Shown: positions 1 to 64,000 of the stretch, piece after piece
How the letters are laid out: every line of letters begins with the position of its first letter
Position numbering within the stretch: the first letter of the stretch is position 1
Virus record (IMG/VR): IMGVR_UViG_3300032030_000019
Length of the DNA stretch: 64,000 nt
Reading direction: 5' to 3' (one strand)
Source: a virus
Taxonomy: Duplodnaviria > Heunggongvirae > Uroviricota > Caudoviricetes
Translations under genes and position numbers: made by a program
Notes under the pieces: generated by a model
The model's input: only the letters and a program-made list of their open reading frames with translations
The model's database searches: none
What the model was told of the DNA's origin: nothing

Positions 1-43
1 GAATGGTCATACATAGGCGGAATAGGGCAATCTTTACATCGCA

Positions 44-958
44 TTAGTTCCCCTGTATACTACCTGACTGAACAGGAATCGGCCCATAATTGTTTGTCGG
101 AACATATTTACCGTCCCACTTACTTATACGAGCTATCTCCTCTTCATGCTTCCACTCAGCCTTTTTCATCTCGGCTGCCTTTGCGAGCTGCTGTGCCATA
201 TAGAGATCCGCATCCGCCTTAACCTTTACTGCTTCTGCCTCCAGCTTCTTTGCCTCGAGGTCTGCTAATGCGTTCAACTTTTTAGCTTCCAAGTCAGCCT
301 TAGCAAGTGCCACTTTCTTTTGCGACTCGGTCTCTACGATCTTCAAATCCTGCTCTGCCTTCTTTGCTTCCTGAGCTGATTTCATTGTAGACTGTATTGA
401 CCTATCGAACTCCTCACTCCAGTCATAATTCGATACCGATACCTTTATAATAGATACAGGCATATTTAATTCGCTCATAATCTTTGCAAATTCGGCCTGT
501 ACTTCCGACGTAATTTTATCCTGGTTCGCAGTTACGTCGTATATACTGTATTTACCTATGACCGTTTTAATTGCAGGACTTAAGTTACGTTTAAACGTTT
601 CCTCAATGATACTATCACCAAAGTCAGTCGCAATTAACATAATACCACTTTCTTCATACCTATACGTGATATTAGCCTCAAGTCCGATTGATTGCATATC
701 CTTTGTTACAGCGGCATCACTTCCGAACGTGAATTTGATAGTTGAGTTCTTTGGTGCAATGCTATACGTTTTAATGTTACTCAAGAACGGCGTATGTAAT
801 TTCACGCCGGGCTGAATTACGTCTCCGTTCACACGTCCAAGAAAGTACTCTACGCCACGCTCACGTTGTTGAATAATTGAACATGAGTTAAAACCCAATA
901 TAATTACCAACAATATTATACCTGCTACTACAAATAAACCAATGTGTTTTTCTTCCAT
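44..958 (-). CDS. SPFH/band-7 (prohibitin/HflC-like) membrane-anchored protein
   Basis: N-terminal TM helix (LFVVAGIILLVIILGF), SPFH-like core, long Ala/Lys/Glu coiled-coil C-terminus (ADLEAKKL repeats). Confidence 0.6.
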   Translation of the reverse strand: MEEKHIGLFVVAGIILLVIILGFNSCSIIQQRERGVEYFLGRVNGDVIQPGVKLHTPFLSNIKTYSIAPKNSTIKFTFGSDAAVTKDMQSIGLEANITYRYEESGIMLIATDFGDSIIEETFKRNLSPAIKTVIGKYSIYDVTANQDKITSEVQAEFAKIMSELNMPVSIIKVSVSNYDWSEEFDRSIQSTMKSAQEAKKAEQDLKIVETESQKKVALAKADLEAKKLNALADLEAKKLEAEAVKVKADADLYMAQQLAKAAEMKKAEWKHEEEIARISKWDGKYVPTNNYGPIPVQSGSIQGN

Positions 959-1000
959 GTCTATCTCCTATTTTTTTGTTTTTTTTTACTTACATCCAAA

Positions 1001-1237
1001 TTAGTTCCATAAATCTTCCGACTCCCAACCCTGATGTAAGTGCATTCCTAACAACGTTTGAAACGTAAACCAAAGTGAGGCGTTACGTGGACCCCCATTT
1101 AACGTTTCACCAACAAAACATAAATTTTCCTGATGGGGCATACAATACAGACATTTAACCCGATATCTAGTCATATGTGATGTCAATACATCTATCGTGC
1201 ATGTATCCCCAACGTTTACATCATACTTTATCCCCAT
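1001..1237 (-). CDS. hypothetical protein (78 aa)
   Basis: minus-strand ORF; start ATGGGGATAA overlaps upstream stop by 10 nt. Confidence 0.4.
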   Translation of the reverse strand: MGIKYDVNVGDTCTIDVLTSHMTRYRVKCLYCMPHQENLCFVGETLNGGPRNASLWFTFQTLLGMHLHQGWESEDLWN

Positions 1238-1539
1238 ACGTCTGAATCACCAATGTTGTTCCACACGTAGGTCTGAAGTTTGGTGAGATTAGTATGCATG
1301 TTTTCAGCTAAATCCCAGTTCGTACCTTCGCACAAAACGACTTGAGAGTCATCATCTACATAATTATATAGTGCCTTAAACTCCCACTCATCTATTACGG
1401 CGAACCTATGTGGACTTTGTGCTAACTTTACTTGGATAATTCTACGTGTATCCCCTATACATAAAGTCCTATTTTTGCTCATTGTATTATTCCGCATTGA
1501 CGTAACGTGAAGAAGAGAACTACAATGCCAAATATACAA
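1228..1539 (-). CDS. hypothetical protein, 'D-x-D-x-W-G' tail family
   Basis: C-terminal ...GDSDVWG shared with 4905..5189 and 1656..1889; true start probably the internal Met at about 1482 (MSKNRTL) coupled by ATGA to a small upstream ORF. Confidence 0.4.
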   Translation of the reverse strand: MYIWHCSSLLHVTSMRNNTMSKNRTLCIGDTRRIIQVKLAQSPHRFAVIDEWEFKALYNYVDDDSQVVLCEGTNWDLAENMHTNLTKLQTYVWNNIGDSDVWG

Positions 1540-1628
1540 CCAGCCAAAATAAGTCTAGCTATATCAGCGGTCCCATCTTTCTCACTATCACTTTCAGGAA
1601 ATAATTCGATTATATACTTTCGTCCCAT
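1480..1628 (-). CDS. small membrane peptide (49 aa, below the ORF-track cutoff)
   Basis: manual translation: MGRKYIIELFPESDSEKDGTADIARLILAGCIFGIVVLFFTLRQCGIIQ; one TM helix; stop overlaps the next ATG (ATGA). Confidence 0.25.
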
Positions 1629-1655
1629 ACACGCCTCCAACGTTTACATCATAAT

Positions 1656-1889
1656 CTAATCCCATATATCCCTGTCATAGCTGAATTGCCCCCAACGGTA
1701 GGTATTAAGTTTGGACTCGTCACTATAGGCGTTACCACTTAAATCCCACGAGGCGGGTTCACACCAAGTCACAAGACCAAATGTATATTCATATTGAACT
1801 AAAGCCTTGAGTTCCCAGAAATTCTCTACTACAGGTGCGACGTTGTGTTTTACTCCACGTATTATCTGAATATCACCAATGTCCATCAA
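1656..1889 (-). CDS. hypothetical protein (77 aa)
   Basis: ORF in the one-strand gene chain; C-terminal ...YDRDIWD resembles the D-x-W tail family. Confidence 0.4.
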   Translation of the reverse strand: MMDIGDIQIIRGVKHNVAPVVENFWELKALVQYEYTFGLVTWCEPASWDLSGNAYSDESKLNTYRWGQFSYDRDIWD

Positions 1890-2431
1890 ATTATTTTACA
1901 TTGGCACGAACGCATAACCTCAAGTGCAGCCTCATGTTTTTCCTTCGTTAGCCCAGCACACGCATCGGCCACGATAGTTACGTCCACACCTTCGATGGCT
2001 TTTATGGCCAACGCATTGGAAACGACGCAAATGTCAGTGCACGTACCAACCATCGTAACTGTTGAATGCGGCTCAATGAATGCACCCCACTTATCATATC
2101 CGAAGTGGGATTTATTGAGAATTGTATCATCTAACATAGGTGCCAACTCTTTTGTAATCTCCCAACCTTTAGTCTGATAGAGACAATGCGGCACAGGAAG
2201 ATACGTACCCTCTAACGTATTCAAATAATCTTCCTTGTGCGTGTCACGTGTGTAAATAATGTGATCACCACGTTTACGCGCCTCGCTTAACAACGTTTTA
2301 ATTTTGGGGATAATCTTCACTGCGTCCTCATTTGCGAGTGCCCCCGTTGTAAAATCGTTCTGCATATCAATAACCACAAAATATGCAGACGGTGTGTTTT
2401 CCTTTTCACTGCTTACTTTTTTTGTAAACAT
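1886..2431 (-). CDS. pncA: nicotinamidase / isochorismatase-family hydrolase (PncA-like)
   Basis: VVIDMQNDF (D-x-Q-N-D-F), DTH, catalytic-Cys motif VGTCTDICV; start set at the internal Met (MFTKK) with GAAGGAG SD right after the nadD stop. Confidence 0.75.
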   Translation of the reverse strand: MFTKKVSSEKENTPSAYFVVIDMQNDFTTGALANEDAVKIIPKIKTLLSEARKRGDHIIYTRDTHKEDYLNTLEGTYLPVPHCLYQTKGWEITKELAPMLDDTILNKSHFGYDKWGAFIEPHSTVTMVGTCTDICVVSNALAIKAIEGVDVTIVADACAGLTKEKHEAALEVMRSCQCKII

Positions 2432-2432
2432 A

Positions 2433-3053
2433 TTAGGCTCCTTCTTCCCTAAGATTTTTCGCATAAATTTTCACTAACTTCACACTCGATACATCAATCA
2501 AGTGCTGTAGCGATTTCCTCACTTCCGTTGCGCTTCCATCGCCGACGTATGCTACGTGTTCAACGTTTGTGCGTATGTTAATATTCTCAGACGTATACCC
2601 TGGACGATCCACTACAAGAATATCAGACTCACGTAGAATAACTTCATGTTTACGCCATAAGTGTAACATCTCGAAAGAGTCACCACCTATAACTGTTGTA
2701 AACGTATATTCGTTGCCCCATTTTTTCTTAACATCAAGTAACGTGTCAGCGAATCCACGTGTCGTATCCCTCAAATACGCAATTTCCATATCATCCACAA
2801 CTACGTTGCCCCAATTATCCGTAGCCTCACGTAACATAGCAACACGTTCAATGAAGTCAAAATTATATTCGTCTTCATCCTGTTTTTTACGATGCCATGT
2901 TACTGTAGTCGGAATGACCACTACCTGATCAAACCGATCCTTAAGCATCTCAATTATGCCTATATGTGTGGATGTGACAGGGTTAAATGTCCCACCATAT
3001 ATTGCTATTTTCATTCTAGTCTCCTGTTTACCATAATTTCTCCTGTTTACCAT
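2433..3053 (-). CDS. nadD: nicotinate/nicotinamide mononucleotide adenylyltransferase (NadD/NMNAT family)
   Basis: GGTFNPVTSTH (GGTFxPxHxGH-like), VIGGDSFEMLHLW...VVDRPGY, GSATEVRKSL match the NadD signature blocks; an alternative start is the Met of MKIAIYGG at 3014. Confidence 0.8.
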   Translation of the reverse strand: MVNRRNYGKQETRMKIAIYGGTFNPVTSTHIGIIEMLKDRFDQVVVIPTTVTWHRKKQDEDEYNFDFIERVAMLREATDNWGNVVVDDMEIAYLRDTTRGFADTLLDVKKKWGNEYTFTTVIGGDSFEMLHLWRKHEVILRESDILVVDRPGYTSENINIRTNVEHVAYVGDGSATEVRKSLQHLIDVSSVKLVKIYAKNLREEGA

Positions 3054-3412
3054 GATTCGACTCCAAAACCTATTCCCGGGTTGTAATATCCGTAATTCTT
3101 TTGGACCCCATATAATTCTATAAATATACCCAAATGTTCTGAAATCAAGTGACCGTCACACAGGTTCAACACAACCTCGTCCCGTGCTTCCCCTAAAAAT
3201 TGTCTACTATCATCATAGACCACAATACTAGCAAACAAATAGGTACCGACTTCTATTTTTTTCTTCATGTATTTACGCCCATGTATCCGTTTGCACCTTA
3301 AATGCACGATACGTTTTTGATGGATGTACCATGTCCGTACGTACGTGATAACTTTCATGTGGAAACGACCATTGATTACTACAGTCAGGGAAACGTAACA
3401 GGCCAAATTCAC
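3047..3412 (-). CDS. small protein, NPG-x-x-F...E-x-W tail family
   Basis: C-terminal YYNPGIGFGVESW; 7-nt stop/start overlap (ATGGTAA) with nadD. Confidence 0.5.
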   Translation of the reverse strand: MNLACYVSLTVVINGRFHMKVITYVRTWYIHQKRIVHLRCKRIHGRKYMKKKIEVGTYLFASIVVYDDSRQFLGEARDEVVLNLCDGHLISEHLGIFIELYGVQKNYGYYNPGIGFGVESW

Positions 3413-3537
3413 CGATTATGTGTCCACAAAGTTCTGTATATCTATTCCATGAACGAAATAAGCATAGTAATGTAAAGTCAACCTTACTTCCATTGCATAA
3501 AATCTTACGTTGGTAATAATCACCTACGTCTTTTGGT

Positions 3538-4449
3538 TTACGTCCCACTTTCAAACTCCAACGTTACACCACAATGAGGACATGTATTCTGTTCTCCTGT
3601 AAACTTTCCACCACATTCAGGACATTCGTACTCTTCCTCCTCATCCTGTACCTCAATCATATCGCACAAGTATTCATACGTATTCGCCGACATATGTTCT
3701 TTACCCTTGCCATACGTAACCAAGTCGGCAAGATCGTCAGAAGAAAACAGGCGCGCACGTACAAGATCTGAGATGATGTGTATAGGAAATTCCTGATGAT
3801 ATATAAAATCATCCGCGAGTGCTTGTACACTGATCTTATAATCCAAGAGCTCCATAGCTAATCTTAGATTAACCCTATTTCGTCCTAACGTAATCCCCAT
3901 CATATCATTAGGTACGTGAACCAATGCATGACGTCTCCACTCATCTAGATCGACTCTCATTGGTAATGTTAAATTAAGTGCATCAAGTATAAGTTTTTCC
4001 TGTCTCTCATTACCTGTAATCTGAATAACATCCATCGCACGATCATGCAGTACTTCACACAGATGTTCTTTATTAGCACCCCACTTTCCAATGAACGCAC
4101 CCATGTCACCCATAACACTGATCTTTGATCGTTCTCCGGGAACACGTACGGCTTTATATACGGTTACGTCACCATTACGTACGCCATCAATATCTTGCGT
4201 TAGTTTCAACAGATAATCAACGTTTCTGTCTAAGCTCAACGTATATCCTGTTGGCGTACGTTGAATACCTGTTACAAGTACATCTATGCAACTTCCGGTA
4301 TCACGTTCACTGATATACGGGACGTGAGCTTTCGGAAGTAATCCATCGATCTTTTGGTGATGAAACAAGATTAACCACTTGTTATTAACGTCTTGTGCGA
4401 TCTCCCCCGTTAATACGTCGCCTACGTGTTTTTCCAAACTACTTTTCAT
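3538..4449 (-). CDS. NusA-like RNA-binding protein (S1 + KH + C-terminal Zn ribbon), paralog 1
   Basis: S1-like N-terminus (VGDVLTGEI...GLLPKAHVP...TLSL), KH GxxG motif (AFIGKWGANK...MDVIQITGNE), CPECGG...CPHCG zinc ribbon. Confidence 0.5.
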   Translation of the reverse strand: MKSSLEKHVGDVLTGEIAQDVNNKWLILFHHQKIDGLLPKAHVPYISERDTGSCIDVLVTGIQRTPTGYTLSLDRNVDYLLKLTQDIDGVRNGDVTVYKAVRVPGERSKISVMGDMGAFIGKWGANKEHLCEVLHDRAMDVIQITGNERQEKLILDALNLTLPMRVDLDEWRRHALVHVPNDMMGITLGRNRVNLRLAMELLDYKISVQALADDFIYHQEFPIHIISDLVRARLFSSDDLADLVTYGKGKEHMSANTYEYLCDMIEVQDEEEEYECPECGGKFTGEQNTCPHCGVTLEFESGT

Positions 4450-4479
4450 AACGTTATATCCCTCCCACGTTATAATAAA

Positions 4480-4914
4480 TTACAAGCATATAGACATATT
4501 GGTCATAGCGGGTTCATACTCATAATTTATGTTTCTATAGATATTTACTTGACACCATCCTATACATCCAAACTCGTCATCCTCGGTATCATCCCACTCT
4601 TCACCTATACGCAAAAAGTGGACTCCATAATCCTCGTTGTCTAAATCCCGCACCTTGTGCATATAGTTCGTGAGAAATTGCGAATAGAGCATGCAAGAAG
4701 GGTCCCATCTTACACAATCGAAACATAAACATATATGTGCAACATCTTCGGGTCTTGATACACCGCACTTTGTTATGTACCCGCTTTGTATAATTGACTC
4801 TATAGCCTGAGGATCAGTAGCTTTTGTTTTTCTCATTTCATCCAAAAGCAACTCATATGCCTTTGGGGTCATTTCTATTACTATATCATGAGTGTAGCCC
4901 ATAATCACCCCCAC
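4480..4914 (-). CDS. hypothetical protein (144 aa)
   Basis: minus-strand ORF; start overlaps upstream stop by 10 nt. Confidence 0.4.
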   Translation of the reverse strand: MGVIMGYTHDIVIEMTPKAYELLLDEMRKTKATDPQAIESIIQSGYITKCGVSRPEDVAHICLCFDCVRWDPSCMLYSQFLTNYMHKVRDLDNEDYGVHFLRIGEEWDDTEDDEFGCIGWCQVNIYRNINYEYEPAMTNMSICL

Positions 4915-5189
4915 ATGTCAGCATCATCAGTATTAAATCTAACTATATTATCGATATATCCTTGCTTATCCAGTCCCGTATGTACAAAGCATTCTCCGTC
5001 ATGATTTACCCTGCCTATTTCAGATATACAATACCAATAACCAGATTGATATAGAATAGTAGCAGGTAAAGTCGTATTATTCCATGCATGTACATACGTT
5101 ACCTTTCCTCCTACATCACTCTCATTATAACTCATACGTGTGTCCTTACACTTAACACACAACATATTTCGAATACGAACAGACCCCAC
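4905..5189 (-). CDS. hypothetical protein, 'D-x-D-x-W-G' tail family
   Basis: C-terminal ...TDDADMWG, same coupling geometry as 1228..1539. Confidence 0.4.
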   Translation of the reverse strand: MGSVRIRNMLCVKCKDTRMSYNESDVGGKVTYVHAWNNTTLPATILYQSGYWYCISEIGRVNHDGECFVHTGLDKQGYIDNIVRFNTDDADMWG

Positions 5190-5596
5190 GTTACTAAGAT
5201 CTGTCCAATATGTAGAGCTTGATCAGCAATTAAGTTAAGAACACCAAGGTTCGCCTTCGCATGGTCTATACGCGCATGTAAGTCCATATTTAAAAAGAGT
5301 GTACCGAGATATGCTATCCAAACGTACCATTCGTATATATGAAAATAAGCCAACGTTACTACGAATATTGGCAAGAAAATAAAACACGCCCACTCAAATG
5401 CGTGTAAGTACAAACACATTATGAAGTCATTTTTATACGTGGCGTAATTGCATCCAAGTTCGTTACACTTACGTTCCCACCAACTTGATTGTTTGAGATC
5501 GCAAAATATACCTTGTAGATGGAAGTCTGATATAATATGCAGTAAAAGTGACGAAAAAAGTGTTAAACCAAATACAATGATATCAAGTTGTTCCAT
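5132..5596 (-). CDS. integral membrane protein (about 4 TM)
   Basis: several hydrophobic helices (IVFGLTLFSSLLLHII, ACFIFLPIFVVTLAYF, IAYLGTLFL). Confidence 0.45.
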   Translation of the reverse strand: MEQLDIIVFGLTLFSSLLLHIISDFHLQGIFCDLKQSSWWERKCNELGCNYATYKNDFIMCLYLHAFEWACFIFLPIFVVTLAYFHIYEWYVWIAYLGTLFLNMDLHARIDHAKANLGVLNLIADQALHIGQILVTWGLFVFEICCVLSVRTHV

Positions 5597-5598
5597 TA

Positions 5599-5934
5599 CT
5601 ACATCTCCTCCTCAATATCATCATAATCTTCCTCATTCTCGTCGTCCTCGTCATCCTCGTTGCTCTCATCTTCATCGTCACCATACTCACTGACGAAGCC
5701 TTTATCCCAATCATCAAATTCATCTTTGAACATCTCATAAAACCCGGCTGGACCGTATTCTATAAGATCGAAGTAGTATTCCGTGGCTTTCTTGGGGGCA
5801 TTACACAAATCAGGATCTTCCTTACACATCTGGCGTACTTCATCCCAATCGTCTTCAGGAAGTCCACACTCGAAGTCCATCTTTACCCATTCCTCAATAC
5901 GACGTTTTTGTTCGGGGGTTAGCTGTTTACTCAT
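5599..5934 (-). CDS. highly acidic small protein
   Basis: C-terminal DDEDESNEDDEDDENEEDYDDIEEE; start moved to an internal Met just after the upstream stop (the track ORF begins 5' at 6021 inside the previous gene). Confidence 0.4.
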   Translation of the reverse strand: MSKQLTPEQKRRIEEWVKMDFECGLPEDDWDEVRQMCKEDPDLCNAPKKATEYYFDLIEYGPAGFYEMFKDEFDDWDKGFVSEYGDDEDESNEDDEDDENEEDYDDIEEEM

Positions 5935-6358
5935 TGTCTTCATCCTCCTCATCATTTTCATTCGCTTCATACTCATCACTATACTCTTCATTTGCCTCTT
6001 CTCGCTCACTGAATACCTCATAAAACGCGTAAGGTGCCATACAGCAACGCGCTATCACATCCAGGGTTTCCCAGGCTCCATCTCTTACGTCTTGCAAGAA
6101 TCGTTCTGCATCGCAAAATTCCCCATATGCAAACGCAACTGTGGGTAAATCAGATAACACACAATCTCGCGCCTCTCCGCTATTACAGAAGTACGACCCT
6201 GTCATATTGCCTGTGATCTCATCACTGTTCATAACCTCTTCTTCTATTTGCTCCTTAGTCATGTGCAAGCATTTCTCTTCGTTATTATCGAGCCATTCCT
6301 CAACGTCCGCTCGTACAGCCTCATAGTAATAATCGCTGTCTTCTGAAGGTTCAAACAT
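5927..6358 (-). CDS. acidic protein (143 aa)
   Basis: Asp/Glu-rich termini (EYSDEYEANENDEEDEDNE); coupled to neighbours. Confidence 0.45.
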   Translation of the reverse strand: MFEPSEDSDYYYEAVRADVEEWLDNNEEKCLHMTKEQIEEEVMNSDEITGNMTGSYFCNSGEARDCVLSDLPTVAFAYGEFCDAERFLQDVRDGAWETLDVIARCCMAPYAFYEVFSEREEANEEYSDEYEANENDEEDEDNE

Positions 6359-6974
6359 CTTGCTCCTCCTGACCGTTCATTGCTTCCCATAATGACGCAC
6401 GTAAAAGCGAAAGTTGCGATAATGCGTGTGTGACGTTGTACTTACGTTCATCCGTTTCCTCAAATACGTCAGCAAACTCATCATATGTCATTTCTATAAC
6501 TTCAATATCCTCTGCCTCATCTAATTTTTGATCACCCGCTTTTTCACATCCTAACGCACAGTAGATATATACGTTATTAGTTTGTATAGCTGGATTAACA
6601 CTGTATTTTCCAACGAAATGCCAATTATTACTCGTATATCCTGTTTCTTCAAGTAATTCACGTTTAGCTGCATTAAGTGCGTCTTCACCTTCTTCGATTG
6701 TACCTGCTGGCAATTCGTACGTAACTTCATTCGATCCTATACGATGTTGTTTTACGAATAACACACGTCCATCCTTTGTTTTTGCGTATATATGTACCCA
6801 ATCACTCATTTCAAGTCCTACAAACGTACGTGTAAGTTGTTTTGACGGTAAGTACGCTCTAATCTCGATTGTGTTAAATATACGATTATGTCCCATTGTG
6901 TTTACATCTTTTATCTGCCAGACGTGATTTTCAAACCCTTCTTTGTTTTTTGTGTTTTTATTATATCCGAACAT
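6351..6974 (-). CDS. NUDIX hydrolase
   Basis: Nudix box GTIEEGEDALNAAKRELLEETG (G-x5-E-x7-REUXEEXGU). Confidence 0.8.
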   Translation of the reverse strand: MFGYNKNTKNKEGFENHVWQIKDVNTMGHNRIFNTIEIRAYLPSKQLTRTFVGLEMSDWVHIYAKTKDGRVLFVKQHRIGSNEVTYELPAGTIEEGEDALNAAKRELLEETGYTSNNWHFVGKYSVNPAIQTNNVYIYCALGCEKAGDQKLDEAEDIEVIEMTYDEFADVFEETDERKYNVTHALSQLSLLRASLWEAMNGQEEQDV

Positions 6975-7054
6975 TCTTACTCCTTACTTAACACCCATAA
7001 ACAAACTGCCCCGGCTAACACAAGCACGAGGCAGCGAATTAATATTTCTTCCAC

Positions 7055-7510
7055 TTAGAACTGTTGAGGTGGCATCTGGAATGACGATGCCGGTACCGCC
7101 TGTGGTGCTACAGGTTGTGCATTACCTGTAGATTCAGGGTTGAAGTACGGGTTTGCCTCAGGTGCATAATGGTCAGTCTGAGGTGCTGGTTGCTGATCAC
7201 CCTTTGCCCGACTCAAAAACTGAATGTTGTTTACAATTACCGTCAGTTTACTATGCTTTGCCCCTGTTTGATCTTCCCATCGATCCTGTCGTAAGCTACC
7301 TTGTACACATACCTGCTGACCTTTCTGACAGTACTGATTAATAAGATTTGCCGTACCCTCAAACGCTTTACAATCAATAAAACTCACGTCATTTTCTTTC
7401 ATACCATTTACTGCCAATGTGAACGTAACCCGTGGATGTCCTGTCTGTGACATTGCATAATCAGGGTTTGCTGTTAATCGTCCAATAAGTCCTAAATTGT
7501 TGTAATCCAT
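7055..7510 (-). CDS. ssb: single-stranded DNA-binding protein (OB-fold SSB)
   Basis: NLGLIGRLTANPDY...RVTFTLAVNG...KLTVIVNNIQFL matches the SSB OB-fold; Gln/Pro-rich tail ending ...PPQQF. Confidence 0.85.
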   Translation of the reverse strand: MDYNNLGLIGRLTANPDYAMSQTGHPRVTFTLAVNGMKENDVSFIDCKAFEGTANLINQYCQKGQQVCVQGSLRQDRWEDQTGAKHSKLTVIVNNIQFLSRAKGDQQPAPQTDHYAPEANPYFNPESTGNAQPVAPQAVPASSFQMPPQQF

Positions 7511-7512
7511 CT

Positions 7513-7896
7513 TTATCTCCTGGAAAAATTGTCTTTAAGGGTACGATGAAGCACCCACATAAAATGATTCATCTCCTCTTCGGTCATATTATTTAATGAT
7601 AAAGTCTCAAACCACTCAGGCTCTGCCTTGTCCATATGAGTAGTGCATAGTAGATTATCATTCTCATCAACCCACGCATCACAAAAGTATTTTCTATCTG
7701 GGATCCATTCGCGAGTCTGTAAATAATAATCATCTATTCTATCTACTAATATCCCATGATCATCATCCAATTTTATTTTACTGTGAGGCTCGTTTTTGAT
7801 ATATATCTTTATATATTGTATAGCCTCACTTCTTGATTGATGACAATTCAGGATATGTTTCCACAGCAAGGCTGCTAAATCTTCAGCGCTTACCAT
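7513..7896 (-). CDS. hypothetical protein (127 aa)
   Basis: ORF in the gene chain. Confidence 0.45.
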   Translation of the reverse strand: MVSAEDLAALLWKHILNCHQSRSEAIQYIKIYIKNEPHSKIKLDDDHGILVDRIDDYYLQTREWIPDRKYFCDAWVDENDNLLCTTHMDKAEPEWFETLSLNNMTEEEMNHFMWVLHRTLKDNFSRR

Positions 7897-8123
7897 GCGT
7901 CACCCTCATCCAAAGGGTTGAACCCCGTCTCAGTACGCTTTACCGCATTCTCTTTGCCACTCGGGAATTCATACGCCTCGAAAGTCTGATCCTTATCCTT
8001 ACCATGAGCTATTTCGAATTTTGCGCCCAAATCTACAGTTAATGCTTTCTGTTCTTCTTCTGTAACAACTGTACTCATTTTACACTCCTTAAACAAAGTT
8101 ATCGATTGACATTTGATACCCAC
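7890..8123 (-). CDS. hypothetical protein (77 aa)
   Basis: ORF; 7-nt overlap with the downstream gene; tail ...EGDAW. Confidence 0.4.
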   Translation of the reverse strand: MGIKCQSITLFKECKMSTVVTEEEQKALTVDLGAKFEIAHGKDKDQTFEAYEFPSGKENAVKRTETGFNPLDEGDAW

Positions 8124-8658
8124 GATATTTCTGATCGTCGGTTACATCTCTGACGCCCCATTCAGGTACCTTGAAATTCTTAGCAGCCTCTTCACTAGGA
8201 AATTCCTGTTCACCTGTTATGATTGTTTTTCCATTCGGGAATCGGCGTACAAGGACAACACCCTGATCATTCTCCATTTTGTACACCGTGTTATACGTAA
8301 TCCCTATTAATTGGTCCTTGTGTTCCTGTAAGTAGTGATCAAAGAAAACCTTCGAGACCGTATCAGTCATTTCAAGACGTTTAGTTCCACTTATAGTCTT
8401 CTTTACCAACTTCTTATACGTATGCTTAGGATCTTTCTTACGTATATACTTATCTACCATACGTACTATTTCTCCGCCCACGTTGAAGTAATAGTGTTCT
8501 ACGTAATGTGAAAGTGTGCCATGTTTTTCCACGTCAGCCAAATTTTTACACAAATACGTACGTTCAATTTCCACCTCCTGTCTTTTTACGTTTACGGGTT
8601 TAGAACCCTTATTCTCAAGAAACCTCAATTCTTGTTCTTCTAGATCCAACGCCCCCAT
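8089..8658 (-). CDS. hypothetical protein; possible CYTH/triphosphate-tunnel-like fold
   Basis: E-V-E-I-E-R (ExExK-like) motif near the N-terminus and a size of about 190 aa; weak. Confidence 0.35.
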   Translation of the reverse strand: MGALDLEEQELRFLENKGSKPVNVKRQEVEIERTYLCKNLADVEKHGTLSHYVEHYYFNVGGEIVRMVDKYIRKKDPKHTYKKLVKKTISGTKRLEMTDTVSKVFFDHYLQEHKDQLIGITYNTVYKMENDQGVVLVRRFPNGKTIITGEQEFPSEEAAKNFKVPEWGVRDVTDDQKYRGYQMSIDNFV

Positions 8659-8668
8659 TAAAACCTCC

Positions 8669-8932
8669 TTATAACAGTAGCTTTGCGGCTTTAGGGTTGA
8701 TAATTATTGTGCCCACGGTTAACGCCACTGATAACAATGAGCAAATTCCGCATATGAGTTGAACAACCGCATGCGAATCCATTTTTCTTTTCACCATACC
8801 CTCTTGTTGTGGCTGTACCTGAACGACTTCTTGTGCACGTACGGGTGGTTTCTCTATCAGACCCAAACGTATTTTTGTAGCTAAAATTCGTTCATCCAAC
8901 TCTTTTAATCTCTGACGTTCCGCTATTGTCAT
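8669..8932 (-). CDS. hypothetical protein with C-terminal TM helix
   Basis: VVQLICGICSLLSVALTVGTIII hydrophobic stretch. Confidence 0.4.
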   Translation of the reverse strand: MTIAERQRLKELDERILATKIRLGLIEKPPVRAQEVVQVQPQQEGMVKRKMDSHAVVQLICGICSLLSVALTVGTIIINPKAAKLLL

Positions 8933-9109
8933 GTAGTCTCCTATCTCTCACGTGTAAACTTAATTACCTTTCCATCCTTAAATACAAGTACGTCATCGCG
9001 AATGTAAGGTGGAAGTGGGCATGTACGTTTAGGCTTACGTGTGCTTAACCATAATGTAACACTGCCTAATAAGCACGTAACAATGCCCGTGATCCAACGT
9101 TTCCACATC

Positions 9110-9391
9110 TTAAAAATGTTCCCTCACGTCTTCCCCATCTATGAAATGTACGTTATCGCCATCAACCTCATACGTTGCGATTACGTGTTCTTTGGGTACG
9201 AACCGAGCTAACTCAGGGCTTTCCCATGTTTTATTCCATTCATCTTCCTCATATTGAAAACCCCATTTGTCACCAAAACTCTTAAACATTGCGTTACGTG
9301 TTTCAGTATACGTACCATATATTCGGACAGCGTTACCACCTAAACGTTGTCCACTTCCAAATGTAAATATGTATGCTTTACGTTCATTCAT
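9110..9391 (-). CDS. hypothetical protein (93 aa)
   Basis: ORF. Confidence 0.4.
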   Translation of the reverse strand: MNERKAYIFTFGSGQRLGGNAVRIYGTYTETRNAMFKSFGDKWGFQYEEDEWNKTWESPELARFVPKEHVIATYEVDGDNVHFIDGEDVREHF

Positions 9392-9393
9392 AA

Positions 9394-9876
9394 TTACGCC
9401 TCCTTAATGCGCATATTCTCAGGTGGTAACGTCGGCTCGGAAATTGTTGAACAGTAATAGTCCATATAATCACCTCCGTACGCACGTGCGAGCACATTTG
9501 ACCACCCACGTAGCGAATATTCAAGGCGATACGTATTGTTTATTATGGGACAACCGAATTCACCATGTTGATGATAATCAGGATCAAACTTAATGTTCGT
9601 TGCCTTCAAATAATCAACAAGTACGTTTTCACAACTATCCATGAACAAACTTATGTCGCCACCTTTGTACCTATCCCAGTCTGTAAATTGCGTATCACCC
9701 CAATGCGTAAAACCGGTGACTTTGTACAATGGATCGGTAGCCTCTGTAACCTTACCGGTTGTCACATTAAATCCACAAGCTATGAGTGCGTTTTTTACGG
9801 AATTAAGATGATTATTGACTTCTTCCTTTGTTAAGTCATCAGGTATTTCACATTCAAAGATAATGTTTACATTCAT
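9394..9876 (-). CDS. hypothetical protein (160 aa)
   Basis: ORF. Confidence 0.45.
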   Translation of the reverse strand: MNVNIIFECEIPDDLTKEEVNNHLNSVKNALIACGFNVTTGKVTEATDPLYKVTGFTHWGDTQFTDWDRYKGGDISLFMDSCENVLVDYLKATNIKFDPDYHQHGEFGCPIINNTYRLEYSLRGWSNVLARAYGGDYMDYYCSTISEPTLPPENMRIKEA

Positions 9877-10058
9877 TATGCATCCCTTTTAAGTCTGATT
9901 ATTGTCTTCTTATTTTTAGTTGTCTCTTGATCTGTGTCGGTGTGTAATTGTGGAATATTTTTTGCTACTTCTTTCATATGTTCCCATCCAACAAGAACGA
10001 ACCCTACACATATACACCCACAGACAACAGAGATAATCGCACATATAATACTAAACAT
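9876..10058 (-). CDS. small membrane protein (60 aa)
   Basis: N-terminal TM (IICAIISVVCGCICVGFVLVGW). Confidence 0.35.
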   Translation of the reverse strand: MFSIICAIISVVCGCICVGFVLVGWEHMKEVAKNIPQLHTDTDQETTKNKKTIIRLKRDA

Positions 10059-10075
10059 CTTTACCTCCTTGTGTA

Positions 10076-10312
10076 TTAGTTCTTATCCTCCCAATCATCA
10101 AATACGCCTTCTTCTGTGCAATCCTCTTCCACCTCGATTGAGTCAAGGAAAAGCTTATCACTAATATCTACATTTTCGTGTATTATTTTCACTCTTGGCA
10201 GCTCATTCACGACTGCACGTTTTAATTCATTCTCTGTTACACCGTAAGGCGTACGTATTGCTAATGTTACATTAAAAACAATACCACCCTCTTGAACTCT
10301 AGATACATTCAT
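10076..10312 (-). CDS. hypothetical protein (78 aa)
   Basis: ORF. Confidence 0.4.
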   Translation of the reverse strand: MNVSRVQEGGIVFNVTLAIRTPYGVTENELKRAVVNELPRVKIIHENVDISDKLFLDSIEVEEDCTEEGVFDDWEDKN

Positions 10313-10326
10313 TTTTCACTCCTTTA

Positions 10327-10578
10327 TCATACCCTATGAGAGAATTCTTTATTTAATTTTGACCCATGTGCTGCAAGCATTTGTGCAATTTCATTGCGAT
10401 TATAATAGAGATGGTCCTCATACATCTCCTGTAAAAACGCTTCTGTCTCGCCATCTTCTTCAAGAGTACAAAACAGTGAAGTCCCTACGTCTTCTAATAG
10501 ATCATCCCTATCCACAATAGTCGGATAATCATGATCAGCCAAGTATTCCTCAATGGCTGATGCTACGTACCCGTTCAT
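10327..10578 (-). CDS. hypothetical protein (83 aa)
   Basis: ORF; ATGA overlap with the upstream gene. Confidence 0.4.
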   Translation of the reverse strand: MNGYVASAIEEYLADHDYPTIVDRDDLLEDVGTSLFCTLEEDGETEAFLQEMYEDHLYYNRNEIAQMLAAHGSKLNKEFSHRV

Positions 10579-11123
10579 ACATCGCTCCTTTTAAAACCCT
10601 TTAGTTCCCCTTTCATCCACTTGCATGCCTGTTCACAGATATTATCAAAGTCCTCCATGTATCTACAGATACGCCGCCACCAAGCATCATCTGCGATTAA
10701 CGTACATGTGTCAATGTGATGGAATTTATCAGGATTATTACCCCACGTAGCATCAATTCCAACTTTGTAGACACGGGGTGGATATGCTGAATTTGTATTT
10801 GGAAACAATACAAGATAATGCAACAATTGATCCGTTGTATTTAAATAAGTTTGAAGTCCTAAACCCACCTCACCATCAGATGGCAAAAAGAATGCCCATA
10901 GCGTTTCAGGAACCAAATAATGAAACTTCCCTTTGCCATTAGACATAAATTGCTCACATCTTTTTAGCAGTTCTACCAACTCGAGCAATGTAGCGTTGTT
11001 TTCCTTAGTCCAGGCACCCCATCTCTCCTCGCGCTCCAACAATTTCTTTTGATACTCTTTTTCTTCGTTATCTTTTGCCTCTTCGTATTCTTTCAGCATC
11101 GCATCTAATTCTTCGTCTAACAT
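10575..11123 (-). CDS. hypothetical protein (182 aa)
   Basis: ORF. Confidence 0.45.
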   Translation of the reverse strand: MLDEELDAMLKEYEEAKDNEEKEYQKKLLEREERWGAWTKENNATLLELVELLKRCEQFMSNGKGKFHYLVPETLWAFFLPSDGEVGLGLQTYLNTTDQLLHYLVLFPNTNSAYPPRVYKVGIDATWGNNPDKFHHIDTCTLIADDAWWRRICRYMEDFDNICEQACKWMKGELKGFKRSDV

Positions 11124-11134
11124 TTGTATCCCCC

Positions 11135-11392
11135 TTAACCAAATACGTAATACGGGTCACCAATTCTCGTAGCTATTTTATATACAGTACCACCTTCTGT
11201 ATTATCCTTATTAGCCATTTCTTCGTCTTCATACAAATGGTGTTTTATATCAAAATTATCTGACCAATTTTCACCATCAAAGAATTCCCATGTTTCCGCA
11301 TCGAGGCTTGCGTGTTTGTATATACGTGCAATCACGTACATTGTTTTGTTAAACTCACAATCCTTAATGTAACCATCAAATCTCCCTGCCAT
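11135..11392 (-). CDS. hypothetical protein (85 aa)
   Basis: ORF. Confidence 0.4.
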   Translation of the reverse strand: MAGRFDGYIKDCEFNKTMYVIARIYKHASLDAETWEFFDGENWSDNFDIKHHLYEDEEMANKDNTEGGTVYKIATRIGDPYYVFG

Positions 11393-11393
11393 T

Positions 11394-11660
11394 TTAAATG
11401 CCTCCTACTTCCACCCAAATGCTTCTGCGCTTATCAAAAGCTCCAGCACATAATACGTCAACAAATTCATGACTTCGTAGCCACTTCCAATCTGTAGCTA
11501 ACAATGCTCTTCCATTAACTCTTTCCTCACCAATTACTGATCCATTTGCTACAACCATAGACCCAGCAAAAAGAGCTGACCATTCATCAACGACATAATC
11601 ACAACCAATGTCTTTTAGTATGAATAGTCTCTTTGTTACAGGGGTTCCTTTTCTTTGCAT
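11394..11660 (-). CDS. hypothetical protein (about 88 aa)
   Basis: likely start ATG at 11660 (MQRKGT) with AAGGAG 8 nt upstream and a TAATG overlap with the preceding gene. Confidence 0.45.
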   Translation of the reverse strand: MQRKGTPVTKRLFILKDIGCDYVVDEWSALFAGSMVVANGSVIGEERVNGRALLATDWKWLRSHEFVDVLCAGAFDKRRSIWVEVGGI

Positions 11661-11878
11661 TACCACGTCTCCTTTTTAAATGGTAGTCCGGGGTTTAAGT
11701 ACCCACATGTGGGAGCTCCTATACCAACTATCCAATCCAAAAACTCTGTGATAATTACATTACGATGGTAATGCAACGACTTACTACAAAAGGATTGATC
11801 CCCACGCCAAAAGAGGGTGTGCTCATTATACAATTCAGTCAGATAGTATGATACTCCAATTTCTGAACTTGTTACCAC
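11660..11878 (-). CDS. small protein, NPG tail family (YLNPGLPFKKETW)
   Basis: conserved C-terminal tail; its Lys-Glu codons (AAGGAG) form the SD of the next gene. Confidence 0.5.
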   Translation of the reverse strand: MVTSSEIGVSYYLTELYNEHTLFWRGDQSFCSKSLHYHRNVIITEFLDWIVGIGAPTCGYLNPGLPFKKETW

Positions 11879-12087
11879 TTATCCTCCTTGAACCGAAAAC
11901 CCGGATTTAGAAAGCCATAAGCATGCTCGTTAGTAGCATACCTATGCGAAAACTCACCTATATACTCACTACTTTCAAGCTCTAAGAAAAAAGGGTCATC
12001 ATAGTCTATAGGAATACTATCATTACCTATTATCAAATCAATAAATATTGCTTGTAGATGCCATCTTGTGCCCACTTCCATCACCAC
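11872..12087 (-). CDS. small protein, NPG tail family (FLNPGFRFKEDKW)
   Basis: same tail and the same 7-nt overlap geometry. Confidence 0.5.
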   Translation of the reverse strand: MVMEVGTRWHLQAIFIDLIIGNDSIPIDYDDPFFLELESSEYIGEFSHRYATNEHAYGFLNPGFRFKEDKW

Positions 12088-12314
12088 ACCTCCGAGTCAA
12101 AGCTAAAGCCCGGATTGTAATGTGAGCGTTGTAGATTCATATGAAAATCGAACGTTTCATTGAACTCCAGGATAAATGACGAGCGGTTTTGATAGAGTAA
12201 GACGTCAATGTAATTACAATAAATGTAATAACAACCAAAGACGCCCTCTCCATCCTCAGACATGCTACGGCACAGATAGGAGTTACCAATTACGTTAGCG
12301 ATCACGTTTGTCAT
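12081..12314 (-). CDS. small protein, NPG tail family (YNPGFSFDSEVW)
   Basis: same tail; GGAGGTG SD and a TGATG overlap with the next gene. Confidence 0.5.
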   Translation of the reverse strand: MTNVIANVIGNSYLCRSMSEDGEGVFGCYYIYCNYIDVLLYQNRSSFILEFNETFDFHMNLQRSHYNPGFSFDSEVW

Positions 12315-13422
12315 TATTGCAACGTGAGCACAACATTTGGCAATTTTCTTCCACAGTACGTCCGCCCTTTGACCATGGCACTACGTGATCACCTTGCATG
12401 TCCTCAAACGTAAACTCACCACCACATATAGCGCACTTATGCCCCTGACGTTCATACATACGTCTCTTCATTTGTTCAGGGAACGTACGTATGGATAAGT
12501 ACTTCTCATCGTGAGTTGTACGTTCAGACAATATGTACGGAATTATACCTGTTTGTTTAGTTACATCCTCATCCATAACCAACTTATTTATGGTTTCACG
12601 TAATTCATTTGTGTTATATACGTGGCCATGATATTTGTTATAGAGTGTGCCCCAATCCTGATTCTCCGTTAACTTTTTCGGTACGTCAGGGAACATACGT
12701 TTGGCCCACGATATAACCTCTTGAAAGTACAACCACAATTCGTTGGCATCCACGTCATGCTGATGTAGGGCCATGTACTGTTCCAACGTTATGCCGTCAC
12801 GTTCAGCTATCCACGTCAATGCCTTTTCCAAATATTCCTGACGTATGGAGTTCGCCTTTACATACCCGTCTGACATTTGTGCCGCAGCGCACCCACGTTT
12901 ACTGAAATAACGTTTGGCGTCTGAGATGAACGTTCCGGCATACGTAGCGTTTAACAATTCTTGGTTTGTTAATGGTACACCTGCAATGTTTATAATCTTG
13001 AACCATGCCAAACGTTCCTCTGTTGTACCCTCACATATGTATACTGTAACCTCGTAATCAAGTATACGTTGCTGCTCAGTTTCGGTAAGGTTACGCATGT
13101 ATTTTTCATGTCCGTCAATTTTAATAGGGTACATATTCTCCAAATACTGACCTATTGAGATCGTACGTTGCTGTCCATCAATAACCTCATATTCTGAGTC
13201 TGACACTTTTGACCAATACATCGTGTTCAATGGGAAACCATTGTAAACTGAATTAATGACAGCTCTACGTTGTTGATCGTTATACACAAACTCACGCTGA
13301 TACATGGGGCGTACAGTTAACTTATGATCAGCATTGTAATACGTGAATACGCCATCATCTTTAAGATCTATATACCCCTCACATAGATCTCGTACTTTAA
13401 TTTTTGCTTCTGTTATCTTCAT
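12295..13422 (-). CDS. DUF262 (ParB/GmrS-like, DGQQR motif) + C-terminal HNH endonuclease fusion
   Basis: YQREF...VIDGQQRTISIGQYL (DUF262 hallmark) and C-terminal HKCAICGGEF...GDHVVPWSKGG...NCQMLCSRCNNDK (HNH); 26-nt overlap with the upstream methyltransferase. Confidence 0.7.
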   Translation of the reverse strand: MKITEAKIKVRDLCEGYIDLKDDGVFTYYNADHKLTVRPMYQREFVYNDQQRRAVINSVYNGFPLNTMYWSKVSDSEYEVIDGQQRTISIGQYLENMYPIKIDGHEKYMRNLTETEQQRILDYEVTVYICEGTTEERLAWFKIINIAGVPLTNQELLNATYAGTFISDAKRYFSKRGCAAAQMSDGYVKANSIRQEYLEKALTWIAERDGITLEQYMALHQHDVDANELWLYFQEVISWAKRMFPDVPKKLTENQDWGTLYNKYHGHVYNTNELRETINKLVMDEDVTKQTGIIPYILSERTTHDEKYLSIRTFPEQMKRRMYERQGHKCAICGGEFTFEDMQGDHVVPWSKGGRTVEENCQMLCSRCNNDKRDR

Positions 13423-14347
13423 CTTGTGCTCTCCTTTTAATTAAGATTCTAAAATACGGACATTGTCCATTAATGCTTAGATCTTTGTCATTGTTACCTT
13501 TACGAAATTTAATAATTTCAAATTGTTCAGGATTGTACTTATCTACAAAGGTGACGGGGACTCCCATAACTCCGTAATAATCTTTAGGAATCAGAGCTAT
13601 ATCTCCGACTCGTTCCTTCTTTTTGTTTGTTTTCCCGATATCAATGGCATCATAATTATCATATTTAGGGAATTTCATAGGGTCATATGTTTCCCATAAG
13701 ATGAGGTCTTCATGACGCTTTTGTATATCTAAGTTTGTAAACCAACGACATAACCCCGAAACTTTCTTTGTAGTTCCACTTGGTGTATCAAATTCATTAG
13801 GACTAGTATAACCTAACCATACTCGATTATCCTTGATTAACGGAAATATCTCTTTATAAGTTATGCTATTTTTATTTCCAACAATCAAAAACTTTTTATT
13901 ATATTTCATCAATAATTCTATATAGTCACGAAAAAGACTAAATGGTGGGTTAGTCACAATGATGTCAGCTTCCTTTAACAACTCAACACATTCTTCGCTT
14001 CTAAAATCTCCATTACCACTTAGAAACGATTGTGTACCAATATCAATATCATTATCATTACCGCCTTCGTATTCGAGTTTATATGAAAACTTATCGCGTT
14101 CATAATGCGTAGATATGAGTTTTTTTAACCCTAACAACTGAAATTTAAGGTGGAAGTATTTCCAAAAAGCAGATGTTGTTGGGTCATCGCAATTACAGAA
14201 TACGATCTTATTTTTGAAATGTTTGTCATAATGGCACAGTTCGTTGGATACATCATCTAATTTTGTATAAAATTCATCATTCTTTTCTTTCTTTGCCTTA
14301 TGTAAATTCTTATTACTCATGTTTATTACCCCTCCTATACTCACCAT
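13397..14347 (-). CDS. N6-adenine DNA methyltransferase, EcoRI-methylase-like
   Basis: IVTNPPFSLF (motif IV NPPF), KNDEFYT, KIVFCNCDDP, YYGVMGVPVTF...NPEQFEI; from memory this resembles M.EcoRI-family enzymes. Confidence 0.65.
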   Translation of the reverse strand: MVSIGGVINMSNKNLHKAKKEKNDEFYTKLDDVSNELCHYDKHFKNKIVFCNCDDPTTSAFWKYFHLKFQLLGLKKLISTHYERDKFSYKLEYEGGNDNDIDIGTQSFLSGNGDFRSEECVELLKEADIIVTNPPFSLFRDYIELLMKYNKKFLIVGNKNSITYKEIFPLIKDNRVWLGYTSPNEFDTPSGTTKKVSGLCRWFTNLDIQKRHEDLILWETYDPMKFPKYDNYDAIDIGKTNKKKERVGDIALIPKDYYGVMGVPVTFVDKYNPEQFEIIKFRKGNNDKDLSINGQCPYFRILIKRRAQDEDNRSKN

Positions 14348-14631
14348 GTCTCCTCATTAAATCTCCTAGCAGGATTATACCAACCAAGCCCATGTTTTAA
14401 GATACGGGAATCTAAGTAGAACTCACTACAGTACCACACATCAAAATCCCCACCCGCAGCTAAAGCTTCTGTAATACAATACAAAAGCTTCATGGGGATG
14501 TGGGGTTTAAGTATATACCATGTATCGTGATGATTCCATGCACTATGTTTTAGTAGTGAAGTACCAGGTTGTAGGATCTCCATGTGATTAAACGTATCCC
14601 CGACGTCCGCCATGATGTTTGTCTTACGCAT
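14341..14631 (-). CDS. small protein, NPG tail family (WYNPARRFNEETW)
   Basis: conserved tail; 7-nt overlap with the methyltransferase start. Confidence 0.5.
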   Translation of the reverse strand: MRKTNIMADVGDTFNHMEILQPGTSLLKHSAWNHHDTWYILKPHIPMKLLYCITEALAAGGDFDVWYCSEFYLDSRILKHGLGWYNPARRFNEETW

Positions 14632-14634
14632 GCC

Positions 14635-14997
14635 TTACGTACTCAAAACGTCTTCATTCACGTTTGCAAAATCGTCTGTACCATATGGACTACGTAAAGT
14701 AAAGTTTTTTCCGTTATACGTTTTTGCAGGACGTTTAGGTATATCCACATATTGCCAACGTTCTGCCCCATCGAATGACTGACGTTTAAGATACCAATCA
14801 TCCCCTACGATTAAAATATCATCCACAATCTCCTGTATGCCGTACCCACTATCATAATCAAGTACTGACGCGACATCCTTAAACGCGTCAATATCAAGTT
14901 CAATCTCACGTGTTCCAACCCAGCGTACATCATTCCACGTTTTGTGATTACGCGACAGCACATGATTTGTCTCGGTTAAAAAATTTATCATCTTCAT
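14635..14997 (-). CDS. hypothetical protein (120 aa)
   Basis: ORF. Confidence 0.45.
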   Translation of the reverse strand: MKMINFLTETNHVLSRNHKTWNDVRWVGTREIELDIDAFKDVASVLDYDSGYGIQEIVDDILIVGDDWYLKRQSFDGAERWQYVDIPKRPAKTYNGKNFTLRSPYGTDDFANVNEDVLST

Positions 14998-15177
14998 CTC
15001 CTTAATATATTGGATTACCCCATTGTGTGACGTCTATCTCGGCGTATTCAGATAAATCATGCATATTTGAACATATACCTCGAATGAGCTTCTCGAACTT
15101 CTCTTGATAAGATTCATCCTTCAGACCGTTATTCAGAATATCTTCATATAACTCATCGAATTCTTCATCTTCCATTT

Positions 15178-15483
15178 TTATACTCCTTCTGAAGGTGGTA
15201 ATGTCTTACATTTCAGTTTATTCTGAGTACATCCCTTACACGATTCACTACGTGTAGGATCGAGTTTGAGGTGTAGGTTAATAGGATCTTTAGCTGTGGT
15301 CATTCCTCGCAGACTCAGATATGGCACATCTTCTAAGTTAGGACTCCATGCCATTTTAACACCTAATCTCCGTAAATGTTGATCATCCACAAAACCTTCT
15401 ATCGTAACTATTTTTATAATCTCTTCTGTAAACGGACAATGTACATACAGATATATCATATTATGTCTCCTTAAAAAAAACAT
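15178..15483 (-). CDS. hypothetical protein (101 aa)
   Basis: ORF. Confidence 0.4.
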   Translation of the reverse strand: MFFLRRHNMIYLYVHCPFTEEIIKIVTIEGFVDDQHLRRLGVKMAWSPNLEDVPYLSLRGMTTAKDPINLHLKLDPTRSESCKGCTQNKLKCKTLPPSEGV

Positions 15484-15522
15484 ACGTTAGCGCCACGTAC
15501 GGCACTAACGTATATACACACG

Positions 15523-16509
15523 TCAGAACGAATAACGACCACTTGCTTCCATTTCACCCTTGATCCAATTACGAATACGGTGGAAATCATCTGAACCAAC
15601 GTAGGTCTCACGTAAGTTCTCAGGTACAGCCGACTCAAGTGAGAGGAACGTATTCATGATGTCCTGTGTATGTGAGAAGTATGCTGACGGACGTCCTTTC
15701 ATACCACCACGCTGTTCAGTCAGGAAGTCTATGATATCCTTACGTCGCTGCCAGAACTTATGCAAACGTTCAGCCTGTTCGTTTTCCAACAGTGAGCCCT
15801 CAAGTATCTCCTGTAAATGGTCAACCCAATACGTGTTCTTTACGTACAGACAATACAGAAGTACGCCTGTTTTGACATCATCGTATCGCCCAACGTTACG
15901 CCCAAACTTAAAGCTCAAGCCTGTTAACGTAAATGGCGACTCCGCGTTGTAACGTTCAAGTACCTCATACATTGCTTTCGTTACTGTCAACGGATCCCAG
16001 CCAACACGTGTGAACGATGCCACATTCTTAAGCACGGACGTCTCAGTCTGTGGCTTACGTAAGGCATCAGCAATTGAACGTTTACGCTGACGATCGATGG
16101 TCTCATATGCGTCATCACGTTCGCCCATACTTAATTGTACGACACACTCACCTGGTATATGTCCCCATACGTGTCGAATTGCCTCAAGACGATGCTGACC
16201 ATTCAACAGGACCCACGATTCTGATATTCCAATACCCTGCTCAGGTGCATATATCAATCCTGAGTTTACAAGACTATTTTCAAGTTTCTTTTTAGCATCT
16301 GCACTCATGGTACGATTAGCCTCATTACGTTCCAACAGTGCCTCGATAAGTGGAAGTGTCAGTTTTACAGCAGCCGTAACCACACCATTATACTCGGTTG
16401 CTATCCCATTTCCTGCATATTCCACTTTTTCGCCATCACAAAACAGTTCGGTGCCTCTTAACTCCAACTGATGTTTCTTAATGGTCTTTGAATTTCTAAC
16501 TACTCTCAT
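15523..16509 (-). CDS. DGQHR-domain protein (DndB/ParB-like nuclease-fold family)
   Basis: WVLLNGQHRLEAIRHVWG contains the (D/N)GQHR signature of the DndB/DpdB-like ParB-fold family. Confidence 0.55.
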   Translation of the reverse strand: MRVVRNSKTIKKHQLELRGTELFCDGEKVEYAGNGIATEYNGVVTAAVKLTLPLIEALLERNEANRTMSADAKKKLENSLVNSGLIYAPEQGIGISESWVLLNGQHRLEAIRHVWGHIPGECVVQLSMGERDDAYETIDRQRKRSIADALRKPQTETSVLKNVASFTRVGWDPLTVTKAMYEVLERYNAESPFTLTGLSFKFGRNVGRYDDVKTGVLLYCLYVKNTYWVDHLQEILEGSLLENEQAERLHKFWQRRKDIIDFLTEQRGGMKGRPSAYFSHTQDIMNTFLSLESAVPENLRETYVGSDDFHRIRNWIKGEMEASGRYSF

Positions 16510-16527
16510 TTTTGAGCTCCTTATATT

Positions 16528-16558
16528 AATTTATTTTATATTTTTTATTATATAACCC
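16528..16558 (-). promoter_or_regulatory. candidate sigma70-like promoter for the DGQHR gene
   Basis: minus-strand TATAAT at 16547..16552, about 30 nt upstream of AAGGAGCTCAAAAATG; weak -35 (TTCGGG). Confidence 0.3.
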
Positions 16559-16872
16559 GAATTTGATTCCCGAACACTATATCCGCCTTCTTCTAGCTCA
16601 TAGGCGTCCTCCTTTGATACAAAACCTCTGTATTCGATCTCGATAGGTTTATAGTGATCAGCCATATCAAGACAATTTTTTTAAACGTTCCCACACACTC
16701 ATGCTTGCCTCTTAAAAATTTTATCTATCCAACGTATCAGCTTGTCCAACCAACTTGCCTTGCCATATTTCCTACAACGGTTGATTCTGAATTCATCAAT
16801 AGACATCATTTTTTCTATTTTCCCTTTTGGTCTTTCTTGATACACTTGCATAGCCCCTCCTCATACAAGCTT

Positions 16873-17256
16873 CTATATCCACCTTTTCTTACGTGTCCAT
16901 GTCATCGGTCGTAAACACGGGAACGCCTCCGTGAACTGACTTAAATGTTTAGTTGTAGTAGCCGATAGATAACGTGGCCATAACGCGAGATCTGTATCCA
17001 CCCATAGCTCCGTTCCATCGCTATTTAAATGCCACTTATTTGACAGTGTGATGATAGGTGTGCTGTATGAAATTAATGTGACCTCTTCAGAACCCGTATC
17101 TTCTAACTGTCGTCTTTTCATAACAGCTTTTCGTCTGGCTCCGCCTGCTTCTTTCGTTTTGTATGTTTTAGTTTTCCAATCATATCTTTGGATATAAAAT
17201 GGCTCATACCCATACCATTTTGCCTCAGATAGCGTCCAATACATATACTGTCCCAT
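16873..17256 (-). CDS. hypothetical protein (127 aa)
   Basis: ORF with AAGGAG SD. Confidence 0.45.
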   Translation of the reverse strand: MGQYMYWTLSEAKWYGYEPFYIQRYDWKTKTYKTKEAGGARRKAVMKRRQLEDTGSEEVTLISYSTPIITLSNKWHLNSDGTELWVDTDLALWPRYLSATTTKHLSQFTEAFPCLRPMTWTRKKRWI

Positions 17257-17258
17257 AC

Positions 17259-17570
17259 CTACTCCTTTGGCCTGTTTTTATATTCTTTCCATTGTTGCAT
17301 ACGTTCTTCCTCCGTAAGTTTAACTTTTTCATCCGTAAGTTCAACGTTTGGATTTACGTGTTGCTTTGCTACGAACATATCACATAAATATGCGTCACCC
17401 ACGTAAGCATCTAAGTAATCACAACGTCCAAACATAATGTGATCACAATTCGCACAACACGTCGAACTACGCCTATAATGAACTTTGTCTTTTAATAAGG
17501 CTTCCACTTGCTGACGTAATCTCTCATTCTCCGCACGTAACTGTTCTATCGTTTCCATTATGCCCTCCAC
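17259..17570 (-). CDS. hypothetical protein, coiled-coil plus Cys cluster
   Basis: N-terminal coiled coil (IEQLRAENERLRQQVEALLK), then CCANCDH...GRCDY...LCD. Confidence 0.4.
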   Translation of the reverse strand: MEGIMETIEQLRAENERLRQQVEALLKDKVHYRRSSTCCANCDHIMFGRCDYLDAYVGDAYLCDMFVAKQHVNPNVELTDEKVKLTEEERMQQWKEYKNRPKE

Positions 17571-18190
17571 GTATCAGCATCCACATCAAACAATTGACGC
17601 TTATTCATTGGTCGTAATGTTGTTAATGTGTGTCCATCCACAAACTTATAGAACACATCCCCCAACGTCTCACTTACGAACAAACGTCTGCCATTATCCC
17701 CGTATTCATCCCCGTCAAACACATAGAGCACGTGCTGTTCGTAGTCTTCAAAATTATCCCACAACGTTGACATGCGTACACCAACGTCAAGCTCGTATAC
17801 GTATGGTGACATCGGGTCTACGTTGGCTGGACTTCCACAACGTTCGCTCTCACGCATCACGTCTAGTGTGTTGTCTATTGCATACTCTATATCACTATCC
17901 TCCAAAGATGAATAATTACTAAGTTCATCAGTGAGATCATCTAAAAACATTCGTTGTAAGTGTGGATTACTATGAAACTCGTCAATCTTAAATGGTAGGT
18001 CGTGATCTTCTTCATTATACCCATCGAAATATCTGTCTTCAAGTTCAGCCAGACAATCCGTAGCCACCCAATATTGATATGCAATAACATTCGGATGAAA
18101 CAGATTAATAGCGTTAGAGTTTTCTGATTTTTCTTGCACCCTCCATCCACTATCACCAACAGGGATTTGTTCTCGTTCCCATCTTGTCAT
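17558..18190 (-). CDS. acidic hypothetical protein (210 aa)
   Basis: GAGGAGG SD; preceded by the conserved intergenic motif. Confidence 0.45.
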   Translation of the reverse strand: MTRWEREQIPVGDSGWRVQEKSENSNAINLFHPNVIAYQYWVATDCLAELEDRYFDGYNEEDHDLPFKIDEFHSNPHLQRMFLDDLTDELSNYSSLEDSDIEYAIDNTLDVMRESERCGSPANVDPMSPYVYELDVGVRMSTLWDNFEDYEQHVLYVFDGDEYGDNGRRLFVSETLGDVFYKFVDGHTLTTLRPMNKRQLFDVDADTWRA

Positions 18191-18203
18191 ATCGCCTCCT
18201 CGC

Positions 18204-18227
18204 TCGGTGCTAAAAAATGACGAAAAG
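18204..18227 (-). promoter_or_regulatory. conserved intergenic motif (minus sense TTTTCGTCATTTTTTAGCACCGA), about 35 nt upstream of the 17558..18190 start
   Basis: near-identical 20-mer also at 29031..29055; related copies at 30671, 32098, 32336 and 36161. Confidence 0.4.
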
Positions 18228-18373
18228 AATAATCAGCCGAAATCCCGCATTAGAGCGAGAAGACGGCTGACTAATGGTATTAAGATTTCTTCGAAGCTAA
18301 CACATTAAATACAAATACGGCTGCCGTTGTTACCAACGTACCGACTGATTTAATGAGTTTACTGAGATCTTGA

Positions 18374-18691
18374 TTATCCATTTGCAGCCTCCTCATCAAT
18401 AATTTCTACATTACTGTTTACCAATTCTGTTCTACTATTGTCGACCAAAAGAACATCCTTGTTCTGTTGACTCAATGAAACTGCCGAAGCAACAATATCA
18501 GTTATTGCCTGGCCTCCTTGTGCAATTAGCGAAGAAACATTTGATATATGTTCCTCACGTAACTGTTTCTTTTTGGTCCTGTTCGACGATAATAAATTGA
18601 CGAGATTGGTTGTTGAAGAAGCTACCGAGATCCCAAGATCCAGCAACAATCGAATAGTACTTAACTTCATTAACTTCATACTATACCTCAC
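18374..18691 (-). CDS. hypothetical protein (105 aa)
   Basis: ORF. Confidence 0.35.
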   Translation of the reverse strand: MRYSMKLMKLSTIRLLLDLGISVASSTTNLVNLLSSNRTKKKQLREEHISNVSSLIAQGGQAITDIVASAVSLSQQNKDVLLVDNSRTELVNSNVEIIDEEAANG

Positions 18692-18824
18692 TAACCCATT
18701 GTACGTAGCATAAACTACGCATGCGCCTTAATGTTTTCACATTATGCGCCCATATTCTCGTCCACAATCGTCGAGGTTACGGTCCTAATATCATGTCGTG
18801 TACCTCCTACGTGAGAATTTGGTT

Positions 18825-19055
18825 TTACTTTTTTGGTTTCCACCCACGGTGTATTACAGGCGACCTGCTCGAAGTCGTGTGAAAATAACCACAGTGGGGA
18901 CACTTGTATATACGATCGGGAATACGTTTACCATAACGTTTTATTCTCGACCGTCTTCTTCTGTGTGCTATATTTACTACTCTCTGCGCCTCTTGAGAAG
19001 AGTAGCATACTTTTCCACTCGCGGGGCAGATTTCGTATTCGTTTTTGTCCTCCAT
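18825..19055 (-). CDS. small zinc-ribbon protein (76 aa)
   Basis: CPASGKVC...CPHCG pairs (C-x4-C ... C-x2-C), basic. Confidence 0.4.
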   Translation of the reverse strand: MEDKNEYEICPASGKVCYSSQEAQRVVNIAHRRRRSRIKRYGKRIPDRIYKCPHCGYFHTTSSRSPVIHRGWKPKK

Positions 19056-19157
19056 GACTATCCTCCGAATACCTTTCTTTCCATCCCATTGCGAGCCTTG
19101 TATTTTGTATATACATATATACTCCTTATAATTTTCTCTTTTCGCTCCCTCAAAAAA

Positions 19158-19958
19158 TTATTTCGTGAATTTACGTACAAAGTATTTTGCCAAATCAATT
19201 TTCTTTTTTCCGTATCTAAGGTAATACCTTGTTGGAATCCGTAAGTGAGCCTTACCCTGTTCATCCTTAAATGCTATAGGCGTTGTTTCGGATATTAATG
19301 TAAGGGTAGAATCTATCACCTTGAGTAGCGATTCGGATACCCCTAATACCTCAGTACCCTTTGTATGAATGAGGTATAGAGTTTTGATGTTGCCCCCCGT
19401 AGTGCGGCCTGTGATCTTAAATGTCCCAGCATGAAGAGACATCAAGCAGTGTGTGGCTAGAGGAGCAACCTTTTCCATTTCCTCCCATGCACTAAAGGGG
19501 TCTACGTCTTCAAATATAGCTCCTCCGTTTCTTGCAATGAACATACATTCGGATGTTCTCTTGCGATCCTCGCTATCTAGTCCCTGAGAATAATTCTTCA
19601 AGAGGAGGATCCATACGTTCTCTACATGATACCCTGATGGTGTAGGGTGTTTGTTTTGTGTGACCCACAAAATATGATCCTGTTCATCGCCCAGTTTCCC
19701 ATGACAAGTTAGTTTTAACCACTGAGTGCATTTTTCATGCTCTATCTCCATGATTTCAAACTCATCAGTATCGGGTGATCCAATCACAGGGATCAATACC
19801 GTTTCGCCAACCCTTGGATCAAATTGTACTAATTTCTCTTTCCCATTCCAAGGCAAATTATTCTCGATAATCCACCTTTTGTATAAGTTATGCAACTTCT
19901 GTTTATTTCCCCATTTCCATCCTAAAAACTTATTACTATTTACTTTACTATTGCTCAT
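19158..19958 (-). CDS. hypothetical protein (266 aa)
   Basis: ORF. Confidence 0.5.
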   Translation of the reverse strand: MSNSKVNSNKFLGWKWGNKQKLHNLYKRWIIENNLPWNGKEKLVQFDPRVGETVLIPVIGSPDTDEFEIMEIEHEKCTQWLKLTCHGKLGDEQDHILWVTQNKHPTPSGYHVENVWILLLKNYSQGLDSEDRKRTSECMFIARNGGAIFEDVDPFSAWEEMEKVAPLATHCLMSLHAGTFKITGRTTGGNIKTLYLIHTKGTEVLGVSESLLKVIDSTLTLISETTPIAFKDEQGKAHLRIPTRYYLRYGKKKIDLAKYFVRKFTK

Positions 19959-19970
19959 ACCCGGCCTCCT

Positions 19971-20375
19971 TTAGCCTACTAACAATGTTATAACCATCTT
20001 AAAGATCTCACCATCAAGATCTCCCAACTCCACGTCTGTCACTACGTTCGTTACGTCCCCATACGTAAGCGTATAATCCACACACGCAGGTTCCCCGTAA
20101 CCTTTGCTGTAAATACGTTTAATCTTACATTTAGCAACAACGTATTCGTCTTCGCCTTCGCCGGACGTTCCGAACGCTTTTGCCGGTACAGCTATACGTG
20201 TGTACAACGGACCGGTAAACGTATACTCTGATTGTGGTAAATTGTAGATACCGTCTGCGATGTCCTGAGCGATCTTTTTGTAATCGCTCTTAATTTCTGA
20301 GAAAGTTTTAATCATTTCAGCCTCCTTCTTAATAATATTCCCATATATCCTTATTTGGTGGAAGCTCGAGTACAC
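19971..20375 (-). CDS. hypothetical protein (134 aa)
   Basis: ORF. Confidence 0.45.
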   Translation of the reverse strand: MYSSFHQIRIYGNIIKKEAEMIKTFSEIKSDYKKIAQDIADGIYNLPQSEYTFTGPLYTRIAVPAKAFGTSGEGEDEYVVAKCKIKRIYSKGYGEPACVDYTLTYGDVTNVVTDVELGDLDGEIFKMVITLLVG

Positions 20376-20634
20376 CTCCTGTAACGAGCCCCCGTAATCC
20401 TAACAACTCAGTGTCTATAGCCGTTTGTTGTCTTGTTACATCCCTATTAACGCCGAACTCATTAACCCAGTAAGCTCCATAAGCCGTTTCCATGAGTTCA
20501 TCTAACACACGACCCGTAACTGTACAAGGTTCGAAGCAATGCAACGTTCCTGCTATACGTGACGGTTTAAACCGAGTTGTTATTTTCCATCCGATTCTCA
20601 TATATTGTGGGCCCAATTGAATAACGTACACCAC
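20329..20634 (-). CDS. hypothetical protein (101 aa)
   Basis: ORF; overlaps neighbours, so the start may be internal. Confidence 0.4.
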   Translation of the reverse strand: MVYVIQLGPQYMRIGWKITTRFKPSRIAGTLHCFEPCTVTGRVLDELMETAYGAYWVNEFGVNRDVTRQQTAIDTELLGLRGLVTGGVLELPPNKDIWEYY

Positions 20635-20984
20635 ACCATTGCTTCTACGTTATCAGGTAAGTGATCTACGTATGTCTCTACGATTACTCCATTAGTGGGT
20701 TCCTCGTATGAATCCATGTAGTCCTTCATTGGGAAAAAGGCTACACAAGCTTTCAACCGTGAGACGTCTGAACGGTATACAGATCGCACTTGACATATAT
20801 ACCAAGGTTCATCCGCAGAATACCCCTCGATTTCCTCAGCGATCTTATAATTCCCGTAGATATCTGTTGGAATATTCAATCCCATTGAATCGAATACATG
20901 ACAACGAGTGTCTTCAATCTTCGCTATCACATCCCGTTTCAATTCCTCATAAGATGCATGTACTTCATTCCATGTTTTGACCAT
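20598..20984 (-). CDS. hypothetical protein (128 aa)
   Basis: ORF. Confidence 0.45.
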   Translation of the reverse strand: MVKTWNEVHASYEELKRDVIAKIEDTRCHVFDSMGLNIPTDIYGNYKIAEEIEGYSADEPWYICQVRSVYRSDVSRLKACVAFFPMKDYMDSYEEPTNGVIVETYVDHLPDNVEAMVWCTLFNWAHNI

Positions 20985-21030
20985 TGTAAGCTCCTTTTAC
21001 TCTAAAAACAGCGAAAATTACGTATCCAAC

Positions 21031-21067
21031 AAAAAAAACCGACGCATATATAACATACACACGTCGG
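21031..21067 (-). terminator. rho-independent terminator after 21100..22125
   Basis: minus-strand stem CCGACG/CGTCGG with loop ..tatgttatatatg.., followed by T8. Confidence 0.55.
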
Positions 21068-21099
21068 CCTATCTAATATAAGGACACAATAATTTTAGC

Positions 21100-22125
21100 C
21101 TATTCCACTACCTCAAGACGATGTCCACACTTTGGGCATTTGAATGCGAGAACATTATCAGGCATTTCAATTTCCGTCCCACAATCAGGACATGTCGTCT
21201 CAATACACCCTTCTTTTCCCTCATCCTTTTCCTCATCATCCTGGAACTTAAAATCAAAAAGCCCCTCAATGATTCGGAATGTTTTATCGGGGATCCTTCC
21301 GTCAGGGTTGCCCGCATTTACGATCTCTGCGAGTTCCGCTGTTGTCTTAATCCCTTCCGCCAACAGATCATGCATACACGCTGATGGTAGTTCTTTGCCT
21401 AATTCAGGGAAATAGTTGGATTGCACATCTAATATTATTTTATACCCAACAAGTTTCTGAATCAGAGCTAAGTTCGTGCCCTTACGTCCGAGGATTTTGA
21501 ATACATCCTGACGTTGGCACGTTACGTGGGCTGTACGTTCAACCATATTCACGTTGATACTACTCACGTGAATATCATGTAAGGCGTTACGTATATACTT
21601 AGATACGTCAGCATCCCACATGATAAAGTCTATTGGCTGACGTATAACCTTTTCGATGTTGTACTTTTCAGCCGTACGTATTGCCGACGTTAGCACAGGA
21701 AATGGATCCGTATACCCATTTGACGTTATGGCTACTTTGATACCACAACCTTCATATACAAACCCCTTAATCTGAATATCACCGTCAGCAATAGGCGTAC
21801 ATATGCTGGCAAGAACGTACGGCAACTGTTTTCGTCCACGTGCCAACGTATAGACAACTTGTGTTTTATTGTCTACACTATTGAACAATTCTCCGATTAT
21901 TGTTGCCCATATTTTCTTGCCAACGTTTGTGTCTACGTCGGGCTTACATTTGTGCTGACGTCGACCCTTCTTTTCTTCCTTGGGTCTATTATCTTTCGGA
22001 ATGTTATCAGCTGGCAAAAAACCTATTCGTTTTCTACCAGCTTCAACGAAAGTACACATATATTGCCCTTTCGTCTCATTCCGAATTTCTGCTTCAACCG
22101 TTCTCCCAATTAGTCGTTCGCTCAT
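21100..22125 (-). CDS. NusA-like RNA-binding protein (S1 + KH + C-terminal Zn ribbon), paralog 2
   Basis: S1-like N-terminus (GRTVEAEI...RIGFLPADNI), KH motif VFKILGRKGTNLALIQKLVGYKIILDV resembling NusA KH1, CPDCG...CPKCG zinc ribbon. Confidence 0.55.
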   Translation of the reverse strand: MSERLIGRTVEAEIRNETKGQYMCTFVEAGRKRIGFLPADNIPKDNRPKEEKKGRRQHKCKPDVDTNVGKKIWATIIGELFNSVDNKTQVVYTLARGRKQLPYVLASICTPIADGDIQIKGFVYEGCGIKVAITSNGYTDPFPVLTSAIRTAEKYNIEKVIRQPIDFIMWDADVSKYIRNALHDIHVSSINVNMVERTAHVTCQRQDVFKILGRKGTNLALIQKLVGYKIILDVQSNYFPELGKELPSACMHDLLAEGIKTTAELAEIVNAGNPDGRIPDKTFRIIEGLFDFKFQDDEEKDEGKEGCIETTCPDCGTEIEMPDNVLAFKCPKCGHRLEVVE

Positions 22126-22249
22126 ACAGAGCCTCCTTATATAAAAAAAAAGAGGACGTTAACTGGCAATGTGACACGCACGTGCTGCTAACGTCCCTGT
22201 TCTATTAGGTACTTTGTTATTCTTAAGCTTCGCTCATTTTCATGCCTCC

Positions 22250-22468
22250 TTAGTAATCTTCATCTTTCCAACCCTCTATAACGAACACTCCTCCACCATT
22301 CCGTGTCATGGTAGCCCGTACGTTCGTTTCGCCGTTTTGGGGATATTCACTGTTTTGGGGATAGTTGATACGTACCGTAACCTCATCATCGGGACTATCA
22401 GCTAACTGTAAACATTCAATCAGGTCTTTCACAGTCATGGCCGTACCCACGTCCCCTCGAATACCCAC
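22250..22468 (-). CDS. hypothetical protein (72 aa)
   Basis: ORF. Confidence 0.4.
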   Translation of the reverse strand: MGIRGDVGTAMTVKDLIECLQLADSPDDEVTVRINYPQNSEYPQNGETNVRATMTRNGGGVFVIEGWKDEDY

Positions 22469-22701
22469 ATCGGAGCACCATTGTTAGAGTCCACTCCGAG
22501 GAATGTTACGTTTTCATAACATACTTCGTCATGCCAAGTGCTTGTTCCCCTCACATCACCATACGCATACTGATACGTAGTGGTAGTATTGGGTGCGTAC
22601 ACCGTCAACTTGGCTTTCGCCTTGTTGTACAAAAAGTTGTCTACGGCGGTGATTACGTACTCGTCACTATCCTTATCCTTTATCTTTAATACATGTGACA
22701 T
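22435..22701 (-). CDS. hypothetical protein (88 aa)
   Basis: ORF. Confidence 0.4.
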   Translation of the reverse strand: MSHVLKIKDKDSDEYVITAVDNFLYNKAKAKLTVYAPNTTTTYQYAYGDVRGTSTWHDEVCYENVTFLGVDSNNGAPMWVFEGTWVRP

Positions 22702-22720
22702 TTTATACCTCCTTTGTCAC

Positions 22721-23080
22721 TTACGCTGCTTTTTCCAAACCCATTTTTGCTCGAAGCTCTGACGGAAGCCCTACTAACGTGTATGCTTCGAAGTCCAAGT
22801 CAGGGCATCGATTATACACGACTGCATGATCTTTTGAGATAAGACGAACGTAGGACTTAAATTCCTTGCCACTCACGTGATTAACCTGTGTAAGGTATCT
22901 ATGAAAATCACCTAACTCACGTGCCTCGTATGAGTTAACCGTTCCCTCGTCTTTGAAGGACTTGTCGAAGTGTTCAGGATGTTCCATTACATACTGAAGG
23001 GCCTCGGGATACTTGTGCTGATCCTCGATTAATTCACCGTTTGTTTTCAACTCTTCTAACATTTTTCCAAACCATGTCAT
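22721..23080 (-). CDS. hypothetical protein (119 aa)
   Basis: ORF. Confidence 0.45.
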   Translation of the reverse strand: MTWFGKMLEELKTNGELIEDQHKYPEALQYVMEHPEHFDKSFKDEGTVNSYEARELGDFHRYLTQVNHVSGKEFKSYVRLISKDHAVVYNRCPDLDFEAYTLVGLPSELRAKMGLEKAA

Positions 23081-23164
23081 ATTATATCCTTTCGCGTACT
23101 TCTAGGGCTCGCGACACCACATAATAATTTAACTTCACTTATCCGTACGACACGCGCTAGATGG

Positions 23165-23208
23165 AAGTTAAAAAGAAATAAGCCCCTCACGTATAACGCA
23201 AGAGGCTT
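23165..23208 (-). terminator. probable terminator after 23236..23676
   Basis: imperfect stem AAGCC(c)TC/GA(g)GGCTT followed by ATTTCTTTTT. Confidence 0.35.
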
Positions 23209-23235
23209 ATCGTTATAATGACGAAAAACTTATCA

Positions 23236-23676
23236 TCAGAACTTCTTCTCGACAGCCACTACAAATCGAGAAAGGGATTCAGGGTCATCGCCCTTCAGTT
23301 CATCACCATTAATCCAATAAACAATAAGTTCATCACCTGACCCTTTAGGGAAATATCCTACATAATCAGGGAAAAGCACTACATTGTCATTTTCATCATG
23401 AAAGATGTACTTTGGGGCTATATACCGACCCTTACTTTGATCGAAACATACTGTAATAGTCTGACTCTGTGTACAATTTGCCACAACATGTCGTACTCCG
23501 TTTTTGAATTCGATCATTTCCTTAGACAGTAATACAAGCTTCTGACAATCAGGTGTCTTTAAGATAGGCGTACATAATGTCATTCCTATCTCGAGATTTT
23601 GCAACAGAAGCTTCTCCTGTCCTGGAATATTTTTTAATTTCTGATCCTTGATAAATTTTTCTGCCAATTTATGCAT
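23236..23676 (-). CDS. hypothetical protein (146 aa)
   Basis: ORF. Confidence 0.45.
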   Translation of the reverse strand: MHKLAEKFIKDQKLKNIPGQEKLLLQNLEIGMTLCTPILKTPDCQKLVLLSKEMIEFKNGVRHVVANCTQSQTITVCFDQSKGRYIAPKYIFHDENDNVVLFPDYVGYFPKGSGDELIVYWINGDELKGDDPESLSRFVVAVEKKF

Positions 23677-23739
23677 ATAGCTACTCCCTTTGAATAAATC
23701 TTCTTTGTATTGCCATATGCTCCCTCCTGTAATACTGGT

Positions 23740-25062
23740 TTATCCAGCTGGGAATACAACCTCAAACTGTTTATATGGGCATGTATCCATTATATTGTTT
23801 GTCAGAACAACAGTCTTGTCTTCAAACAACACAGGACTCCAATCAGTATAATTGTCTGTCATAATAACAATCAAATCAGGATCCATTCTATGGTCCTGTA
23901 CATATACGCTGATCGCACCCATATCTGTACCACCACCTTCTGTAGTAAGCACTTCGCTTTGACATACATCAAAGTCCTGTATTACACGACAAACAGCAGT
24001 GTCACATTCAAGGATAGTGACTTTAATCTCAAGATCATCGGAATCAGCTATTGATTTCATAATTCCATACATCTTTTCGGTTAAGCCACTCATACTCCCC
24101 GACACGTCCATTCCGATGACAAGATTTAATTCAGTGACATAATCTACACGTGCCGGATAAATTATGTTTTTAATTAAGCCTTGTAGTCTACGATTAGGTT
24201 TTCTGAATGTTCTATGCTCGAATCCATACTGCATCTGTGATGACTTCGTATGTAGCACAGCCTTGAATACATCCTCCCAATTGTAGACAATCTTTTCCAC
24301 TTTTTTCAATGCATCGCTCGGATTAGAACCCTTTCCTTGGGCTTGCGCTGCCGCGGATTCACATTCGCCTCTGAGCTTCTGCACGGCCGTCGTGGTTTTT
24401 CCATCCTTGTATCCTTTCATGCTTATATCCATACCATCAGGACCTAATGGTACACCTAATGGCACACAGTTCTTACACTGTGGATATTGGCTAGGATCGA
24501 AAGGCATAGGAATAGGATTCCCATTCGCATCTTTTGGACAATTCTTGCAATCTTTACAAGAAGATGCAGATTGAACCAAGAGTTCCAAATACTCCTCATA
24601 AGTTCGATACTCAGGGAACGGCCGACCATCCTTCAGCTTGTAATTACTTGGCATTTGTGGTGTTCTATGAGGATACTCAATATACTGATTTATCTCCATA
24701 TCTGCCGCAATATTATGCACGAGAAAATTTACATCCTGACGTGGGCTACGTTTGATACGCGTATGATGATCAAATATATAATGCATTAATTCATGCAGTA
24801 TATGACCACACAACTCTTGACTCACGACATTCTCTTTATCAGTGTTTGTCATTCCCGTACCTTGAGGCTTATACTTTTCATAAAGTTTCTTTACATATTC
24901 CCTATTAAAAGAATACTCAAGGTTCGCTGACATCGCACCTGTATCGAGTGTTTCGTTGTCTTCCGCATAGCGCATCTGTGTAATCACAGGTCCGTAAAAA
25001 GGATGATCTTTCGCAATCTTTCTCAAGGCAACCATGATCATATCGATTACTTCATCGACCAT
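23740..25062 (-). CDS. von Willebrand factor A protein with N-terminal HExxH metallopeptidase-like region (DUF2201-like), MoxR partner
   Basis: HILHELMHYIFDHH (HExxH), MIDAS motif LVIGMDVSGSMSG (DxSxS), adjacent to an AAA_5 ATPase. Confidence 0.7.
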   Translation of the reverse strand: MVDEVIDMIMVALRKIAKDHPFYGPVITQMRYAEDNETLDTGAMSANLEYSFNREYVKKLYEKYKPQGTGMTNTDKENVVSQELCGHILHELMHYIFDHHTRIKRSPRQDVNFLVHNIAADMEINQYIEYPHRTPQMPSNYKLKDGRPFPEYRTYEEYLELLVQSASSCKDCKNCPKDANGNPIPMPFDPSQYPQCKNCVPLGVPLGPDGMDISMKGYKDGKTTTAVQKLRGECESAAAQAQGKGSNPSDALKKVEKIVYNWEDVFKAVLHTKSSQMQYGFEHRTFRKPNRRLQGLIKNIIYPARVDYVTELNLVIGMDVSGSMSGLTEKMYGIMKSIADSDDLEIKVTILECDTAVCRVIQDFDVCQSEVLTTEGGGTDMGAISVYVQDHRMDPDLIVIMTDNYTDWSPVLFEDKTVVLTNNIMDTCPYKQFEVVFPAG

Positions 25063-25110
25063 GTTTACCTCCTTTTACTAACACACCATATTCTCCCATT
25101 GTCCCGTAAC

Positions 25111-26319
25111 TTACCAACCGATATAAGGCGATAATTCGTCGTATCCCTCTATCATGCTTGACAAATCAATACCTTTACCTTTCAATTCCTTCGGCTGAAT
25201 AATACCCTGTTCAATCAGGATATCAATATGACCGCGAAGGAACTTCATGATAAGAGTCGGGTATCCATGGTAATCACCGTATTTGCCATCTTTGTTATAG
25301 ATGACATTAATAACCTGAGCCCAAAGAGGTAAATACTTCTTAGGATCAAGCTGAAAGTAATATGCCATGGATGACATAATCTTGCTCACCTGGTCGTGTT
25401 CTTCTGGGTCTGGTAATTTGAAGTCTTTCTCATGACCGACGAAAGATGATAATTCGATACCGAGACCTTTGTAATCACGACAAAATGACAAGAAAAGCGG
25501 AGCCGCGGCAATACCTACTGTACCACACAATATCTCCAACAGGTAATCCGGTTCGTTCTGATCCAATGTTGCCATAATCTGAGTTGCAAGATCCCACGTT
25601 CTACCCGTTGGGAATGCTACATCGGTTTTCTTCACAATTGTCGTCGGCGTGATATTATGCATATCAGGATTCTGTTTAATGAAATCCACAGTTGCCAAAC
25701 GATATTGTAGAAGTTTCTTCCGACGTGTCTCAAGATCGTTGATGATCGGACGCTCGTAGCTCTGGAAGCCACTTACAAGTCCTTCACACCACTGCACCGG
25801 ATCAGGTTCTACAAACAAGTGTACAAGTCGATTCATCAATGCTGTACTCATCTGTTTGTTGCCTGCTGTATCCGTATAGTTTCCTGCTGCTACACGGAAT
25901 GTTGTCTCAGGGATACTAAACTCTCCATAATTACAATCCTGAATAATAGAGAGCAACGCTACCTGGATACTCATTGGACAAGTATTAATCTCATCAAAGA
26001 AGATGATACCATTTCGACACTTTTCCAACTGTTTGATGTGTAACGGAACAGAATATTTCATTTCCATTCGTCCATCTGCACCTGTATCCAAATACGGAAT
26101 ACCTCCGAGGTCCGTCGGGTCTGCCTTATTACCCGACTTGATATATGTGGGCACTTTTAAGATCTTGCCCATGAACTTTACGGTGGCTGTTTTACCACAG
26201 CCTGGCGTACTCCAAATCATTGTTGGGACACCTGCATGATACAGTCCCAACAGTAATTTAATTAAGGAGTTATGCTTTACCACTGGATTAACTCCACCGT
26301 CCACTTTCTTTTTTGCCAT
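25111..26319 (-). CDS. MoxR-like AAA+ ATPase (AAA_5 family)
   Basis: Walker A STPGCGKTAT, Walker B IIFFDEINTC, size and sensor region typical of MoxR/RavA/CbbQ-type ATPases. Confidence 0.8.
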   Translation of the reverse strand: MAKKKVDGGVNPVVKHNSLIKLLLGLYHAGVPTMIWSTPGCGKTATVKFMGKILKVPTYIKSGNKADPTDLGGIPYLDTGADGRMEMKYSVPLHIKQLEKCRNGIIFFDEINTCPMSIQVALLSIIQDCNYGEFSIPETTFRVAAGNYTDTAGNKQMSTALMNRLVHLFVEPDPVQWCEGLVSGFQSYERPIINDLETRRKKLLQYRLATVDFIKQNPDMHNITPTTIVKKTDVAFPTGRTWDLATQIMATLDQNEPDYLLEILCGTVGIAAAPLFLSFCRDYKGLGIELSSFVGHEKDFKLPDPEEHDQVSKIMSSMAYYFQLDPKKYLPLWAQVINVIYNKDGKYGDYHGYPTLIMKFLRGHIDILIEQGIIQPKELKGKGIDLSSMIEGYDELSPYIGW

Positions 26320-26379
26320 TTAAGGCTCCTTTTACTAACACACCATGTTCTCCCATTGTTAAAAAAAATATTCAAAACG

Positions 26380-26637
26380 TTATTTTACGTCATCTTTTGT
26401 ACCCTCCTTTGGCACATACATAGGCAGGTATGACCATTTCAAAACGTCTTCTACGTGGATTACGCCTGTGCCCTCGTATTCCCAATATCCAAAGACGTTA
26501 GAACGTTTATCATAATATCCAGCCACAGGTACGCCCGCGTTTACGTTTGCGTACGGCTGAATAATGATCGTCTCGTGATGGGGTGGTAATTTATCTTTAA
26601 GACTGTACCACTCCATAATTGGTTGCATGCCGCTCAT
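26380..26637 (-). CDS. hypothetical protein (85 aa)
   Basis: ORF. Confidence 0.4.
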   Translation of the reverse strand: MSGMQPIMEWYSLKDKLPPHHETIIIQPYANVNAGVPVAGYYDKRSNVFGYWEYEGTGVIHVEDVLKWSYLPMYVPKEGTKDDVK

Positions 26638-27175
26638 TTGTACCTCCTATCCTCTCGATTGGGGCTTCTTTTACCATAATCGAGAATTTCTCCATATCTA
26701 TAAAATCCTCCAATATCCCATTCTTGACAAATAAAATTGGGAGGATATTTATCTTCTCACCGTTCGGAAACTTCTTAATTGGCTGCCACGTAAGAAGCAT
26801 ATCCTTACGTTCATCTTTCAGGTCAGTATTATACGTACTACGTCTGTACTGATCTACAACCGATGGGGAGAAGAACCGACGTAGCTTCTCAACGTCGGCA
26901 GCATATGGCTGAACCTTTTCCCAATCGTAGGCAAACAGCACCACGACGTCTTGACATTCAAGCACCTCATGTATAACCATATTCTTGAATGTTCGTCGAG
27001 TAATACGGCTGATATGCTGGACCTCATTTCCGACTTTTACGCTTGCACCGACGTGAAAACCACCTATATGCGTGGTTTTAGGGTGCTCCTCGCTCATAGC
27101 CTCGCCCTGAAACCAGTTCGGCACGTATTTCTCGTCTATTTTTGCTAGCGTTATCACTCTTTTGTTCTCAACCAT
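26597..27175 (-). CDS. hypothetical protein (192 aa)
   Basis: ORF. Confidence 0.45.
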   Translation of the reverse strand: MVENKRVITLAKIDEKYVPNWFQGEAMSEEHPKTTHIGGFHVGASVKVGNEVQHISRITRRTFKNMVIHEVLECQDVVVLFAYDWEKVQPYAADVEKLRRFFSPSVVDQYRRSTYNTDLKDERKDMLLTWQPIKKFPNGEKINILPILFVKNGILEDFIDMEKFSIMVKEAPIERIGGTNERHATNYGVVQS

Positions 27176-27449
27176 TCTTAGCCTCCGTTTTTGTATTTTG
27201 GGATTTTAACTTATCCCTTAACTCACAAGCACGTGAATACTTAACTTGCCCACGTGCATACAACCATGCGACGTAATCGCCCTCATGCGAACCGTCGATG
27301 ATTTTTAATAACTTCGCATCATCGCGATGTTGTGCTTTCTGACCATTTACCCAGATTTTGCACAGACCATGATAATACTCTACCTCAATTGACCGTAATA
27401 TCATGACCCCATCTTCATTACTAACGTACGTATAAGCTCTATTCCTCAT
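27168..27449 (-). CDS. hypothetical protein (93 aa)
   Basis: ORF. Confidence 0.4.
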   Translation of the reverse strand: MRNRAYTYVSNEDGVMILRSIEVEYYHGLCKIWVNGQKAQHRDDAKLLKIIDGSHEGDYVAWLYARGQVKYSRACELRDKLKSQNTKTEAKNG

Positions 27450-27585
27450 ATATACTGCCTTGCCTTATACATACCACACACTGCCTCAGGACTATGTGAC
27501 TGTAGATCCCGAGAACACACAGGCATAATACTTGATCCACACCTGTATGCACAATTCTTACAACATTCGCTCATATGCAACCTCC

Positions 27586-27801
27586 TTACACGCCAAGAAA
27601 GAGTTTAACTGCACCTATCATGAAGATACAGAAACTCACACCCGTTATGATTGCTGACACCATACCAACGTATGCCGCAATCGTGGCAATTACGTCGGTT
27701 GTATCTTCCTTTCTCGCTGTTAACACGAGAGAAGATAGTATCGTTACAGCGACTGAAATTATCATTGTAACGAAAACCCAAAACAAGAACACCTTAAACA
27801 T
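27586..27801 (-). CDS. small two-TM membrane protein (71 aa)
   Basis: two hydrophobic helices (VFLFWVFVTMIISVAVTILSSLVL; VGMVSAIITGVSFCIFMIGAV); holin-like topology, unproven. Confidence 0.35.
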   Translation of the reverse strand: MFKVFLFWVFVTMIISVAVTILSSLVLTARKEDTTDVIATIAAYVGMVSAIITGVSFCIFMIGAVKLFLGV

Positions 27802-27866
27802 ATTGTACCTCCTTTAGAAATCTATATGTCCTTAATAAATTTTCTCTTTTCGAAACCCCACCAATT

Positions 27867-28988
27867 TTATCCTTTCAAAACCATTCTAGCTTGTTCTGCA
27901 TTTTCAAAGATGCACTCCTTGCCGTTTATGATTATCTTAACTTTATTGTTAGAAGAAGTATTGTTGACTTTTACATCTACATTTACTTCAATCTTTGGTT
28001 CTGACGTTTCCTCAGGTTTAACACGGAACTCGAACCTCTCATCGTCAAAATACTCAGGTTTTATAGTTACCATTTTAATCCCAGGACAAAGATCTCCCCA
28101 TTCATTCGTTGAGCTTCGTCGTATCTGAATAGGCTTGTCCTCCTTGAAATACGCCCATTTAACCTCATAGTTTGGGTCGTAGTAGGCGAATCTATAGTAT
28201 CCTGCGCTACCTTGAAGACAAAAGGGATACACATCGCTCTCTGAGTAGTGTGATAGTGTGCCCATCTCGCTAGGTCCTTTATGATGAATCGCCCTTTGAA
28301 GGGTTTCTATATAATCACCACAAAACACTTTTTTCCCACGCAACACCTCATCCCATTCAAAATGTACGAATTTTGAATTGTATAAGTTCACTTCTTTTCT
28401 CTTTTCGGTGTTGTTCGTTTCAGTCATATTAACCTCCTTTTTTGGTCTCCTAGTTATAGCACAATCAGAATCGACTATTCCTTCCGGTCTAATCTCTAAC
28501 TGTGCGGGTATTGAAATATTTTTCAGGTTAGAACAACCAAAGAATACATGGCTACCAATACTTGTTACGCTATCGGGTATCGTGATACGAGTTAGACTGT
28601 TGCAATACTTGAATGCTAGATCACCTATATTCGTCACACTGTCAGGTATAACCACATTCATCAAACTGTAGCAGTCTCTGAATGCATTATCGCCTATGTT
28701 CATCACGCTGTCAGGCATCGTCACACTCGTCAAGCCAGTGCAGCCATAGAATGCATAGTCACCAACAATTGTTACTCCGTCCTTTATTACGACTGACTCA
28801 ATCTGCTGACACCCGTAGAATAGGAAATCGGGAACCACGCTATTCTTGCCCGTATTTATGACTACTTCCTTGATGTCATAATACCCCACTAGACCATTAT
28901 AAGCTGGTCCACTAACACCTTCGAACGACCAGATTACTAGCCGATCATCGTCTATACAGAAATCGTTCTTTATTCTAAGAATACCCAT
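27867..28988 (-). CDS. BspA-type leucine-rich-repeat protein
   Basis: tandem units of about 23 aa (IPDSVTNIGDLAFKYCNSLTRIT / IPDSVTSIGSHVFFGCSNLKNIS); start set at MGILRIK with AGGAGG 6 nt upstream. Confidence 0.7.
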   Translation of the reverse strand: MGILRIKNDFCIDDDRLVIWSFEGVSGPAYNGLVGYYDIKEVVINTGKNSVVPDFLFYGCQQIESVVIKDGVTIVGDYAFYGCTGLTSVTMPDSVMNIGDNAFRDCYSLMNVVIPDSVTNIGDLAFKYCNSLTRITIPDSVTSIGSHVFFGCSNLKNISIPAQLEIRPEGIVDSDCAITRRPKKEVNMTETNNTEKRKEVNLYNSKFVHFEWDEVLRGKKVFCGDYIETLQRAIHHKGPSEMGTLSHYSESDVYPFCLQGSAGYYRFAYYDPNYEVKWAYFKEDKPIQIRRSSTNEWGDLCPGIKMVTIKPEYFDDERFEFRVKPEETSEPKIEVNVDVKVNNTSSNNKVKIIINGKECIFENAEQARMVLKG

Positions 28989-29030
28989 TTTACGCCTCCT
29001 ATTGCTACGCAACCGTTTCGCTCACGCTCA

Positions 29031-29055
29031 TCGGTGCTAAAAAAATGGCAAAATT
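29031..29055 (-). promoter_or_regulatory. conserved intergenic motif (minus sense TTTTGCCATTTTTTTAGCACCGA), about 45 nt upstream of the LRR gene start
   Basis: shares the GGTGCTAAAAAA(A)TG(A/G)C core with 18204..18227; lies between a terminator and the next RBS. Confidence 0.4.
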
Positions 29056-29096
29056 ATGTGTTAAACAAAAAAAAACCTGACGTACATATAACATAC
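29055..29096 (-). terminator. rho-independent terminator after 29135..29674
   Basis: 8-bp stem CTGACGTA/TACGTCAG, loop tgtatgttatatg (nearly the same loop as the 21031 terminator), then GTTTTTTTTT. Confidence 0.65.
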
Positions 29097-29134
29097 ATAC
29101 GTCAGATCTGATTGATATAAAAACAGGAAGTTTG

Positions 29135-29548
29135 CTATGCCACGTCAGACATATCAACCTTTAAGGTATACTGAAATGTATTTTTCGTCCCAGCCGTGGT
29201 TCTCTTCATGACAAAATTCGACTGTGAGCTGTTTATGTCATTTAAGATCATTTCAAGCTCTTTGTCATCTTTGATCTCATGACCTGTGATGACGACTGTG
29301 CCACGGACGAAATAGTTGTTCCCCTCTCGGTCAAGGTTTTTATAACCCTTATCTTTGAGCTGCCTCTTAATATCCGCCAACGCCGCATTCAGAAAAGCTT
29401 GACGTTTGGCATTTATCATCACCTTTGCTTCGCCGAGAACATCACCAATAGTCACTATCTCTTGACATGACTTAATACGGTCATTCGGATTGAATTTCTT
29501 CTCTGTTTCATATTTTCTCATTTCGGTTGGTTTAAATTCATCAAACAT
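29135..29548 (-). CDS. hypothetical protein (about 137 aa)
   Basis: ORF; start moved to the internal Met (MFDEFKP) just after the upstream stop. Confidence 0.4.
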   Translation of the reverse strand: MFDEFKPTEMRKYETEKKFNPNDRIKSCQEIVTIGDVLGEAKVMINAKRQAFLNAALADIKRQLKDKGYKNLDREGNNYFVRGTVVITGHEIKDDKELEMILNDINSSQSNFVMKRTTAGTKNTFQYTLKVDMSDVA

Positions 29549-30245
29549 TTTGTGCCTCCTCTTTGCACTCTGCTCGAAATGCCTTAATCTGTTCGGGCGT
29601 AAATCCAATACTCTGAAGCTCCTGATCTGAAAACGCATCCCCATTGTACTTAATCGTACCCGTTTTCTGATCATACGTACCTTTACTTTTAGGAATTATA
29701 TGAAGACACACTTCCCCATATATTTCCTTGTTAAAATGCCCTGCAACCCACGTCCACGGGATAATGTGGGGTACCTGTCCCCTATAATCAAGTAACCACG
29801 TTGACGGTTTATCCTCGTGGTACATGCAATAGAAGTACGGAGTACCCTGCACGCTTGCCCACGTAAAAAGATACGTAGCTTTTGCGTCCTCCCAAATTAT
29901 GTTCGTTACGCGGTCTTCGACACCTAACGTAACCACTTTTGGGGTAGACGTGACGGGGATAAGTTGGGGTGTCATAATCAATACGTCACCCATTTTGAGC
30001 TTTGTTGCCTCTGTAAAGGGCTCTTGAGGCAACTGATCACCGAAAAGGTCTTCGAATAATGGTTTTTCTTTTACCACTTTTCGTAAAAACTTTGGCTTAT
30101 TCCGTTCAATCTCTTTATCCCATTTCTTCTTCTTTGCCATGGCAGCTTTGTATTTGCGTTCCTGTTCCATGGCTTCCTCACGTTGAGCCTTTTCCCAACG
30201 TTCTTTTACCTCACGTGGGGATAAGGTTTGTTGTACATCGCTCAT
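29541..30245 (-). CDS. hypothetical protein (234 aa)
   Basis: ORF. Confidence 0.45.
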   Translation of the reverse strand: MSDVQQTLSPREVKERWEKAQREEAMEQERKYKAAMAKKKKWDKEIERNKPKFLRKVVKEKPLFEDLFGDQLPQEPFTEATKLKMGDVLIMTPQLIPVTSTPKVVTLGVEDRVTNIIWEDAKATYLFTWASVQGTPYFYCMYHEDKPSTWLLDYRGQVPHIIPWTWVAGHFNKEIYGEVCLHIIPKSKGTYDQKTGTIKYNGDAFSDQELQSIGFTPEQIKAFRAECKEEAQNV

Positions 30246-30394
30246 TTGTACCTCCTATTTTATTTCGATTCCGATCTGTTGAAACCAAATATCGGAATTC
30301 AATTCATACTGATATGTTCTTGTGCGTGGGTGTTCTACATTCCACGCCATCTACTCCAGTAGAACCTCGATCTGCATATCGATTTGCTTGTTTG

Positions 30395-30655
30395 TCATAT
30401 TGTCTCCTTATCTGCCGAACATGTCTTGCTATCCGTAATTTTTGTTGAGAGAACACCAGCTTGGAAAATATTATTGTAAACATAATCGGCTATTTCTAGA
30501 CTATTCTTGAAACCAGCCTGTTTACAAATATTCTCTAATAATGAGGCAGTCACCTTCTTATGTCTAGTTAATAACCGCTCCTTATACTCTGGCGAATCCT
30601 CATCTACATAAGGTTGAATTTCCTCAATGATTTTTACTACATCTATTGCGTCCAT
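30395..30655 (-). CDS. hypothetical protein (86 aa)
   Basis: AAGGAGG SD 5 nt upstream; preceded by the conserved motif and a terminator. Confidence 0.45.
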   Translation of the reverse strand: MDAIDVVKIIEEIQPYVDEDSPEYKERLLTRHKKVTASLLENICKQAGFKNSLEIADYVYNNIFQAGVLSTKITDSKTCSADKETI

Positions 30656-30672
30656 CTTAGCCTCCTTATACT

Positions 30673-30726
30673 AAAAAAAATGGCGAAAAAAAGAATCCCA
30701 ACAAACTTCGTGAAAAGCTGTTGGGG
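30673..30726 (-). terminator. rho-independent terminator after 30745..31170
   Basis: stem CCCCAACA/TGTTGGG, then ATTCTTTTTTTCGCCATTTTTTTT. Confidence 0.55.
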
Positions 30727-30744
30727 TCTAAGAAAGAAAAATAA

Positions 30745-31170
30745 TTAGAGTCTGTCGTGCAGGAGGCATGCTAATCGTAAGAACATGCACTGCTCGACGT
30801 CAGGGTGAAACTCAGGATGACGTGGATTCGGCGTTAACACATCACGTAACGCACGCTCGACGACGTCCCATGTTATCATGTCCCATGTTACGTCTTCGTC
30901 AGGTGCATCGATGAACGTCTTTACACACGTACTAAAATACGTCTGCCCGCACGTATCCATGACACGTAGGGCGAACGATACGTCTTCGTCCGTGGGTAAA
31001 TAGTCACGTAGGGCCCAAATCCAATCCTCCATTTCCTTCTTCCCCTGCTCTATTATTTTCTCTTTCCTAGAATCACTTCTCGCCAAAATCTCCCGATGAA
31101 CCTGTTCCTGAAGACGATCAAGAGAGTCGTCATCTAGGTTTTTAATATCAACCTTCAAGTCTTCGCTCAT
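30745..31170 (-). CDS. hypothetical protein (141 aa)
   Basis: ORF; terminator hairpin 20 nt downstream. Confidence 0.45.
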   Translation of the reverse strand: MSEDLKVDIKNLDDDSLDRLQEQVHREILARSDSRKEKIIEQGKKEMEDWIWALRDYLPTDEDVSFALRVMDTCGQTYFSTCVKTFIDAPDEDVTWDMITWDVVERALRDVLTPNPRHPEFHPDVEQCMFLRLACLLHDRL

Positions 31171-31396
31171 AAAGAGCCTCCTTTTGGGCTGATACCTTCT
31201 TGTTGTAGAGGTACCATACGAGAGCCTCTAGAATATTGAATAGGAGGAGTGCAGCGAAGGATATACCTAAGCCTATCCAACTCCACTTTACTGTTGCCCA
31301 TATCATTACGGCTAATTGCCACAATGCATGGAAAACATTCAAACAAATACTGAGTATCAGCGCCCAGTAAACGCTTTTGATAAATTTTAAGATCAT
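31148..31396 (-). CDS. small membrane protein (about 82 aa)
   Basis: start at MILKFIK with AAGGAGG SD; 2-3 TM helices (WALILSICLNVFHALWQLAVMIW; GLGISFAALLLFNIL). Confidence 0.4.
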   Translation of the reverse strand: MILKFIKSVYWALILSICLNVFHALWQLAVMIWATVKWSWIGLGISFAALLLFNILEALVWYLYNKKVSAQKEALYERRLEG

Positions 31397-31511
31397 TTTT
31401 AACCTCCTTTGATCTGAAAAACAATAAATAAACAGAGGAATATGTAAGAAGGAGTCAAAATACAAGTGGAGTAAATGGAGCTCACATATCCTCTGAATTT
31501 AACCACACACA

Positions 31512-31973
31512 CTACTTATTGGCCTTGAACTTCATCTCGCCTTTTATATCAAGGCTAGACTCCATTCCCCGGACTGCGTCAGCGAACTTAAGCAGCCGAT
31601 ACTCGTATCCGGAGAAATCGACGTCATTGCTGCGACCTACAAGATCCCAGTATTCGTCGTTTTCCCATTCCCATATAATCTCTGCTGCCGTCTTAATGAG
31701 ACCTCTTTTGAACGCCTCATACATTACTTCCCCGTATGGGCCTGTTATTTCATCATCAGAATCCCATACCCGAAGTTTGTACTGGTCTGGCCCGAGTCGA
31801 TACAGATCGAGCCAATCTCCAGTCATGGCTTTTGTTGCAATCCCTACACCTCCTTCCTTCATGGGCTCAAAGCCCGGTACTTTCTTCATCTCTTCTCGAA
31901 ATTCCGAAAGAGTCCCCTTCATAATCCGAACCATCTTCCCACTTTTCTTGTTAAAAATTTTGATGTCAATCAT
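31512..31973 (-). CDS. hypothetical protein (about 153 aa)
   Basis: start at MIDIKIF with AAGGAG 6 nt upstream. Confidence 0.45.
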   Translation of the reverse strand: MIDIKIFNKKSGKMVRIMKGTLSEFREEMKKVPGFEPMKEGGVGIATKAMTGDWLDLYRLGPDQYKLRVWDSDDEITGPYGEVMYEAFKRGLIKTAAEIIWEWENDEYWDLVGRSNDVDFSGYEYRLLKFADAVRGMESSLDIKGEMKFKANK

Positions 31974-32097
31974 TTGTGTCTCCTTATATATGAAATTACC
32001 AATAAAAGCGGACGTGAGGCTAACGTTGTGCAACACACATGTCGTCTCACGTCCTATTGATTATTCAAAGTTCACATTAAAGCCATTACGTTTAGCC

Positions 32098-32129
32098 AAA
32101 AAATGGCGAAAAAATGGCGAAAAAAAAAT
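32098..32129 (-). promoter_or_regulatory. tandem duplicated AAAATGGCGAAAA motif (plus-strand sense), iteron-like
   Basis: caaaaaatggcgaaaaaatggcgaaaaaaaaa; a third copy at 32336..32356. Confidence 0.4.
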
Positions 32130-32158
32130 TTCTGACGTAATCATGGTCATTACGTCAG
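32119..32158 (-). terminator. strong rho-independent terminator at the end of the structured non-coding island
   Basis: 10-bp stem CTGACGTAAT/ATTACGTCAG, 7-nt loop, followed by AAATTTTTTTTT. Confidence 0.7.
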
Positions 32159-32335
32159 ATAAGAAAAAGAAAATGCCAACGTCAATGCGTAATACAAAAA
32201 TATTTGGGGAGGTTGTACTACTATGAGCTGACGTAACGTTTAGGGTAATACGTACACAACATACGTAGGGGACGTTACGCCAACATGCGCATTAACGTTG
32301 GCATATATTTTTATCTTCTCGCCATCCTTACGTAG

Positions 32336-32356
32336 TGTAAAAAATGGCGAAAATAT
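32336..32356 (-). promoter_or_regulatory. third copy of the AAAATGGCGAAAA motif
   Basis: gtaaaaaatggcgaaaatat inside the structured non-coding island. Confidence 0.35.
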
Positions 32357-32505
32357 ATCCTCTGCTTACGCTTCGGATACACGTCTCGGGTTATGTCCTT
32401 GACGTCAGAATCCAGGTGGGTTACACGTACAACTTCCCCTGGACGGAAGTCATACGTGATGGGCCTTGCACCCATACGTCCTCATGCCCACGAATGGCTG
32501 ACGTA

Positions 32506-32841
32506 TTAGTACGTGAATCGTGTCACGCCTAAGATACGTCCACCCTCGTCTCGTACAGCAGTCTTACCTGTGTCAGGACATATAACGTCCTCACGTTCAG
32601 CAAGACCATCTTTAACGAGTCGGCTTACGACGTACATTACACCTTCTTCTGGTGTTGGAACGCCTTCAGCCTCACCAAAGACTGTACGAGCGAGAGTTGT
32701 GCCATTTACTTCGCCAACGATTTCCTCGCTTACGGCACGTCTTGCGACGTTACCTGATGTGGGGATCTCGTATGCAATCTCACCATCCTTGTAGATTGTG
32801 AGGGCATGCGGAGTCAAATTCACAAAACGGATTTCGCTCAT
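32506..32841 (-). CDS. hypothetical protein (111 aa) in a GC-richer island flanked by long non-coding regions
   Basis: ORF with ACGT-rich codon usage; flanked by about 350 nt of non-coding DNA on each side. Confidence 0.45.
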   Translation of the reverse strand: MSEIRFVNLTPHALTIYKDGEIAYEIPTSGNVARRAVSEEIVGEVNGTTLARTVFGEAEGVPTPEEGVMYVVSRLVKDGLAEREDVICPDTGKTAVRDEGGRILGVTRFTY

Positions 32842-33144
32842 TTTGCTTATCCGTGAGCCTTTTTACCGTTGCTCAGGGTCTAGTGTAGGATCAACCTCAA
32901 TCTCTGGTCGGATAACCATCAATGTATTAGTATTAGCTCAACAAGCTTTCACCTACTCCCGTCTGCTTTTGATTTGTTCAGGATGTACAGCTTCAACCTG
33001 AGGACCCGTCTTCGTTGACTTTTTTCAGATCAACGCCCTGAAATGGGTGGTCCTTTAAAATAGTGCCCCTACATAATAATACACGTGCGTACACACGTAA
33101 CGAGACCGCGGGCAAACAATCTCTTGTATTATTATTCATATATG

Positions 33145-33182
33145 AGTGTTTTAAGTAAATTTTTGTGCTTACTCAAAACACT
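33145..33182 (-). promoter_or_regulatory. near-perfect 14-bp palindrome/hairpin just 3' of 33190..33948
   Basis: AGTGTTTTAAGTAA-atttttgtgc-TTACTCAAAACACT; no U-tract follows, so it may be an operator or RNA structure rather than a terminator. Confidence 0.4.
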
Positions 33183-33189
33183 TATGATT

Positions 33190-33948
33190 TTACATGTACT
33201 TGTCATCCTCCTCTTCTACAGGAGGATCCTCGTGACAAGCCTCGGGGGTTCTGTCGATGATGGCCTGATTGGCCTCACGACAGGCTTCGACAGTACTATA
33301 ATAGGTACCGTCTAGGGCGAAATGTGGGCCGTCGTCATCCCACTTACTGTACCCGTTCATGAATACATCCTGTCTGAATGTATTCGCGACCTGCCTCTCG
33401 TATGGGGAGTTTTCTTTCCCCTCGAATATCCCCGACACTCCTTCAGAGGAAATCTCAGGCTCTTCAAGGGAGTCGTTGATTATCTGATACACTCGCCCTT
33501 CTTCAGGGGTGTATCCTTCGAGATCAGCGGGATGATATAACTTCCATCCCATTGCATCTACCAAGATCTGAATCAAATCAGGAAGAAACATTTTTATCCC
33601 TTCATTAAATTTTCCTGCTGAAGAGATGTGCAGCGAATCCCTGAACTGCCATCCAAATGGCGTCCAGGTAAAGATTTTGTGATCTACGCACCCGGACATC
33701 CCGTGACGAACCGACAATTTAATGGCATCATGTCTTTTATAAGACTTGATACAGTTAAAGATTACATCCCGAATTTCAGGGATGGCGATCACGTAATCCA
33801 GATCTACCTGGTCCAAAGCAACGCCTTTCAGCGTTGCAATGGTAATAGTCGGAGCGTCGCTTTCCGACCATGTTTTCGATAATGCGACACCAATCAGTGT
33901 CTTTTTAACTATTATATCATTATTTTTAACATTAACCTGAATTTTCAT
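33190..33948 (-). CDS. hypothetical protein (252 aa)
   Basis: ORF; strong palindrome right after the stop. Confidence 0.45.
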   Translation of the reverse strand: MKIQVNVKNNDIIVKKTLIGVALSKTWSESDAPTITIATLKGVALDQVDLDYVIAIPEIRDVIFNCIKSYKRHDAIKLSVRHGMSGCVDHKIFTWTPFGWQFRDSLHISSAGKFNEGIKMFLPDLIQILVDAMGWKLYHPADLEGYTPEEGRVYQIINDSLEEPEISSEGVSGIFEGKENSPYERQVANTFRQDVFMNGYSKWDDDGPHFALDGTYYSTVEACREANQAIIDRTPEACHEDPPVEEEDDKYM

Positions 33949-34104
33949 TTTTGTGTCCTTTCCTTATCTTTTTACAACTTTGGGCTGTTGTTTCGATTTT
34001 TTTGGTTCGTAATTACCGACATCCTTGTCAGATAACCACTTAAGCCCTTGCAACCTATAGGGCATTTTTCAGGATCAAGATAATAAGTCTTCTTCATACG
34101 AATA

Positions 34105-35340
34105 TCAACCTCTTGTCCCTTCAGCAAATCTATTTTTTTTAATATGCACTCTTTTCGGAAATGCATTTTCCCCGATTAATACTCCACTGGGTATAGTTAC
34201 ACTCGTCAGTTGAGTACAATCCTCGAATGCATAATCACCAATGCTCATTACACTGTCAGGTATTGTTACACTCGTCAGTCTGCTACAACACAAGAATGCA
34301 CCACTGCCTATGTCTGTCACGCTGTTACCTATTGTTACACTCGTCAGACCATCACAGCCACTGAATGCATAATCACCTATGCTTGTCACGCTGTCAGGTA
34401 TTGTTACACTCGTCAGACCATCACAGCCACTGAATGCATAATCACCTATGCTTGTCACGCTGTCAGGTATTGTTATGCTCGTCAGACCGATACAGCCACT
34501 GAATGCATAATCACCTATGCTTGTCACATTACTCGGTATCGTCACACTCGTCAGGCCGCTGCAGTTATAGAATGCATGGCTGCCTATGCTCGTCACACTG
34601 TCTCCTATCGTCACACTCGTCAGACCATCACAGCCACTGAATGCATAATCACCTATGCTTGTCACACTGTCAGGTATTGTTATACTCGTCAGACTACTAC
34701 AACCGTTGAATGCATGGTTGCTTATACTCGTCACGCTGTCAGGAATAATCAAGTCTGTAACAAGCTTTCCATCCACCTCAAGTTGGTAGGTGAAATTAAA
34801 AGGCCAAGGAGCCCAGTGAATGTGACACCATTGCTCGATAGTCCCCTTATATTTTATTAGGAGGGACTGATTTAACAATGCATTCTCCCCAATATAGCTA
34901 ACAGTATCTGGGATCACGACACTGTCATTTTTCATATATGAGATCAATCCAAAGGGTAGATACACAATCCCTTTCATGAAGACCTTGTATCTTTTTTCCT
35001 CAAACTTGGGGCCTTCATCCTTGTCCCAACCGAGGCTATTTACTTCCTTGACCTCTTGAAGATACTCATCCAGGATCTGGGTATCATTTAAAACATAATC
35101 CTTCCACTCTATTACATTGGAGTATGGAAGTTTGTATCTGTTTTTATAGAGGAGTCCCCAATTATACTCCTCAAGGTTTTGATGTTTTGCCCTGTTCATT
35201 ACAGAGAGAGCAGTGGTTCTGTTAATTGTCTCCATCTTTTGGATCTTGGCTTTTTCTTTGTCAAACTCCTTCATACCCGGCGTCCTCCTTAACAAACACT
35301 TACGTCCGACATAACGCAAGAGAGGTTTTACGGAACCCAT
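34105..35340 (-). CDS. BspA-type leucine-rich-repeat protein with near-identical tandem repeats
   Basis: at least 9 consecutive units of 23 aa (IPDSVTSIGDYAFSGCDGLTSVT) encoded by near-identical 69-bp repeats. Confidence 0.7.
   Translation of the reverse strand: MGSVKPLLRYVGRKCLLRRTPGMKEFDKEKAKIQKMETINRTTALSVMNRAKHQNLEEYNWGLLYKNRYKLPYSNVIEWKDYVLNDTQILDEYLQEVKEVNSLGWDKDEGPKFEEKRYKVFMKGIVYLPFGLISYMKNDSVVIPDTVSYIGENALLNQSLLIKYKGTIEQWCHIHWAPWPFNFTYQLEVDGKLVTDLIIPDSVTSISNHAFNGCSSLTSITIPDSVTSIGDYAFSGCDGLTSVTIGDSVTSIGSHAFYNCSGLTSVTIPSNVTSIGDYAFSGCIGLTSITIPDSVTSIGDYAFSGCDGLTSVTIPDSVTSIGDYAFSGCDGLTSVTIGNSVTDIGSGAFLCCSRLTSVTIPDSVMSIGDYAFEDCTQLTSVTIPSGVLIGENAFPKRVHIKKNRFAEGTRG
34190..34770 (-). repeat. 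69-bp near-identical tandem repeats (coding; LRR units)
   Basis: e.g. ccatcacagccactgaatgcataatcacctatgcttgtcac... recurs almost verbatim at a 69-nt period; this also explains the spurious plus-strand ORF 34210..34860. Confidence 0.8.
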
Positions 35341-35369
35341 ACGTACTCACCTCTACAAGTACGCACGGG

Positions 35370-36059
35370 TTAGAGACGAATCACATGATAGGGTCGTATC
35401 AAGTCCTTAAACTCTTCCGACTCTATCATTTCAATAAACCCCTCACTCATCTCCTCTATGAGAGGTTTACCCGTTCGTCCGATAATCTCCGCAGTAGCCG
35501 AACGGTCTTCACCACTGCGGATAGCCTCACGCACACGCTCTCGGCATAATTCAGAGTCGCGTGAGGCTGTTTCGAGAATTACGAAGATTGGTTCGTAGCC
35601 ATAGGCCAAAACCATCTCGAGCTCATCCCGAATACCCTGAAGCCAAAGGTGAGTTTCGCTGAGGTAGATGCCTCGCTCACCGAAAGACATCTCCCTACGG
35701 AGGAAGTGATGACACAGATCAAACACCTCCGCGTTCCTTGTTTGATCTGAGACTGAACCAGTACAAATCCGTCGAATCGCGTCTGGTTCAATCATTACAG
35801 AATTCACGAAGCGGGTCTCATGGAGGTAATTCTTCCCTGCCCCGCTAATACCAACAGGGAAGACAACTATGCGAGTTGCTGGGACAAATGCCGTATCCCA
35901 TCCGTAGGAACGGAGAGGGTTCTCTGTATGTCCCATGTAGTGAATCACCCACGTAAGTCCACTACTTAACTCACTGAGCTTGTATCGAATTTGGGTTACC
36001 TCAAACCCATTTCGACGCTGTTTTTGAATCCACAGCTGGATATCTTTCGGGTGTTTCAT
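35370..36059 (-). CDS. P-loop kinase, polynucleotide-kinase-like (AAA_33 family)
   Basis: VVFPVGISGAGKNYL (Walker A) followed by SVMIEPDAIRR resembles the T4 Pnk kinase N-terminus (TIGCPGSGKST...NRDDYRQ). Confidence 0.5.
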   Translation of the reverse strand: MKHPKDIQLWIQKQRRNGFEVTQIRYKLSELSSGLTWVIHYMGHTENPLRSYGWDTAFVPATRIVVFPVGISGAGKNYLHETRFVNSVMIEPDAIRRICTGSVSDQTRNAEVFDLCHHFLRREMSFGERGIYLSETHLWLQGIRDELEMVLAYGYEPIFVILETASRDSELCRERVREAIRSGEDRSATAEIIGRTGKPLIEEMSEGFIEMIESEEFKDLIRPYHVIRL

Positions 36060-36165
36060 GATACCTCCTTCATGCCCAAAAATTCAGTATATACAAAGGG
36101 GCAATCAATCTCTTTATATATACTTCAATAATGAGAATTTTAAGTATATTTTTGATCCATGGTAT

Positions 36166-36200
36166 TTTTGACGAAAAAAAAGTACCCCTCAAAAGAGGGA
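36166..36200 (-). terminator. rho-independent terminator after 36215..36424
   Basis: stem CCCTC-TTTT-GAGGG, then TACTTTTTTTTTCGTCA. Confidence 0.55.
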
Positions 36201-36214
36201 TAACTTTCTAAACA

Positions 36215-36424
36215 TTACGCAGACCAAAGTGCGAAATCGTTGTCCATTCCACATTGCCCACGTTCGAAATACGTACACTCACCTGATTGCCCACGTACGC
36301 ACGTAGAACAATCACGCGACGTATTCCTGTCTGCCTCATCGTATGCAAACTCGTCCTCATCGTTAAAGTCGACATTAGAAAAGTTTACGCCATGACTATC
36401 CAAATCACGATTATCAATATACAT
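36215..36424 (-). CDS. small Cys-rich protein (69 aa)
   Basis: CSTCVRGQSGECTYFERGQCG. Confidence 0.35.
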   Translation of the reverse strand: MYIDNRDLDSHGVNFSNVDFNDEDEFAYDEADRNTSRDCSTCVRGQSGECTYFERGQCGMDNDFALWSA

Positions 36425-36433
36425 ATGTACACC

Positions 36434-37153
36434 TCACAATAACGTATCTGACTCTATACGAACGTAAGTCAGATTGTCAGTATTAATTACACCGAAGTAC
36501 CCCAAATCAGGTTGACTAGGATAATGTTGATAAGGTGGGGATACAGAATAGTCTTTACCAATTACCTCACCATTATTATTCTTATGTGGGAACTCTACCG
36601 GCGAATGTATATCCCCAAAAATACCCAACGTATAATCCCCAATAGGTTCTTGACATAAGCCCAAAGAGACGTGACCAAGTGCAACATCACAGTCCGTAAA
36701 TTCAATTTTATCCAAAGGTTGCCAGTTCTTGAAATGAAACGTACGTCCCCCAAGTTCGAGATGTTCATCATGCATGTACGTAAAGTTTGGTCCGTTAAAC
36801 ATGCTTATGAACGTATCATTTACATCGATGGTCTCAACTTTCGCGTCCATGTCATGTTGCCCAAGTATATAGAACGTATTAAACTGCGTTGTTAATATTT
36901 CTATAAAACGTCGGCATGTATGTACGACGCGAGGTGAGGACCGAGGTTTATTGATTATGTCACCCAAAAGAAACAAATTGCTTATATTCTCACGTTTACC
37001 ATACTTAACTAAACCTTGAGCAAACGTCAGGCATTGATTGAGACGATAGTCTTCGATATTGCCTGTAAGATCAAGCTTATCATAGTCCTCACGTGAGGGA
37101 TTAAAGTAACGGTAGTCATCAATATGAACATCCGCAATACAACATATTTTCAC
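36434..37153 (-). CDS. calcineurin-like metallophosphoesterase
   Basis: CIADVHID (DxH), LLGDIIN (GD), ILGQHD (GNHD-like), further His residues downstream. Confidence 0.75.
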   Translation of the reverse strand: MKICCIADVHIDDYRYFNPSREDYDKLDLTGNIEDYRLNQCLTFAQGLVKYGKRENISNLFLLGDIINKPRSSPRVVHTCRRFIEILTTQFNTFYILGQHDMDAKVETIDVNDTFISMFNGPNFTYMHDEHLELGGRTFHFKNWQPLDKIEFTDCDVALGHVSLGLCQEPIGDYTLGIFGDIHSPVEFPHKNNNGEVIGKDYSVSPPYQHYPSQPDLGYFGVINTDNLTYVRIESDTLL

Positions 37154-38481
37154 GATGTGCTCCTGTCATAATACGTAGAGTAAGTTCTTAATATTTTCTC
37201 AGCTGATAATTCGGTAAAGTACTCGCAATGATTAACCGATTGAAATACACGTACCTTAGATGGATCCACAAGATGTACACGCATGAATATCGCAAGATCA
37301 CGTGCAAACACTTCCATATCCTCATTATCTTTGACGATTATATGGAATTCGTAATCCTTGAAGTAGAGATGAAAGTACCCCCAGTGATTAGTTCCATCCC
37401 CACCTTGTCTCAGGAAATCGAAGAAGTATCGGTCTAAGCGACCTTCCATTTTTATATACAGTGGCTCAGTATTCCCCTCGAGCTCATACCTGCATATTCC
37501 ATCAAAGACATACCCTAGTTCCGATTTCATATAGTTCGATACACCACCAGGCCCGTAATATAGCATTGGATTAAACCAAGCAGCAAAGACATCCTTAGAG
37601 AGAATGCGTTGGTAGTCCTGTTGAAGACAATAAGTCATCTTACCACCACCAAAGTCAGATGAGAATACGAAGCGAACCTTTTGATTCTTTGCCTTGTTTT
37701 GCAACTCGTATAGATTCACGGACGGATCAAACTCAATGGGCTCGAGTGCGTTGTTTTTAAAGCGAATTGTGCGTGTAGCGATCCAGGCGCGTTCATGCTG
37801 TTGCTCCTCAGGGGATTTTTCACGCTCCTCACTTAAGAGAATTATGGTTATATCTCCGTAGCAATCACAAATGTAGCAACGGCAAACATGGACGAACCAG
37901 GAGTTCAGCTGTAGTTTATTCGCGAGTTCCATCATATACACGAATTCATTCGACCCGTTTTTTTTGGCTTCGCACCCCTGTAGATAACAAGCATGCACGT
38001 GATTCTCAAATTCCTTCTCATTGAATGTGCACATATTGAAGTGTTCATTAAGATGCCGATATTGTCTTTCATCAGCCCCTGAATGATCAAACTTGATGAC
38101 TATTGGGGAATGTTCCTCATCAGTAATATAATGGTCAATGAAATCACGAAAGAATATCATATCCGTAAAGACTGGTATGGCATATCCAATATCACGTAAA
38201 GTCTTTTCAAGTATTGCCTTAATATTCGGACGATAATCCAATGTAATATCAAAGATTGCAATGATATTCATATCATTTTGAGGATACAGTTTGTGTAAAC
38301 GTAAAAACGTAATCATATCTTTCGTTACTGTTGCCAAGACTACACGTTTAGATTTGAGATAATCAATAGGCTTCCATAGCTCAGGGATATCCATTGTACA
38401 CCAATTAGTACAATTTGACTCCATAGGGTTCCAGGGAACAGGTGTTTGAGAGGACATTTCCTGTGGCTGTAATTCATTCAT
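37150..38481 (-). CDS. hypothetical protein (about 443 aa)
   Basis: start moved to MNELQPQ with GAGGAG 7 nt upstream and right after the upstream stop; central Cys cluster HVCRCYICDCYGD. Confidence 0.45.
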   Translation of the reverse strand: MNELQPQEMSSQTPVPWNPMESNCTNWCTMDIPELWKPIDYLKSKRVVLATVTKDMITFLRLHKLYPQNDMNIIAIFDITLDYRPNIKAILEKTLRDIGYAIPVFTDMIFFRDFIDHYITDEEHSPIVIKFDHSGADERQYRHLNEHFNMCTFNEKEFENHVHACYLQGCEAKKNGSNEFVYMMELANKLQLNSWFVHVCRCYICDCYGDITIILLSEEREKSPEEQQHERAWIATRTIRFKNNALEPIEFDPSVNLYELQNKAKNQKVRFVFSSDFGGGKMTYCLQQDYQRILSKDVFAAWFNPMLYYGPGGVSNYMKSELGYVFDGICRYELEGNTEPLYIKMEGRLDRYFFDFLRQGGDGTNHWGYFHLYFKDYEFHIIVKDNEDMEVFARDLAIFMRVHLVDPSKVRVFQSVNHCEYFTELSAEKILRTYSTYYDRSTS

Positions 38482-39184
38482 AAGATTGCTCCTCTTCATC
38501 CATTGGGTCACTTTTCCACTTAAACGCATACGGTATCTGTTGTTCAGAAAAACCAAGACTTTGTTTTTCTTTCTGATTTTTCTTGATAAGCTGTAGAATA
38601 TCAGTCGTAGTGAGCCCATATGGAGATAAGTATTGATTGCGAACTATGTAATACCCTGATTTAGGGTTCCATTTAAAATACTTCTTCAGATATTCCAATT
38701 CAATGTAAGCTCTGAAATCCTTATCCCCATAATCATCCTGTGTCAATAAAGCAAGAATACCAAGAATAGTAATATCATGTCTCTGGATCCGATATTTTTC
38801 TTGTTTCTTCTTTCGCTTATTCCCCTCGTTTTTCACAGATAACCCCGGATATTCAAGTAAACCTCGCATGCGCCCTGGTTTCGAAAACACGAGAACACCA
38901 TTGATCAAAATAAAGAACCTTCCGTAATCAGCACTAAAATCTAGACAATTCAGAGATGGATCTCCTTCGATAATGACCATTTGTTTCTGAAGATTATGGA
39001 TGTTTTCGAACGACAAGTCATATGGTCTGTATTCAACTCTTTTTTGACTAAGATCACTAAAATTAAATCGGCTAACATACGGCTCGTCATACGACATTGT
39101 GTGCCTGTCATTTGGATCATACAATACTCGCTTATCAAGAGTCGGATCCATCATATGATCCAGTTTTTCCAACAAATTCATCAT
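38474..39184 (-). CDS. hypothetical protein (236 aa)
   Basis: ORF. Confidence 0.45.
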   Translation of the reverse strand: MMNLLEKLDHMMDPTLDKRVLYDPNDRHTMSYDEPYVSRFNFSDLSQKRVEYRPYDLSFENIHNLQKQMVIIEGDPSLNCLDFSADYGRFFILINGVLVFSKPGRMRGLLEYPGLSVKNEGNKRKKKQEKYRIQRHDITILGILALLTQDDYGDKDFRAYIELEYLKKYFKWNPKSGYYIVRNQYLSPYGLTTTDILQLIKKNQKEKQSLGFSEQQIPYAFKWKSDPMDEEEQSYE

Positions 39185-39194
39185 TTCTTACTCC

Positions 39195-42100
39195 CTACCC
39201 TGCAAGTAGCTTATTAGCAATATCTACAGGATATATTTTTGATGGATTATCACGTATATGAAGACTCTGTTTATTTTGAGCCTTCTCCTCATCATCCTCC
39301 ATTCCTGGTATTAAATGTTCATCCCATCGCTTTACCTTGTCAAAATACGATGGAATACCCAATGGCTTTGTTGCAGTTTCAATACCACGTACGTGACGAT
39401 TTACCTTAAATTTTACAGTACGTATATACGGACTCAAAAACTCAGGATAATCACAAATATAATGTGGTTTCGCACGTGGCCCACCTGTTGGGTTCTTAAT
39501 GAACTCGCCGATAGGATCCACTAACCCTTTATCAGGATTATCCGTTATCTCATCCTCAAGTATTGTAATATCAGGCTCAGTCAAATATGTAAAGACATAA
39601 TCCACAGAACCTTTTGGACCTGAGATCTTACCTTCCATTGTCTCAACATCAAGAGAATACGACATATGCTCACATGAATTGTACAAAATATCCAAGTCAT
39701 ATTTAAAGTCGATGCCATACTTCTCGAAAATGTACTTGCGGAAGTAGTTGCGATAACATATGTCGGCTTCAAACAAGTCACGTATAGGCAAGTTATTCTG
39801 ATTTGAGTCATGTATAACGCTTTCAGCACTAACGTCAATATCCAACGCACGTATGTTCATAATAGACAATTCAAAGCCCTCGTTCGCAACAACAGACGCA
39901 TTTCCCTGATTACCATAATTAACGGCCGTCGTAAATGCGTCGTCTTTGTCTCCATGTAAACGATCCCCTAAGAACGTTTCAATTTCACCCGTTTGCTGTA
40001 AATAATGAAGTTTGTGCTGACGTAAACGGTCAACTTCCCTCCACGTACCAAACATAGCACGCTTCATCTCTGTCACACGTTCCGTAGTTACACCCGCACG
40101 TGCAGCTAACCCTGCATCTCCTTGCCCATATATCGATGAAATCATACATGTTTTGGCAATCCCTCGATATTTAGCTTTAAAGTCGGGGTCGTTAACGTGA
40201 TCAGGCCACGTAATCTTCGCAAGCTCCATATACGCATCTTTGCCTGAGTTGTATATATCCATAAATACAGGATCATGGGATATATAACAAATTGAACGTG
40301 GCTCCATTTGTGATACGTCGAAATACGTTTTTATACGTCCTGGCTCTACGATAAGGCACTTCATTGTGTCGCTGTGTGGCAAGAACGTATGGTAGCCTGA
40401 CGTACATCGCTTTGTTGCCAACGTATTCATCGCGAACGTTGGCACATACGTATCTTTCGGACCATTATCAGAAAAATAGCCTGAATGTACACCTGGATAA
40501 AAGATCTTATGTTTACCGTTAAGTATGTTTTTCAGGTACGTATTCAGCTCTTTACTTGCTACTGACGCAAAATCCGTAAGAAAGCCAAGTTTTGCAAGAA
40601 GTTGGTACGTATCATCAGGAAGTTCAGTCGTCATATTGTTACGAGGTTCATCAAATAAATACTGAAAATATTCCTCAGCAAAAGTAACCCCGTCGCTAAT
40701 AAACTCCTTTTTCCATACGGCTGGCTCACGTTTCATAATAGACACACGTCCACCTTCTTCGCGTGAGTAGTAACTTCCTATTTCTACTTCAGGCATAAAC
40801 AAGTCTAATGCATCTGACTGGTTCAGTAAGTCTATTTTACTTTCAAAGACGGTTAGTAGTTCACGTATCTTTTCAGGTGTACGTTCGACATTGTTCGCCT
40901 TGATGTATTGCCACGTAGAGTACATAACAAGATAGTTATCCCTATATTCGTGTTTCAACATAGCACCGAAGATCTCAGGAAATTGATCGTTCGAGCTGTA
41001 CTTACATACTTTCTCAAAATACAGCTTATCTCGTCCTTCATAGATTGTACCAACGAACGGGTCCTCTGTTACACGTATATGTTCATCAAATCTTGTAATT
41101 TCTTCAGCACACGCACGTAAACGCAAATAACGATATGCGGATATTTCAGGATGTGTAATGCCGTCAAACTCCTCTGCAACAGCTTTAGGCACAATAGTAG
41201 ATAGATCGAACTGTAAATAGTAATCATCATCTAAATCCCGTAAATCATAAACCTGAGCAAGAGTGGATACCTGTTTCTTGGGTTCAAATATGGTCACCTC
41301 ATTATGCACTTCCTCCAATAACCATCTCAAGTTATTTTCAGGTATGTCTTCCGCAACACCATGAGTCGTTACACCCAAATCTATACTCACTTTCTTAAAA
41401 CGTGAACATAACGTATCATATAACGTAACCGTCACATCTTTCTTGCCCCTCTTCGTTTGCGCCTCAATTTTCGTCCCGTACTTTTTATACCATGCACGTG
41501 CAACATCGATTGCGATCCATGCGTCTTCCATACGTATATACTTTTGTAAAGGCGACCACATATACGTTAAACCTGCGTTCTTAATATACTCTTTTAACGC
41601 AATATAAACGTCAGCCACTATAAATCGATTAAACGACTCCACAAGTTCAGACAAATGTATCATAGTCTGTATAAACTTACCGATAGGTTCAGCTGTCTTT
41701 TTCTTACGTGTATACGAATCAAGCCCCTGTGACATAGCTTCTTCGTCTAAAACAGAAGAAACCTCATCACTTACGTCATATCCGAACATGTCATTCAAGA
41801 ACGTACTCGGAATATTCCAGTCAGGCTTTTTCGGACACAGTCTTCCTAACAGTATCTTTGTGATCTTCATTGGATCAGCTTGGCATACCTCAGGATATTC
41901 GGCTATAATACGTAAAGTCTGTTTAGGTATCTCGATTGTACACCACTTATTCTGCTTCATATACGAACGTAGGAAGATCTTATTCAATAAAATCTCGTAG
42001 TTACTACATATGTTTTGGCAATATTTCGCATACTTTGTGGCTTTCTCAACATCTACCTTGATCCCTGACATTTTTAATTCCATGCCCAGATATTTATTGA

Positions 42101-43319
42101 ACAAGAACACAGGATAACAGTTAGAACCGTAAGCGGGGAATAACTTCTCTGCCAATTTCACACCATAAAAGGCATCATAGCAGCAATATACACCCAGTTT
42201 TTCAGGATCACAAGCATACCAATCAGAATACTCATCCCAATAGTTGCTAAGAAGGTTAAAGAGATGTCCATTGTTATTTTTTACATCCTGTACGTAAAAT
42301 TCGCATGCATCAATATACGTTTGTGGCAATTTCTCTTTCGGATCCAACACCTGTCTTACGTTATCCTCTTGATCTAAACAGAAGTACAACGCGGACTTAA
42401 ATGAAGCAAACGTAGGATGCTGCGCACGTATGGCTTTTATGTATGCCTGTTCAGTACTCAACGTATCATTCCATGATGGTGCATGTAGGTAATACTGTAC
42501 GTTATACTTAAGTGAGTGTTTTTGATCGTCAGCTGTTGTAAGGGCGTACGCATCCTGAATGTAGTAGAAACGTTGGTACATTCTGTACAGAACCATCATT
42601 TCAAACGCACAGTTATACGCCCATACGTTTGCAGCATGCGTATCCATATATTGTTTGAACTTAATCATGAATTGTGACGCAAAGAACATACTGTCAGGTG
42701 TTTGTTTGGACTCATCGTAATCGAAATCCTTACGAAAATCAAAGAAATATGCGGTATCTTTAAGTGATAACGCAAATCCTGAAATCCTAAAATCCTCATC
42801 TTCAGGAAATCCAGCTGTCTCAAAGTCCAATCCTACCCACGTAGTTTTATCGGGCATAAATACTGTCTCAATTATACGTGTGCCTTCCTTCAGCCCAACG
42901 CAAATCGTCTCAGGCAAGAACGTATGTCCACCTTCCACCCCATCAGACAAGAAGTATGTGTATTTTGAATCCACCAATACATCCTCATCTACGGAAGGTT
43001 TGGTTCCAAATACGAGTACGTTCTTGCCTATATGGATTGACGGTAGGGCTGTAAATGAGGCATATGTAAACTTACGTAAACCTATGTGTATTTTTAATGC
43101 CCGATGTAATTCCAATAGTTTATCATATATTTTACGCCCATACGCAAGGAATACGTTATTCTCAGACGTTTGTATTAAATTAAAAAACGTATCCTCATCT
43201 ATCAACTCAATTGTACCCTCAGGAAGAGTTGAATAATGATTTTTAATTCCTCGATGTAAACCTTGTTTATCTTTTACAATATAGCGCATGTTATAATCCT
43301 TTAGAAAAGTTGTGAGCAA
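39195..43319 (-). CDS. family A DNA polymerase with 3'-5' exonuclease domain (1374 aa)
   Basis: Exo I motif GLDFETAG; motif A DVSQMEPR; motif B RGIAKTCMISSIYGQG (R..AK....G..YG); motif C VIHDS. Confidence 0.85.
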   Translation of the reverse strand: MLTTFLKDYNMRYIVKDKQGLHRGIKNHYSTLPEGTIELIDEDTFFNLIQTSENNVFLAYGRKIYDKLLELHRALKIHIGLRKFTYASFTALPSIHIGKNVLVFGTKPSVDEDVLVDSKYTYFLSDGVEGGHTFLPETICVGLKEGTRIIETVFMPDKTTWVGLDFETAGFPEDEDFRISGFALSLKDTAYFFDFRKDFDYDESKQTPDSMFFASQFMIKFKQYMDTHAANVWAYNCAFEMMVLYRMYQRFYYIQDAYALTTADDQKHSLKYNVQYYLHAPSWNDTLSTEQAYIKAIRAQHPTFASFKSALYFCLDQEDNVRQVLDPKEKLPQTYIDACEFYVQDVKNNNGHLFNLLSNYWDEYSDWYACDPEKLGVYCCYDAFYGVKLAEKLFPAYGSNCYPVFLFNKYLGMELKMSGIKVDVEKATKYAKYCQNICSNYEILLNKIFLRSYMKQNKWCTIEIPKQTLRIIAEYPEVCQADPMKITKILLGRLCPKKPDWNIPSTFLNDMFGYDVSDEVSSVLDEEAMSQGLDSYTRKKKTAEPIGKFIQTMIHLSELVESFNRFIVADVYIALKEYIKNAGLTYMWSPLQKYIRMEDAWIAIDVARAWYKKYGTKIEAQTKRGKKDVTVTLYDTLCSRFKKVSIDLGVTTHGVAEDIPENNLRWLLEEVHNEVTIFEPKKQVSTLAQVYDLRDLDDDYYLQFDLSTIVPKAVAEEFDGITHPEISAYRYLRLRACAEEITRFDEHIRVTEDPFVGTIYEGRDKLYFEKVCKYSSNDQFPEIFGAMLKHEYRDNYLVMYSTWQYIKANNVERTPEKIRELLTVFESKIDLLNQSDALDLFMPEVEIGSYYSREEGGRVSIMKREPAVWKKEFISDGVTFAEEYFQYLFDEPRNNMTTELPDDTYQLLAKLGFLTDFASVASKELNTYLKNILNGKHKIFYPGVHSGYFSDNGPKDTYVPTFAMNTLATKRCTSGYHTFLPHSDTMKCLIVEPGRIKTYFDVSQMEPRSICYISHDPVFMDIYNSGKDAYMELAKITWPDHVNDPDFKAKYRGIAKTCMISSIYGQGDAGLAARAGVTTERVTEMKRAMFGTWREVDRLRQHKLHYLQQTGEIETFLGDRLHGDKDDAFTTAVNYGNQGNASVVANEGFELSIMNIRALDIDVSAESVIHDSNQNNLPIRDLFEADICYRNYFRKYIFEKYGIDFKYDLDILYNSCEHMSYSLDVETMEGKISGPKGSVDYVFTYLTEPDITILEDEITDNPDKGLVDPIGEFIKNPTGGPRAKPHYICDYPEFLSPYIRTVKFKVNRHVRGIETATKPLGIPSYFDKVKRWDEHLIPGMEDDEEKAQNKQSLHIRDNPSKIYPVDIANKLLAG

Positions 43320-43837
43320 ATGTCATTATACTCTTGCCATATTTTGGTATTATGTAAGGGCTTACGTAATGCCTCACATATGCCTTTGTAATACCACCCC
43401 TGATCCACTTTACCTCGGTTGAACTTGGTCCAAACTATATCACCTTTCGTGTTAACTTCTTTGAGTAATGAACGTACGTTAGATAATTTATCAGCTAAGC
43501 AAATCATCTGTACGTCATGACTTTCTTTAGGTAATTGTGAGATCGTATGCAATTTACGTTGCTCCCACGTTTTTGTTTTATCTTCAGACTCAGCTTGTAC
43601 TAACTGCAATACGTACGGTCCGAATAAGTTCTTGATCTGTGCTGACGTAGTAGACGTATCCTCAAGTGTGTCATGAAGTAAGCCCGCAATTTGCACCAAC
43701 TCAGGTTCACCATTCTCACGTAATATACGTGCCACCTCAAGTGGGTGCACAATATACGGCTCACCTGTTGACTTACGTTGTTGCCCTTTATGAGCTTCGG
43801 TAGCAAATTTTTCTGCTTTTATATATAAATCTGTCAT
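43301..43837 (-). CDS. RelA/SpoT-type HD-domain (p)ppGpp hydrolase (small alarmone hydrolase)
   Basis: EAHKGQQRKSTGEPYIVHPLEVARIL...IAGLLHDTLEDT, the canonical SpoT HD signature. Confidence 0.75.
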   Translation of the reverse strand: MTDLYIKAEKFATEAHKGQQRKSTGEPYIVHPLEVARILRENGEPELVQIAGLLHDTLEDTSTTSAQIKNLFGPYVLQLVQAESEDKTKTWEQRKLHTISQLPKESHDVQMICLADKLSNVRSLLKEVNTKGDIVWTKFNRGKVDQGWYYKGICEALRKPLHNTKIWQEYNDICSQLF

Positions 43838-43846
43838 ATATCCCCC

Positions 43847-43880
43847 GAAAAAAGAAAGGGGCTGAATAACTCAACCCCTT
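43847..43880 (-). terminator. rho-independent terminator after the 5'-3' exonuclease gene
   Basis: stem AAGGGG/CCCCTT, then TCTTTTTTCGGGGG. Confidence 0.55.
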
Positions 43881-43882
43881 AA

Positions 43883-44929
43883 TTAAATACTCTTGAATCC
43901 CTCAACAAAAGAAAAATAATTTTCAAACCCTGTATCTAAAAAGTTATCAAAACAATAATACGTGAATTGCCCAGGCTCATATGTGAAATGTTCAGGATCA
44001 ATAGCCTGTTTCACAAGATCCTCAGTATCATGTTTGTAAGTCTCTGTTGATCCGGGAACGGTGCCTTCAAGCATATTCATAGCATAATACGCATCATGAA
44101 GTAATTGATAATCTATTAAAGTAGTATCGCCATTCATAAAACGTGCAATAGCCTCTGGTCGCTTAATGTTACGATGCGACCATACGCATGCGTTATTGTG
44201 CGATTTATGCATTAATTCTTCCAAGATTCCATATTGGAATCTTAAAAGTTTACATGGTTTTCCATACAGTTTCTCAGAAGCATCATTGATTTTCGTATTG
44301 ATCTCTTCGAATTCTTCTGTGAGATTATAGTAGTTTGACCAGTTATACGTTGAAAGAAAGTCCACCCCAGGGAGTTGAAAGTTTGCCCAATCTTTATCAG
44401 CCGTTAATAAAACAGCATTATTCGACTCATCCTGTTTATACAATTCTGATATCTGACAGGATGCAAAGAATGCAAGATCATCCGCTTCGTACCCTTGTTT
44501 GATTAATGAGTGAAATCCGTATTTACTCATATCCTTAATAAACTTACTTTTAACATAACTCGTTGTCTCAAAATTTGCTTGATCTAACCGTATTTTTCTT
44601 TGTTGTTCAATTATCTCTATAAGACGTAGTGGGGACGCGGTAGCTTTTTCAGCTTCAAGTGCGTCGTACTCCTCATCTGTTCCTACCCATCTATCCGCCT
44701 TATAAGCCTGTAATGTTTTGAGCTTGTGATATGGCGATTTATCCCATATGTATAAGGGATACATACAATCGCCCTCGTACTTTAGCTTCATAAAAGACTG
44801 CAATACTGACGAGAAAAGTTCGTGACGTGGAATTGGTTCCTTATCATACTTACTCGCCAATATTGCTTTATTACGAAACAAAATGTAGTTTGCGTCAATC
44901 AAGCCCCATTTGTACGCATATTGATGCAT
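43883..44929 (-). CDS. 5'-3' exonuclease / flap endonuclease (T4 RNase H / T5 D15 / Pol I 5'-nuclease family)
   Basis: GYEADDLAFFAS and LLTADKDW (GxEADD and TxDKD motifs). Confidence 0.8.
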   Translation of the reverse strand: MHQYAYKWGLIDANYILFRNKAILASKYDKEPIPRHELFSSVLQSFMKLKYEGDCMYPLYIWDKSPYHKLKTLQAYKADRWVGTDEEYDALEAEKATASPLRLIEIIEQQRKIRLDQANFETTSYVKSKFIKDMSKYGFHSLIKQGYEADDLAFFASCQISELYKQDESNNAVLLTADKDWANFQLPGVDFLSTYNWSNYYNLTEEFEEINTKINDASEKLYGKPCKLLRFQYGILEELMHKSHNNACVWSHRNIKRPEAIARFMNGDTTLIDYQLLHDAYYAMNMLEGTVPGSTETYKHDTEDLVKQAIDPEHFTYEPGQFTYYCFDNFLDTGFENYFSFVEGFKSI

Positions 44930-46119
44930 TATGTATTACTCGTAGGCATTTGAAATCCTGGAGTAAAAGATGTCTGTTGTGCCTGTATTGGTTGTTGTGG
45001 CGTAAACGTTGTGCTCTGTTCCCATGGCGGTACCTCTGAACCCAATGGCATGGACTGCGACTGTTGCTGTTGTTGTACAGGCTGTGCCGATTGTGTTGTG
45101 GAAGTATTCTGATATTGTGAAGCATACCCTACGTTAATTGTGTTTGTTGTAGTAGTTTTAGGCTGTTCCAATGATGTATATGGAGGTGTCTGTAATGTAG
45201 ATACCCCATAAGTTTGTTTCTGTGCTTCCATAGCGTCATCAATGTAGCTTTGTATTCGATTCGTCAAAGATACATAATAATCAGCATTGAAGGTAGTCAC
45301 GTCGGCCATTTGTGCGTACAAATCAGTACACTTAGCAATATCGGCTTCCGTAATATCAAACGGAGCTACATCCATAAATTGGACATTATTAGAATAACCT
45401 TTAACTCCTCCCGGAGGATTCAGTACGGTATTGACTGACATTACCCCAGTAAATGTACCAGGAGTATGCCCCATGAACTTAGCTGTCCATGCACCATTGT
45501 CTCGCATAGCATCAGTTCGCATTCTCATTGCATTGGTCCATGTAGACAAGAAACCTGTACTTATATGTTTACATAGTTTAACAGTCGGCTCAGTAATAAT
45601 CGACTTGCCCTGAAGGTCAGTTGCTGAAAGGATTTTTGCCCAAAAGAGAATAACCTGACTTCGGAACTTAACCCCTAGTTTTGTCGGCGTCTGATCCTGT
45701 TTAATGACACCCGACTTCAACAATGACTCGTAATTTCTCAATACATCAACCAACTTATTCATAATTCCCATCTGTTCAGGTGAAAGTTTCAACAGATTGG
45801 AAACAAAGTTGGATTTTGTCGGGTCGGCAGTAGGAATTACCGTATTGGTATAATCCACCCAAGGTTTGCCCTCTTGCGTAACCTTTGGTGTACCATCAGG
45901 ATTGTAAACAGGAGTTGACTCGAATAACTCATAGCCATAAGAAATAATTCGATACGGCTTACCTAATTCATCAGTTATCGGTCGTAATGTTACTGTACCC
46001 TGATTTTTCTGTGCGCACATATTAAATAACAGTGCGTCATTCTTGCCACTAGATGCAGTCGTCATTGCGTCTACCTTTTGCTGCATCTGATTAAAATAAC
46101 CCATTACATTTTCATCCAT
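44929..46119 (-). CDS. hypothetical protein with Gln/Thr-rich C-terminal tail; candidate ssDNA-binding/annealing protein
   Basis: sits in the exonuclease-X-RusA recombination cluster; low-complexity Q/T/P-rich tail (QPVQQQQQSQ...). Confidence 0.4.
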   Translation of the reverse strand: MDENVMGYFNQMQQKVDAMTTASSGKNDALLFNMCAQKNQGTVTLRPITDELGKPYRIISYGYELFESTPVYNPDGTPKVTQEGKPWVDYTNTVIPTADPTKSNFVSNLLKLSPEQMGIMNKLVDVLRNYESLLKSGVIKQDQTPTKLGVKFRSQVILFWAKILSATDLQGKSIITEPTVKLCKHISTGFLSTWTNAMRMRTDAMRDNGAWTAKFMGHTPGTFTGVMSVNTVLNPPGGVKGYSNNVQFMDVAPFDITEADIAKCTDLYAQMADVTTFNADYYVSLTNRIQSYIDDAMEAQKQTYGVSTLQTPPYTSLEQPKTTTTNTINVGYASQYQNTSTTQSAQPVQQQQQSQSMPLGSEVPPWEQSTTFTPQQPIQAQQTSFTPGFQMPTSNT

Positions 46120-46170
46120 AAGCTTAAATCTCCAAAATATAAAAAATATAAACCAAAATAAAGAAAAAAA

Positions 46171-46707
46171 TTAATCTTCCAAGTCCACTACTTCCGTCGA
46201 TGTCTCTTGCGTTTGATTCTCAAGAGGGTGTTTCAGTGGACTTGTCATGAGATCACCCTTTGAAAACAAACAACCAAATACGTAGTCCTCAATTTCCTTA
46301 CGTATTTCATCAGGACAGGCATTAACAAACTCAGCTAAGTCTTTGTGACGTATACTGTACAAAAACATAATGAGTCGTTTAATGTCATTGTTCATTGCCG
46401 TACCGAAGAGACCACGATACGGCATACTATCACGAATGAGACGTTGCTCTGTAAAGTCAACAAACTCGGGACGTATTGTTAAAGTCATATCGAGTTTATG
46501 ATCGTACGGATCAACATTCTCATCCTGTAGCACTTTAAAAATGTAGTACTGATCATTATTGTAGTACTGATAGGCACCATAGTTGTTAAACTCAACGTAT
46601 ATACCTTCAGGTACACGTTTCATGTCATAATATTCAAACGTATACATAGGTGTATTCGTAGCATTTAGTAGCAACATATTGAACTCAAAATCGTTTATTA
46701 ATGACAT
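46171..46707 (-). CDS. hypothetical protein (178 aa)
   Basis: ORF. Confidence 0.45.
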   Translation of the reverse strand: MSLINDFEFNMLLLNATNTPMYTFEYYDMKRVPEGIYVEFNNYGAYQYYNNDQYYIFKVLQDENVDPYDHKLDMTLTIRPEFVDFTEQRLIRDSMPYRGLFGTAMNNDIKRLIMFLYSIRHKDLAEFVNACPDEIRKEIEDYVFGCLFSKGDLMTSPLKHPLENQTQETSTEVVDLED

Positions 46708-47138
46708 TATTTTTGCACTCCAAACTTTCCTATCAAAGTCTCCATATCTAATTTTTGGTCAGCACTTACATCTTCTTTAATACGGTAGAACAATAAATCT
46801 TCCTCACTACCCACCAAAGCACGTTTATATGTTTTGATAGAATACACACGATTATCGTTAAACCCATAATATTGTGACAATGTGTCTATAATGAATTTCA
46901 GACAATTGTCGAGGTCTTTTCGTCCAAGTGAGGTGTGTAAGTAAAAACCTAACTCGAGCGATAATTTCACCTTATCAGGTACTGTAGCCCCCACGTCGAC
47001 TTTACTCATTTGTGAGAATGCGTGCTCACGTATCGCAACACATTCGGGATTCATACATTTCCTACGATGTGCCAATATATACATCGAATTTACTGATGGA
47101 AAGTATTTTACCTTAAATACGCCTTGTACATCATACAT
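46707..47138 (-). CDS. rusA: RusA-family Holliday junction resolvase
   Basis: RKDLDNCLKFIIDTL matches the RusA D-x-D-N-x-x-K-x-x-x-D motif; size about 140 aa. Confidence 0.65.
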   Translation of the reverse strand: MYDVQGVFKVKYFPSVNSMYILAHRRKCMNPECVAIREHAFSQMSKVDVGATVPDKVKLSLELGFYLHTSLGRKDLDNCLKFIIDTLSQYYGFNDNRVYSIKTYKRALVGSEEDLLFYRIKEDVSADQKLDMETLIGKFGVQK

Positions 47139-47167
47139 TGGGAACTACACTCCATATAATAACAAAA

Positions 47168-47884
47168 TTATTCCGTTTTGTCAAGTACTTTTTCTTCTTT
47201 CAGTACTTTTTTCTTCTTTTTCGATTTGATTGGAACCTGTTCGTTTTGCAAGGCTCTTTTGTTTTCTTCGATCATTTCCTCGATTGTATCAACTTGCTTT
47301 ATCGGCGATGCAAAAACCTGTTCCGCTTCCTCAACCTTATTTAGAATAGCCTTTCCATCTTTATCAATTCCGCCAAATACTAATTTTTCTGTCTGAACTT
47401 CATTTCCGCCATTCTCAGATGGTATCTGTGTATGCCTATAAGTATCTTCCTCGTAGCGCTCACCCGCCCCCAAAACAGCATTGTTGTCTAAATCCACCAT
47501 ATGAGTACTATAATAAGCTCGTAAACGTGTATCAGCAGCCTTGTCAAGATCACCGTTGTAAGCTTCCTTGTCGTTCTCTAGTGCCTGATTAGTATAAGCT
47601 CGCCCAATACGTATGGAAGCATCTAGATCTTCTTTCTCATCATTATCTTTTGCTGCCTGTGCGTTTTTCTTTTTAGCTATTTTTTCTCGAAAACGTTTTA
47701 CCACAGGCTTAACCTTTGACTCATCTACGGGTGGGAACTCAACCTTACCATACTTCTCAAAGTCATGTCTCTTTTTGTCGAAGATTTTCTCTAGTTTCAG
47801 TTCATTGGTGTCTTTTTTAACCGCAAGTAACATGATAAAAATATAAGCCACTACAATCAAAAAGAAATTAACCATACTCAACAT
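47168..47884 (-). CDS. membrane-anchored Lys/Glu-rich protein
   Basis: N-terminal TM (FFLIVVAYIFIMLLAV), then a charged low-complexity region. Confidence 0.45.
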   Translation of the reverse strand: MLSMVNFFLIVVAYIFIMLLAVKKDTNELKLEKIFDKKRHDFEKYGKVEFPPVDESKVKPVVKRFREKIAKKKNAQAAKDNDEKEDLDASIRIGRAYTNQALENDKEAYNGDLDKAADTRLRAYYSTHMVDLDNNAVLGAGERYEEDTYRHTQIPSENGGNEVQTEKLVFGGIDKDGKAILNKVEEAEQVFASPIKQVDTIEEMIEENKRALQNEQVPIKSKKKKKVLKEEKVLDKTE

Positions 47885-47887
47885 AAA

Positions 47888-48454
47888 TTACTCCTTAGTT
47901 TTTTGTGCATTTGTTATTGCTATTTGAAAAGCTTCCTTGGTTTCAAACAATTCGCTTCCATTCCCATAAAAGACCACGTTATAGCGAAGCATTTCACGTA
48001 CGAGCGACGAACTAACGTACGCTATACTTGGGTCAGACATAATATATAACGTTTGTACGTACCCATTAAGCCTACGATTAATATGTTCGAGATTTTGTTC
48101 ATAACTCAAATCTGACACATCACGTAAGCCACGTATAAGCGCTTCAGCACCTACTTCAGCACAATATTGCATGGTCGTACGATTAGGTGCAAGCGTACGT
48201 ACGAACAACTTTTCCCTATGTGGCATATCCCCTTCTAACGACGCAAAAATAATATCCATGCGAACGTCCGTGCTAAACATAGGTGCTAACTTTCCAGGAT
48301 TAGACGCAACAAGAATATGCACTTCATCAAACACATCCAACGTCATGACTTTACGTATAATCTCCGTATGCCCCTTTGTAAACGGATCAAATGTACCTGG
48401 AAATACCGCTATCTTATTTTTACATTCTCTATCGGTAGACACATCGCTTGGCAT
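47888..48454 (-). CDS. coaD: phosphopantetheine adenylyltransferase (CoaD/PPAT)
   Basis: IAVFPGTFDPFTKGHTEII, LIRGLRDVSDLSYEQNLEHINRRL, SSSLVREM align block by block with bacterial PPAT. Confidence 0.85.
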   Translation of the reverse strand: MPSDVSTDRECKNKIAVFPGTFDPFTKGHTEIIRKVMTLDVFDEVHILVASNPGKLAPMFSTDVRMDIIFASLEGDMPHREKLFVRTLAPNRTTMQYCAEVGAEALIRGLRDVSDLSYEQNLEHINRRLNGYVQTLYIMSDPSIAYVSSSLVREMLRYNVVFYGNGSELFETKEAFQIAITNAQKTKE

Positions 48455-48466
48455 GGTCCCTCCTTG

Positions 48467-48952
48467 TTATTTTTCTTTAGACTGCTTCTCCCAAAACTCA
48501 ATAAGATATGGATACTCGTAGCTAAAATTCGTTTCAAGCCATTTTATAGTATCGAAATCATATTCCCTAAAACTTACTCTGTTTCTATCACGTACGTTTT
48601 CATTACTTAACCCACGTCCAGCCGCAGCACTTGATGCAAAGTTTGACGCACGTTTTCGCACCTCTATGGATGAAACGTCAGTGTTACGTATGGTTTCTTT
48701 AAAAGGTTCGAAACCTAAGTACACACTACGTATCCATCCAAAGTTGGTGCGTACCCATCCATCCGTTTGTAAACCTAACGTCATTACCAACGTATTTTGT
48801 GTTAGAATATGTAGCTTCAACGATTGTACATTTGGTTCGGAATATGTCACGGATTTACGTGGTAACACATACATTTCCTCACATAGGCTTACGTATGCGC
48901 TTATCCATAGTAAAAACGTAGAGATTAATGCCATTTTATATAATCTTTTCAT
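48467..48952 (-). CDS. secreted or membrane-anchored hypothetical protein
   Basis: N-terminal signal-like helix MALISTFLLWISAYVSLC. Confidence 0.45.
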   Translation of the reverse strand: MKRLYKMALISTFLLWISAYVSLCEEMYVLPRKSVTYSEPNVQSLKLHILTQNTLVMTLGLQTDGWVRTNFGWIRSVYLGFEPFKETIRNTDVSSIEVRKRASNFASSAAAGRGLSNENVRDRNRVSFREYDFDTIKWLETNFSYEYPYLIEFWEKQSKEK

Positions 48953-48960
48953 ATTTACCT

Positions 48961-50316
48961 CTATTTCGCTTTAAGAAGGGGTATGTTATTTAGATCTACT
49001 TCTTTATTAGAATCTGCACAGCCTGAACCGGGAAGTGTTACGGGGTCAAGACAGTTTTTGAGCCATTCGTAAAGATCGCGACTGATTTCCTCAAATCTCC
49101 CATTCTTGTCCATAAGATAATGTGTGCTAGCCAACATACCACCGCGGTACTTCGGCACATTGATAACCCCAATATGATTCTGTCCACCCTTAAAAGGAGG
49201 GAAGGAAATTGTAATCATATTATCCACAATTTGCTGCTTTCGGCTACTCTCATTACCCGACTCTAGAGGAAGTATTTCTTCACTGTAATAATTGGGTTTA
49301 GGCTGACATGCTACAAAGACCCATTTCCCTGGTCGGTCACTGAGGGCCTTGAGCTGATTGTATGTCGTTTCACCCTTTTGATACATTTCTTCCTCAGAAG
49401 CAAAGTTACTGTCATAATCAGCAATAAACACATCGTACTCATCATAATACCCCTTTGATTTAATAAATGAGATCCAGTTAGTACAAGATATCTGATCAGG
49501 CGTGAAATACTGTATCAAGAGGTTATCAAGCCACTTCATCTCAGGGTCATTCATAGCTTGAGTATATACGGTTCTGAAGGTAGTCGCAACACGCGTCATG
49601 GACATACGATATTGCTGGGCCAAAATACGTGTGACAAAATGGAATTCGTTCATATCCCCGAGAGCAAGATACAAGACTTTTTTGCCCTGTTTACAGAACT
49701 CACAGGCCTCCTGGATTAAGAACAGTGATTTACCAGATCCTGGCTTACCACTTACCATAGTTAATGTACGATCAATGTATCCACCGAGAGGTGAACAGTA
49801 ATTAATCATATTCATGGATGACTTCAATGCATTACCTGTCACTTCCTCTTCAAGCTTCGCAATATCGATCTCAGTAAACTTTGACTCTCTGTATATACGT
49901 TTATCCACGTCTTGTATGTTATCAACGTTAAATCCCTGAATTGCACGTACAAAGTCAATAGGTGAACTGAAGTTTTCACGTTTGCATTTATTTATAGCCT
50001 CATTCGTGATTACGTTAGATAATGCATTACGTACAGCATGCAATTCATCTTCAGTGTAGTTCTGCATCTTCTGAAACGCCTGATCCATAACCTGTATCAT
50101 ATCAGACGTATAAGATAAGCTAATCAAGTCATTCTGAAAAGTGGTCTCAGTGTAATTCCCCTGTGAGATAATATCATATTTATCATCAATTAACTTCAAT
50201 AATTTCTCGAATTCAGTATATCCAAAGTATTTCGACTTCAGATATTCCATATTCGATTTAGCTATTGAAGCTACACTTGGATTAAAACAAGAAATTATCA
50301 AATCTACTTCTTGCAT
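48961..50316 (-). CDS. replicative DNA helicase (DnaB / T4 gp41-like SF4)
   Basis: GGYIDRTLTMVSGKPGSGKSLFLIQEA (H1/Walker A); DVFIADYD (Walker B-like). Confidence 0.7.
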   Translation of the reverse strand: MQEVDLIISCFNPSVASIAKSNMEYLKSKYFGYTEFEKLLKLIDDKYDIISQGNYTETTFQNDLISLSYTSDMIQVMDQAFQKMQNYTEDELHAVRNALSNVITNEAINKCKRENFSSPIDFVRAIQGFNVDNIQDVDKRIYRESKFTEIDIAKLEEEVTGNALKSSMNMINYCSPLGGYIDRTLTMVSGKPGSGKSLFLIQEACEFCKQGKKVLYLALGDMNEFHFVTRILAQQYRMSMTRVATTFRTVYTQAMNDPEMKWLDNLLIQYFTPDQISCTNWISFIKSKGYYDEYDVFIADYDSNFASEEEMYQKGETTYNQLKALSDRPGKWVFVACQPKPNYYSEEILPLESGNESSRKQQIVDNMITISFPPFKGGQNHIGVINVPKYRGGMLASTHYLMDKNGRFEEISRDLYEWLKNCLDPVTLPGSGCADSNKEVDLNNIPLLKAK

Positions 50317-50325
50317 TTTAAACTC

Positions 50326-51354
50326 CTAAAAAGATACACAAATTTGCAATGGTTTAGTCGCATCAATCAGTTTGCAAGGTCTTGTCGTACAAACTTTATC
50401 AAAATTAACCCGAATTCCACTATCAAGACAATTCTTTATTCTTCGTCTAAACTCCTCTAATCCATATTGCATTAGAAGCTCTTCTGAATCGGCCCCTGAT
50501 GACGGTATTATGTCACTTTTAATTCCTTCACCCCGTAATTTTTTAACCACGTCATTCGATAATTTGGTCTCATCCATCATTGAATACACCTTACCGAATA
50601 AGCCCAAATGTTGTAATAACTGTATTTGATATGGAGTAGGAACCTTGCCTAAAAGCGCGACTACATTTACAGCGTCTCCTACTACTATCTTCAATGCGAT
50701 TGCTGTTAAAGCACCCTCAACCAAAATAGTTGTGCTTTTCTTCCCCCATTCAACATGCCCGTTAAAGTTGGGTACGATATAAACAGGTTTTTTATCTATC
50801 GGTGGATTAAAGTACTTCGACCCCGTCGGACTAAGGTTTACATCTATATACCTGAATTGGTAGTAATACGGCCTCTGATGTAAATCAAAATAAGGAATGA
50901 TTATTTTGGGAGCCTTAAACTTTAGTCTACAAAAATTCTGACGCACATCATAGAATTTATTCCGATTATGTATATAGACACCACCTGCATTCGCATTAGA
51001 CACAAATTCAGCACCATCGTACGCACGTGTGTCTATCCTACATAACTCAAACTCCTCTTCATCAGGTCCGGATAAAAGCACGTCTAGATCTACTTCTCTA
51101 CTTAATTCAGCTAATTTGTCCTTAAAAACAGCCTCACATCGAAAACATTTACCCCACGTACAGTCCTTATTTATACTGAGGTTCTTTTTATCATAACGTA
51201 AGTTGCCTCGTCGTTCATTACGTTCTTTACATCGTGGGCAAACGCAACGAACGAACTCACCACTGTCTACTACGTCTTCCGAACGTATTAAGTCCTGTAA
51301 CTCACCTTTCTCACATTCAATTACTTCAAAACCGTCTGTCTTGTTCCATTGCAT
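50326..51354 (-). CDS. DNA primase (DnaG-like: zinc-binding + TOPRIM)
   Basis: CPRC...C..C zinc ribbon; TOPRIM ILVEGALTAIAL ... GD. Confidence 0.7.
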   Translation of the reverse strand: MQWNKTDGFEVIECEKGELQDLIRSEDVVDSGEFVRCVCPRCKERNERRGNLRYDKKNLSINKDCTWGKCFRCEAVFKDKLAELSREVDLDVLLSGPDEEEFELCRIDTRAYDGAEFVSNANAGGVYIHNRNKFYDVRQNFCRLKFKAPKIIIPYFDLHQRPYYYQFRYIDVNLSPTGSKYFNPPIDKKPVYIVPNFNGHVEWGKKSTTILVEGALTAIALKIVVGDAVNVVALLGKVPTPYQIQLLQHLGLFGKVYSMMDETKLSNDVVKKLRGEGIKSDIIPSSGADSEELLMQYGLEEFRRRIKNCLDSGIRVNFDKVCTTRPCKLIDATKPLQICVSF

Positions 51355-52015
51355 GTTCTGCCCTTATTACATCCTTTACAAGTGTACGTCTATCAACATG
51401 TTTCTTGTATGGATAGATTTCTTGTTCAATATAGTTATAAAAATCAACAATAGACGCAGGTTGATGTGGTTTGACCTGTTTACGTGTTGCATATTTCATT
51501 TCTTCACACTCATTCGGAAATGAACTCAACATCAAATAAACCATGTCTGACGTTAAATATCCTGGATATCGTAAGTCGTCCATCATGACTCTAAACTTAC
51601 CACCATTGACTATTGTGCCTGTCAAGTCAAAATTATCTACGTCGTTATATATACAAAAATCAGGCTCAAATGAATCCAACGTTGTGCGTACACGTAAAAA
51701 GAGCACACGTTTGGCTTCTATTACTGTGATAAGGTTCCATAGCCCACGTGCCTCTAACGTTACGCCTACGTCAAATAATATTTCTTCGTTCAAAACCACG
51801 GCTGGTGTCATAACCAACGTAAACTTATAATTGTTATTACGTAAATACGACGCAAGTGCATAATTCTGTTCAGTCGTGGGTAGCGTGTACATGATGAAGC
51901 GTACGTCCTTATACTTAGCTAACATCATTTTATTCGCTTCAATGGTATCCACGTAGTCGTTTAGGCACGCACGTAGACCATCATGATACAAAATTACATC
52001 TAACATTAAAATCAC
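51326..52015 (-). CDS. hypothetical protein (229 aa)
   Basis: ORF. Confidence 0.45.
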   Translation of the reverse strand: MILMLDVILYHDGLRACLNDYVDTIEANKMMLAKYKDVRFIMYTLPTTEQNYALASYLRNNNYKFTLVMTPAVVLNEEILFDVGVTLEARGLWNLITVIEAKRVLFLRVRTTLDSFEPDFCIYNDVDNFDLTGTIVNGGKFRVMMDDLRYPGYLTSDMVYLMLSSFPNECEEMKYATRKQVKPHQPASIVDFYNYIEQEIYPYKKHVDRRTLVKDVIRAEHAMEQDRRF

Positions 52016-52167
52016 CTTTCAAAAAGAATGAGGGGTTTGCTTCTTACCTCAATCGGACAGGCCGAGAGCGACCGTGAAACCCCTCGAAAAACGTGGAGCA
52101 TTAAAGGAGGTGTAGGCTTTTTACGGAAACCTACAAAACCGTATTAAGAGGAATAAATGACTTAATA

Positions 52168-52602
52168 TTAAACCAATTCCTCGATCGGTGAGTTGTTTAA
52201 CCCATCTACGTATAATCGATCGTAAATGAGTGAACACCACTGAAGGAGTTTTTGAATTGATTTTGTATCAGAAAAAGTCATAATCATACCAATATCTTTA
52301 ACTCGTTCCTCAATCGGTTTTTTACCAGTTGGATCTGACTCCAACTTCACCAAAACGAGACCAGGGACGTCACTAAAATTAAGCTGCGTTACAGCCACGT
52401 CAGGCGAACTCATGTCTACCCCTACGACTGCGATTTTGCCTGTATTTGGGTCACGTCCCTCTTCCATCTTTGCGATTACAGCATCATTAAATCGCTGTAA
52501 AGCGGTTTTTTGTACTGTTGAGGCCCCCTGAGCGAGTTCTGCCTCATTCTTTACTACTTCGTCTTCCATTTCAGAATACTCCTGTTTCTTTTCCTTGTAC
52601 AA
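52168..52602 (-). CDS. hypothetical protein (144 aa)
   Basis: ORF. Confidence 0.45.
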   Translation of the reverse strand: MYKEKKQEYSEMEDEVVKNEAELAQGASTVQKTALQRFNDAVIAKMEEGRDPNTGKIAVVGVDMSSPDVAVTQLNFSDVPGLVLVKLESDPTGKKPIEERVKDIGMIMTFSDTKSIQKLLQWCSLIYDRLYVDGLNNSPIEELV

Positions 52603-53482
52603 CGTTCATGATGTCGTCCACACTAGGCATACGTACGATACTCGGTGATACGCCCAATGGTTTGAAATACGGCTGCGAATTTACTACATTTTTTGCACAA
52701 ATATTTTTATTGCAATTATATCCAAAGTGTTCGGGTTTTGTTTCGCCCCAAATAACTGTGATGTCTGCACCTACGCCTGTTGTCATGTGTTGTAATGACG
52801 AATCTGTACATATAATTTTATCAGCATACTTTGCCAATACGTGATATACTAGATACGGCATAACCATTTTGATAGCACCTTCATAAGAAGGTTCATTTTG
52901 TAATGCGTAATGCAATATGGAACGTCCTGGGTATGCTTTCTTCAGTGCATCAATCAACTCTTGACCTTTATGAAAATTCCTGTGGATCGGTTCAACGGTG
53001 TCATTATAGCCTTGCACTGGCTGAACGGGACTCTGACCACCACAGAACTGAACAATAATGAATTTTCCGAGTTGTTTCTTTACATCTGCTACTATAGCGT
53101 CAATATTAGGGATAGGCTTCTCAATCTGATCAAGAATTGGGACATAATCCATAGCAGGCTTACTCAATTCAATACCATACTCCTGCGCCCATGCATCAAA
53201 CAAATGACATTGTTTTTTGATAAACTTTTGATTGGAGTAGGGCTCTCTCCAAAGCACATCACACTCATCGTCAAGTACTAATTCTTGATATAACGATCCT
53301 TGTCCCATAGGGAATGCATCCGTGACCACGGAACATGCTTTGAATATATCTACATACGGTGAAACTACGTACAACTCTTCGTAGTATTTCGCTAAGTCGG
53401 GCAAGATTGAAGTAAGCATAACATTCTTGCCAACACCACCCTCTACTGTAATGAGGGCACGTTTATTTCTAAGTTCTGACAT
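52571..53482 (-). CDS. glycosyltransferase family 9-like (heptosyltransferase fold)
   Basis: C-terminal ICTDSSLQHMTTGVGADITVIWGET resembles the GT9 signature (NDSGxMHLAAAxGxPxVALFG). Confidence 0.5.
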   Translation of the reverse strand: MSELRNKRALITVEGGVGKNVMLTSILPDLAKYYEELYVVSPYVDIFKACSVVTDAFPMGQGSLYQELVLDDECDVLWREPYSNQKFIKKQCHLFDAWAQEYGIELSKPAMDYVPILDQIEKPIPNIDAIVADVKKQLGKFIIVQFCGGQSPVQPVQGYNDTVEPIHRNFHKGQELIDALKKAYPGRSILHYALQNEPSYEGAIKMVMPYLVYHVLAKYADKIICTDSSLQHMTTGVGADITVIWGETKPEHFGYNCNKNICAKNVVNSQPYFKPLGVSPSIVRMPSVDDIMNVVQGKETGVF

Positions 53483-53530
53483 TAATAACTCCTGTCATTA
53501 ATATAGAGGGGCATTTCACCCCTCTCATTG

Positions 53531-53725
53531 TTAATCTCGGCAAACATACCAATCTCGACTTATAGGCGTAATTGAGATAGGTGCTGTAAGATCTACTGAA
53601 GTTAAGTCTTCTTCGATTACCATTTTCATATTGTTGATTCGTAGAAGGTTCTTGTCGCCATCCTTTCTAAATCCCCAATCGATAGTCTCCATTACACTGT
53701 TTGTGTCTGCAATTTTAAAAATCAT
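53531..53725 (-). CDS. hypothetical protein (64 aa)
   Basis: ORF, ATGA-coupled. Confidence 0.35.
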   Translation of the reverse strand: MIFKIADTNSVMETIDWGFRKDGDKNLLRINNMKMVIEEDLTSVDLTAPISITPISRDWYVCRD

Positions 53726-54420
53726 TTATCTTCACCTTTCTTTTTCTTTACAACTTTAATTTTTTGTTTACCTTCTGAAGATACCACTTTCTTTTCCGAT
53801 GCTTTCTTAACAAGATCGGGTTTACCTTCGTCTGTGATGATTTTAGATACGAGTTCATCTATAAATGCTTCGGCAGCGTCGCCATCGCCATGAACAATCA
53901 CGGTAACACTACTGTCACCGTCCTCATCATCCTCATCGTCCTCATCATCTTCGTAATCCTCGTCGTCATCCTCGTCAACGTCGCCTGCAAATGGACAATC
54001 TGCGCAATCGCCATCACATATGTTGTCGTCATCTTCATCAACGTCTTCATCTTCATCGATGTCCTCATCCTCGTCAACGATTTCGAGTATGGCATCATCA
54101 TCTGTGAGGTTTCGGTCAGCGTCAAATACACACTCGTCAGGATCGAATTCACAACCCTCACATGTGTCTTTACTACACATAAATCCTGCAGCAGATGTTA
54201 ATTCCACACCGCTATCAAACGCTACGGTATCTTGTATGCGTGCTTGCAAAAGTTGTGCATACTGTGATAATGTGGCAATTTGAAGACTAATCAAGATACC
54301 TTCCATGGACTGTTGATGCTTCATTTTTGAGTAAATACATGATAAGTCATGGATTTTCTCCATAACCTTATCTTTTTCGTTCTTTAAATCGACTACTAAG
54401 TCAAATACTGCTTTTTCCAT
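53722..54420 (-). CDS. extremely acidic low-complexity protein (possible DNA mimic)
   Basis: about 80-residue run of Asp/Glu (DEDEDIDEDEDVDEDDD...DEDDDEDYEDDEDDEDDEDGD). Confidence 0.5.
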   Translation of the reverse strand: MEKAVFDLVVDLKNEKDKVMEKIHDLSCIYSKMKHQQSMEGILISLQIATLSQYAQLLQARIQDTVAFDSGVELTSAAGFMCSKDTCEGCEFDPDECVFDADRNLTDDDAILEIVDEDEDIDEDEDVDEDDDNICDGDCADCPFAGDVDEDDDEDYEDDEDDEDDEDGDSSVTVIVHGDGDAAEAFIDELVSKIITDEGKPDLVKKASEKKVVSSEGKQKIKVVKKKKGEDK

Positions 54421-54435
54421 TTTTGTTGTCTCCTG

Positions 54436-54630
54436 TTAAATTTTATATTCTTTTCGGTCCTCGAACTCTTGTGCTCTACCTTTGTTCCAATTTTTAATAG
54501 CCCGATAATACCCAACGATGCGAGAATATACCTCGGTCTCTTGGTCTCTCTTGCCATCAAGTATGTCTTTACGTCGTTGTTCTAGATCGGCTAAGCGATC
54601 TGTAAGTTCTTGTTTACTTGCTACTCGCAT
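54436..54630 (-). CDS. nrdD: glycyl-radical domain of NrdD encoded as a separate, overlapping ORF
   Basis: SRIVGYYRAIKNWNKGRAQEFEDR matches the RxxGYxxxxxxxNxGK glycyl-radical tail of NrdD, but lies in the -1 frame, overlapping the nrdD stop by 10 nt. Confidence 0.6.
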   Translation of the reverse strand: MRVASKQELTDRLADLEQRRKDILDGKRDQETEVYSRIVGYYRAIKNWNKGRAQEFEDRKEYKI

Positions 54631-57600
54631 TTGTTTGTTTCCTCCATTTCTCGTTTCTGAATAGCTTCTTTAACTTCACGAATTTGAGCATCCACTCTTG
54701 CAAGCTCCTCATCCCGACATTTAGGACAAAATTTTTGTTCACCATCCAAATATCCATGTTTGGGGCAAATAGAGAACGTTGGTGAAATCGTTAAGTATGG
54801 AAGTCTGTAATTAGTAAAAATTGTTTTTATAAGTTCAGCACACGCTTTCCAGTTGTGTATCCGTTCGCCTAAGTACGCATGAAACACAGTTCCACCTGTG
54901 TACTTTACTTGAAATTGATCTTGGATATCAAGAGCCTCGAAAATATCATCAGTAAAAGTAGCAGGTAACCAAGTGCTATTGGTATAATACGGATCTCCAT
55001 TATCATTTGCTGTGATAATATCGGGGTAGTTTTTCTTGTCATGTAAAGCAAATCGATACCCAGTACCTTCAGCAGGGGTTGCCTCTAGATTAAACAATAA
55101 ACCAGTCTCTTCTTGAAAATCAGATAACCTTGAATTAATGTAATCCATTAGTTCGTTTGTAAAGGCTTGCCCCCATTCATCAGTAATATCATGCTCGTCA
55201 TTAGTGAAGTTTCGTATACATTCATTGCATCCATTGATACCTATTGTATTAAAGAAGGTGTCATAAGACTGAACATAAACTTTACTGTACGGATAGAATT
55301 GTCCTTCAAGTAACTCTTCAATGGTCTTCCGCTTGATTACTAGAGACTCTTTGGCCATAACCAAGAGACAATCAAGCTCTTTATAGAACCCCTCTTTATC
55401 TCCCTTGAACCTATAGCCAAGTTGTGGTAAATTAATTGTAACAACACCAGTAGAACCAGTTTTTTCAGCAGCTCCAAACAGACCACCACCTCGCTTCATT
55501 AACTCTCTTTTATCGAGTCTGAGTCGGCAGCAATTATGTGTCAAGATATTATTAGCATAGAATGTATGTCCTAACGACTCACTTTGATTATAATCGTCGG
55601 GAGAGTCAACTTCAAGATCATAAACTAATCCATCATAATCAATCAGCTCGATAGATACTATTTCATCTCTATAATTGATGTAACCACGATATGAATCGTC
55701 ATTATTGCTTGGATCGAATACCAAAAGATTGTATCCTGCATTACGAATAACCTGATTCCAAGGCTTCTTTACGTATGGGGAATCCTCAATCTCATCATTA
55801 TAGTAACAATGTGTATCTCCTGAAAAATTAGTCTCTAATTCTATTACTAAATTCTTTGAGGGGATATAGAAATCCGCGATCCCAGTAAAGTTGCCATTAG
55901 AATCATTAATAACAAACTGATGCTTATACTCAAGCCCCAATGCGTCCAACTCTTTTCTGAATTTAAATTCCCAGTCAGAAGCTATGGTTGTGTGCCCATT
56001 AGTTTCTTGAACATGATCCCAATAGCCTTGTGAATGGATTGGGTTATTGGCTTTCCATCGTTCACTAGACGCTTTTCGACATTTTTCGCTAACTGGATGC
56101 CCCATACTAGTTTGTGATATTTTTTTCATGCGTTCACGGTTTTGTTCATCGGTCATGGTACGCATAGGATTGCTATTTCCTTGCCATCTACCAAGTCTTT
56201 TATTTCTATCGGAACACTTTTGTCGATAAAGTTTACCTTTTTCTTCACCGAAACGCTCTTCACATGTTTTACCACGATTCTTGTTATTCCACAACTGAAT
56301 AGTATTTTTCTCATATCTAACAGAGAATTTATCGCCAACTTTTAAGTCTTTTGCTTGACGAATGATCAATGATTTATCATTCTTATTTCTTTCTGCATAG
56401 ATTAAGTGCGGATGATCTGGTGTTGTAATGAGAATTTTACCAGATTGAGTTGTAAACTTGTACATCTTTCCAGAATACTTGATAACTATTTTCCTCTTGA
56501 TCGGATAGTATCCCCAACGTGTGAGAACTTTAATTTCATTCTCATCATAGTTATCGAATATATTCTTAATAGAGTCCTCTTCCCACTTACCATCTGGATT
56601 CAGAATTCTGATAACGGTATCAGGCATTATACACATGCTTCTTATATCACTTGGGCTTAGATCAGAATTGATGAAGTTCTGGAAATAAGGCATACCATAT
56701 TTACATGTTATTTCAAATAGCTTCTTGGCATTTGATGATTCCCAATCGAAATCCTTAGTTATGGAGTAAGTACAGATTGGGTAACTGTACAATCTGCCAT
56801 CTGCATCGCCCTTCTCGAACAAATCAAGAAGAACTTCATTAAACATATCCATCTCTTTCTGACAATCTTTATACTTGAAATCTACTTGTTTTCCACCGAC
56901 CCAACAATATGTTTCTGCTAAATCATTAGGAACAATCCAATCTAGAGTAAAGTTACTGAAGGGTGCTTGACTATTCGCCGATATAAATTCATGTCCATTA
57001 ATGTCTTGAAAGAATACTACGCCATTATCTGTTGTAGGGCACCAAACTTCTCCGTCATAAGGTATTTTCTCGACCTCAACTGGAATATTTATACGCTCAA
57101 TAGATTCAAATTTCGAGGTTAAACCAAACCCCTCATCTACGCTTAATGGAACAGTAAAATTAGCCTCTTCATCTAAGAACTCATATGCTCTGTGAATTTC
57201 TCCGTTACCAGTATATACCCGATGCTCATATGATACTATTTGCTCATAATTACAGTCTTTGTTATATAATTTAATCAAGAACTCTTTATCATTAAGCTTC
57301 CGAGTTATTTTCTTAACTGAGTTAAATTCAACTTTACGAGTCTTAGGATTTACCGTATATACCACATCTCCGATCTTAACTTCAGAACACTGTTTCCAAC
57401 CATCCTGTGTTAAGAGTCTTGTTGAGATCGGTACACACCCCCATCTACTACTACAATTGAGACCAAACAAAAGCGACTGAACACATTGATAAACCTCTTT
57501 GCGAGAAAGGTTATCTATTTTTATAAAAGGAGCCACATAAGTATCAACACTAGAATACGCCATGGCTCCAGAATTTTCGTTTTGTAGTAGGCCATTGTAG

Positions 57601-58199
57601 TTAACTAGCTGATTGAAGAGTGTGCTTAAATGCTTAGCTGGTTTTGATGTTATTTTGCCGGGCACACCACCAATACCTTCCCTGATTAAATCTAGGAAAT
57701 TATGTCCAACGCAATAACATGCCAACATACTTAAGTCATGTATATGAAACTTGCAAGCTCGATGTGCATCGCCTATCTCTTTGGGATATATCTTATTCAA
57801 CCAGTAGTTAGCCGTAACAGCCCCACTATTATTGAGAATCATCCCACCAAGTGAGAAACCCACAGACGCATTCTCCTTAACACGCCAATCACTTTCGTCT
57901 AGATATTTGTCAACCAAGTCTATCGGACGTATGCTACGTAACTGCTCACGATTATACCGATATTTGATGTATGCACGAGCGACGTTAGGATTGTACTTCA
58001 TCAGAACTTCTTCTATCATATCCTGAATCTGTTCTACGTTCATTTTGTCTACGAGCCTATCCTCTAATTCATGAAAAACAAAGTTTCCCATCTCAGGCTC
58101 ATTTGTTGCATGGCAGGCTTTATCGACGGCATCTTGTATTTTCAGACGGCTAAATTCGACTTCTCTACCATCACGTTTAATAACTGTTTTTAATTCCAT
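54621..58199 (-). CDS. nrdD: anaerobic (class III) ribonucleoside-triphosphate reductase NrdD precursor interrupted by two inteins
   Basis: N-terminal ATP cone; NrdD blocks (YSSVDTYVAPF, SQAPFSNFT, CCRLRLD...GGGLFG) and a C-terminal Zn ribbon; exteins total about 670 aa. Confidence 0.9.
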   Translation of the reverse strand: MELKTVIKRDGREVEFSRLKIQDAVDKACHATNEPEMGNFVFHELEDRLVDKMNVEQIQDMIEEVLMKYNPNVARAYIKYRYNREQLRSIRPIDLVDKYLDESDWRVKENASVGFSLGGMILNNSGAVTANYWLNKIYPKEIGDAHRACKFHIHDLSMLACYCVGHNFLDLIREGIGGVPGKITSKPAKHLSTLFNQLVNYNGLLQNENSGAMAYSSVDTYVAPFIKIDNLSRKEVYQCVQSLLFGLNCSSRWGCVPISTRLLTQDGWKQCSEVKIGDVVYTVNPKTRKVEFNSVKKITRKLNDKEFLIKLYNKDCNYEQIVSYEHRVYTGNGEIHRAYEFLDEEANFTVPLSVDEGFGLTSKFESIERINIPVEVEKIPYDGEVWCPTTDNGVVFFQDINGHEFISANSQAPFSNFTLDWIVPNDLAETYCWVGGKQVDFKYKDCQKEMDMFNEVLLDLFEKGDADGRLYSYPICTYSITKDFDWESSNAKKLFEITCKYGMPYFQNFINSDLSPSDIRSMCIMPDTVIRILNPDGKWEEDSIKNIFDNYDENEIKVLTRWGYYPIKRKIVIKYSGKMYKFTTQSGKILITTPDHPHLIYAERNKNDKSLIIRQAKDLKVGDKFSVRYEKNTIQLWNNKNRGKTCEERFGEEKGKLYRQKCSDRNKRLGRWQGNSNPMRTMTDEQNRERMKKISQTSMGHPVSEKCRKASSERWKANNPIHSQGYWDHVQETNGHTTIASDWEFKFRKELDALGLEYKHQFVINDSNGNFTGIADFYIPSKNLVIELETNFSGDTHCYYNDEIEDSPYVKKPWNQVIRNAGYNLLVFDPSNNDDSYRGYINYRDEIVSIELIDYDGLVYDLEVDSPDDYNQSESLGHTFYANNILTHNCCRLRLDKRELMKRGGGLFGAAEKTGSTGVVTINLPQLGYRFKGDKEGFYKELDCLLVMAKESLVIKRKTIEELLEGQFYPYSKVYVQSYDTFFNTIGINGCNECIRNFTNDEHDITDEWGQAFTNELMDYINSRLSDFQEETGLLFNLEATPAEGTGYRFALHDKKNYPDIITANDNGDPYYTNSTWLPATFTDDIFEALDIQDQFQVKYTGGTVFHAYLGERIHNWKACAELIKTIFTNYRLPYLTISPTFSICPKHGYLDGEQKFCPKCRDEELARVDAQIREVKEAIQKREMEETNKCE
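55533..56633 (-). mobile_element. intein 2 (367 aa) in NrdD with embedded Vsr/DUF559-like (PD-(D/E)xK) endonuclease
   Basis: starts CIMPDTVIRIL, block B TTPDHPHL, ends VYDLEV...GHTFYANNILTHN followed by Cys +1 at the CCRLRL active-site region; internal WEFKFRKELDALGLEY...GIADFYIPSKNLVIELE resembles DUF559. Confidence 0.75.
56973..57437 (-). mobile_element. mini-intein 1 (155 aa) in NrdD
   Basis: starts CVPISTRLLT (block A), TxxH-like block B (SYEHRVYT), ends YDGEVW...NGHEFISAN followed by Ser +1; parallels the end of intein 2. Confidence 0.65.
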
Positions 58200-58230
58200 A
58201 ACAAATCTCTATTATTCACAAAGTATAGTC

Positions 58231-58623
58231 TTACGCCAGCACAAACGTAATTGCATACGTTTTACCCAAGAAGAACGTAGGCGTTTGCGCATCACGTGAG
58301 GTAACAAGATTTGCACAAACGTATGAGCAACCATCTGTACTTTCTAAATCCATGAACGAATATACGAATCCGTTTTGGTCACCCACGTTTGCTTCAACGA
58401 GTTTGCCATGCACGTAAATTGCATCTGACGTTGGCGCCACACATGTCTCGTCGTCCTCGCCTTCAATGGCACACGTGAACTGTTGACCTAAGTATAAGTC
58501 AAAGTCAGGTATAGATGTTTGTAGGCTGAATGTATCGTGTGGGTTTGAGTTACTTGTGAGTGTCAGACTTACGTTATTATCTGACATAGACATATTAGTT
58601 AATGTTAAATACGAAAAATTCAT
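58231..58623 (-). CDS. hypothetical protein (130 aa)
   Basis: ORF. Confidence 0.4.
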   Translation of the reverse strand: MNFSYLTLTNMSMSDNNVSLTLTSNSNPHDTFSLQTSIPDFDLYLGQQFTCAIEGEDDETCVAPTSDAIYVHGKLVEANVGDQNGFVYSFMDLESTDGCSYVCANLVTSRDAQTPTFFLGKTYAITFVLA

Positions 58624-58632
58624 ATATGCTCC

Positions 58633-59307
58633 TTATTTATCCTCGAGAATTTCTTTTAATGTTCGTTCTTTTACTAAATCTAGTCTACCTGTCATAACAA
58701 TAGAGTTAGACCAGTACATATAAGATTCGTAATACGGTGTCTTTACGCCAATTTGAGACAATAGTTTGCTTACGTATTGTGCTGATGAGGCAATTTCAAC
58801 TTTCTTATAGTCTACTTTGTCAACTTCAGCATAGATTTTATCATTAATAGCCTCTACCGTCTTCGTTTCATGTCCCTTATAGAAATACATGATAACCTGT
58901 ATCACGAACGGTACACCCCAATTCAAATGTTTCATACCCAATGGCAGATGAGCTAAAGCACGTTTCATATATTCTGTCTTATACAACGCTAATTCAGGAT
59001 AATATGGTTTAATACCTGTGCTTACTTGATCCTTACGTGGGGGAAACATTGCGTTCAAACGTGCCAGCCCTGTAAGGTTACGTCCGAAAATGGGTTCACC
59101 TGTTGATCGGTCAAGTACCTTAAGCTCAATAACGTCAGCCTCATATTTACTTACGTCCAATGTGTTCATGGGCTCAAGCAGGGTGACGTATGATGGCACT
59201 ACAGCAACGTATTTCTTTGTAGCTTTGCCTAAGAATATCTTGAGGTTGTCCATGATATTCAAGCCATCGTATTGGTATTCATAAAAATCGATATCTTTGT
59301 TTTCCAC
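58633..59307 (-). CDS. hypothetical protein (224 aa), GTG start
   Basis: AAGGAG SD 6 nt upstream of GTG. Confidence 0.45.
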   Translation of the reverse strand: MENKDIDFYEYQYDGLNIMDNLKIFLGKATKKYVAVVPSYVTLLEPMNTLDVSKYEADVIELKVLDRSTGEPIFGRNLTGLARLNAMFPPRKDQVSTGIKPYYPELALYKTEYMKRALAHLPLGMKHLNWGVPFVIQVIMYFYKGHETKTVEAINDKIYAEVDKVDYKKVEIASSAQYVSKLLSQIGVKTPYYESYMYWSNSIVMTGRLDLVKERTLKEILEDK

Positions 59308-59317
59308 TAGTTACTCC

Positions 59318-59491
59318 TTAATAGACCGCATTAAACTCGTCAGATACACCTTCCTTGGATGACTTACGAGTTTTTGGAGGTCTTTCGTTTGCTTCTACGG
59401 GGATAGTCTCAACAGACTCATCCTCGTATTTTACATTGATCGTTATCTGTTTTATATCTCTTTCAGATTCTGCCTCAATCTTAAACTTCAT
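59318..59491 (-). CDS. small protein (57 aa, below the track cutoff)
   Basis: manual translation MKFKIEAESERDIKQITINVKYEDESVETIPVEANERPPKTRKSSKEGVSDEFNAVY; AGGAGG SD 6 nt upstream. Confidence 0.3.
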   Translation of the reverse strand: MKFKIEAESERDIKQITINVKYEDESVETIPVEANERPPKTRKSSKEGVSDEFNAVY

Positions 59492-59524
59492 TTGCATCCT
59501 CCTGCGAGAGGGAGTAGGAAGAAT

Positions 59525-60145
59525 TTAAAGAATAAGGCTGTCAGGCCCAAGAACAAGGTCACTCCTAGTCCGATTGCTACTCCAACTATCTTTTTTGTCA
59601 TTTAGGTCTCCTTCTACCCTGTACCATGGTCTTGACGCGATCATGTCAGCGTAATGTAAAATTACTATTTCCTCAGGCAATACATCAGCATTTGTGTCGA
59701 ATTCAGGATTATCAAAGCGCCCCATATGCGACTTAACAATCTCAGAAATAAAATTAACATCACATTTTAAGGTGCTGTCTTTGATTGTAGTTGCGACAAA
59801 AGACAATTCATCAGCCGCGCGTTTAGCATGATCTTTTACAGTCCACTTTGATGATGTGCTGTACTTCCACATATCATGTAGAATAGCTGCCGCGTAGAGA
59901 CAATCCCAATTCAATGATGGTCTAGCCTCTTGAATCGCCGTTAATATCTGTATCACTGCTTTTGTATGCCTCACCAATCCCCCATACCCCAACGCAAACG
60001 GAGGATGGTGTTTTCCTGTACTTGATGCTGGTTTCTCAAAATTGATAGGATTAACATAGTGATCAAGTACAGAGATAATTACGTCTCGAAGTTCTGATTT
60101 CTCAATCCTCTCGAGATCGTCCTTGAAAACTTCTGATCCTCTCAC
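59525..60145 (-). CDS. HD-domain phosphohydrolase
   Basis: KHHP ... H..AV ... AAILHDMWK (H...HD motif). Confidence 0.6.
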   Translation of the reverse strand: MRGSEVFKDDLERIEKSELRDVIISVLDHYVNPINFEKPASSTGKHHPPFALGYGGLVRHTKAVIQILTAIQEARPSLNWDCLYAAAILHDMWKYSTSSKWTVKDHAKRAADELSFVATTIKDSTLKCDVNFISEIVKSHMGRFDNPEFDTNADVLPEEIVILHYADMIASRPWYRVEGDLNDKKDSWSSNRTRSDLVLGPDSLIL

Positions 60146-60975
60146 AAAAGCTCCTTCTGGTGCAAGAAATTCACCATTTCCTTTGGTTTTATCGTGGAGA
60201 AGAGATAATTAGCGATCGTAGAGGGTAATTTATCATGTTTTTCTCGTGTAAATAGTGTTTTAAGCCACTTTTTAACGTTTCTTACCCACTTGACGATATT
60301 TTTTGCCCACTTAACGAAAAATAATGACTTTTTTGCATCGTTTTTCAAATCTTGTGCTTTTTCATCACTTTTTTTAGTTTTTTCGTCAATTTTTTGTGTT
60401 TTTTCCTGATTTTTTGGGATAATTTTGACTTTTTTCAGTTTTTTAGGACAATTTTTCATAACATATCCTAAAATATACGCGTTCCCAGGCTGATTGAGGT
60501 CTACTACAAGATAGTCATCCTGTTTCTTTAAGTAGTCATCAAAAAATGAGTACGTGTGCTGATTTAAAGTCTTTAAGATCGCCTTAATACCTTCTTTCTT
60601 ATTCCAGAAATGTCCGATGAAATCAAAATAGATAAATGAGAATGGGGCGATTTGGTTGTTCTTATCGTCCCATCCGTAAGTAAATTTATGGTGGTAACCT
60701 AACCAAAAGTAAAAATCTTCTTCAGGGACGCCCTTGCGATACACAATACTATTATCTGAAAGAAGATAACCTGCTGAAGACGCTTTCAATAAGTATTTCG
60801 CTTCTTTTTTTGATGGTTTAGTCAAAAAATTAGCGTATTCAGCATAAATCGAGCAAATATTGTGATACTTTTCGTGAACGGCGACTAAATGTCTTGGAAT
60901 CATTGCCGATAATAAATAGTACTTATACATGTGCTCTTCCTTTGGTAAATCCTTGTAAGTTACCGTCACGCCCAT
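60142..60975 (-). CDS. hypothetical protein with Lys-rich low-complexity C-terminus
   Basis: ORF; the K-rich segment (KIDEKTKKSDEKAQDLKNDAKK) is encoded by T-rich repetitive DNA at 60290-60450. Confidence 0.45.
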   Translation of the reverse strand: MGVTVTYKDLPKEEHMYKYYLLSAMIPRHLVAVHEKYHNICSIYAEYANFLTKPSKKEAKYLLKASSAGYLLSDNSIVYRKGVPEEDFYFWLGYHHKFTYGWDDKNNQIAPFSFIYFDFIGHFWNKKEGIKAILKTLNQHTYSFFDDYLKKQDDYLVVDLNQPGNAYILGYVMKNCPKKLKKVKIIPKNQEKTQKIDEKTKKSDEKAQDLKNDAKKSLFFVKWAKNIVKWVRNVKKWLKTLFTREKHDKLPSTIANYLFSTIKPKEMVNFLHQKELL

Positions 60976-60978
60976 ATT

Positions 60979-61227
60979 TTACTCCAATTCACCCTTGAAA
61001 TAAGCGATGATCTCTCCGTCACTAACAAAACGCTTAACTTCTTCGTTGTTGTCATCTAAAATGATTAAAGTAGGTGCTGCCTTTACTTTGTGATCAATGG
61101 CGAACTCTCTACCGTCATCTTCTGATGCATTTAGGATTTTAAGATCATTCACAGGGTTTTCATTCAAATACTTCTCTACTTCCTTGCATTTTCTACAAGT
61201 TTTGGATTTTATCAACACTTTTTGCAT
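60979..61227 (-). CDS. glutaredoxin/thioredoxin-like protein (NrdH-like redoxin)
   Basis: CRKC CxxC motif near the N-terminus of an 82-aa protein; sits near the RNR genes. Confidence 0.55.
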   Translation of the reverse strand: MQKVLIKSKTCRKCKEVEKYLNENPVNDLKILNASEDDGREFAIDHKVKAAPTLIILDDNNEEVKRFVSDGEIIAYFKGELE

Positions 61228-61363
61228 ATTCTATCCTCTTGTGGCATAATTAGCAACGACCATCGTCGCCCACTCCACCTGCACCCCATATAGGGCAAGT
61301 CATCTGAATTTTTCTCATATCCGTTACAAAACTCACGTATGGATTATTCATTTTCGACTCCTT

Positions 61364-61951
61364 TTACATCCATTCACATGGCCAGCTCACGAGTTCGTTT
61401 ATTTTATAACTAGAAGCGTAAATTTTTTCCATAGTTCGATCTAACTCTTCTATGCTCTTTCCACGGTTTCTACGTCCATAATTAAACAGAATATACTCAT
61501 CCTGACCTTTGAATTTATATACACAATCGTAGTGCCAAAAAGCAGGTTTCGCACTCAGTTCAGCATAACCACGAGTTTTACAGTACTCCAAGTCTTTTCC
61601 ATACATTGATTTAAGTTTCTGACAGATATAATGGCCTACATCATCACAGTCACCGAAATCAGTAAAAAACTCGATAGGGAAGTTATTATGATCAAATAAA
61701 CCCTTAGGGCCATCCCATTTGTACTGATAAACATTCTTGATGTATTCAGCTAACTCATTGTCATCGATCACTGAATTCCATCTCTCTACGTTGCCCTTGT
61801 ATCGTACGTAAGCCTGTTTATCCTTACGTATCAGCAACATGTATCTAACGTGTACAAAGAAACCGAATACGTTCGCCCAAATTACACGTAACCCATGATG
61901 CATATACCACATAAAGCCCTTTCTGATTGCTTTTATAAATTTATTTTGCAT
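61364..61951 (-). CDS. hypothetical protein (195 aa)
   Basis: ORF. Confidence 0.45.
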   Translation of the reverse strand: MQNKFIKAIRKGFMWYMHHGLRVIWANVFGFFVHVRYMLLIRKDKQAYVRYKGNVERWNSVIDDNELAEYIKNVYQYKWDGPKGLFDHNNFPIEFFTDFGDCDDVGHYICQKLKSMYGKDLEYCKTRGYAELSAKPAFWHYDCVYKFKGQDEYILFNYGRRNRGKSIEELDRTMEKIYASSYKINELVSWPCEWM

Positions 61952-61954
61952 CTA

Positions 61955-62479
61955 TCAATCCTCTTTCTTTTTCCGTTTACGTTTTTCGACTACGTAATGA
62001 TTAAGGAACATGGCATTGCAAAGAACGTGTGCGATATGTGGAAGACCTGATTCATCATCAAGTCCGTCAGGGTCATCCATGTACCGACACAAATGTCTTA
62101 ATAATGCGCCGATGTATCTGTCTGCGCTTACGCGTGTCCACGTCCAATCACCGTATTTTTCAGCACCTGACGTAAGCACGTCTCCAAGCGACTCATATAA
62201 AGACGTAGGTATAAGTTCCAAACGTCTCTTTCCTGCGTCTGTTTTCACACGTTGATCACGTTTGTTATTCGTATGTCCTTCTTCATGTACGATGTAATTT
62301 TCCGGAGGATTTTCAACCGGATTCTTTAGTTTTTCAAGCCCTTTCCACCACTCACCAACCTTCACTCCCAGTTCATCAGCGGCCCCCTCTATTTTGTCTT
62401 TTGCGTTTTTCAGAACCTCGCCGGTGAACTTAGGAATGTAGTTGGCAGGATTAAGGGTAGAGGTAGTTGTTTGTTCCAC
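61955..62479 (-). CDS. MazG-like / DUF550-type nucleotide pyrophosphohydrolase
   Basis: LELIPTSLYESLGDVLTSGAEKYGDWTW...RYIGALLRHLCRYM..DESGLPHIAHV resembles all-alpha NTP pyrophosphatases in phage dATP/dGTP pyrophosphohydrolase modules. Confidence 0.45.
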   Translation of the reverse strand: MEQTTTSTLNPANYIPKFTGEVLKNAKDKIEGAADELGVKVGEWWKGLEKLKNPVENPPENYIVHEEGHTNNKRDQRVKTDAGKRRLELIPTSLYESLGDVLTSGAEKYGDWTWTRVSADRYIGALLRHLCRYMDDPDGLDDESGLPHIAHVLCNAMFLNHYVVEKRKRKKKED

Positions 62480-62489
62480 ACCTTACTCC

Positions 62490-62705
62490 TTACGATTTCT
62501 TAGACTTTACGATGCCGAACATCATACCACCAAACAGGCATGAAATTACAACAAAAACAATATTAAATACCCATAAAGCATGAGCACTTCCCAATTTAGC
62601 TGTGGCATCGGCAATTGTAGCGCCAACCAATATCAGCGTATTCAGGATCTCTACGCCCAACGTAATTATTAACGTGAGCGGATGTTGAAAGAATTTTTTA
62701 AGCAT
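62490..62705 (-). CDS. small two-TM membrane protein (71 aa)
   Basis: two hydrophobic helices. Confidence 0.4.
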   Translation of the reverse strand: MLKKFFQHPLTLIITLGVEILNTLILVGATIADATAKLGSAHALWVFNIVFVVISCLFGGMMFGIVKSKKS

Positions 62706-62708
62706 ATG

Positions 62709-62996
62709 TTACTCCTCGATAATTCCCAAGATTTCTTTTGCCTCGATGATCCAGTATTTCTCACCCGTCTCATCTTCATATTCCTCGAAAGCTACATTTT
62801 TGTTGTAGTAGATCTTTGAGCCGACTTTTATAGCACTGAATTTATCTTCAATGCCAATGCCCACCGCCGTTACCTCAGCCTCGACAAGTGGTTTATAAGG
62901 TTTCTTAGATAAAACAAACCCTGAAGCTGTCTTATCATCCTCATCTTTCTCAATCGGCTGTTTTACCAATACTCTGTTTCCAAGTGGTTTTAACAT
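62709..62996 (-). CDS. groES: co-chaperonin GroES (T4 gp31-like function)
   Basis: MLKPLGNRVLVKQ...TASGFVL...VTAVG.G...IKVGSKIYY matches GroES block by block. Confidence 0.8.
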   Translation of the reverse strand: MLKPLGNRVLVKQPIEKDEDDKTASGFVLSKKPYKPLVEAEVTAVGIGIEDKFSAIKVGSKIYYNKNVAFEEYEDETGEKYWIIEAKEILGIIEE

Positions 62997-63033
62997 TCGT
63001 TACTCCTTATTCTGTACGTATTTACGAAATTCT

Positions 63034-63999
63034 TTATGCATTGACGAAGTTGATTGTAATAGTATTCTCAGCTCCAATGACTTTATCGCTGCCTTTCTCT
63101 GTTGCTTTGAATGTGATTATCTTCGGTGTCTCAGCAACAACTTCTGCTTTAATCCACAGAATAATATCACTTGTACCATCAATTCCAAGATCCTGTGCTG
63201 CAGTGTACTCTGACTGTGGTAAGATACTTCCGTTGTAATAAACATCAGCGTTATTTGCGTTGTATGTAGTATTTACGATAAGCGCAACCCATTTACCATC
63301 ACCCTGACTCGGATCTGACGATGTACTTGTTTGCAATGCCTCGAGGCTACCTGTAACCGTTACTGTAGCACCATCCTGAGTTACTGTTACGGCATCTTGG
63401 TTAGCCTTACAGACCCCCTCATTAGCGTCTTTTGGTGCATTAGCTGACGGTAACTTTGTGATTGTTACACCCAATACAGTCGGCTCGGTATCGCTACCAC
63501 TATCCTCACCCTTCAGTTCAGCGTACAATGCATCATCAATTTTAACTTTCATGCTACTTGACTTCTCAACGTCATCCAACGTAGCCGTAACCGTAATCAC
63601 ACCCGTCTGTGCCAACGTATCGCCCGACGTAAAGGACAATGTAGTACCACTTACGTTCCAGCCTTCGGTTTCTGTTGTAAGTACCAACGTAGCTCCACAA
63701 CCTTCCTCAAGTACCTGGATTATGTCAGCAAAATCAATACCGTCACTGTAATTATCTTTTGTAACTTTAAACGTATAATTTTTCTTGTTTCCCTTGAAGT
63801 CAACGCTAATCAGGTCATACACAACAGTTTCACCCTCAGGAATCGGCTCAAGTCGGTATACTTTCTCAACGTCCTTCATAAGTCTGTACAAAACAGGTTT
63901 TTCTGTGTTTGTTTTAGGGATCACGAAGCTCCAATTCGGTCGCATACATCTCTGATTTACAATTGCGTTAATCTTGTTGAAACGTACGTTCTTAAACAT
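63034..63999 (-). CDS. Thr/Val-rich beta-rich protein, probable virion structural component (possibly Ig-like domains); may be truncated at the window edge
   Basis: TVTVT/GVITVTATL beta-strand repeats; first Met at 63999, one nucleotide from the window end. Confidence 0.4.
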   Translation of the reverse strand: MFKNVRFNKINAIVNQRCMRPNWSFVIPKTNTEKPVLYRLMKDVEKVYRLEPIPEGETVVYDLISVDFKGNKKNYTFKVTKDNYSDGIDFADIIQVLEEGCGATLVLTTETEGWNVSGTTLSFTSGDTLAQTGVITVTATLDDVEKSSSMKVKIDDALYAELKGEDSGSDTEPTVLGVTITKLPSANAPKDANEGVCKANQDAVTVTQDGATVTVTGSLEALQTSTSSDPSQGDGKWVALIVNTTYNANNADVYYNGSILPQSEYTAAQDLGIDGTSDIILWIKAEVVAETPKIITFKATEKGSDKVIGAENTITINFVNA

Positions 64000-64000
64000 A

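Follow-up and report, generated by a model that had tools for sequence, protein, structure and literature searches.

Depleting NAD+ is one of the main ways in which bacteria resist phages. To our knowledge, the phage counter-pathways characterized so far number three, all proceeding via amidated intermediates, and none of the many known nicotinic-acid NAD+ recycling clusters of large phages has been tested experimentally. NARP2 follows the amidated route from nicotinamide through NMN to NAD+, using a Nampt and a NadM-type NMNAT. NARP3 (PnuC+NadR) constitutes the third phage NAD+ pathway (PMC13464706). Preiss-Handler clusters (pncB-nadD-nadE), together with phage pncA, have been described bioinformatically in gut jumbo phages (Li et al. 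2024, Microbiome, PMC11662467); membership there meant the complete pathway, no experimental test was included, and PncA and its NUDIX partner were not analyzed.

The locus described here pairs a nicotinamidase (PncA) with a NadD-type adenylyltransferase and carries a NUDIX hydrolase nearby. The sequence-only reading had called PncA+NadD a different combination from the known phage sets. The two-gene form does differ, but the prior art had been understated, namely the Preiss-Handler clusters with phage pncA (PMC11662467) and NARP3 (PMC13464706). We consider the pair and the NUDIX gene to be, somewhat more probably than not, a reduced phage-encoded nicotinic-acid (Preiss-Handler) NAD+ salvage module.

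Genomic context of the locus

The window, that is, the whole 64-kb stretch of DNA analyzed, corresponds to ∼67.8-131.8 kb of a 132,976-bp parent contig, with ∼67 kb of the genome outside it. The gene content (a replication module and the overall gene style) points to a phage, probably a large, uncultivated one from gut or rumen; no structural gene was detected. Because its 1374-aa DNA polymerase found only one weak match among phages (tblastn), the lineage appears to be without a cultured relative; megablast of positions 1500-7200 against the INPHARED phages gave no match. Related-locus searches of IMG/VR with NadD or with a NusA-like protein (queried singly and through an alignment) returned no match, nor did an exact 34-mer search, and by these searches the lineage is judged absent from IMG/VR. 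Past the right window end, a PHROG scan of the genes detected no capsid, portal or terminase. Gene strand also switches past the window, suggesting a different module.

The module that contains the pair serves replication and nucleotide metabolism and also includes NrdD, CoaD, HD hydrolases and SSB. This placement fits an account in which the genes are general metabolic boosters unlinked to defense, raising NAD+ turnover for phage or host NAD-consuming reactions during replication, and Li et al. 2024 (PMC11662467) read phage Preiss-Handler and salvage clusters in this way ('NAD-jumbo phages'). However, the window yielded no NAD-consuming enzyme (LigA, ART or Sir2), NARP1, NARP2 and NARP3 are phage NAD+ synthesis genes that act against NADase defenses, and a booster is compatible with a counter-defense role as well. 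We regard a purely metabolic function as a real possibility, and the lesser one beside the salvage module. Other genes in the window were considered as further members of a NAD+ pathway and rejected: a second HIGH-motif nucleotidyltransferase (47888-48454), a candidate NMNAT, is CoaD/PPAT above the curated cutoff, and a 154-aa membrane protein (5132-5596), a candidate niacin/NR transporter, has no Pfam match and, in PHROG, nothing beyond a weak 'membrane protein' match.

A translationally coupled nadD-pncA pair

The two genes are adjacent, translationally coupled ORFs on the minus strand, as had been claimed. The gene for the nadD-like nicotinate/nicotinamide mononucleotide adenylyltransferase occupies 2433..3014 (minus strand, 193 aa) within a long ORF of 206 aa (2433-3053), and the pncA-like nicotinamidase gene occupies 1886..2431 (minus strand, 181 aa from the ATG at 2431, MFTKK) within a long ORF of 192 aa (1886-2464). 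The N-terminal extensions of the long ORFs are unconserved among relatives, and the real starts are likely ATG 2431 for pncA and ATG 3014 for nadD (MKIAIYGG), the latter preceded by AGGAGA at 5 nt. Reading the junction confirmed that the pncA ATG lies 1 nt past the nadD stop with GAAGGAG ahead of it: the nadD TAA (2435-2433) is followed by a single base (2432) and the pncA ATG (2431-2429), and the Shine-Dalgarno sequence, read from the letters at 2438..2444 (minus strand) within the nadD 3′ end, is 6 nt 5′ of that ATG (GAAGGAG-CCTAAT-ATG). A scan for promoters and terminators found none above shuffled expectation.

PncA conserves the nicotinamidase active site

PncA matches the Pfam Isochorismatase family (PF00857, 1e-29), and the motifs first noticed in it (VVIDMQNDF, DTH and GTCTDICV) are all found in the translation. 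Its best PDB match is the P. horikoshii pyrazinamidase/nicotinamidase (1ILW/1IM5), and in the HMMER alignment residues D10, D52, H54, H71, K94 and C133 of 1IM5 are all aligned to identical residues. The catalytic triad Asp-Lys-Cys (D10/K94/C133 in 1IM5) is intact, and the Asp-x-His...His metal site lies in the segment RDTHKEDYLNTLEGTYLPVPHC, in which Asp, His and His correspond to D52, H54 and H71, the zinc ligands of this solved nicotinamidase. A metal site of this form separates nicotinamidases from other isochorismatase-family hydrolases. The metal-site Asp/His/His is invariant in 64/64 distinct phage homologues, as are the Asp, the Cys and the Lys of the xK(x)(T/H)FG motif. PncA falls below the NCBIfam cutoff for the bifunctional nicotinamidase/pyrazinamidase PRK11609 (36 bits vs 174), with only the N-terminal 50 residues matching, and appears by sequence to be nearer the archaeal and Gram-positive PncA type than the E. 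coli enzyme. Its predicted activity is the hydrolysis of nicotinamide to nicotinic acid.

NadD is a divergent member of the bacterial family

NadD matches Pfam CTP_transf_like (PF01467, 7e-17), and its reported motifs, GGTFNPVTSTH, VIGGDSFEMLHLW and DRPGY, are likewise present in the translation. Because its score against NCBIfam TIGR00482 (NadD; 5e-26, 91.9 bits) is under the curated cutoff of 112.45, the protein is classed, on sequence, as a divergent family member; no NadR match was found among NCBIfam profiles. The closest PDB sequences are those of E. coli NadD (1K4K/6KH2), with the GGDS...W segment aligning to the E. coli GQDS...W, and the signatures GxFxPx(H/T)xxH (as GGTFNPVTSTH) and C-terminal SxTxxR (as SATEVR) are retained. 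Residues G7, G8, T9, F10, N11, P12, T14, H17, S161, T163 and R166 do not vary among four members of the NadD lineage. In Foldseek searches of the PDB with the AF2 model (pLDDT 76, pTM 0.75), ranks 1-44 are all bacterial NadD, with TM-scores of only ∼0.5, and PPAT first occurs at rank 45; PPAT matches are weaker and limited to the N-terminus. The modeled fold thus appears to be of the NadD type rather than that of PPAT, NadM or NadR. The family identities proposed for PncA and NadD held at the level of both residues and fold.

Sequence identity is 23-24% to E. coli NadD (structural alignment) and ≤29% to the other phage NadDs compared, and a search of 5.8 billion proteins yielded just four close relatives. 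Given this scarcity and the score under the NadD cutoff, the substrate could have drifted. In a separate alternative, both enzymes would act on non-NAD+ substrates, for example a different amide and a different nucleotidyl acceptor, and might serve to modify nucleotides or DNA. Both belong to functionally broad superfamilies (isochorismatase and HIGH-nucleotidyltransferase) and both fall under their NCBIfam equivalog cutoffs, but the invariant Asp-x-His...His aligned to the 1IM5 zinc ligands and the repeated association of this PncA subfamily with PncB, NadE and NadD make such a function very improbable.

Another alternative would make NadD an NMN adenylyltransferase of the amidated route, with PncA separately clearing nicotinamide, which would free NAD-consuming enzymes from product inhibition or block host base exchange. 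The GGTFNPVTSTH motif resembles the GxFNPxTxxH form of dual-specificity eukaryotic NMNATs, and sequence does not tell whether NaMN or NMN is preferred. However, the top sequence and fold matches are all to bacterial NaMN-preferring NadD, the NadD-type genes found beside this PncA subfamily in other phages accompany PncB and NadE (the deamidated route), and removal of nicotinamide would stimulate SIR2/TIR NADases, to the detriment of the phage. We consider this amidated variant unlikely. A preference for NaMN over NMN is what the adjacency of PncA and, by analogy, the NadD-PncB-NadE linkage in related phage clusters would suggest.

A nearby NUDIX gene of the ADP-ribose pyrophosphatase type

The window also encodes, at 6351..6974 (minus strand, 207 aa), the canonical NUDIX gene noted earlier, an ADP-ribose pyrophosphatase-type hydrolase 3.3 kb upstream of the pair on the same strand (PF00293, 8e-18). 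Its segment GTIEEGEDALNAAKRELLEETGY matches the Nudix box GX5EX7REUXEEXGU, and a Pro occurs 15 residues past the box. Among Nudix subfamily signatures, such a downstream proline is typical of ADPRases. Among NCBIfam profiles, NudE ADP compounds hydrolase scores best, and the top PDB matches are ADP-ribose pyrophosphatases (9JAX, 8WV3 and 1V8I, at 2e-15). Eight ORFs separate the gene from the nadD-pncA pair, and it lies beside SSB, a placement kept in one of the contigs that share the pair (L091). Homologues with 32-40% identity are found within the PncB/PncA/NadE clusters of L089, L093 and L095, and it is by analogy with such loci that the NUDIX gene may be tied to the pair.

Conservation of the pair and its relatives

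Four further contigs also carry nadD next to pncA, their NadD being 86% to 48% identical: L084 (NadD 86% aa), L091/L092 (NadD 51%, PncA 70%) and L085 (NadD 48%). As it is kept in these independent contigs, the adjacency is more than chance, and the pair is under purifying selection (dN/dS ∼0.08; pncA 0.087 and nadD 0.074 vs L084). The nearest PncA relatives (56-73% identity) are all in phage-like contigs. One shows the same synteny; the remainder belong to clusters that also hold PncB and NadE, in some cases NadD, and a homologous NUDIX, arranged as pncA-nadE-pncB-nadD (L004, PncB over NCBIfam cutoffs), PncA-NadE-PncB-NadD-NUDIX (L093), PncB-NUDIX-PncA-NadE (L095/L096) or PncB-x-NUDIX-PncA-NadE (L088-L090). 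More broadly, of 83 classified PncA loci, more than 60 tie the subfamily to genes of NAD+ synthesis, as do further phage-like contigs. Among the best 80 IMG/VR PncA loci, ∼46 have pncA beside a NARP1-like Prs/Nampt pair and nadE, and ∼15 have pncB.

Since the closest relatives possess PncB and NadE and the window spans only part of the contig, the phage might encode a complete Preiss-Handler pathway, with PncB and NadE (or a NARP1-like pair) in the ∼67 kb beyond the window and no dependence on the host. However, the relatives all cluster their NAD genes within a few kb of pncA, and none is found here: phage PncB and NadE queries, three of each, gave no tblastn match in the window, the SGGxDS motif is absent from every frame, Phass-1 Prs-like and Nampt-like queries gave nothing better than E=0.5 (tblastn), and the scanned window ORFs contain no Prs or Nampt Pfam match and no PnuC-type match (ORFs <150 aa scanned in part). 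Further NAD genes were not found in the 64 kb, in the 8 kb past its right end or in the 1.2 kb past its left end. In the syntenic L091, likewise, the 6.5 kb upstream and the 8 kb downstream of pncA hold no additional gene whose precomputed Pfam matches are NAD-related, and the strand switch past the window suggests another module there. A complete pathway in this genome is thus doubtful.

Proposed salvage pathway and its implications

With PncB, NadE, Prs and Nampt missing from the window, the simplest reading is the one proposed at the outset, a Preiss-Handler-type salvage that uses host PncB and NadE. Nicotinamide is the base freed when NAD+ is cleaved by NADase defense effectors, ADP-ribosyltransferases or sirtuins. 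Phage PncA would convert it to nicotinic acid, which host PncB would join with PRPP to give NaMN; phage NadD would then convert NaMN to NaAD, and host NadE would amidate NaAD to NAD+. The NUDIX enzyme probably splits ADP-ribose, the second product of NAD+ cleavage, into AMP and ribose-5-phosphate, products that can re-enter the PRPP and ATP pools. NAD+ would thereby be rebuilt faster in the infected cell, with the greatest help where the host cannot deamidate nicotinamide. We infer the reliance on host PncB and NadE, whose presence in the host is assumed, as well as the role of NUDIX and the benefit against depletion.

A point against the salvage model is that a phage supplying the first and third of four pathway steps, but leaving out the second and fourth, would be odd.

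If true, the nicotinic-acid route would represent a fourth counter-depletion logic and would explain why a nicotinamidase so often lies beside NAD+ genes in the large phages of gut and rumen. Phage success would then be predicted to vary with the salvage steps that a host is missing. With only two genes, the form found here would be the smallest version of the route, hence the easiest to test, and gut phage nicotinamidases could alter the supply of nicotinamide and nicotinic acid to microbiome and host. A broader hypothesis is advanced tentatively: PncA, NadD and the ADP-ribose pyrophosphatase may form a minimal, distinct deamidating NAD+ reconstitution pathway that shunts TIR/SIR2-freed nicotinamide via nicotinic acid to host PncB/NadE, and so escapes NAD+-depletion immunity. 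By extension, the common gene order pncA-adps-namat-nadE would identify a branch of NARP1 whose Namat-like enzyme couples nicotinic acid with ADPR-PP, yielding NaAD for amidation by NadE.

Comparison with known systems

Like NARP1 (Adps + Namat; Osterman et al. 2024), the proposed scheme would recycle the products of NADase cleavage, and the PncA subfamily is encoded directly upstream of a Prs-family and Nampt-family pair, the NARP1 Pfam signature, in Phass-1 as well as in ∼46 of 80 IMG/VR loci. Unlike NARP1, the window has no Adps-like or Namat-like gene. NARP2 and the Vibrio phage KVP40 NadV + NatV system (Nampt plus an NMNAT-Nudix fusion) share with this locus the predicted rebuilding of NAD+ from nicotinamide and the combination of an adenylyltransferase with an ADP-ribose-pyrophosphatase-type Nudix. 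Here, in contrast, there is no Nampt, the adenylyltransferase is of the NadD type, the Nudix has a gene of its own, and nicotinamide would be deamidated first.

The 'NAD-jumbo phage' clusters are similar in carrying phage genes of the nicotinic-acid route, including a NadD-type adenylyltransferase, in gut and rumen metagenomes, and the closest PncA relatives, L004 and L093, sit in clusters of this type. Unlike these, the window holds PncA and NadD (plus NUDIX) only, in a non-jumbo genome of ∼133 kb; the PncB and NadE of a complete Preiss-Handler cluster were not found in the window, with ∼67 kb of the genome lying outside it. The bacterial pyridine nucleotide cycle (PncA-PncB-NadD-NadE) involves the same families and the same predicted chemistry, with the conserved PncA residues and NadD motifs. 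Unlike the bacterial cycle, this locus comprises two non-consecutive steps, translationally coupled within a phage replication module, and its NadD belongs to a very divergent lineage.

Organization and identity of the nadD-pncA pair

Two minus-strand ORFs occupy positions 1886-3053. The nadD gene (ORF 2433-3053, likely true start ATG 3014, 193 aa), preceded by AGGAGA, encodes a Cytidylyltransferase-like protein (PF01467, 7e-17), and pncA lies downstream of it (ORF 1886-2464, likely true start ATG 2431, 181 aa; Isochorismatase, PF00857, 1e-29). The coding-strand junction reads GAAGGAG-CCTAAT-ATG, so that the TAA stop of nadD and the ATG of pncA are one base apart. Rechecked against the sequence, the ORFs, junction, motifs and NUDIX gene of the sequence-only reading were all correct; its observation as a whole is confirmed, and its interpretation as a phage NAD+ module is supported.

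Among solved structures, PncA is closest to the pyrazinamidase/nicotinamidase of Pyrococcus horikoshii (1ILW/1IM5, E=8e-15), and its structure matches also include bona fide nicotinamidases of Acinetobacter, Streptococcus, Mycobacterium and yeast. HMMER alignment pairs D10/K94/C133 and D52/H54/H71 of 1IM5 each with an identical residue; these we take to be the catalytic triad and the zinc ligands, respectively, a numbering that agrees with the alignment. D10, D52, H54, H71 and C133 are invariant among 64 distinct phage homologs (MAFFT), as is the lysine of the xK(x)(T/H)FG motif. Because this metal site distinguishes nicotinamidases from other isochorismatase-family hydrolases, residue conservation argues strongly for the proposed nicotinamidase identity. 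PncA scores under the NCBIfam equivalog cutoff, a model built on the E. coli enzyme.

For NadD, the top NCBIfam model is nicotinate (nicotinamide) nucleotide adenylyltransferase (TIGR00482, 5e-26), at 91.9 bits, below the curated cutoff of 112.45. The best PDB sequence matches are the NadD enzymes of E. coli, B. subtilis, P. aeruginosa and B. anthracis; phosphopantetheine adenylyltransferases (PPAT) align with the N-terminal 70 residues only. The lineage is isolated, with only four relatives among 5.8 billion clustered proteins, and the motifs GxFxPx(H/T)xxH (as GGTFNPVTSTH) and SxTxxR (as SATEVR) are invariant in its four known members. An AlphaFold2 model built on a shallow alignment (pLDDT 76, pTM 0.75) retrieved bacterial NadD at Foldseek ranks 1-44 against the PDB, with PPAT only later and modest TM-scores of ~0.5. 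Motifs, sequence matches and fold ranking thus all point to the NadD identity first read from the motifs. That the two products act on substrates unrelated to NAD+ is highly implausible.

Small paralogous proteins (~75-100 aa) with the C-terminal motif D-[VIL]-W-[G/D/N] flank the pair on the minus strand (1001-1237, 1228-1539, 1656-1889 and 4905-5189), one of them beginning at the stop codon of pncA. Just upstream of nadD lies the gene for a NusA-like protein (3538-4449, minus strand) that has KH domains (TIGR01953, 1e-25, partial match) and, at its C-terminus, a zinc ribbon. Related contigs conserve this protein (92% and 62% identical), and it may be a phage transcription factor.

Conservation of the pair and its NUDIX partner

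The direct nadD-pncA order recurs in other contigs: in L084 (NadD 86%, PncA 90% identity) and in L091/L092 (51% and 70%). In L085 (NadD 48%), where only part of pncA is present, its start overlaps the end of nadD by 14 nt. L091 preserves a longer stretch of gene order as well, SSB-NUDIX-...-NusA-like-x-x-NadD-PncA-...-Band_7, and its NUDIX is 58% identical to that of the window. The dN/dS values against L084, 0.074 (nadD) and 0.087 (pncA), resemble the 0.075 of the neighboring NusA-like gene. Low dN/dS and conserved pairing together indicate that nadD and pncA are kept as a unit by selection.

The NUDIX gene (6351-6974, minus strand; family match 8e-18) encodes a canonical Nudix box. Its best matches are the ADP-ribose pyrophosphatases 9JAX/8WV3 (2e-15) and T. 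thermophilus Ndx4, its top NCBIfam model is the NudE ADP-compounds hydrolase, and a proline lies 15 residues past the box, a spacing that is a signature of ADPRases. The sequence-only reading had placed it nearby; homologs (32-40% identity, E=1e-11 to 1e-14) occur within the PncA clusters of contigs L093, L095/L096 and L088-L090, and the NUDIX is therefore a recurrent partner of this PncA subfamily.

Genomic context

All large ORFs of the window lie on the minus strand. Among them are genes for a Pol III alpha-like polymerase, for DnaB and SSB, for a 5'-3' exonuclease and for an anaerobic ribonucleotide reductase NrdD (54621-58199, 1192 aa) with ATP-cone and intein (JGI precomputed Pfam, identical contig). 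HNH endonucleases and many small ORFs without family match are also present. A GmrSD_N and HNH endonuclease-like protein (12295-13422) overlaps an EcoRI-type adenine methyltransferase (13397-14347; PF13651, 4e-104), and the two resemble a restriction or anti-restriction pair carried by the phage. Two paralogous proteins (27867-29012 and 34105-35340) repeatedly match the function-unknown families phrog_18805 and phrog_35892. The window corresponds to ~67.8-131.8 kb of JGI metagenome contig Ga0247609_10000077 (132,976 bp), to which it is 99.99% identical across 13,053 comparable nt. Genes change strand beyond its right end. Because no structural gene was identified in the 8 kb visible past that end and no close relative was found in INPHARED or IMG/VR, phage origin is a well-founded inference rather than a demonstration.

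A probable reduced nicotinic-acid-route module

tblastn searches of the window gave no match to PncB (three phage queries), NadE (three) or a Prs-like or Nampt-like protein (one each), the SGGxDS motif of the NadE P-loop is absent from every frame, and Pfam detected no further NAD families among most window ORFs of at least 150 aa. A second HIGH-type nucleotidyltransferase (47888-48454, minus strand), considered as an NMNAT, was ruled out; it is CoaD (TIGR01510, 113.5 bits against a cutoff of 103.3) and adjoins DnaB in the replication module.

The best-supported reading, already suggested as a Preiss-Handler-type salvage using host enzymes, is that nadD-pncA and the NUDIX probably form a reduced nicotinic-acid-route salvage module. 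Following the established bacterial pyridine nucleotide cycle, PncA would deamidate nicotinamide to nicotinic acid, host PncB would form NaMN, phage NadD would yield NaAD and host NadE would complete NAD+; the NUDIX would convert ADP-ribose to AMP and ribose-5-phosphate. The module would depend on the host for the PncB and NadE steps and may confer a counter-defense benefit. NadD presumably prefers NaMN over NMN; that it acts instead as an NMNAT, with PncA only removing nicotinamide, is quite improbable. A general metabolic boost with no defense role is a possible, if less likely, purpose of the pair. Three nucleotide-hydrolase-like genes on the minus strand, encoding an HD_4 protein (43301-43837, its HD domain of the (p)ppGpp-hydrolase type), a second HD protein (59525-60145) and a dGTP_diPhyd_N protein (61955-62479), suggest heavy manipulation of nucleotide pools.

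PncA neighborhoods in other phages

A scan of IMG/VR turned up 130 viral stretches with genes for PncA relatives, and the neighbors of the best 80 loci were classified by tblastn. In a neighbor-joining tree, the window PncA groups with loci L003-L006 and L009, among which L004 reads pncA-nadE-pncB-nadD and L005 has PncB and NadE. A complete pathway with the missing genes elsewhere in the genome is nonetheless an improbable account of the window pair. About 15 of the 80 carry true PncB above NCBIfam cutoffs, eight of those with both NadD and NadE, and 14 show pncA without other NAD genes within flanks of up to 8 kb per side. The 5.8-billion-protein collection holds thousands of PncA homologs, and contexts sampled at 56-73% identity are all phage-like: PncA-x-NadE-...-PncB-NadD-x-NUDIX (L093, 284 kb), PncB-NUDIX-PncA-...-NadE (L095/L096) and PncB-202aa-NUDIX-PncA-NadE (L088-L090, contigs up to 305-385 kb). 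In L089 (~305 kb), the 202-aa protein between PncB and NUDIX (4835-5443) has no Pfam match; L093 has NadD in that position, and by this analogy the protein may carry out the adenylyltransferase step as a non-homologous substitute.

At ~46 of the 80 loci, the genes directly after pncA belong to the Prs and NAMPT_N/NAPRTase families and are followed by NadE (e.g., L027, 8037-12458); NADAR, a Macro domain (weak match) or a small protein lacking annotation often separates NadE from the two. The published gut phage Phass-1 (OQ749652; L001, 7992-12430) has the same layout, annotated as nicotinamidase, ribose-phosphate pyrophosphokinase and nicotinamide phosphoribosyltransferase. The Prs-family and NAMPT_N/NAPRTase-family genes carry the Pfam signature of the Adps+Namat pair of NARP1, a phage NAD+ reconstitution pathway. 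Because PncA and NadE often flank this NARP1-like pair at loci with no adenylyltransferase, the arrangement suggests a deamidated NARP1 branch, in which nicotinic acid and ADPR-PP would give NaAD and NadE would give NAD+. No description of such a branch was found in the literature searched, and this pattern, outside the window, is the most interesting by-product of the analysis. Since PncA is common to different phage gene sets, we suspect, speculatively, that it may supply an entry step many hosts lack.

Comparison with known phage NAD+ pathways

NARP2, experimentally characterized, consists of Nampt and Nmnat, as in KVP40; the window differs from it in lacking this defining gene content. It likewise differs from the experimentally characterized NARP1, defined by Adps and Namat (10.1101/2024.02.11.579819), and no component of NARP3, characterized experimentally as PnuC and NadR (PMC13464706), was detected among the window ORFs scanned. 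PncA or a nicotinamidase is mentioned neither in the Osterman preprint (10.1101/2024.02.11.579819) nor in the survey of Iyer et al. 2022 (PMC9503650), and the literature searched yielded no 'NARP4' or tested deamidating phage pathway. Li et al. 2024 described, from annotation alone, 174 gut jumbo phages in which a salvage or Preiss-Handler pathway is complete, a pncB-nadD-nadE cluster being among those reported, and also mention phage pncA (PMC11662467). The window pair, judged by its gene content, would thus be a minimal two-gene form, accompanied by a putative ADPRase, of a phage Preiss-Handler module already known bioinformatically.

Follow-up and report, generated by a model that had tools for sequence, protein, structure and literature searches.

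What are two proteins that resemble the transcription factor NusA doing on a phage-like element, and how much of NusA do they retain? NusA is a universal and essential bacterial elongation factor, and phages exploit it via small adaptor proteins, for example lambda N and Q. The element considered here, ~132-134 kb in length and recovered from gut metagenomes, carries two genes for NusA-like proteins, P1 and P2, both within the 64-kb window (the whole stretch of DNA that was analysed). Both genes have good ribosome-binding sites, and each encodes an S1 domain, two KH domains, a helical helix-hairpin-helix (HhH)-like domain, an acidic linker and a C4 zinc ribbon (Table 1). A preliminary description of the window had reported two paralogous ORFs at these positions. 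The coordinates agreed with ours, and paralogy was evident from a BLASTP alignment of P1 residues 152-298 to P2 residues 176-338 (26% identity, E 1e-10). P1 and P2 are ancient duplicates.

Table 1. Positions in the window of P1, P2, their domains and the terminator-like hairpins around P2.
Feature	Residues	Coordinates	Strand	Description or basis
P1		3538..4449	minus	ORF; 303-aa NTD-less NusA homologue, S1-KH1-KH2-HhH-acidic linker-Zn ribbon
P1 S1 domain	8-75	4225..4428	minus	Aligned to NusA S1
P1 KH1	76-146	4012..4224	minus	Alignments; Pfam KH_NusA_1st on orthologues
P1 KH2	147-212	3814..4011	minus	Alignments; Pfam KH_NusA_2nd on orthologues
P1 HhH-like helical domain	213-266	3652..3813	minus	Model and Foldseek
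P1 C4 zinc ribbon	273-300	3550..3633	minus	C276, C279, C290, C293; preceded by acidic linker
P2		21100..22125	minus	ORF; 341-aa NTD-less NusA homologue, more diverged paralogue
P2 S1-like domain	5-97	21835..22113	minus	hhalign to NusA S1
P2 KH1	98-172	21610..21834	minus	Alignments; Pfam KH_5
P2 KH2	173-236	21418..21609	minus	phmmer to NusA KH2; precomputed Pfam KH_NusA_2nd
P2 HhH-like helical domain	237-290	21256..21417	minus	Aligns with P1 helical domain
P2 C4 zinc ribbon	309-339	21109..21201	minus	C312, C315, C330, C333
Terminator-like hairpin and U9 run, P2 leader		22143..22197	minus	-19.4 kcal/mol, z -4.15
Terminator-like hairpin and U run		21028..21070	minus	30 nt past P2 stop; -19.2 kcal/mol, z -5.27

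Scanned against Pfam and PHROGs, P1 and P2 returned just sub-threshold zinc-ribbon matches and one weak match to KH_5 (a NusA-like KH family; P2 residues 163-192, E 0.0016). Since these matches were weak, homology had to be established by phmmer searches against the PDB, profile comparison and structure. Residues 10-211 of P1 aligned to residues 135-341 of Thermotoga maritima NusA (1hh2) across S1, KH1 and KH2 (phmmer, E 6e-11), whilst P2 matched Mycobacterium tuberculosis NusA (2asb) with an E value of 8e-6. Comparison of a P2-clade profile to a NusA profile with hhalign gave a probability of 99.1% (E 1.5e-18), with P2 residues 4-301 aligned. The best 17 Foldseek matches of the P1 model in the PDB were all bacterial NusA (E 7.5e-17 to 6e-11), as were the best 17 for the low-confidence P2 model (best E 2.5e-12), and P1 superposed on the M. 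tuberculosis S1-KH-KH-RNA complex (2atw) with a TM-score of 0.73 normalised to the target. The likeness of both proteins to NusA is far above chance by phmmer, hhalign and Foldseek alike, which bears out the original view of them as NusA-like S1/KH/zinc-ribbon proteins.

That view had come with a call for fold comparison against NusA, Rrp4/Csl4 and PNPase, in which the strong matches proved to be all NusA. Rrp4/Csl4 and PNPase, which combine S1 with a single KH domain alongside an N-terminal domain or an RNase PH core, were absent among the Foldseek PDB matches at E <= 1e-3 for both models. Archaeal NusA and NusA2 (2cxc, 9f9u, 9fjl) share the tandem KH domains and naturally lack the bacterial N-terminal domain (NTD), but consist of KH1-KH2 only, without the S1, HhH and ribbon present here, and their structures matched at E ~1e-4, compared to 1e-17 to 1e-11 for bacterial NusA. 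P1 and P2 are thus clearly of the bacterial rather than the archaeal type. Both have S1 followed by tandem KH1 and KH2, the same fold as in the solved NusA proteins of E. coli, M. tuberculosis and T. maritima (5lm9, 6flq, 2asb/2atw, 1hh2), and we conclude that they are almost certainly homologues of bacterial NusA.

Examination of the individual domains revealed where the two proteins diverge from NusA and from each other. The AlphaFold2 model of P1 had a whole-protein pLDDT of 82.5 and contained a confident S1 barrel of five beta strands (residues 12-19, 25-29, 34-37, 54-65 and 68-74). The S1-like domain of P2 (pI 9.7) carries a basic insertion of ~30 aa at about residues 39-72, where the hhalign alignment has a gap; the whole P2 model had a pLDDT of 59, falling below 50 at the N-terminus. 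An N-terminal S1-like barrel had been proposed for both proteins, and this is borne out structurally in P1, whilst in P2 it stands as a profile alignment in a poorly modelled region. Two further assignments in the preliminary description needed correction. It had given each protein one KH domain, where the alignments yielded two, and it had likened the GxxG region to that of NusA KH1, where the P2 segment ILGRKGTNLALIQKLVGYKIILDV instead aligned with KH2 (E. coli AIGRNGQNVRLASQLSGWELN).

Neither protein has GxxG loops in both KH domains. In P1, KH1 has an intact loop (G121-K-W-G124, GKWG), but the KH2 loop is degenerate (G189-R-N-R192), reading GRNR and therefore not GxxG. In P2, the loop is gone from KH1 (T-S-A-I) and intact in KH2 (G213-R-K-G216, GRKG, the motif quoted at the outset). 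These complementary losses are conserved inside each clade, that of P1 KH2 being common to the whole P1 clade and that of P2 KH1 to the whole P2 clade; four more distant short forms (P0011, P0012, P0018 and P0032) have kept both loops. After KH2, both proteins enter a helical domain resembling the HhH acidic repeat AR1 of the solved NusAs. In the P1 model its helices (residues 215-218, 223-231, 237-246 and 255-264) had a pLDDT of ~90, Foldseek alignments to E. coli NusA extended over 280-293 columns and so beyond KH2, and HhH domains of RuvA matched with a probability of 0.99. The corresponding P2 helices were modelled at residues 248-256, 262-270 and 280-289. Compared to the solved structures, this one HhH-like domain and the zinc ribbon replace AR1-AR2.

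The main difference from NusA, unremarked in the preliminary description, is the missing RNA polymerase-binding NTD. P1 and P2 begin at S1, and the ~135-aa NTD (Pfam NusA_N, PF08529) is absent from the alignments. Neighbouring genes gave no NusA_N match by Pfam or hhalign, and a tblastn search of the whole window for a separate NTD, using eight NusA NTDs as queries, had a best E of 0.11. The NTD docks NusA on the flap tip of RNA polymerase at the RNA exit channel; it is required for polymerase binding, and is necessary and sufficient for pause enhancement. With the NTD missing, canonical NusA activity (polymerase binding, pausing and intrinsic termination) is not expected from P1 or P2.

The missing docking domain is consistent with a role away from polymerase altogether, in which the core would now chaperone or stabilise transcripts of the element, act as an adaptor in their processing or assist their translation, and the tail would serve dimerisation or autoinhibition with no part in termination. 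S1 and KH domains are generic binders of single-stranded RNA, the weaker fold matches of both proteins include ribosomal S1/S3 and KH-CPSF proteins, the S1 and KH2 domains of P2 are basic as is its insertion, and S1-domain proteins of phages do occur among the viral structures of BFVD. We nevertheless regard such a role as fairly unlikely, given that the full NusA-specific arrangement has been kept, the HhH domain and a spirochaete-type tail included.

That tail is indicative of where the ribbon came from. Both C-termini carry a CPxC...CPxCG ribbon, in keeping with the CxxC...CxxC ribbons first described; the P1 ribbon matched Pfam Zn_ribbon_3 (E 8e-6, under the curated cut-off) and the P2 ribbon Zn_ribbon_LysW (E 3e-6, 27.1 bits, cut-off 27). 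The C-terminal module of Spirochaetota NusA (HhH-like domain, acidic linker and CPxC...CPxCG ribbon) is present in full, with alignment running to the C-terminus. Tail identity to the Zn-ribbon-tailed NusAs of the spirochaete clade was 52-68% for P1 and 32-43% for P2, compared to 11-34% for the other domains (15-34% in P1). Treponema NusA alignments covered 97% of P1, ribbon included, and the best genomic loci were Spirochaetota in 80 of 80 cases, most of them covering P1 to residue 299-300. Zn-tailed bacterial NusAs form one clade. A cluster look-up of these proteins returned a single organism name, Spirochaetaceae. Judged from these sequences, the zinc ribbon appears to have been inherited from a Spirochaetota-type NusA rather than added by a phage.

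Spirochaetota-type NusA (e.g. Treponema, ~495 aa) is arranged NTD-S1-KH1-KH2-helical linker-HhH-acidic linker-Zn ribbon, and thus shares with P1 and P2 the order from S1 to ribbon as well as the ribbon motif EEYECPECG...CPxCGV.LEFE. In contrast, P1 and P2 lack the NTD and a ~28-aa linker after KH2, each has lost one GxxG loop, core identity is just 15-34%, and their genes are duplicated and lie outside a rimP-nusA-infB operon. In a neighbour-joining tree of the S1-KH-KH region, the short forms fell inside the spirochaete clade in 0/100 bootstraps and were united weakly (59/100); long branches likely distort this tree. The high tail identity could stem from structural constraint (zinc ligands and a short beta-ribbon) or from recombination, rather than from a shared partner. 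Even so, no other part is as well conserved with cellular NusA as the tail, a pattern that is hard to explain under a polymerase-independent role if a NusA-specific partner is irrelevant.

P2 also sits between two terminator-like hairpins, a further point against RNA binding unconnected to termination. The leader hairpin, one of just 10 such elements on the same strand in the 64 kb, was matched in folding by 0/200 shuffles and ends ~5 nt before the ribosome-binding site AAGGAGG (22132..22138). Its position is kept at the P2 orthologues in two related contigs (L007 and L010), where elements equivalent to the downstream hairpin also follow the gene. As P2 lies behind the leader terminator, its expression may depend on read-through. 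Sites resembling boxA, searched with an E. coli-type consensus, were not enriched (4 matches versus 6.65 expected), and sigma-70-like promoters showed no enrichment near P1 or P2.

Proteins of this kind are rare. NTD-less short forms made up about ten clusters among 1.84 billion representative proteins, and the BFVD viral structures gave 0 matches at E <= 1e-3. IMG/VR scans with P1, P2 and an alignment (A1) found no relatives, no GenBank phage matched the window region by megablast, and our search of the literature for NusA homologues or NusA-like proteins in phages and for zinc ribbons in NusA retrieved nothing relevant. The sole viral relative in GenBank phage records was a full-length NusA in one 636-kb huge phage (LR756504.1; an unannotated ORF at L094 2566-3837). 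Like P1 and P2 this is a virus-borne NusA homologue, but at 423 aa it retains the NTD, has a tail without a ribbon and is a single match, whereas P1 and P2 come as a pair, each without an NTD and with a ribbon at its tail; with its NTD and ribbonless tail it looks like a complete cellular-type NusA. These searches agree with the earlier impression that phage factors of this type are uncommon. The family is known, and the NTD-less paired form is new. Several further NusA matches labelled as phage in GenBank were bacterial contamination, for example MT835665 (L095), which carries rimP-nusA-infB.

Such contamination among database entries raises the question of whether P1 and P2 are themselves pieces of a bacterial nusA lying on a contig that is chimeric or bacterial, or else functionless pseudogenes in decay. 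Structural phage genes were not seen in the parts inspected, and no structural hallmark turned up when eight genes past the end of the window were searched with PHROGs, as would also suit that explanation; the designation of the element as a putative phage rests on its replication and nucleotide-metabolism genes and its gene layout. The locus was, however, assembled independently from ENA, JGI and Logan samples (131.8, 133.0 and 134.0 kb). P1 and P2 are surrounded by small hypothetical genes, by genes related to NAD and by an AAA_5/DUF2201_N pair, in a setting of replication and nucleotide genes of phage type and of numerous short ORFs in one orientation rather than of rimP or infB. Orthologues at 32-82% identity have intact ORFs that bear the mark of purifying selection, with a dN/dS of 0.10 for P2 versus the P0009 gene and, among P1 orthologues, a pN of 0.10-0.27 against a saturated pS of ~0.76. 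The pairing moreover recurs in three lineages, a P1/P2-type pair being found on 3/3 contigs long enough to tell: the window, L010 (P0013 and P0002) and L008 (P0011 and a 293-aa copy). On the strength of the independent assemblies, recurrent pair and purifying selection we rejected contamination or gene decay, which we consider very improbable.

What two such proteins might do is suggested by their domain content; the preliminary description had raised specialised RNA binding or antitermination as a possibility. We propose, tentatively and with somewhat less than even confidence, that P1 and P2 are NTD-less NusA mimics that alter termination. Nascent or leader RNA would be bound through the S1-KH-KH core, and the strongly conserved tail would engage the same partner as the tail of host NusA. 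Lacking the NTD, neither protein would supply the pause-stabilising and hairpin-stabilising contact, so that both would act as competitors of host NusA and shift pausing or intrinsic termination. The outcome would be either read-through in transcripts of the element or a disturbance of those host processes that depend on NusA. Without an NTD, the two proteins may make no contact with RNA polymerase at all. They are not redundant, P1 being acidic with a GxxG loop in KH1 only, and P2 having its loop in KH2 only together with S1 and KH2 domains that are basic; their RNA targets, or the stages at which they act, probably differ. Dependence of P2 on read-through would permit feedback, comparable to the autoregulation of bacterial nusA operons. 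Taken as a whole, NusA homology combined with this mimic mechanism is the best explanation we can offer, and one that we hold to be an even bet.

The partner of P1 and P2 might instead be a transcription machine encoded by the element, either a phage RNA polymerase or an N/Q-like antiterminator, to which they would supply NusA-like RNA handling where host NusA cannot serve. Lambda N and Q work through NusA domains, as seen in structures among our fold matches (5lm7, 5ms0, 6gov and 7ubn), the pair is kept across diverged relatives, and our inspection covered ~64 kb and some flanking sequence out of the ~133 kb of the element. We consider this improbable, as no RNA polymerase, sigma or N/Q-like genes were seen in the 64-kb window or sampled flanks, and the resemblance of the tail to that of cellular NusA points to a host partner. 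Interference with host NusA by NTD-less mimics could have an outcome in common with lambda N/Q and with gp39 of Thermus phage P23-45, a phage antitermination system (PMC3351154), namely altered pausing or termination on phage transcripts. Those are small phage proteins that bind host NusA or RNA polymerase and bear no sequence relationship to P1 and P2, whereas here the element encodes proteins derived from NusA itself.

An element encoding its own NusA derivatives would represent a different strategy for controlling pausing and termination. A more elaborate form of the proposal, which we put forward as an unlikely conjecture, is that P1 and P2 constitute a conserved, virus-encoded two-protein mimic system that reprogrammes host termination. 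A tail copied from the spirochaete-type NusA of the host would tether them to the host elongation complex or to a NusA partner, the complementary half-disabled KH pairs would direct each paralogue to RNA targets of its own, and P2 would gate itself by its leader terminator. If true, P1 and P2 would represent a previously undescribed class of phage factor for antitermination or host shut-off, and would show what the zinc-ribbon tail of Spirochaetota NusA does. The tail similarity also yields a testable prediction, namely a spirochaete host for a ~133-kb phage-like lineage of gut metagenomes that has no other placement. The P1/P2 pair amounts to a natural dissection of NusA, with core and tail present, the NTD absent and one KH loop disabled per copy, and might serve to show how the RNA-binding core and the zinc-ribbon tail of Spirochaetota behave in isolation.

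Both ORFs of the preliminary description were confirmed, on the minus strand, and their products, P1 and P2, proved paralogous as proposed (BLASTP, 26 % identity, E 1e-10, over P1 152-298 and P2 176-338). Curated libraries (Pfam, PHROGs) returned only sub-threshold zinc-ribbon matches and a weak KH_5 'NusA-like KH' match at P2 163-192. A sequence search of the PDB aligned P1 10-211 with Thermotoga maritima NusA (1hh2) 135-341 across S1, KH1 and KH2 (E 6e-11), and matched P2 over KH1-KH2 to M. tuberculosis and E. coli NusA (E 8e-6 to 2e-5). At the level of sequence, this direct search settles the membership of both proteins in the NusA family. A P2-clade profile aligned with a profile of 16 bacterial NusA proteins (probability 99.1 %, E 1.5e-18) over P2 residues 4-301, and because the alignment starts at residue 4, the P2 N-terminus is read as a NusA S1 domain with a basic insertion. 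The AlphaFold2 model of P1 was good (pLDDT 82.5); its best 17 PDB fold matches were all bacterial NusA (E 7.5e-17 to 6e-11), and with the M. tuberculosis NusA-RNA complex the TM-score normalized to target was 0.73. The P2 model had a mean pLDDT of 59, and the same 17 structures ranked first (E 2.5e-12 to 7e-9). Archaeal NusA matched both models much more weakly (about 1e-4) than bacterial NusA, and Rrp4/Csl4 and PNPase were absent from the significant matches. NusA-like identity was thus upheld by PDB search, profiles and folds, as was an N-terminal S1 domain, for P1 by the PDB alignment and for P2 by the profile alignment, its model being poor in that region. P1 and P2 are a previously undescribed variant within this known family.

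The two proteins share the domain order S1 - KH1 - KH2 - HhH-like helical domain - acidic linker - C4 zinc ribbon. The proposed KH fold is present, in two domains per protein rather than one, and the P2 motif ILGRKGTNLALIQKLVGYKIILDV, formerly assigned to KH1, aligned with NusA KH2; the C-terminal CxxC...CxxC ribbon was found in both, as described. The KH1 GxxG loop is intact in P1 (GKWG) and lost in P2 (TSAI), whereas the KH2 loop reads GRNR in P1 and is intact in P2 (GRKG). The KH2 loss is common to the entire P1 clade of database relatives (P0002, P0003 and P0010) and the KH1 loss to the entire P2 clade (P0009 and P0013); more distant short forms, i.e. homologues lacking the NusA N-terminal domain (NTD), have both loops (P0011, P0012, P0018 and P0032). 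P1 is acidic (pI 5.0), and the S1 and KH2 domains of P2 are basic (pI 9.7 each). These complementary loop losses and opposite charges argue for different RNA targets of P1 and P2.

Alignments showed the NTD to be absent from both proteins. Nor does a separate gene supply it: NusA_N had no match in the neighbouring ORFs (Pfam, hhalign), and eight NusA NTDs run by tblastn over the entire window reached E 0.11 at best. In established NusA biochemistry the NTD touches the flap tip of RNA polymerase at the channel where RNA exits, and this domain is both required and enough for pause enhancement; given this role, P1 and P2 would not be expected to act as canonical NusA. Polymerase-independent functions, in RNA chaperone, stability or translation roles, are plausible for the pair, though less likely than the mimic reading set out below.

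A large-database search with P1 returned its own small family first, followed by full-length Treponema NusA proteins (about 495 aa) that share the C-terminal ribbon, with 97 % of P1 covered. In a scan of GTDB species genomes, biased towards spirochaetes because its search patterns were derived from spirochaete sequences, 480 relatives were confirmed; the best 80 of the 480 were all Spirochaetota, most of them matching P1 up to residue 299-300, and the top match was a Spirochaetaceae MAG from ruminant colon. A pattern-free profile search recovered 13 bacterial-length matches with a C-terminal CxxC...CxxC, two named Treponema NusA proteins among them, and the nine placed in a neighbour-joining (NJ) tree of a subset together formed one clade. 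Against Spirochaetota loci, nine newly found ribbon-tailed NusA proteins and two earlier matches other than the named Treponema pair strongly outscored tail-less NusA; one of the new proteins is from Spirochaetaceae by cluster look-up. Identity to the bacterial ribbon tails was 52-68 % in the tail versus 15-34 % in other domains for P1, and 32-43 % versus 11-29 % for P2. Judged from these searches and identities, the tail of P1 and P2 derives from a NusA of Spirochaetota type, and no other part of the two proteins is as constrained. The S1-KH-KH tree (NJ) left the branching point of the short forms unplaced. No description of the spirochaete ribbon was found in the searched literature.

The suggestion that phage NusA-like factors are uncommon was borne out by near-empty searches of BFVD, GenBank phages and IMG/VR. 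No BFVD viral structure matched the model at E ≤ 1e-3, isolated S1 domains aside; IMG/VR scans found no relatives of P1 or P2, and 50,697 GenBank phage records gave only nine weak tblastn matches. Of the two matched records inspected, MT835665.1, labelled 'Bacteriophage sp.', contains a bacterial PNPase - rimP - nusA - infB region, and its NusA is therefore very likely bacterial contamination; Listeria and Staphylococcus 'phage' records matching NusA look like host DNA. In contrast to P1 and P2, the unannotated NusA of the huge phage LR756504.1 retains the NTD, indicating at least two forms of virus-borne NusA, complete and NTD-less. The searched literature held no description of a phage NTD-less NusA. 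The earlier reading is supported for homology and rarity, and the HhH domain, the missing NTD and the spirochaete NusA origin of the ribbon are additions to it.

With a short-form HMM, an exhaustive search through 1.84 billion representative proteins yielded 3857 relatives, most of them ordinary NusA; no more than six clusters fell below E 1e-30, all NTD-less and of 300-341 aa, followed by a few further short forms (P0018, P0032 and P0030). Short forms were paired on all three contigs of sufficient length to show it: P1 and P2 lie 16.6 kb apart, P2-like P0013 lies 9 kb from P1-like P0002 on ENA contig k141_2608640 (123 kb), and a Logan contig carries a 293-aa copy, close to P0032, 1.7 kb from P0011. 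In 3/3 diverged lineages an AAA_5 ATPase gene and its partner, a DUF2201_N or large gene, lie just upstream of one paralogue; the gene order of a module may be conserved here, or the genes may be linked in function. On the window's contig the DUF2201_N partner has the PHROG label 'HNH endonuclease'. P2 versus P0009 gave a dN/dS of 0.10, and in P1-clade comparisons pN was 0.10-0.27, with pS saturated at about 0.76; on these values, selection on both proteins is purifying. The window corresponds, in reverse complement, to one end of a ~132-kb contig that ENA, JGI and Logan data each yielded in an independent assembly (131.8, 133.0 and 134.0 kb). That P1 and P2 are an artefact or pseudogene is highly improbable, being contradicted by these assemblies, conservation and selection.

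P2 and each of its orthologues form a unit of one gene between strong terminator-like hairpins with U-runs, the upstream hairpin ending a few nucleotides short of the RBS. The P2 leader hairpin and U9 run stop about 5 nt ahead of the RBS, so that transcription of P2 must traverse this predicted terminator. Only ten elements this strong occur on the coding strand of the 64 kb, none of them near P1. GACGT-N(5-30)-ACGTC palindromes are enriched in the window (9 versus 1.25 expected; at least 9 in 0/100 shuffles); several supply the stems of hairpins that resemble terminators, and the near-variants GGACGTTA...TAACGTCC and CGACGTG...GCGTCG occur in the hairpins flanking P2. The palindromes could mark terminators of one shared family, or a motif bound by a protein.

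Gene content and layout give good support to phage status. Every window ORF of at least 150 aa lies on the minus strand, save for two, which overlap ORFs of that strand. The GC content is near 40 %, GC skew stays negative throughout (-0.11 to -0.25), and 1..64000 contains no tRNA genes. The contig also encodes DnaB, a 5'-3' exonuclease and HNH endonucleases. No structural, RNA polymerase or sigma genes were seen in the window or sampled flank, and with no RNA polymerase gene seen there, P1 and P2 are unlikely to assist a polymerase or antiterminator of the element's own. The PolA-domain protein had a single weak relative in the GenBank phage records (27 % over 16 % of its length), marking an essentially undescribed lineage. 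In NrdD, precomputed Pfam assigned Intein_splicing to the stretch separating two NRDD segments, and the gene after it encodes a 64-aa NRDD fragment. The NAD-related genes beside P1 are reminiscent of the NAD+ modules of gastrointestinal jumbo phages reported in PMC11662467; a syntenic relative of the region adds NUDIX and SSB genes (L004 1813-2952). HD-domain and dGTP_diPhyd_N (MazZ-like dGTP diphosphohydrolase N-terminal) proteins lie near each other (59525..60145 and 61955..62479, minus), with a Cpn10/GroES homologue just past the window end (L096 8956-9243); they may serve dNTP-pool manipulation or modified-base chemistry, and no PurZ-like gene was seen. The GmrSD_N-HNH fusion and methylase-like gene may be a modification-dependent nuclease/methylase pair. 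The LRR_5 proteins, with strong PHROG matches (phrog_18805, E 9e-67), are candidates for interaction with the host surface and might aid host assignment.

Coordinates of the NusA-like genes, hairpins and accompanying genes in the window and in related loci
Feature	Location	Strand	Details
P1 ORF	3538..4449	minus	303 aa; plausible RBS GGGAGGG
P2 ORF	21100..22125	minus	341 aa; plausible RBS AAGGAGG
Terminator-like hairpin with U9 run, P2 leader	22197..22143	minus	-19.4 kcal/mol, z -4.15
Terminator-like element, 30 nt past P2 stop codon	21070..21028	minus	-19.2 kcal/mol, z -5.27
Elements bracketing P2 orthologue, L007	3439-3535 and 4573-4690		sequence homologous to the window's
Elements bracketing P2 orthologue, L010 (P0013/P0002 locus)	9916-10004 and 10961-11070		same position, unrelated sequence
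GACGT...ACGTC palindromes, examples	29079-29103, 32134-32156, 12447-12464, 30862-30894		window
AAA_5 (MoxR-like) ATPase gene, then DUF2201_N/large partner gene	23740..26319	minus	also L010 5957-8756 and L008 (P0011 locus) 7112-9917
PolA-domain protein	39195..43319	minus	1374 aa; family-A DNA polymerase domain only at ~990-1140
NrdD, anaerobic ribonucleotide reductase	54621..58199	minus	1192 aa; intein-bearing
Cytidylyltransferase-like (NMN/NaMN adenylyltransferase-like) gene	2433..3053	minus	NAD-related, next to P1
Isochorismatase/nicotinamidase-like gene	1886..2464	minus	NAD-related, next to P1
SPFH/Band_7 gene	44..958	minus	in gene group next to P1
GmrSD_N-HNH fusion, overlapping EcoRI-methylase-like gene	12295..14347	minus	375 aa and 316 aa
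Two LRR_5 (BspA-like leucine-rich repeat) proteins	27867..29012, 34105..35340	minus	
Full-length NusA with NTD, LR756504.1	L094 2566-3837		423 aa; unannotated; 636-kb uncultured huge phage

The most economical reading of P1 and P2 is that of NTD-less NusA mimics. Their S1-KH-KH core would bind RNA and the conserved tail would bind the host factor contacted by the tail of NusA; as the pause- and hairpin-promoting NTD contact is missing, host NusA function would be competed with or redirected. Termination on transcripts of the element would then be read through, or the host shut off, and the leader terminator would let P2 feed back on its own expression.

Follow-up and report, generated by a model that had tools for sequence, protein, structure and literature searches.

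Several small genes of an uncultured phage end in nearly the same amino acids, and in some of them the codons of this ending also read as a Shine-Dalgarno (SD) sequence for the gene that follows. The question raised by this locus is whether the shared tail marks a family of related proteins and is kept for the sake of the protein, or whether it results from the way in which the next gene is started. The DNA analysed here, called the window, is a stretch of 64,000 nucleotides that belongs to a contig about 133 kb long (GC 0.40, nearly all genes on one strand). The phage carries replication genes (a family-A DNA polymerase, a DnaB-like helicase, a 5'-3' exonuclease and an SSB), metabolic genes (an intein-bearing anaerobic ribonucleotide reductase, a NUDIX protein, a nadD-like nucleotidyltransferase and an isochorismatase-family protein) and genes for an SPFH protein and BspA-type LRR proteins. 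No close relatives at the DNA level were found among 50,697 phage records, and the DNA polymerase shares at most 24% identity with those of isolates.

The genes in question are located in a run of small, tightly packed genes of the same strand, and their array leaves no gaps between genes. Upstream of this small-gene stretch there is a strong terminator-like hairpin (15515-15480). Within the tandem trio of copies, no terminator-like site was found between 11660 and 12230, and a weaker match at 12259-12235 lies inside its first member. A scan for sigma-70 promoters returned fewer sites than were found in shuffled sequences and was uninformative.

The shared C-terminal tail and its five copies

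A six-frame regular-expression scan of the window for NP[GA]xxF gave exactly five matches, all on the minus strand and all at the ends of the five family ORFs, 12 codons ahead of the Trp-stop. In every copy the match is followed, at constant spacing, by xx[ED]xW and the stop codon. A family HMM searched against the 844 stop-to-stop segments of the window matched the same five ORFs only (E 2e-28 to 2e-14), the next-best segment having an E-value of 0.48. Scan and HMM therefore agree with the preliminary description of this locus, which had reported five ORFs sharing an NPG-x-x-F-x-x-E-x-W tail. The tails, each followed directly by the stop codon, are YYNPGIGFGVESW for the ORF at 3047, YLNPGLPFKKETW at 11660, FLNPGFRFKEDKW at 11872, HYNPGFSFDSEVW at 12081 and WYNPARRFNEETW at 14341; in the preliminary description their order was shifted by one position relative to the coordinates.

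The tail is 15 residues long, with the consensus [YH]-G-[YFW]-x-[NQS]-P-[GAC]-x-x-F-x-x-[ED]-x-W-COOH, and its terminal Trp is invariant in 21 of 21 sequences. Synonymous codons in the tail differ between the window copies for Asn (AAC/AAT), Pro (CCG/CCC/CCT), Gly (GGA/GGT/GGC), Phe (TTT/TTC) and Glu (GAA/GAG). Because of this variation the tail is considered to be conserved at the amino-acid level, which bears out what had been proposed for its NPG..F part.

All five copies, numbered G5 to G1 here, are encoded on the minus strand. G5 (14341..14631, 96 aa, tail GWYNPARRFNEETW) has its orthologue at 8503-8751 of a sister contig (L001), with a dN/dS of 0.26. Between G5 and G4 lie the genes for an EcoRI-type adenine methylase (13397-14320, minus strand) and a GmrSD_N/HNH nuclease (12295-13422, minus strand); at this position L001 contains four small genes, two of which are extra family members and two of which are other genes. 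G4 (12081..12314, 77 aa, tail SHYNPGFSFDSEVW; orthologue L001:9762-10001, dN/dS 0.20) opens the tandem trio, its first codons overlapping the GmrSD/HNH gene at that gene's 3' end. The next copy, G3 (11872..12081), encodes 69 aa from an ATG at 12081 and ends in YGFLNPGFRFKEDKW. Its ORF reaches further, to a GTG at 12087, and the start is most likely the ATG at 12081, which is contained in TGATG and is the one used in the database protein P0001, also of 69 aa. G2 (11660..11878, 72 aa, tail CGYLNPGLPFKKETW; database protein P0003) begins with a GTG inside the AAGTGG of the G3 tail. These three copies stand in tandem from 12314 down to 11660, as had been described. They are followed by a gene without a known family (11394..11660, minus strand, 88 aa) that is coupled to G2 by its junction sequence, and the L001 paralogue of this gene (9172-9426) likewise sits after a family member. 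For G1, the ORF given earlier as 3047..3412 was over-extended. The gene likely covers 3047..3268, in line with a JGI gene call of 73 aa on L007 and an L001 orthologue of 72 aa; it encodes 73 aa beginning with MKKKIEVG and ends in YGYYNPGIGFGVESW, with GAA as the codon of the conserved Glu.

Junctions with the downstream genes

In translationally coupled cistrons of bacteria and phages, the SD lies inside the upstream ORF, stop and start codons overlap (TAATG, ATGA, TGATG), and translation of the second cistron follows by termination-reinitiation. Coupling was assigned here on the basis of an SD-like sequence 5-10 nt upstream of the start and within the upstream ORF, together with a stop codon that overlaps or adjoins this start. 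At the end of G4, the tail codons (TC)G-GAG-GTG form the SD GGAGGTG (12087..12093, minus strand), whose GGAGG is 7 nt away from the ATG of G3. This ATG shares bases with the stop of G4 in TGATG (12079-12083), so that the junction reads TCG GAG GTG TGG TGA TG. At the end of G3, the codons for Lys-Glu-Asp form the SD AAGGAGGA (11882..11889, minus strand) upstream of the G2 GTG (11876-11878); this junction, AAG GAG GAT AAG TGG TAA, contains the GTG within AAGTGGTAA and has a short SD spacer of 3 nt. At the end of G2, the SD AAGGAG (11669..11674, minus strand) is made of the Lys-Glu codons and is situated 8 nt upstream of the ATG of the 88-aa gene, which overlaps the G2 stop in TAATG (junction AAG GAG ACG TGG TAA TG).

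An SD inside the upstream ORF combined with a stop/start overlap is present at the junctions of G2, G3 and G4 and absent at those of G1 and G5. The embedded signals of the preliminary description are thus real for the tandem copies, whereas its further statement that the starts of nadD and the methyltransferase gene overlap the upstream tail was not borne out, as both genes have their own SD and an ATG beyond the stop. G1 ends with GAA TCA TGG TAA, and the nadD ATG at 3014 (MKIAIYGG) follows after a gap of 32 nt and is preceded, at 6 nt, by a GGAG of its own. An ATG does occur within the pre-nadD Trp codon of L001. Its reading frame differs from that of nadD and closes after seven codons, so that it cannot be the nadD start. 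G5 ends with GAG GAG ACA TGG TGA, and the methylase ATG follows this stop after a gap of 20 nt, preceded by its own SD AGGAGGGG and 8 nt. The Pfam domains of nadD and the methylase both begin at residue 5 of these short forms.

It had been proposed that the terminal (K)E-x-W is forced by nucleotide constraints, namely an embedded GGAG and an A-TGG-TAA or TGATG overlap with the next gene, which would make it a by-product of translation initiation downstream. A part of this proposal agrees well with the data, since G2, G3, G4 and the majority of the L001 copies encode the Glu by a GAG that lies inside AAGGAG, GGAGG or GAGGT, 5-8 nt before a stop-overlapping start. The Glu codon is GAG in 9/9 coupled junctions versus 45% GAG genome-wide (binomial p = 8e-4, the orthologues among these junctions not being independent), and a Val (GTN) at -1 lengthens the SD in 7/10 coupled copies, including a copy at L001:10001 that has Lys in place of Glu. 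That a Trp codon can be used in this way is seen in an unrelated gene (7890-8123, ending ...EGDAW), whose Trp codon lies inside the ATG of the next gene. However, nadD and the methylase are started independently of the tails, the ATG in the L001 Trp codon leads nowhere, and the copy before nadD has the non-SD-like codon GAA for the conserved Glu in each of the three lineages (window, L001 and L008). The Trp is invariant even though its bases are used by a start only at the G3-G2 junction, while TAATG and TGATG starts overlap the stop codon instead. What stands of the earlier proposal is the SD in the tails of the tandem copies and the choice of GAG; that Glu and Trp are themselves forced by it does not stand. 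Since both residues persist at junctions in which they contribute to neither a start nor an SD, they are maintained by selection on the protein, and the SD role restricts codon choice in the coupled junctions. We regard the by-product explanation as unlikely and see the cause as mostly the reverse, with a protein-level tail that was secondarily co-opted as a ribosome-binding site. A different way in which the tail could serve the next gene would be in cis, as a nascent peptide in the exit tunnel that modulates termination and reinitiation in a TnaC- or SecM-like manner. In favour of this, the conserved part comprises exactly the final 13-15 residues and, in the copies of the window and of L001, runs right up to the stop codon. 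Its amino acids are preserved whereas those of the bodies have drifted apart, and most copies directly precede a coupled start. On the other hand, it shows no likeness to known arrest motifs, each of the three stop codons occurs among the copies, a further residue follows the Trp in L008, and one L001 copy carries a 2-aa insertion in its tail. Where copies are uncoupled, the next SD is found anywhere from 3 to 24 nt away, and the bodies are under purifying selection, as expected of functional proteins. A role as a regulatory nascent peptide is therefore considered very unlikely.

The dual coding of the tail is clear: the conserved Glu(-Val)-Trp-stop end is also an SD with its spacer, and the use of GAG or GAA tracks coupling. 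G2, G3, G4 and most L001 copies resemble other coupled cistrons in having an SD about 5-8 nt before a stop-overlapping start. They differ from these in that conserved residues (Glu-Val) spell out the SD and that each gene duplication copies the junction along, and also in that two of the five window copies are uncoupled yet retain the motif. As the ribosome-binding site lies inside the tail, each tandem duplicate carries that of the next cistron. A literature search on SD-driven C-terminal bias found nothing directly relevant.

The Asn-Pro-Gly of the tail is shared with the viral 2A peptides (D-[VI]-E-x-N-P-G-P), whose activity is specific to eukaryotic ribosomes. A skipping function of this type was rejected for the tail, in which Gly is followed by I, L, F, F or R in place of Pro and the D[VI]Ex prefix is missing. 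The position also differs, the motif being placed 9 codons before a normal stop.

Relatedness, coding status and distribution

The family members are about 66-96 aa in size, and their relatedness outside the tail is visible mainly when many sequences are compared at once. With the last 13 residues removed, pairwise comparison of the bodies found no significantly similar pair among the members, and body-only HMMs built with one group left out mostly gave no match to that group, the exceptions being one L001 member (E = 4e-9) and G4 (E = 0.012). By contrast, an alignment of the tail-less bodies of eight paralogue groups contains 238 identical pairs versus 166 +/- 16 in shuffles, a score to which the closer pair G6/G7 adds and which 0 of 300 shuffles reached. 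It has two invariant body columns versus 0.06 in shuffles, a Gly and a Phe that are found in all eight groups (14-sequence alignments). The 14 aligned sequences also have the same order of motifs, with [VI]-G-x-x-[YW] near the N-terminus, a central D-P-x-L-[YF], then [SE]-[EG]-F and the tail. Because the body alignment beats all shuffles and the motif order is common to the members, the five ORFs are treated as true, highly diverged paralogues, on the strength of the multi-sequence shuffle test and the two invariant columns. The paralogous family of the preliminary description is supported to this extent, while most pairwise comparisons of the bodies are non-significant.

Other small proteins of the window that end in an acidic residue and Trp (at 1001, 1228, 1656, 4905, 7890, 17558 and 3273) were considered and rejected as demonstrable members, as the family HMM gave E-values of 6 or above. 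The family at 1001-1889 was likewise rejected as a relative (hhalign probability 0.2%).

For the five orthologue pairs between the window and L001, dN/dS is 0.20-0.74 and dN 0.09-0.49. The comparison genes (SSB, nadD, NUDIX, a KH protein and a 328-aa neighbour) have a dN of 0.04-0.10 and a dN/dS of 0.08-0.17, which places the dN of the family several-fold above theirs. Judged from these substitution rates, the family genes are protein-coding, since dN/dS is below 1 in all five pairs, and they are evolving faster than their neighbours, under relaxed or diversifying constraint.

Two further explanations were weighed. In one of them, the tail is a portable C-terminal module, for example a docking motif or a degron, which was recombined onto unrelated small proteins that are not true paralogues. 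The failure of the pairwise comparisons and of most leave-one-out body HMMs is what would be seen in this case. In addition, homology between the window and L001 stops exactly at the G5 stop codon, so that synteny between relatives breaks at the very end of a tail, and a 15-nt junction of tail end and SD is duplicated before nadD. The shuffle test on the bodies and the invariant Gly and Phe columns are difficult to reconcile with such an origin, as are the similar lengths and motif order of the members. Moreover, the tails differ too much in their DNA for homologous recombination to act on them, and the tail occurs on no other protein among 1.84 billion representatives. A portable tail on unrelated proteins is thus quite unlikely. 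The other explanation sees no genes here, only spurious, non-coding ORFs with a motif repeated at the DNA level, a possibility that the preliminary description had itself named as a refutation and to which the lack of database homologues would correspond. This is contradicted by the dN/dS values below 1, by a motif that is kept through synonymous changes, by the maintenance of the ORFs in three lineages and by their fit into a gap-free array of same-strand genes, which makes it extremely improbable.

Searches of general databases did not reveal any known family. Pfam gave no significant match (best E 0.22), the best match in PHROGs v4 had an E-value of 0.11, and no family in either was common to the members. 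PADLOC-DB gave 0 matches, and the best match among PDB sequences (E 0.13) was an unrelated lectin. Word-seeded searches of 5.8 billion clusters returned matches from this phage lineage only. An HMM search for the tail in other phage genomes had been suggested earlier; a profile search run exhaustively over 1.84 billion protein representatives found six clusters, all of them from this phage lineage. A degenerate DNA pattern for the tail had three matches in IMG/VR, all by chance and with no ORF behind them. In a scan of metagenome contigs that was anchored on the 328-aa neighbour, 167 pattern matches were obtained, none of which was a true relative. In the collections searched, the family was found only in one phage lineage.

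Within this lineage the copy number varies, with five copies in the window, eight in the 30.8-kb sister contig L001 and a single divergent one in L008. The anchor protein of L001 is 92% and that of L008 66% identical to the one in the window. Tail variants in L001 include SPG, QPG, QPC and the copy with the 2-aa insertion. In L008 the main array is absent, and the single copy, located before nadD, ends in ...PCYRFNDEIWE with its one extra residue after the Trp (HMM E = 0.0024). A radical-SAM gene was observed at the equivalent locus of L008-L010, where the array is absent.

Possible structure and role of the family

We consider it rather probable that the five genes are paralogues of a lineage-restricted family of small, probably beta-rich proteins, which was expanded by tandem duplication in an accessory-gene operon. 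Duplication would have taken place within the long, tightly packed single-strand operon. In the tandem copies the GAG(-GTN) codons of the tail double as an SD, and the overlap of its stop with the next ATG (T[AG]ATG) is predicted to couple the genes by termination-reinitiation. A duplicated unit would in this way bring along the ribosome-binding site for the following cistron.

Regarding the protein itself, Asn-Pro-Gly is a strong turn former. This general propensity suggests that the turn and its flanking aromatic residues may form a C-terminal beta-hairpin ending in Trp. Such a hairpin, shared by accessory proteins whose variable bodies diversify, could either close the small fold or act as one docking element for all of them, and this would be the most economical reading. 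AlphaFold2 models built from two alignments with different lead sequences had a pLDDT of 46 and 48, with the tail below 50, and show mainly strands at low confidence. The beta2-turn-beta3 segment of the WW domain (PF00397; Y-Y-x-N-H-x-T-x-x-T-x-W) bears a loose likeness to the tail in its two aromatic residues, the Asn turn and a Trp about 10 residues later. No match to PF00397 was found in 14 members at E <= 5 and no structural support was obtained. WW domains have two Trp about 20-22 residues apart, and only some members have an upstream Trp at about -23. An outer-membrane beta-signal or a PDZ ligand was also considered for the aromatic C-terminus and rejected, since inspection by eye found no signal-peptide-like or hydrophobic N-terminal segment in the members.

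Because of their fast evolution, their varying copy number and their neighbours (the methylase, the GmrSD-like nuclease and NAD-salvage-like genes), the members are probably accessory host-interaction or counter-defence factors, an assignment by association. nadD, the isochorismatase and NUDIX genes were weighed as neighbours besides the methylase and the GmrSD-like nuclease. Large phages are known to contain lineage-specific, multi-copy ORFan families, such as the small early genes of the hyperplastic regions in T4-type phages and the host-takeover module of SPO1. The family resembles these, by analogy only, in being small, tandem, fast-evolving, variable in copy number and without database homologues, and in having modification- and counter-defence-type genes as neighbours. 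It differs from them in having no sequence relationship (PHROGs) and in the 15-residue, Trp-ending motif at the C-terminus. On this view it is a new ORFan family, confined to one lineage and ordinary in kind, consisting of tandem small accessory genes of a phage with predicted translational coupling.

If this inference holds, the family adds one more fast-diversifying accessory family in a large, uncultured phage that probably infects anaerobes. Its location beside DNA-modification, nuclease and NAD-salvage-like genes is that of the usual kind of counter-defence region. Current understanding is not challenged by this family. In practice, its sequence can serve to recognise the phage lineage specifically, and its members could be put into functional screens. 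A reading of the genes as RiPP precursors was rejected, given bodies of about 55 aa under purifying selection and no adjacent modifying enzyme in the window.

Besides the hairpin reading, the tail could be an autonomous element, either a docking peptide or degron for one hub, or a nascent-chain pause that drives reinitiation, in which case motif and ribosome-binding site would have co-evolved and been copied as a unit. We regard this as unlikely. C-terminal docking tails are well known from the SSB tip (D-D-D-I-P-F) and from the clamp-binding tails of T4 gp43, gp33 and gp55, all of which are joined by flexible linkers to proteins unrelated to one another and bind partners that are known. The tail described here is like them in its shortness, its conservation at the C-terminus of differing bodies, its acidic residues and its terminal aromatic one. 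It differs in that its bearers are homologous and its motif is an NPG turn, F and E-x-W. In an SSB-type docking tip, a run of acidic residues after a disordered linker ends in hydrophobic-Pro-Phe. The tails, by comparison, have one or two acidic residues, frequently accompanied by Lys or Arg; their last residue is Trp, and a Gly/Pro-rich linker is missing. The SSB of this phage itself ends in ...PPQQF.

Tryptophan ends outside the family

The preliminary description attributed the terminal E-x-W of the five small paralogues (G1-G5) to an embedded SD and a stop/start overlap with the downstream gene. This mechanism does apply at the junction of a small gene unrelated to the family (7890-8123) and the next gene (7513-7896, MVSAED...). 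The former ends in GAT GAG GGT GAC GCA TGG TAA, with the ATG of the latter inside its Trp codon and GAGGGTGA as the SD. Across the window, about 15 of the 106 crude ORF calls have Trp within their last three residues by our own count, whereas a Trp frequency of 1.4 % would predict about 4.

Trp-containing tails are also found in a second tandem family, whose members are about 76-84 AA long and have an N-terminal IGD motif. It is encoded at 1001-1889 on the minus strand of the window and at 18603-19729 of the more distant lineage L008. The window has three copies and L008 has four, with tails such as WGQFSYDRDIWD, GDSDVWG and ESEDLWN directly before the stop codon, and the array is flanked by isochorismatase and SPFH genes. 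A profile-profile comparison of this family with the main family was not significant (probability 0.2 %).

Possible duplication and exchange at the family loci

The 15-nt junction ATGGTAAACAGGAGA, comprising the end of the Trp codon, the stop codon and the SD, occurs in two tandem copies separated by an AATT spacer (3020-3053, minus strand) in the stretch that leads from G1 to the nadD start codon (ATG at 3014). This doubling may be a slippage duplication or, alternatively, the scar of a lost family member; at the same locus, the sister contig L001 carries an extra member upstream of G1 (18964-19218). Immediately upstream of G1 in the window lies a gene for a protein of about 90 AA (3273-3554; L001:18698-18973; L008:16945-17214). 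It shows family-like traits, namely an N-terminal DVGDYY, a central IIGEF and the C-terminal end YRAFKVQTDTWA, and may be a degenerate relative, but the family HMM matched it with an E-value of only 6.2.

Coupled to G2 is a gene encoding 88 AA (11394-11660; L001:9172-9426 and 10422-10691). Since its L001 paralogue also directly follows a family member, with a TGATG junction, a duplication of the two genes as a unit is suggested.

Between G5 and G4, an EcoRI-type adenine methylase gene and a GmrSD_N(DUF262)+HNH nuclease gene (12295-14320) take the place of four small genes in L001 (8754-9758). As the homology between the two phages ends exactly at the G5 stop codon, the block looks like a cassette that was swapped along the borders of genes and may be a mobile modification/nuclease module. 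In the more distant lineage, the locus that holds the family array in the window and L001 is occupied by a radical-SAM gene (L008:11412-12332; L009:11827-12732; L010:10233-11138). A strong intrinsic-terminator-like hairpin with a 16-bp stem and a T-run (15480-15515, minus strand), located between the neighbouring 328-AA gene (15523-16509) and the small-gene block with the main family, probably marks a transcription-unit boundary.

Host clues and accessory genes

An anaerobic ribonucleotide reductase NrdD with an ATP-cone (54621-58199), interrupted by an intein splicing domain at residues ~542-870, points to an anaerobic host. P0019, a partial homolog of the 328-AA protein, is labelled at NCBI as originating from a Bacteroidota MAG. 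A host from this phylum should be considered with caution because the phage has strong GGAGG-type SDs at many junctions.

The genes for a nadD-like nucleotidyltransferase (CTP_transf_like), an isochorismatase-family (nicotinamidase-like) protein and a NUDIX hydrolase (1886-3014 and 6351-6974) are kept in all three lineages and could be a NAD-salvage or NAD-reconstitution set. Two BspA-type leucine-rich-repeat proteins are also phage-encoded (27867-29012 and 34105-35340).
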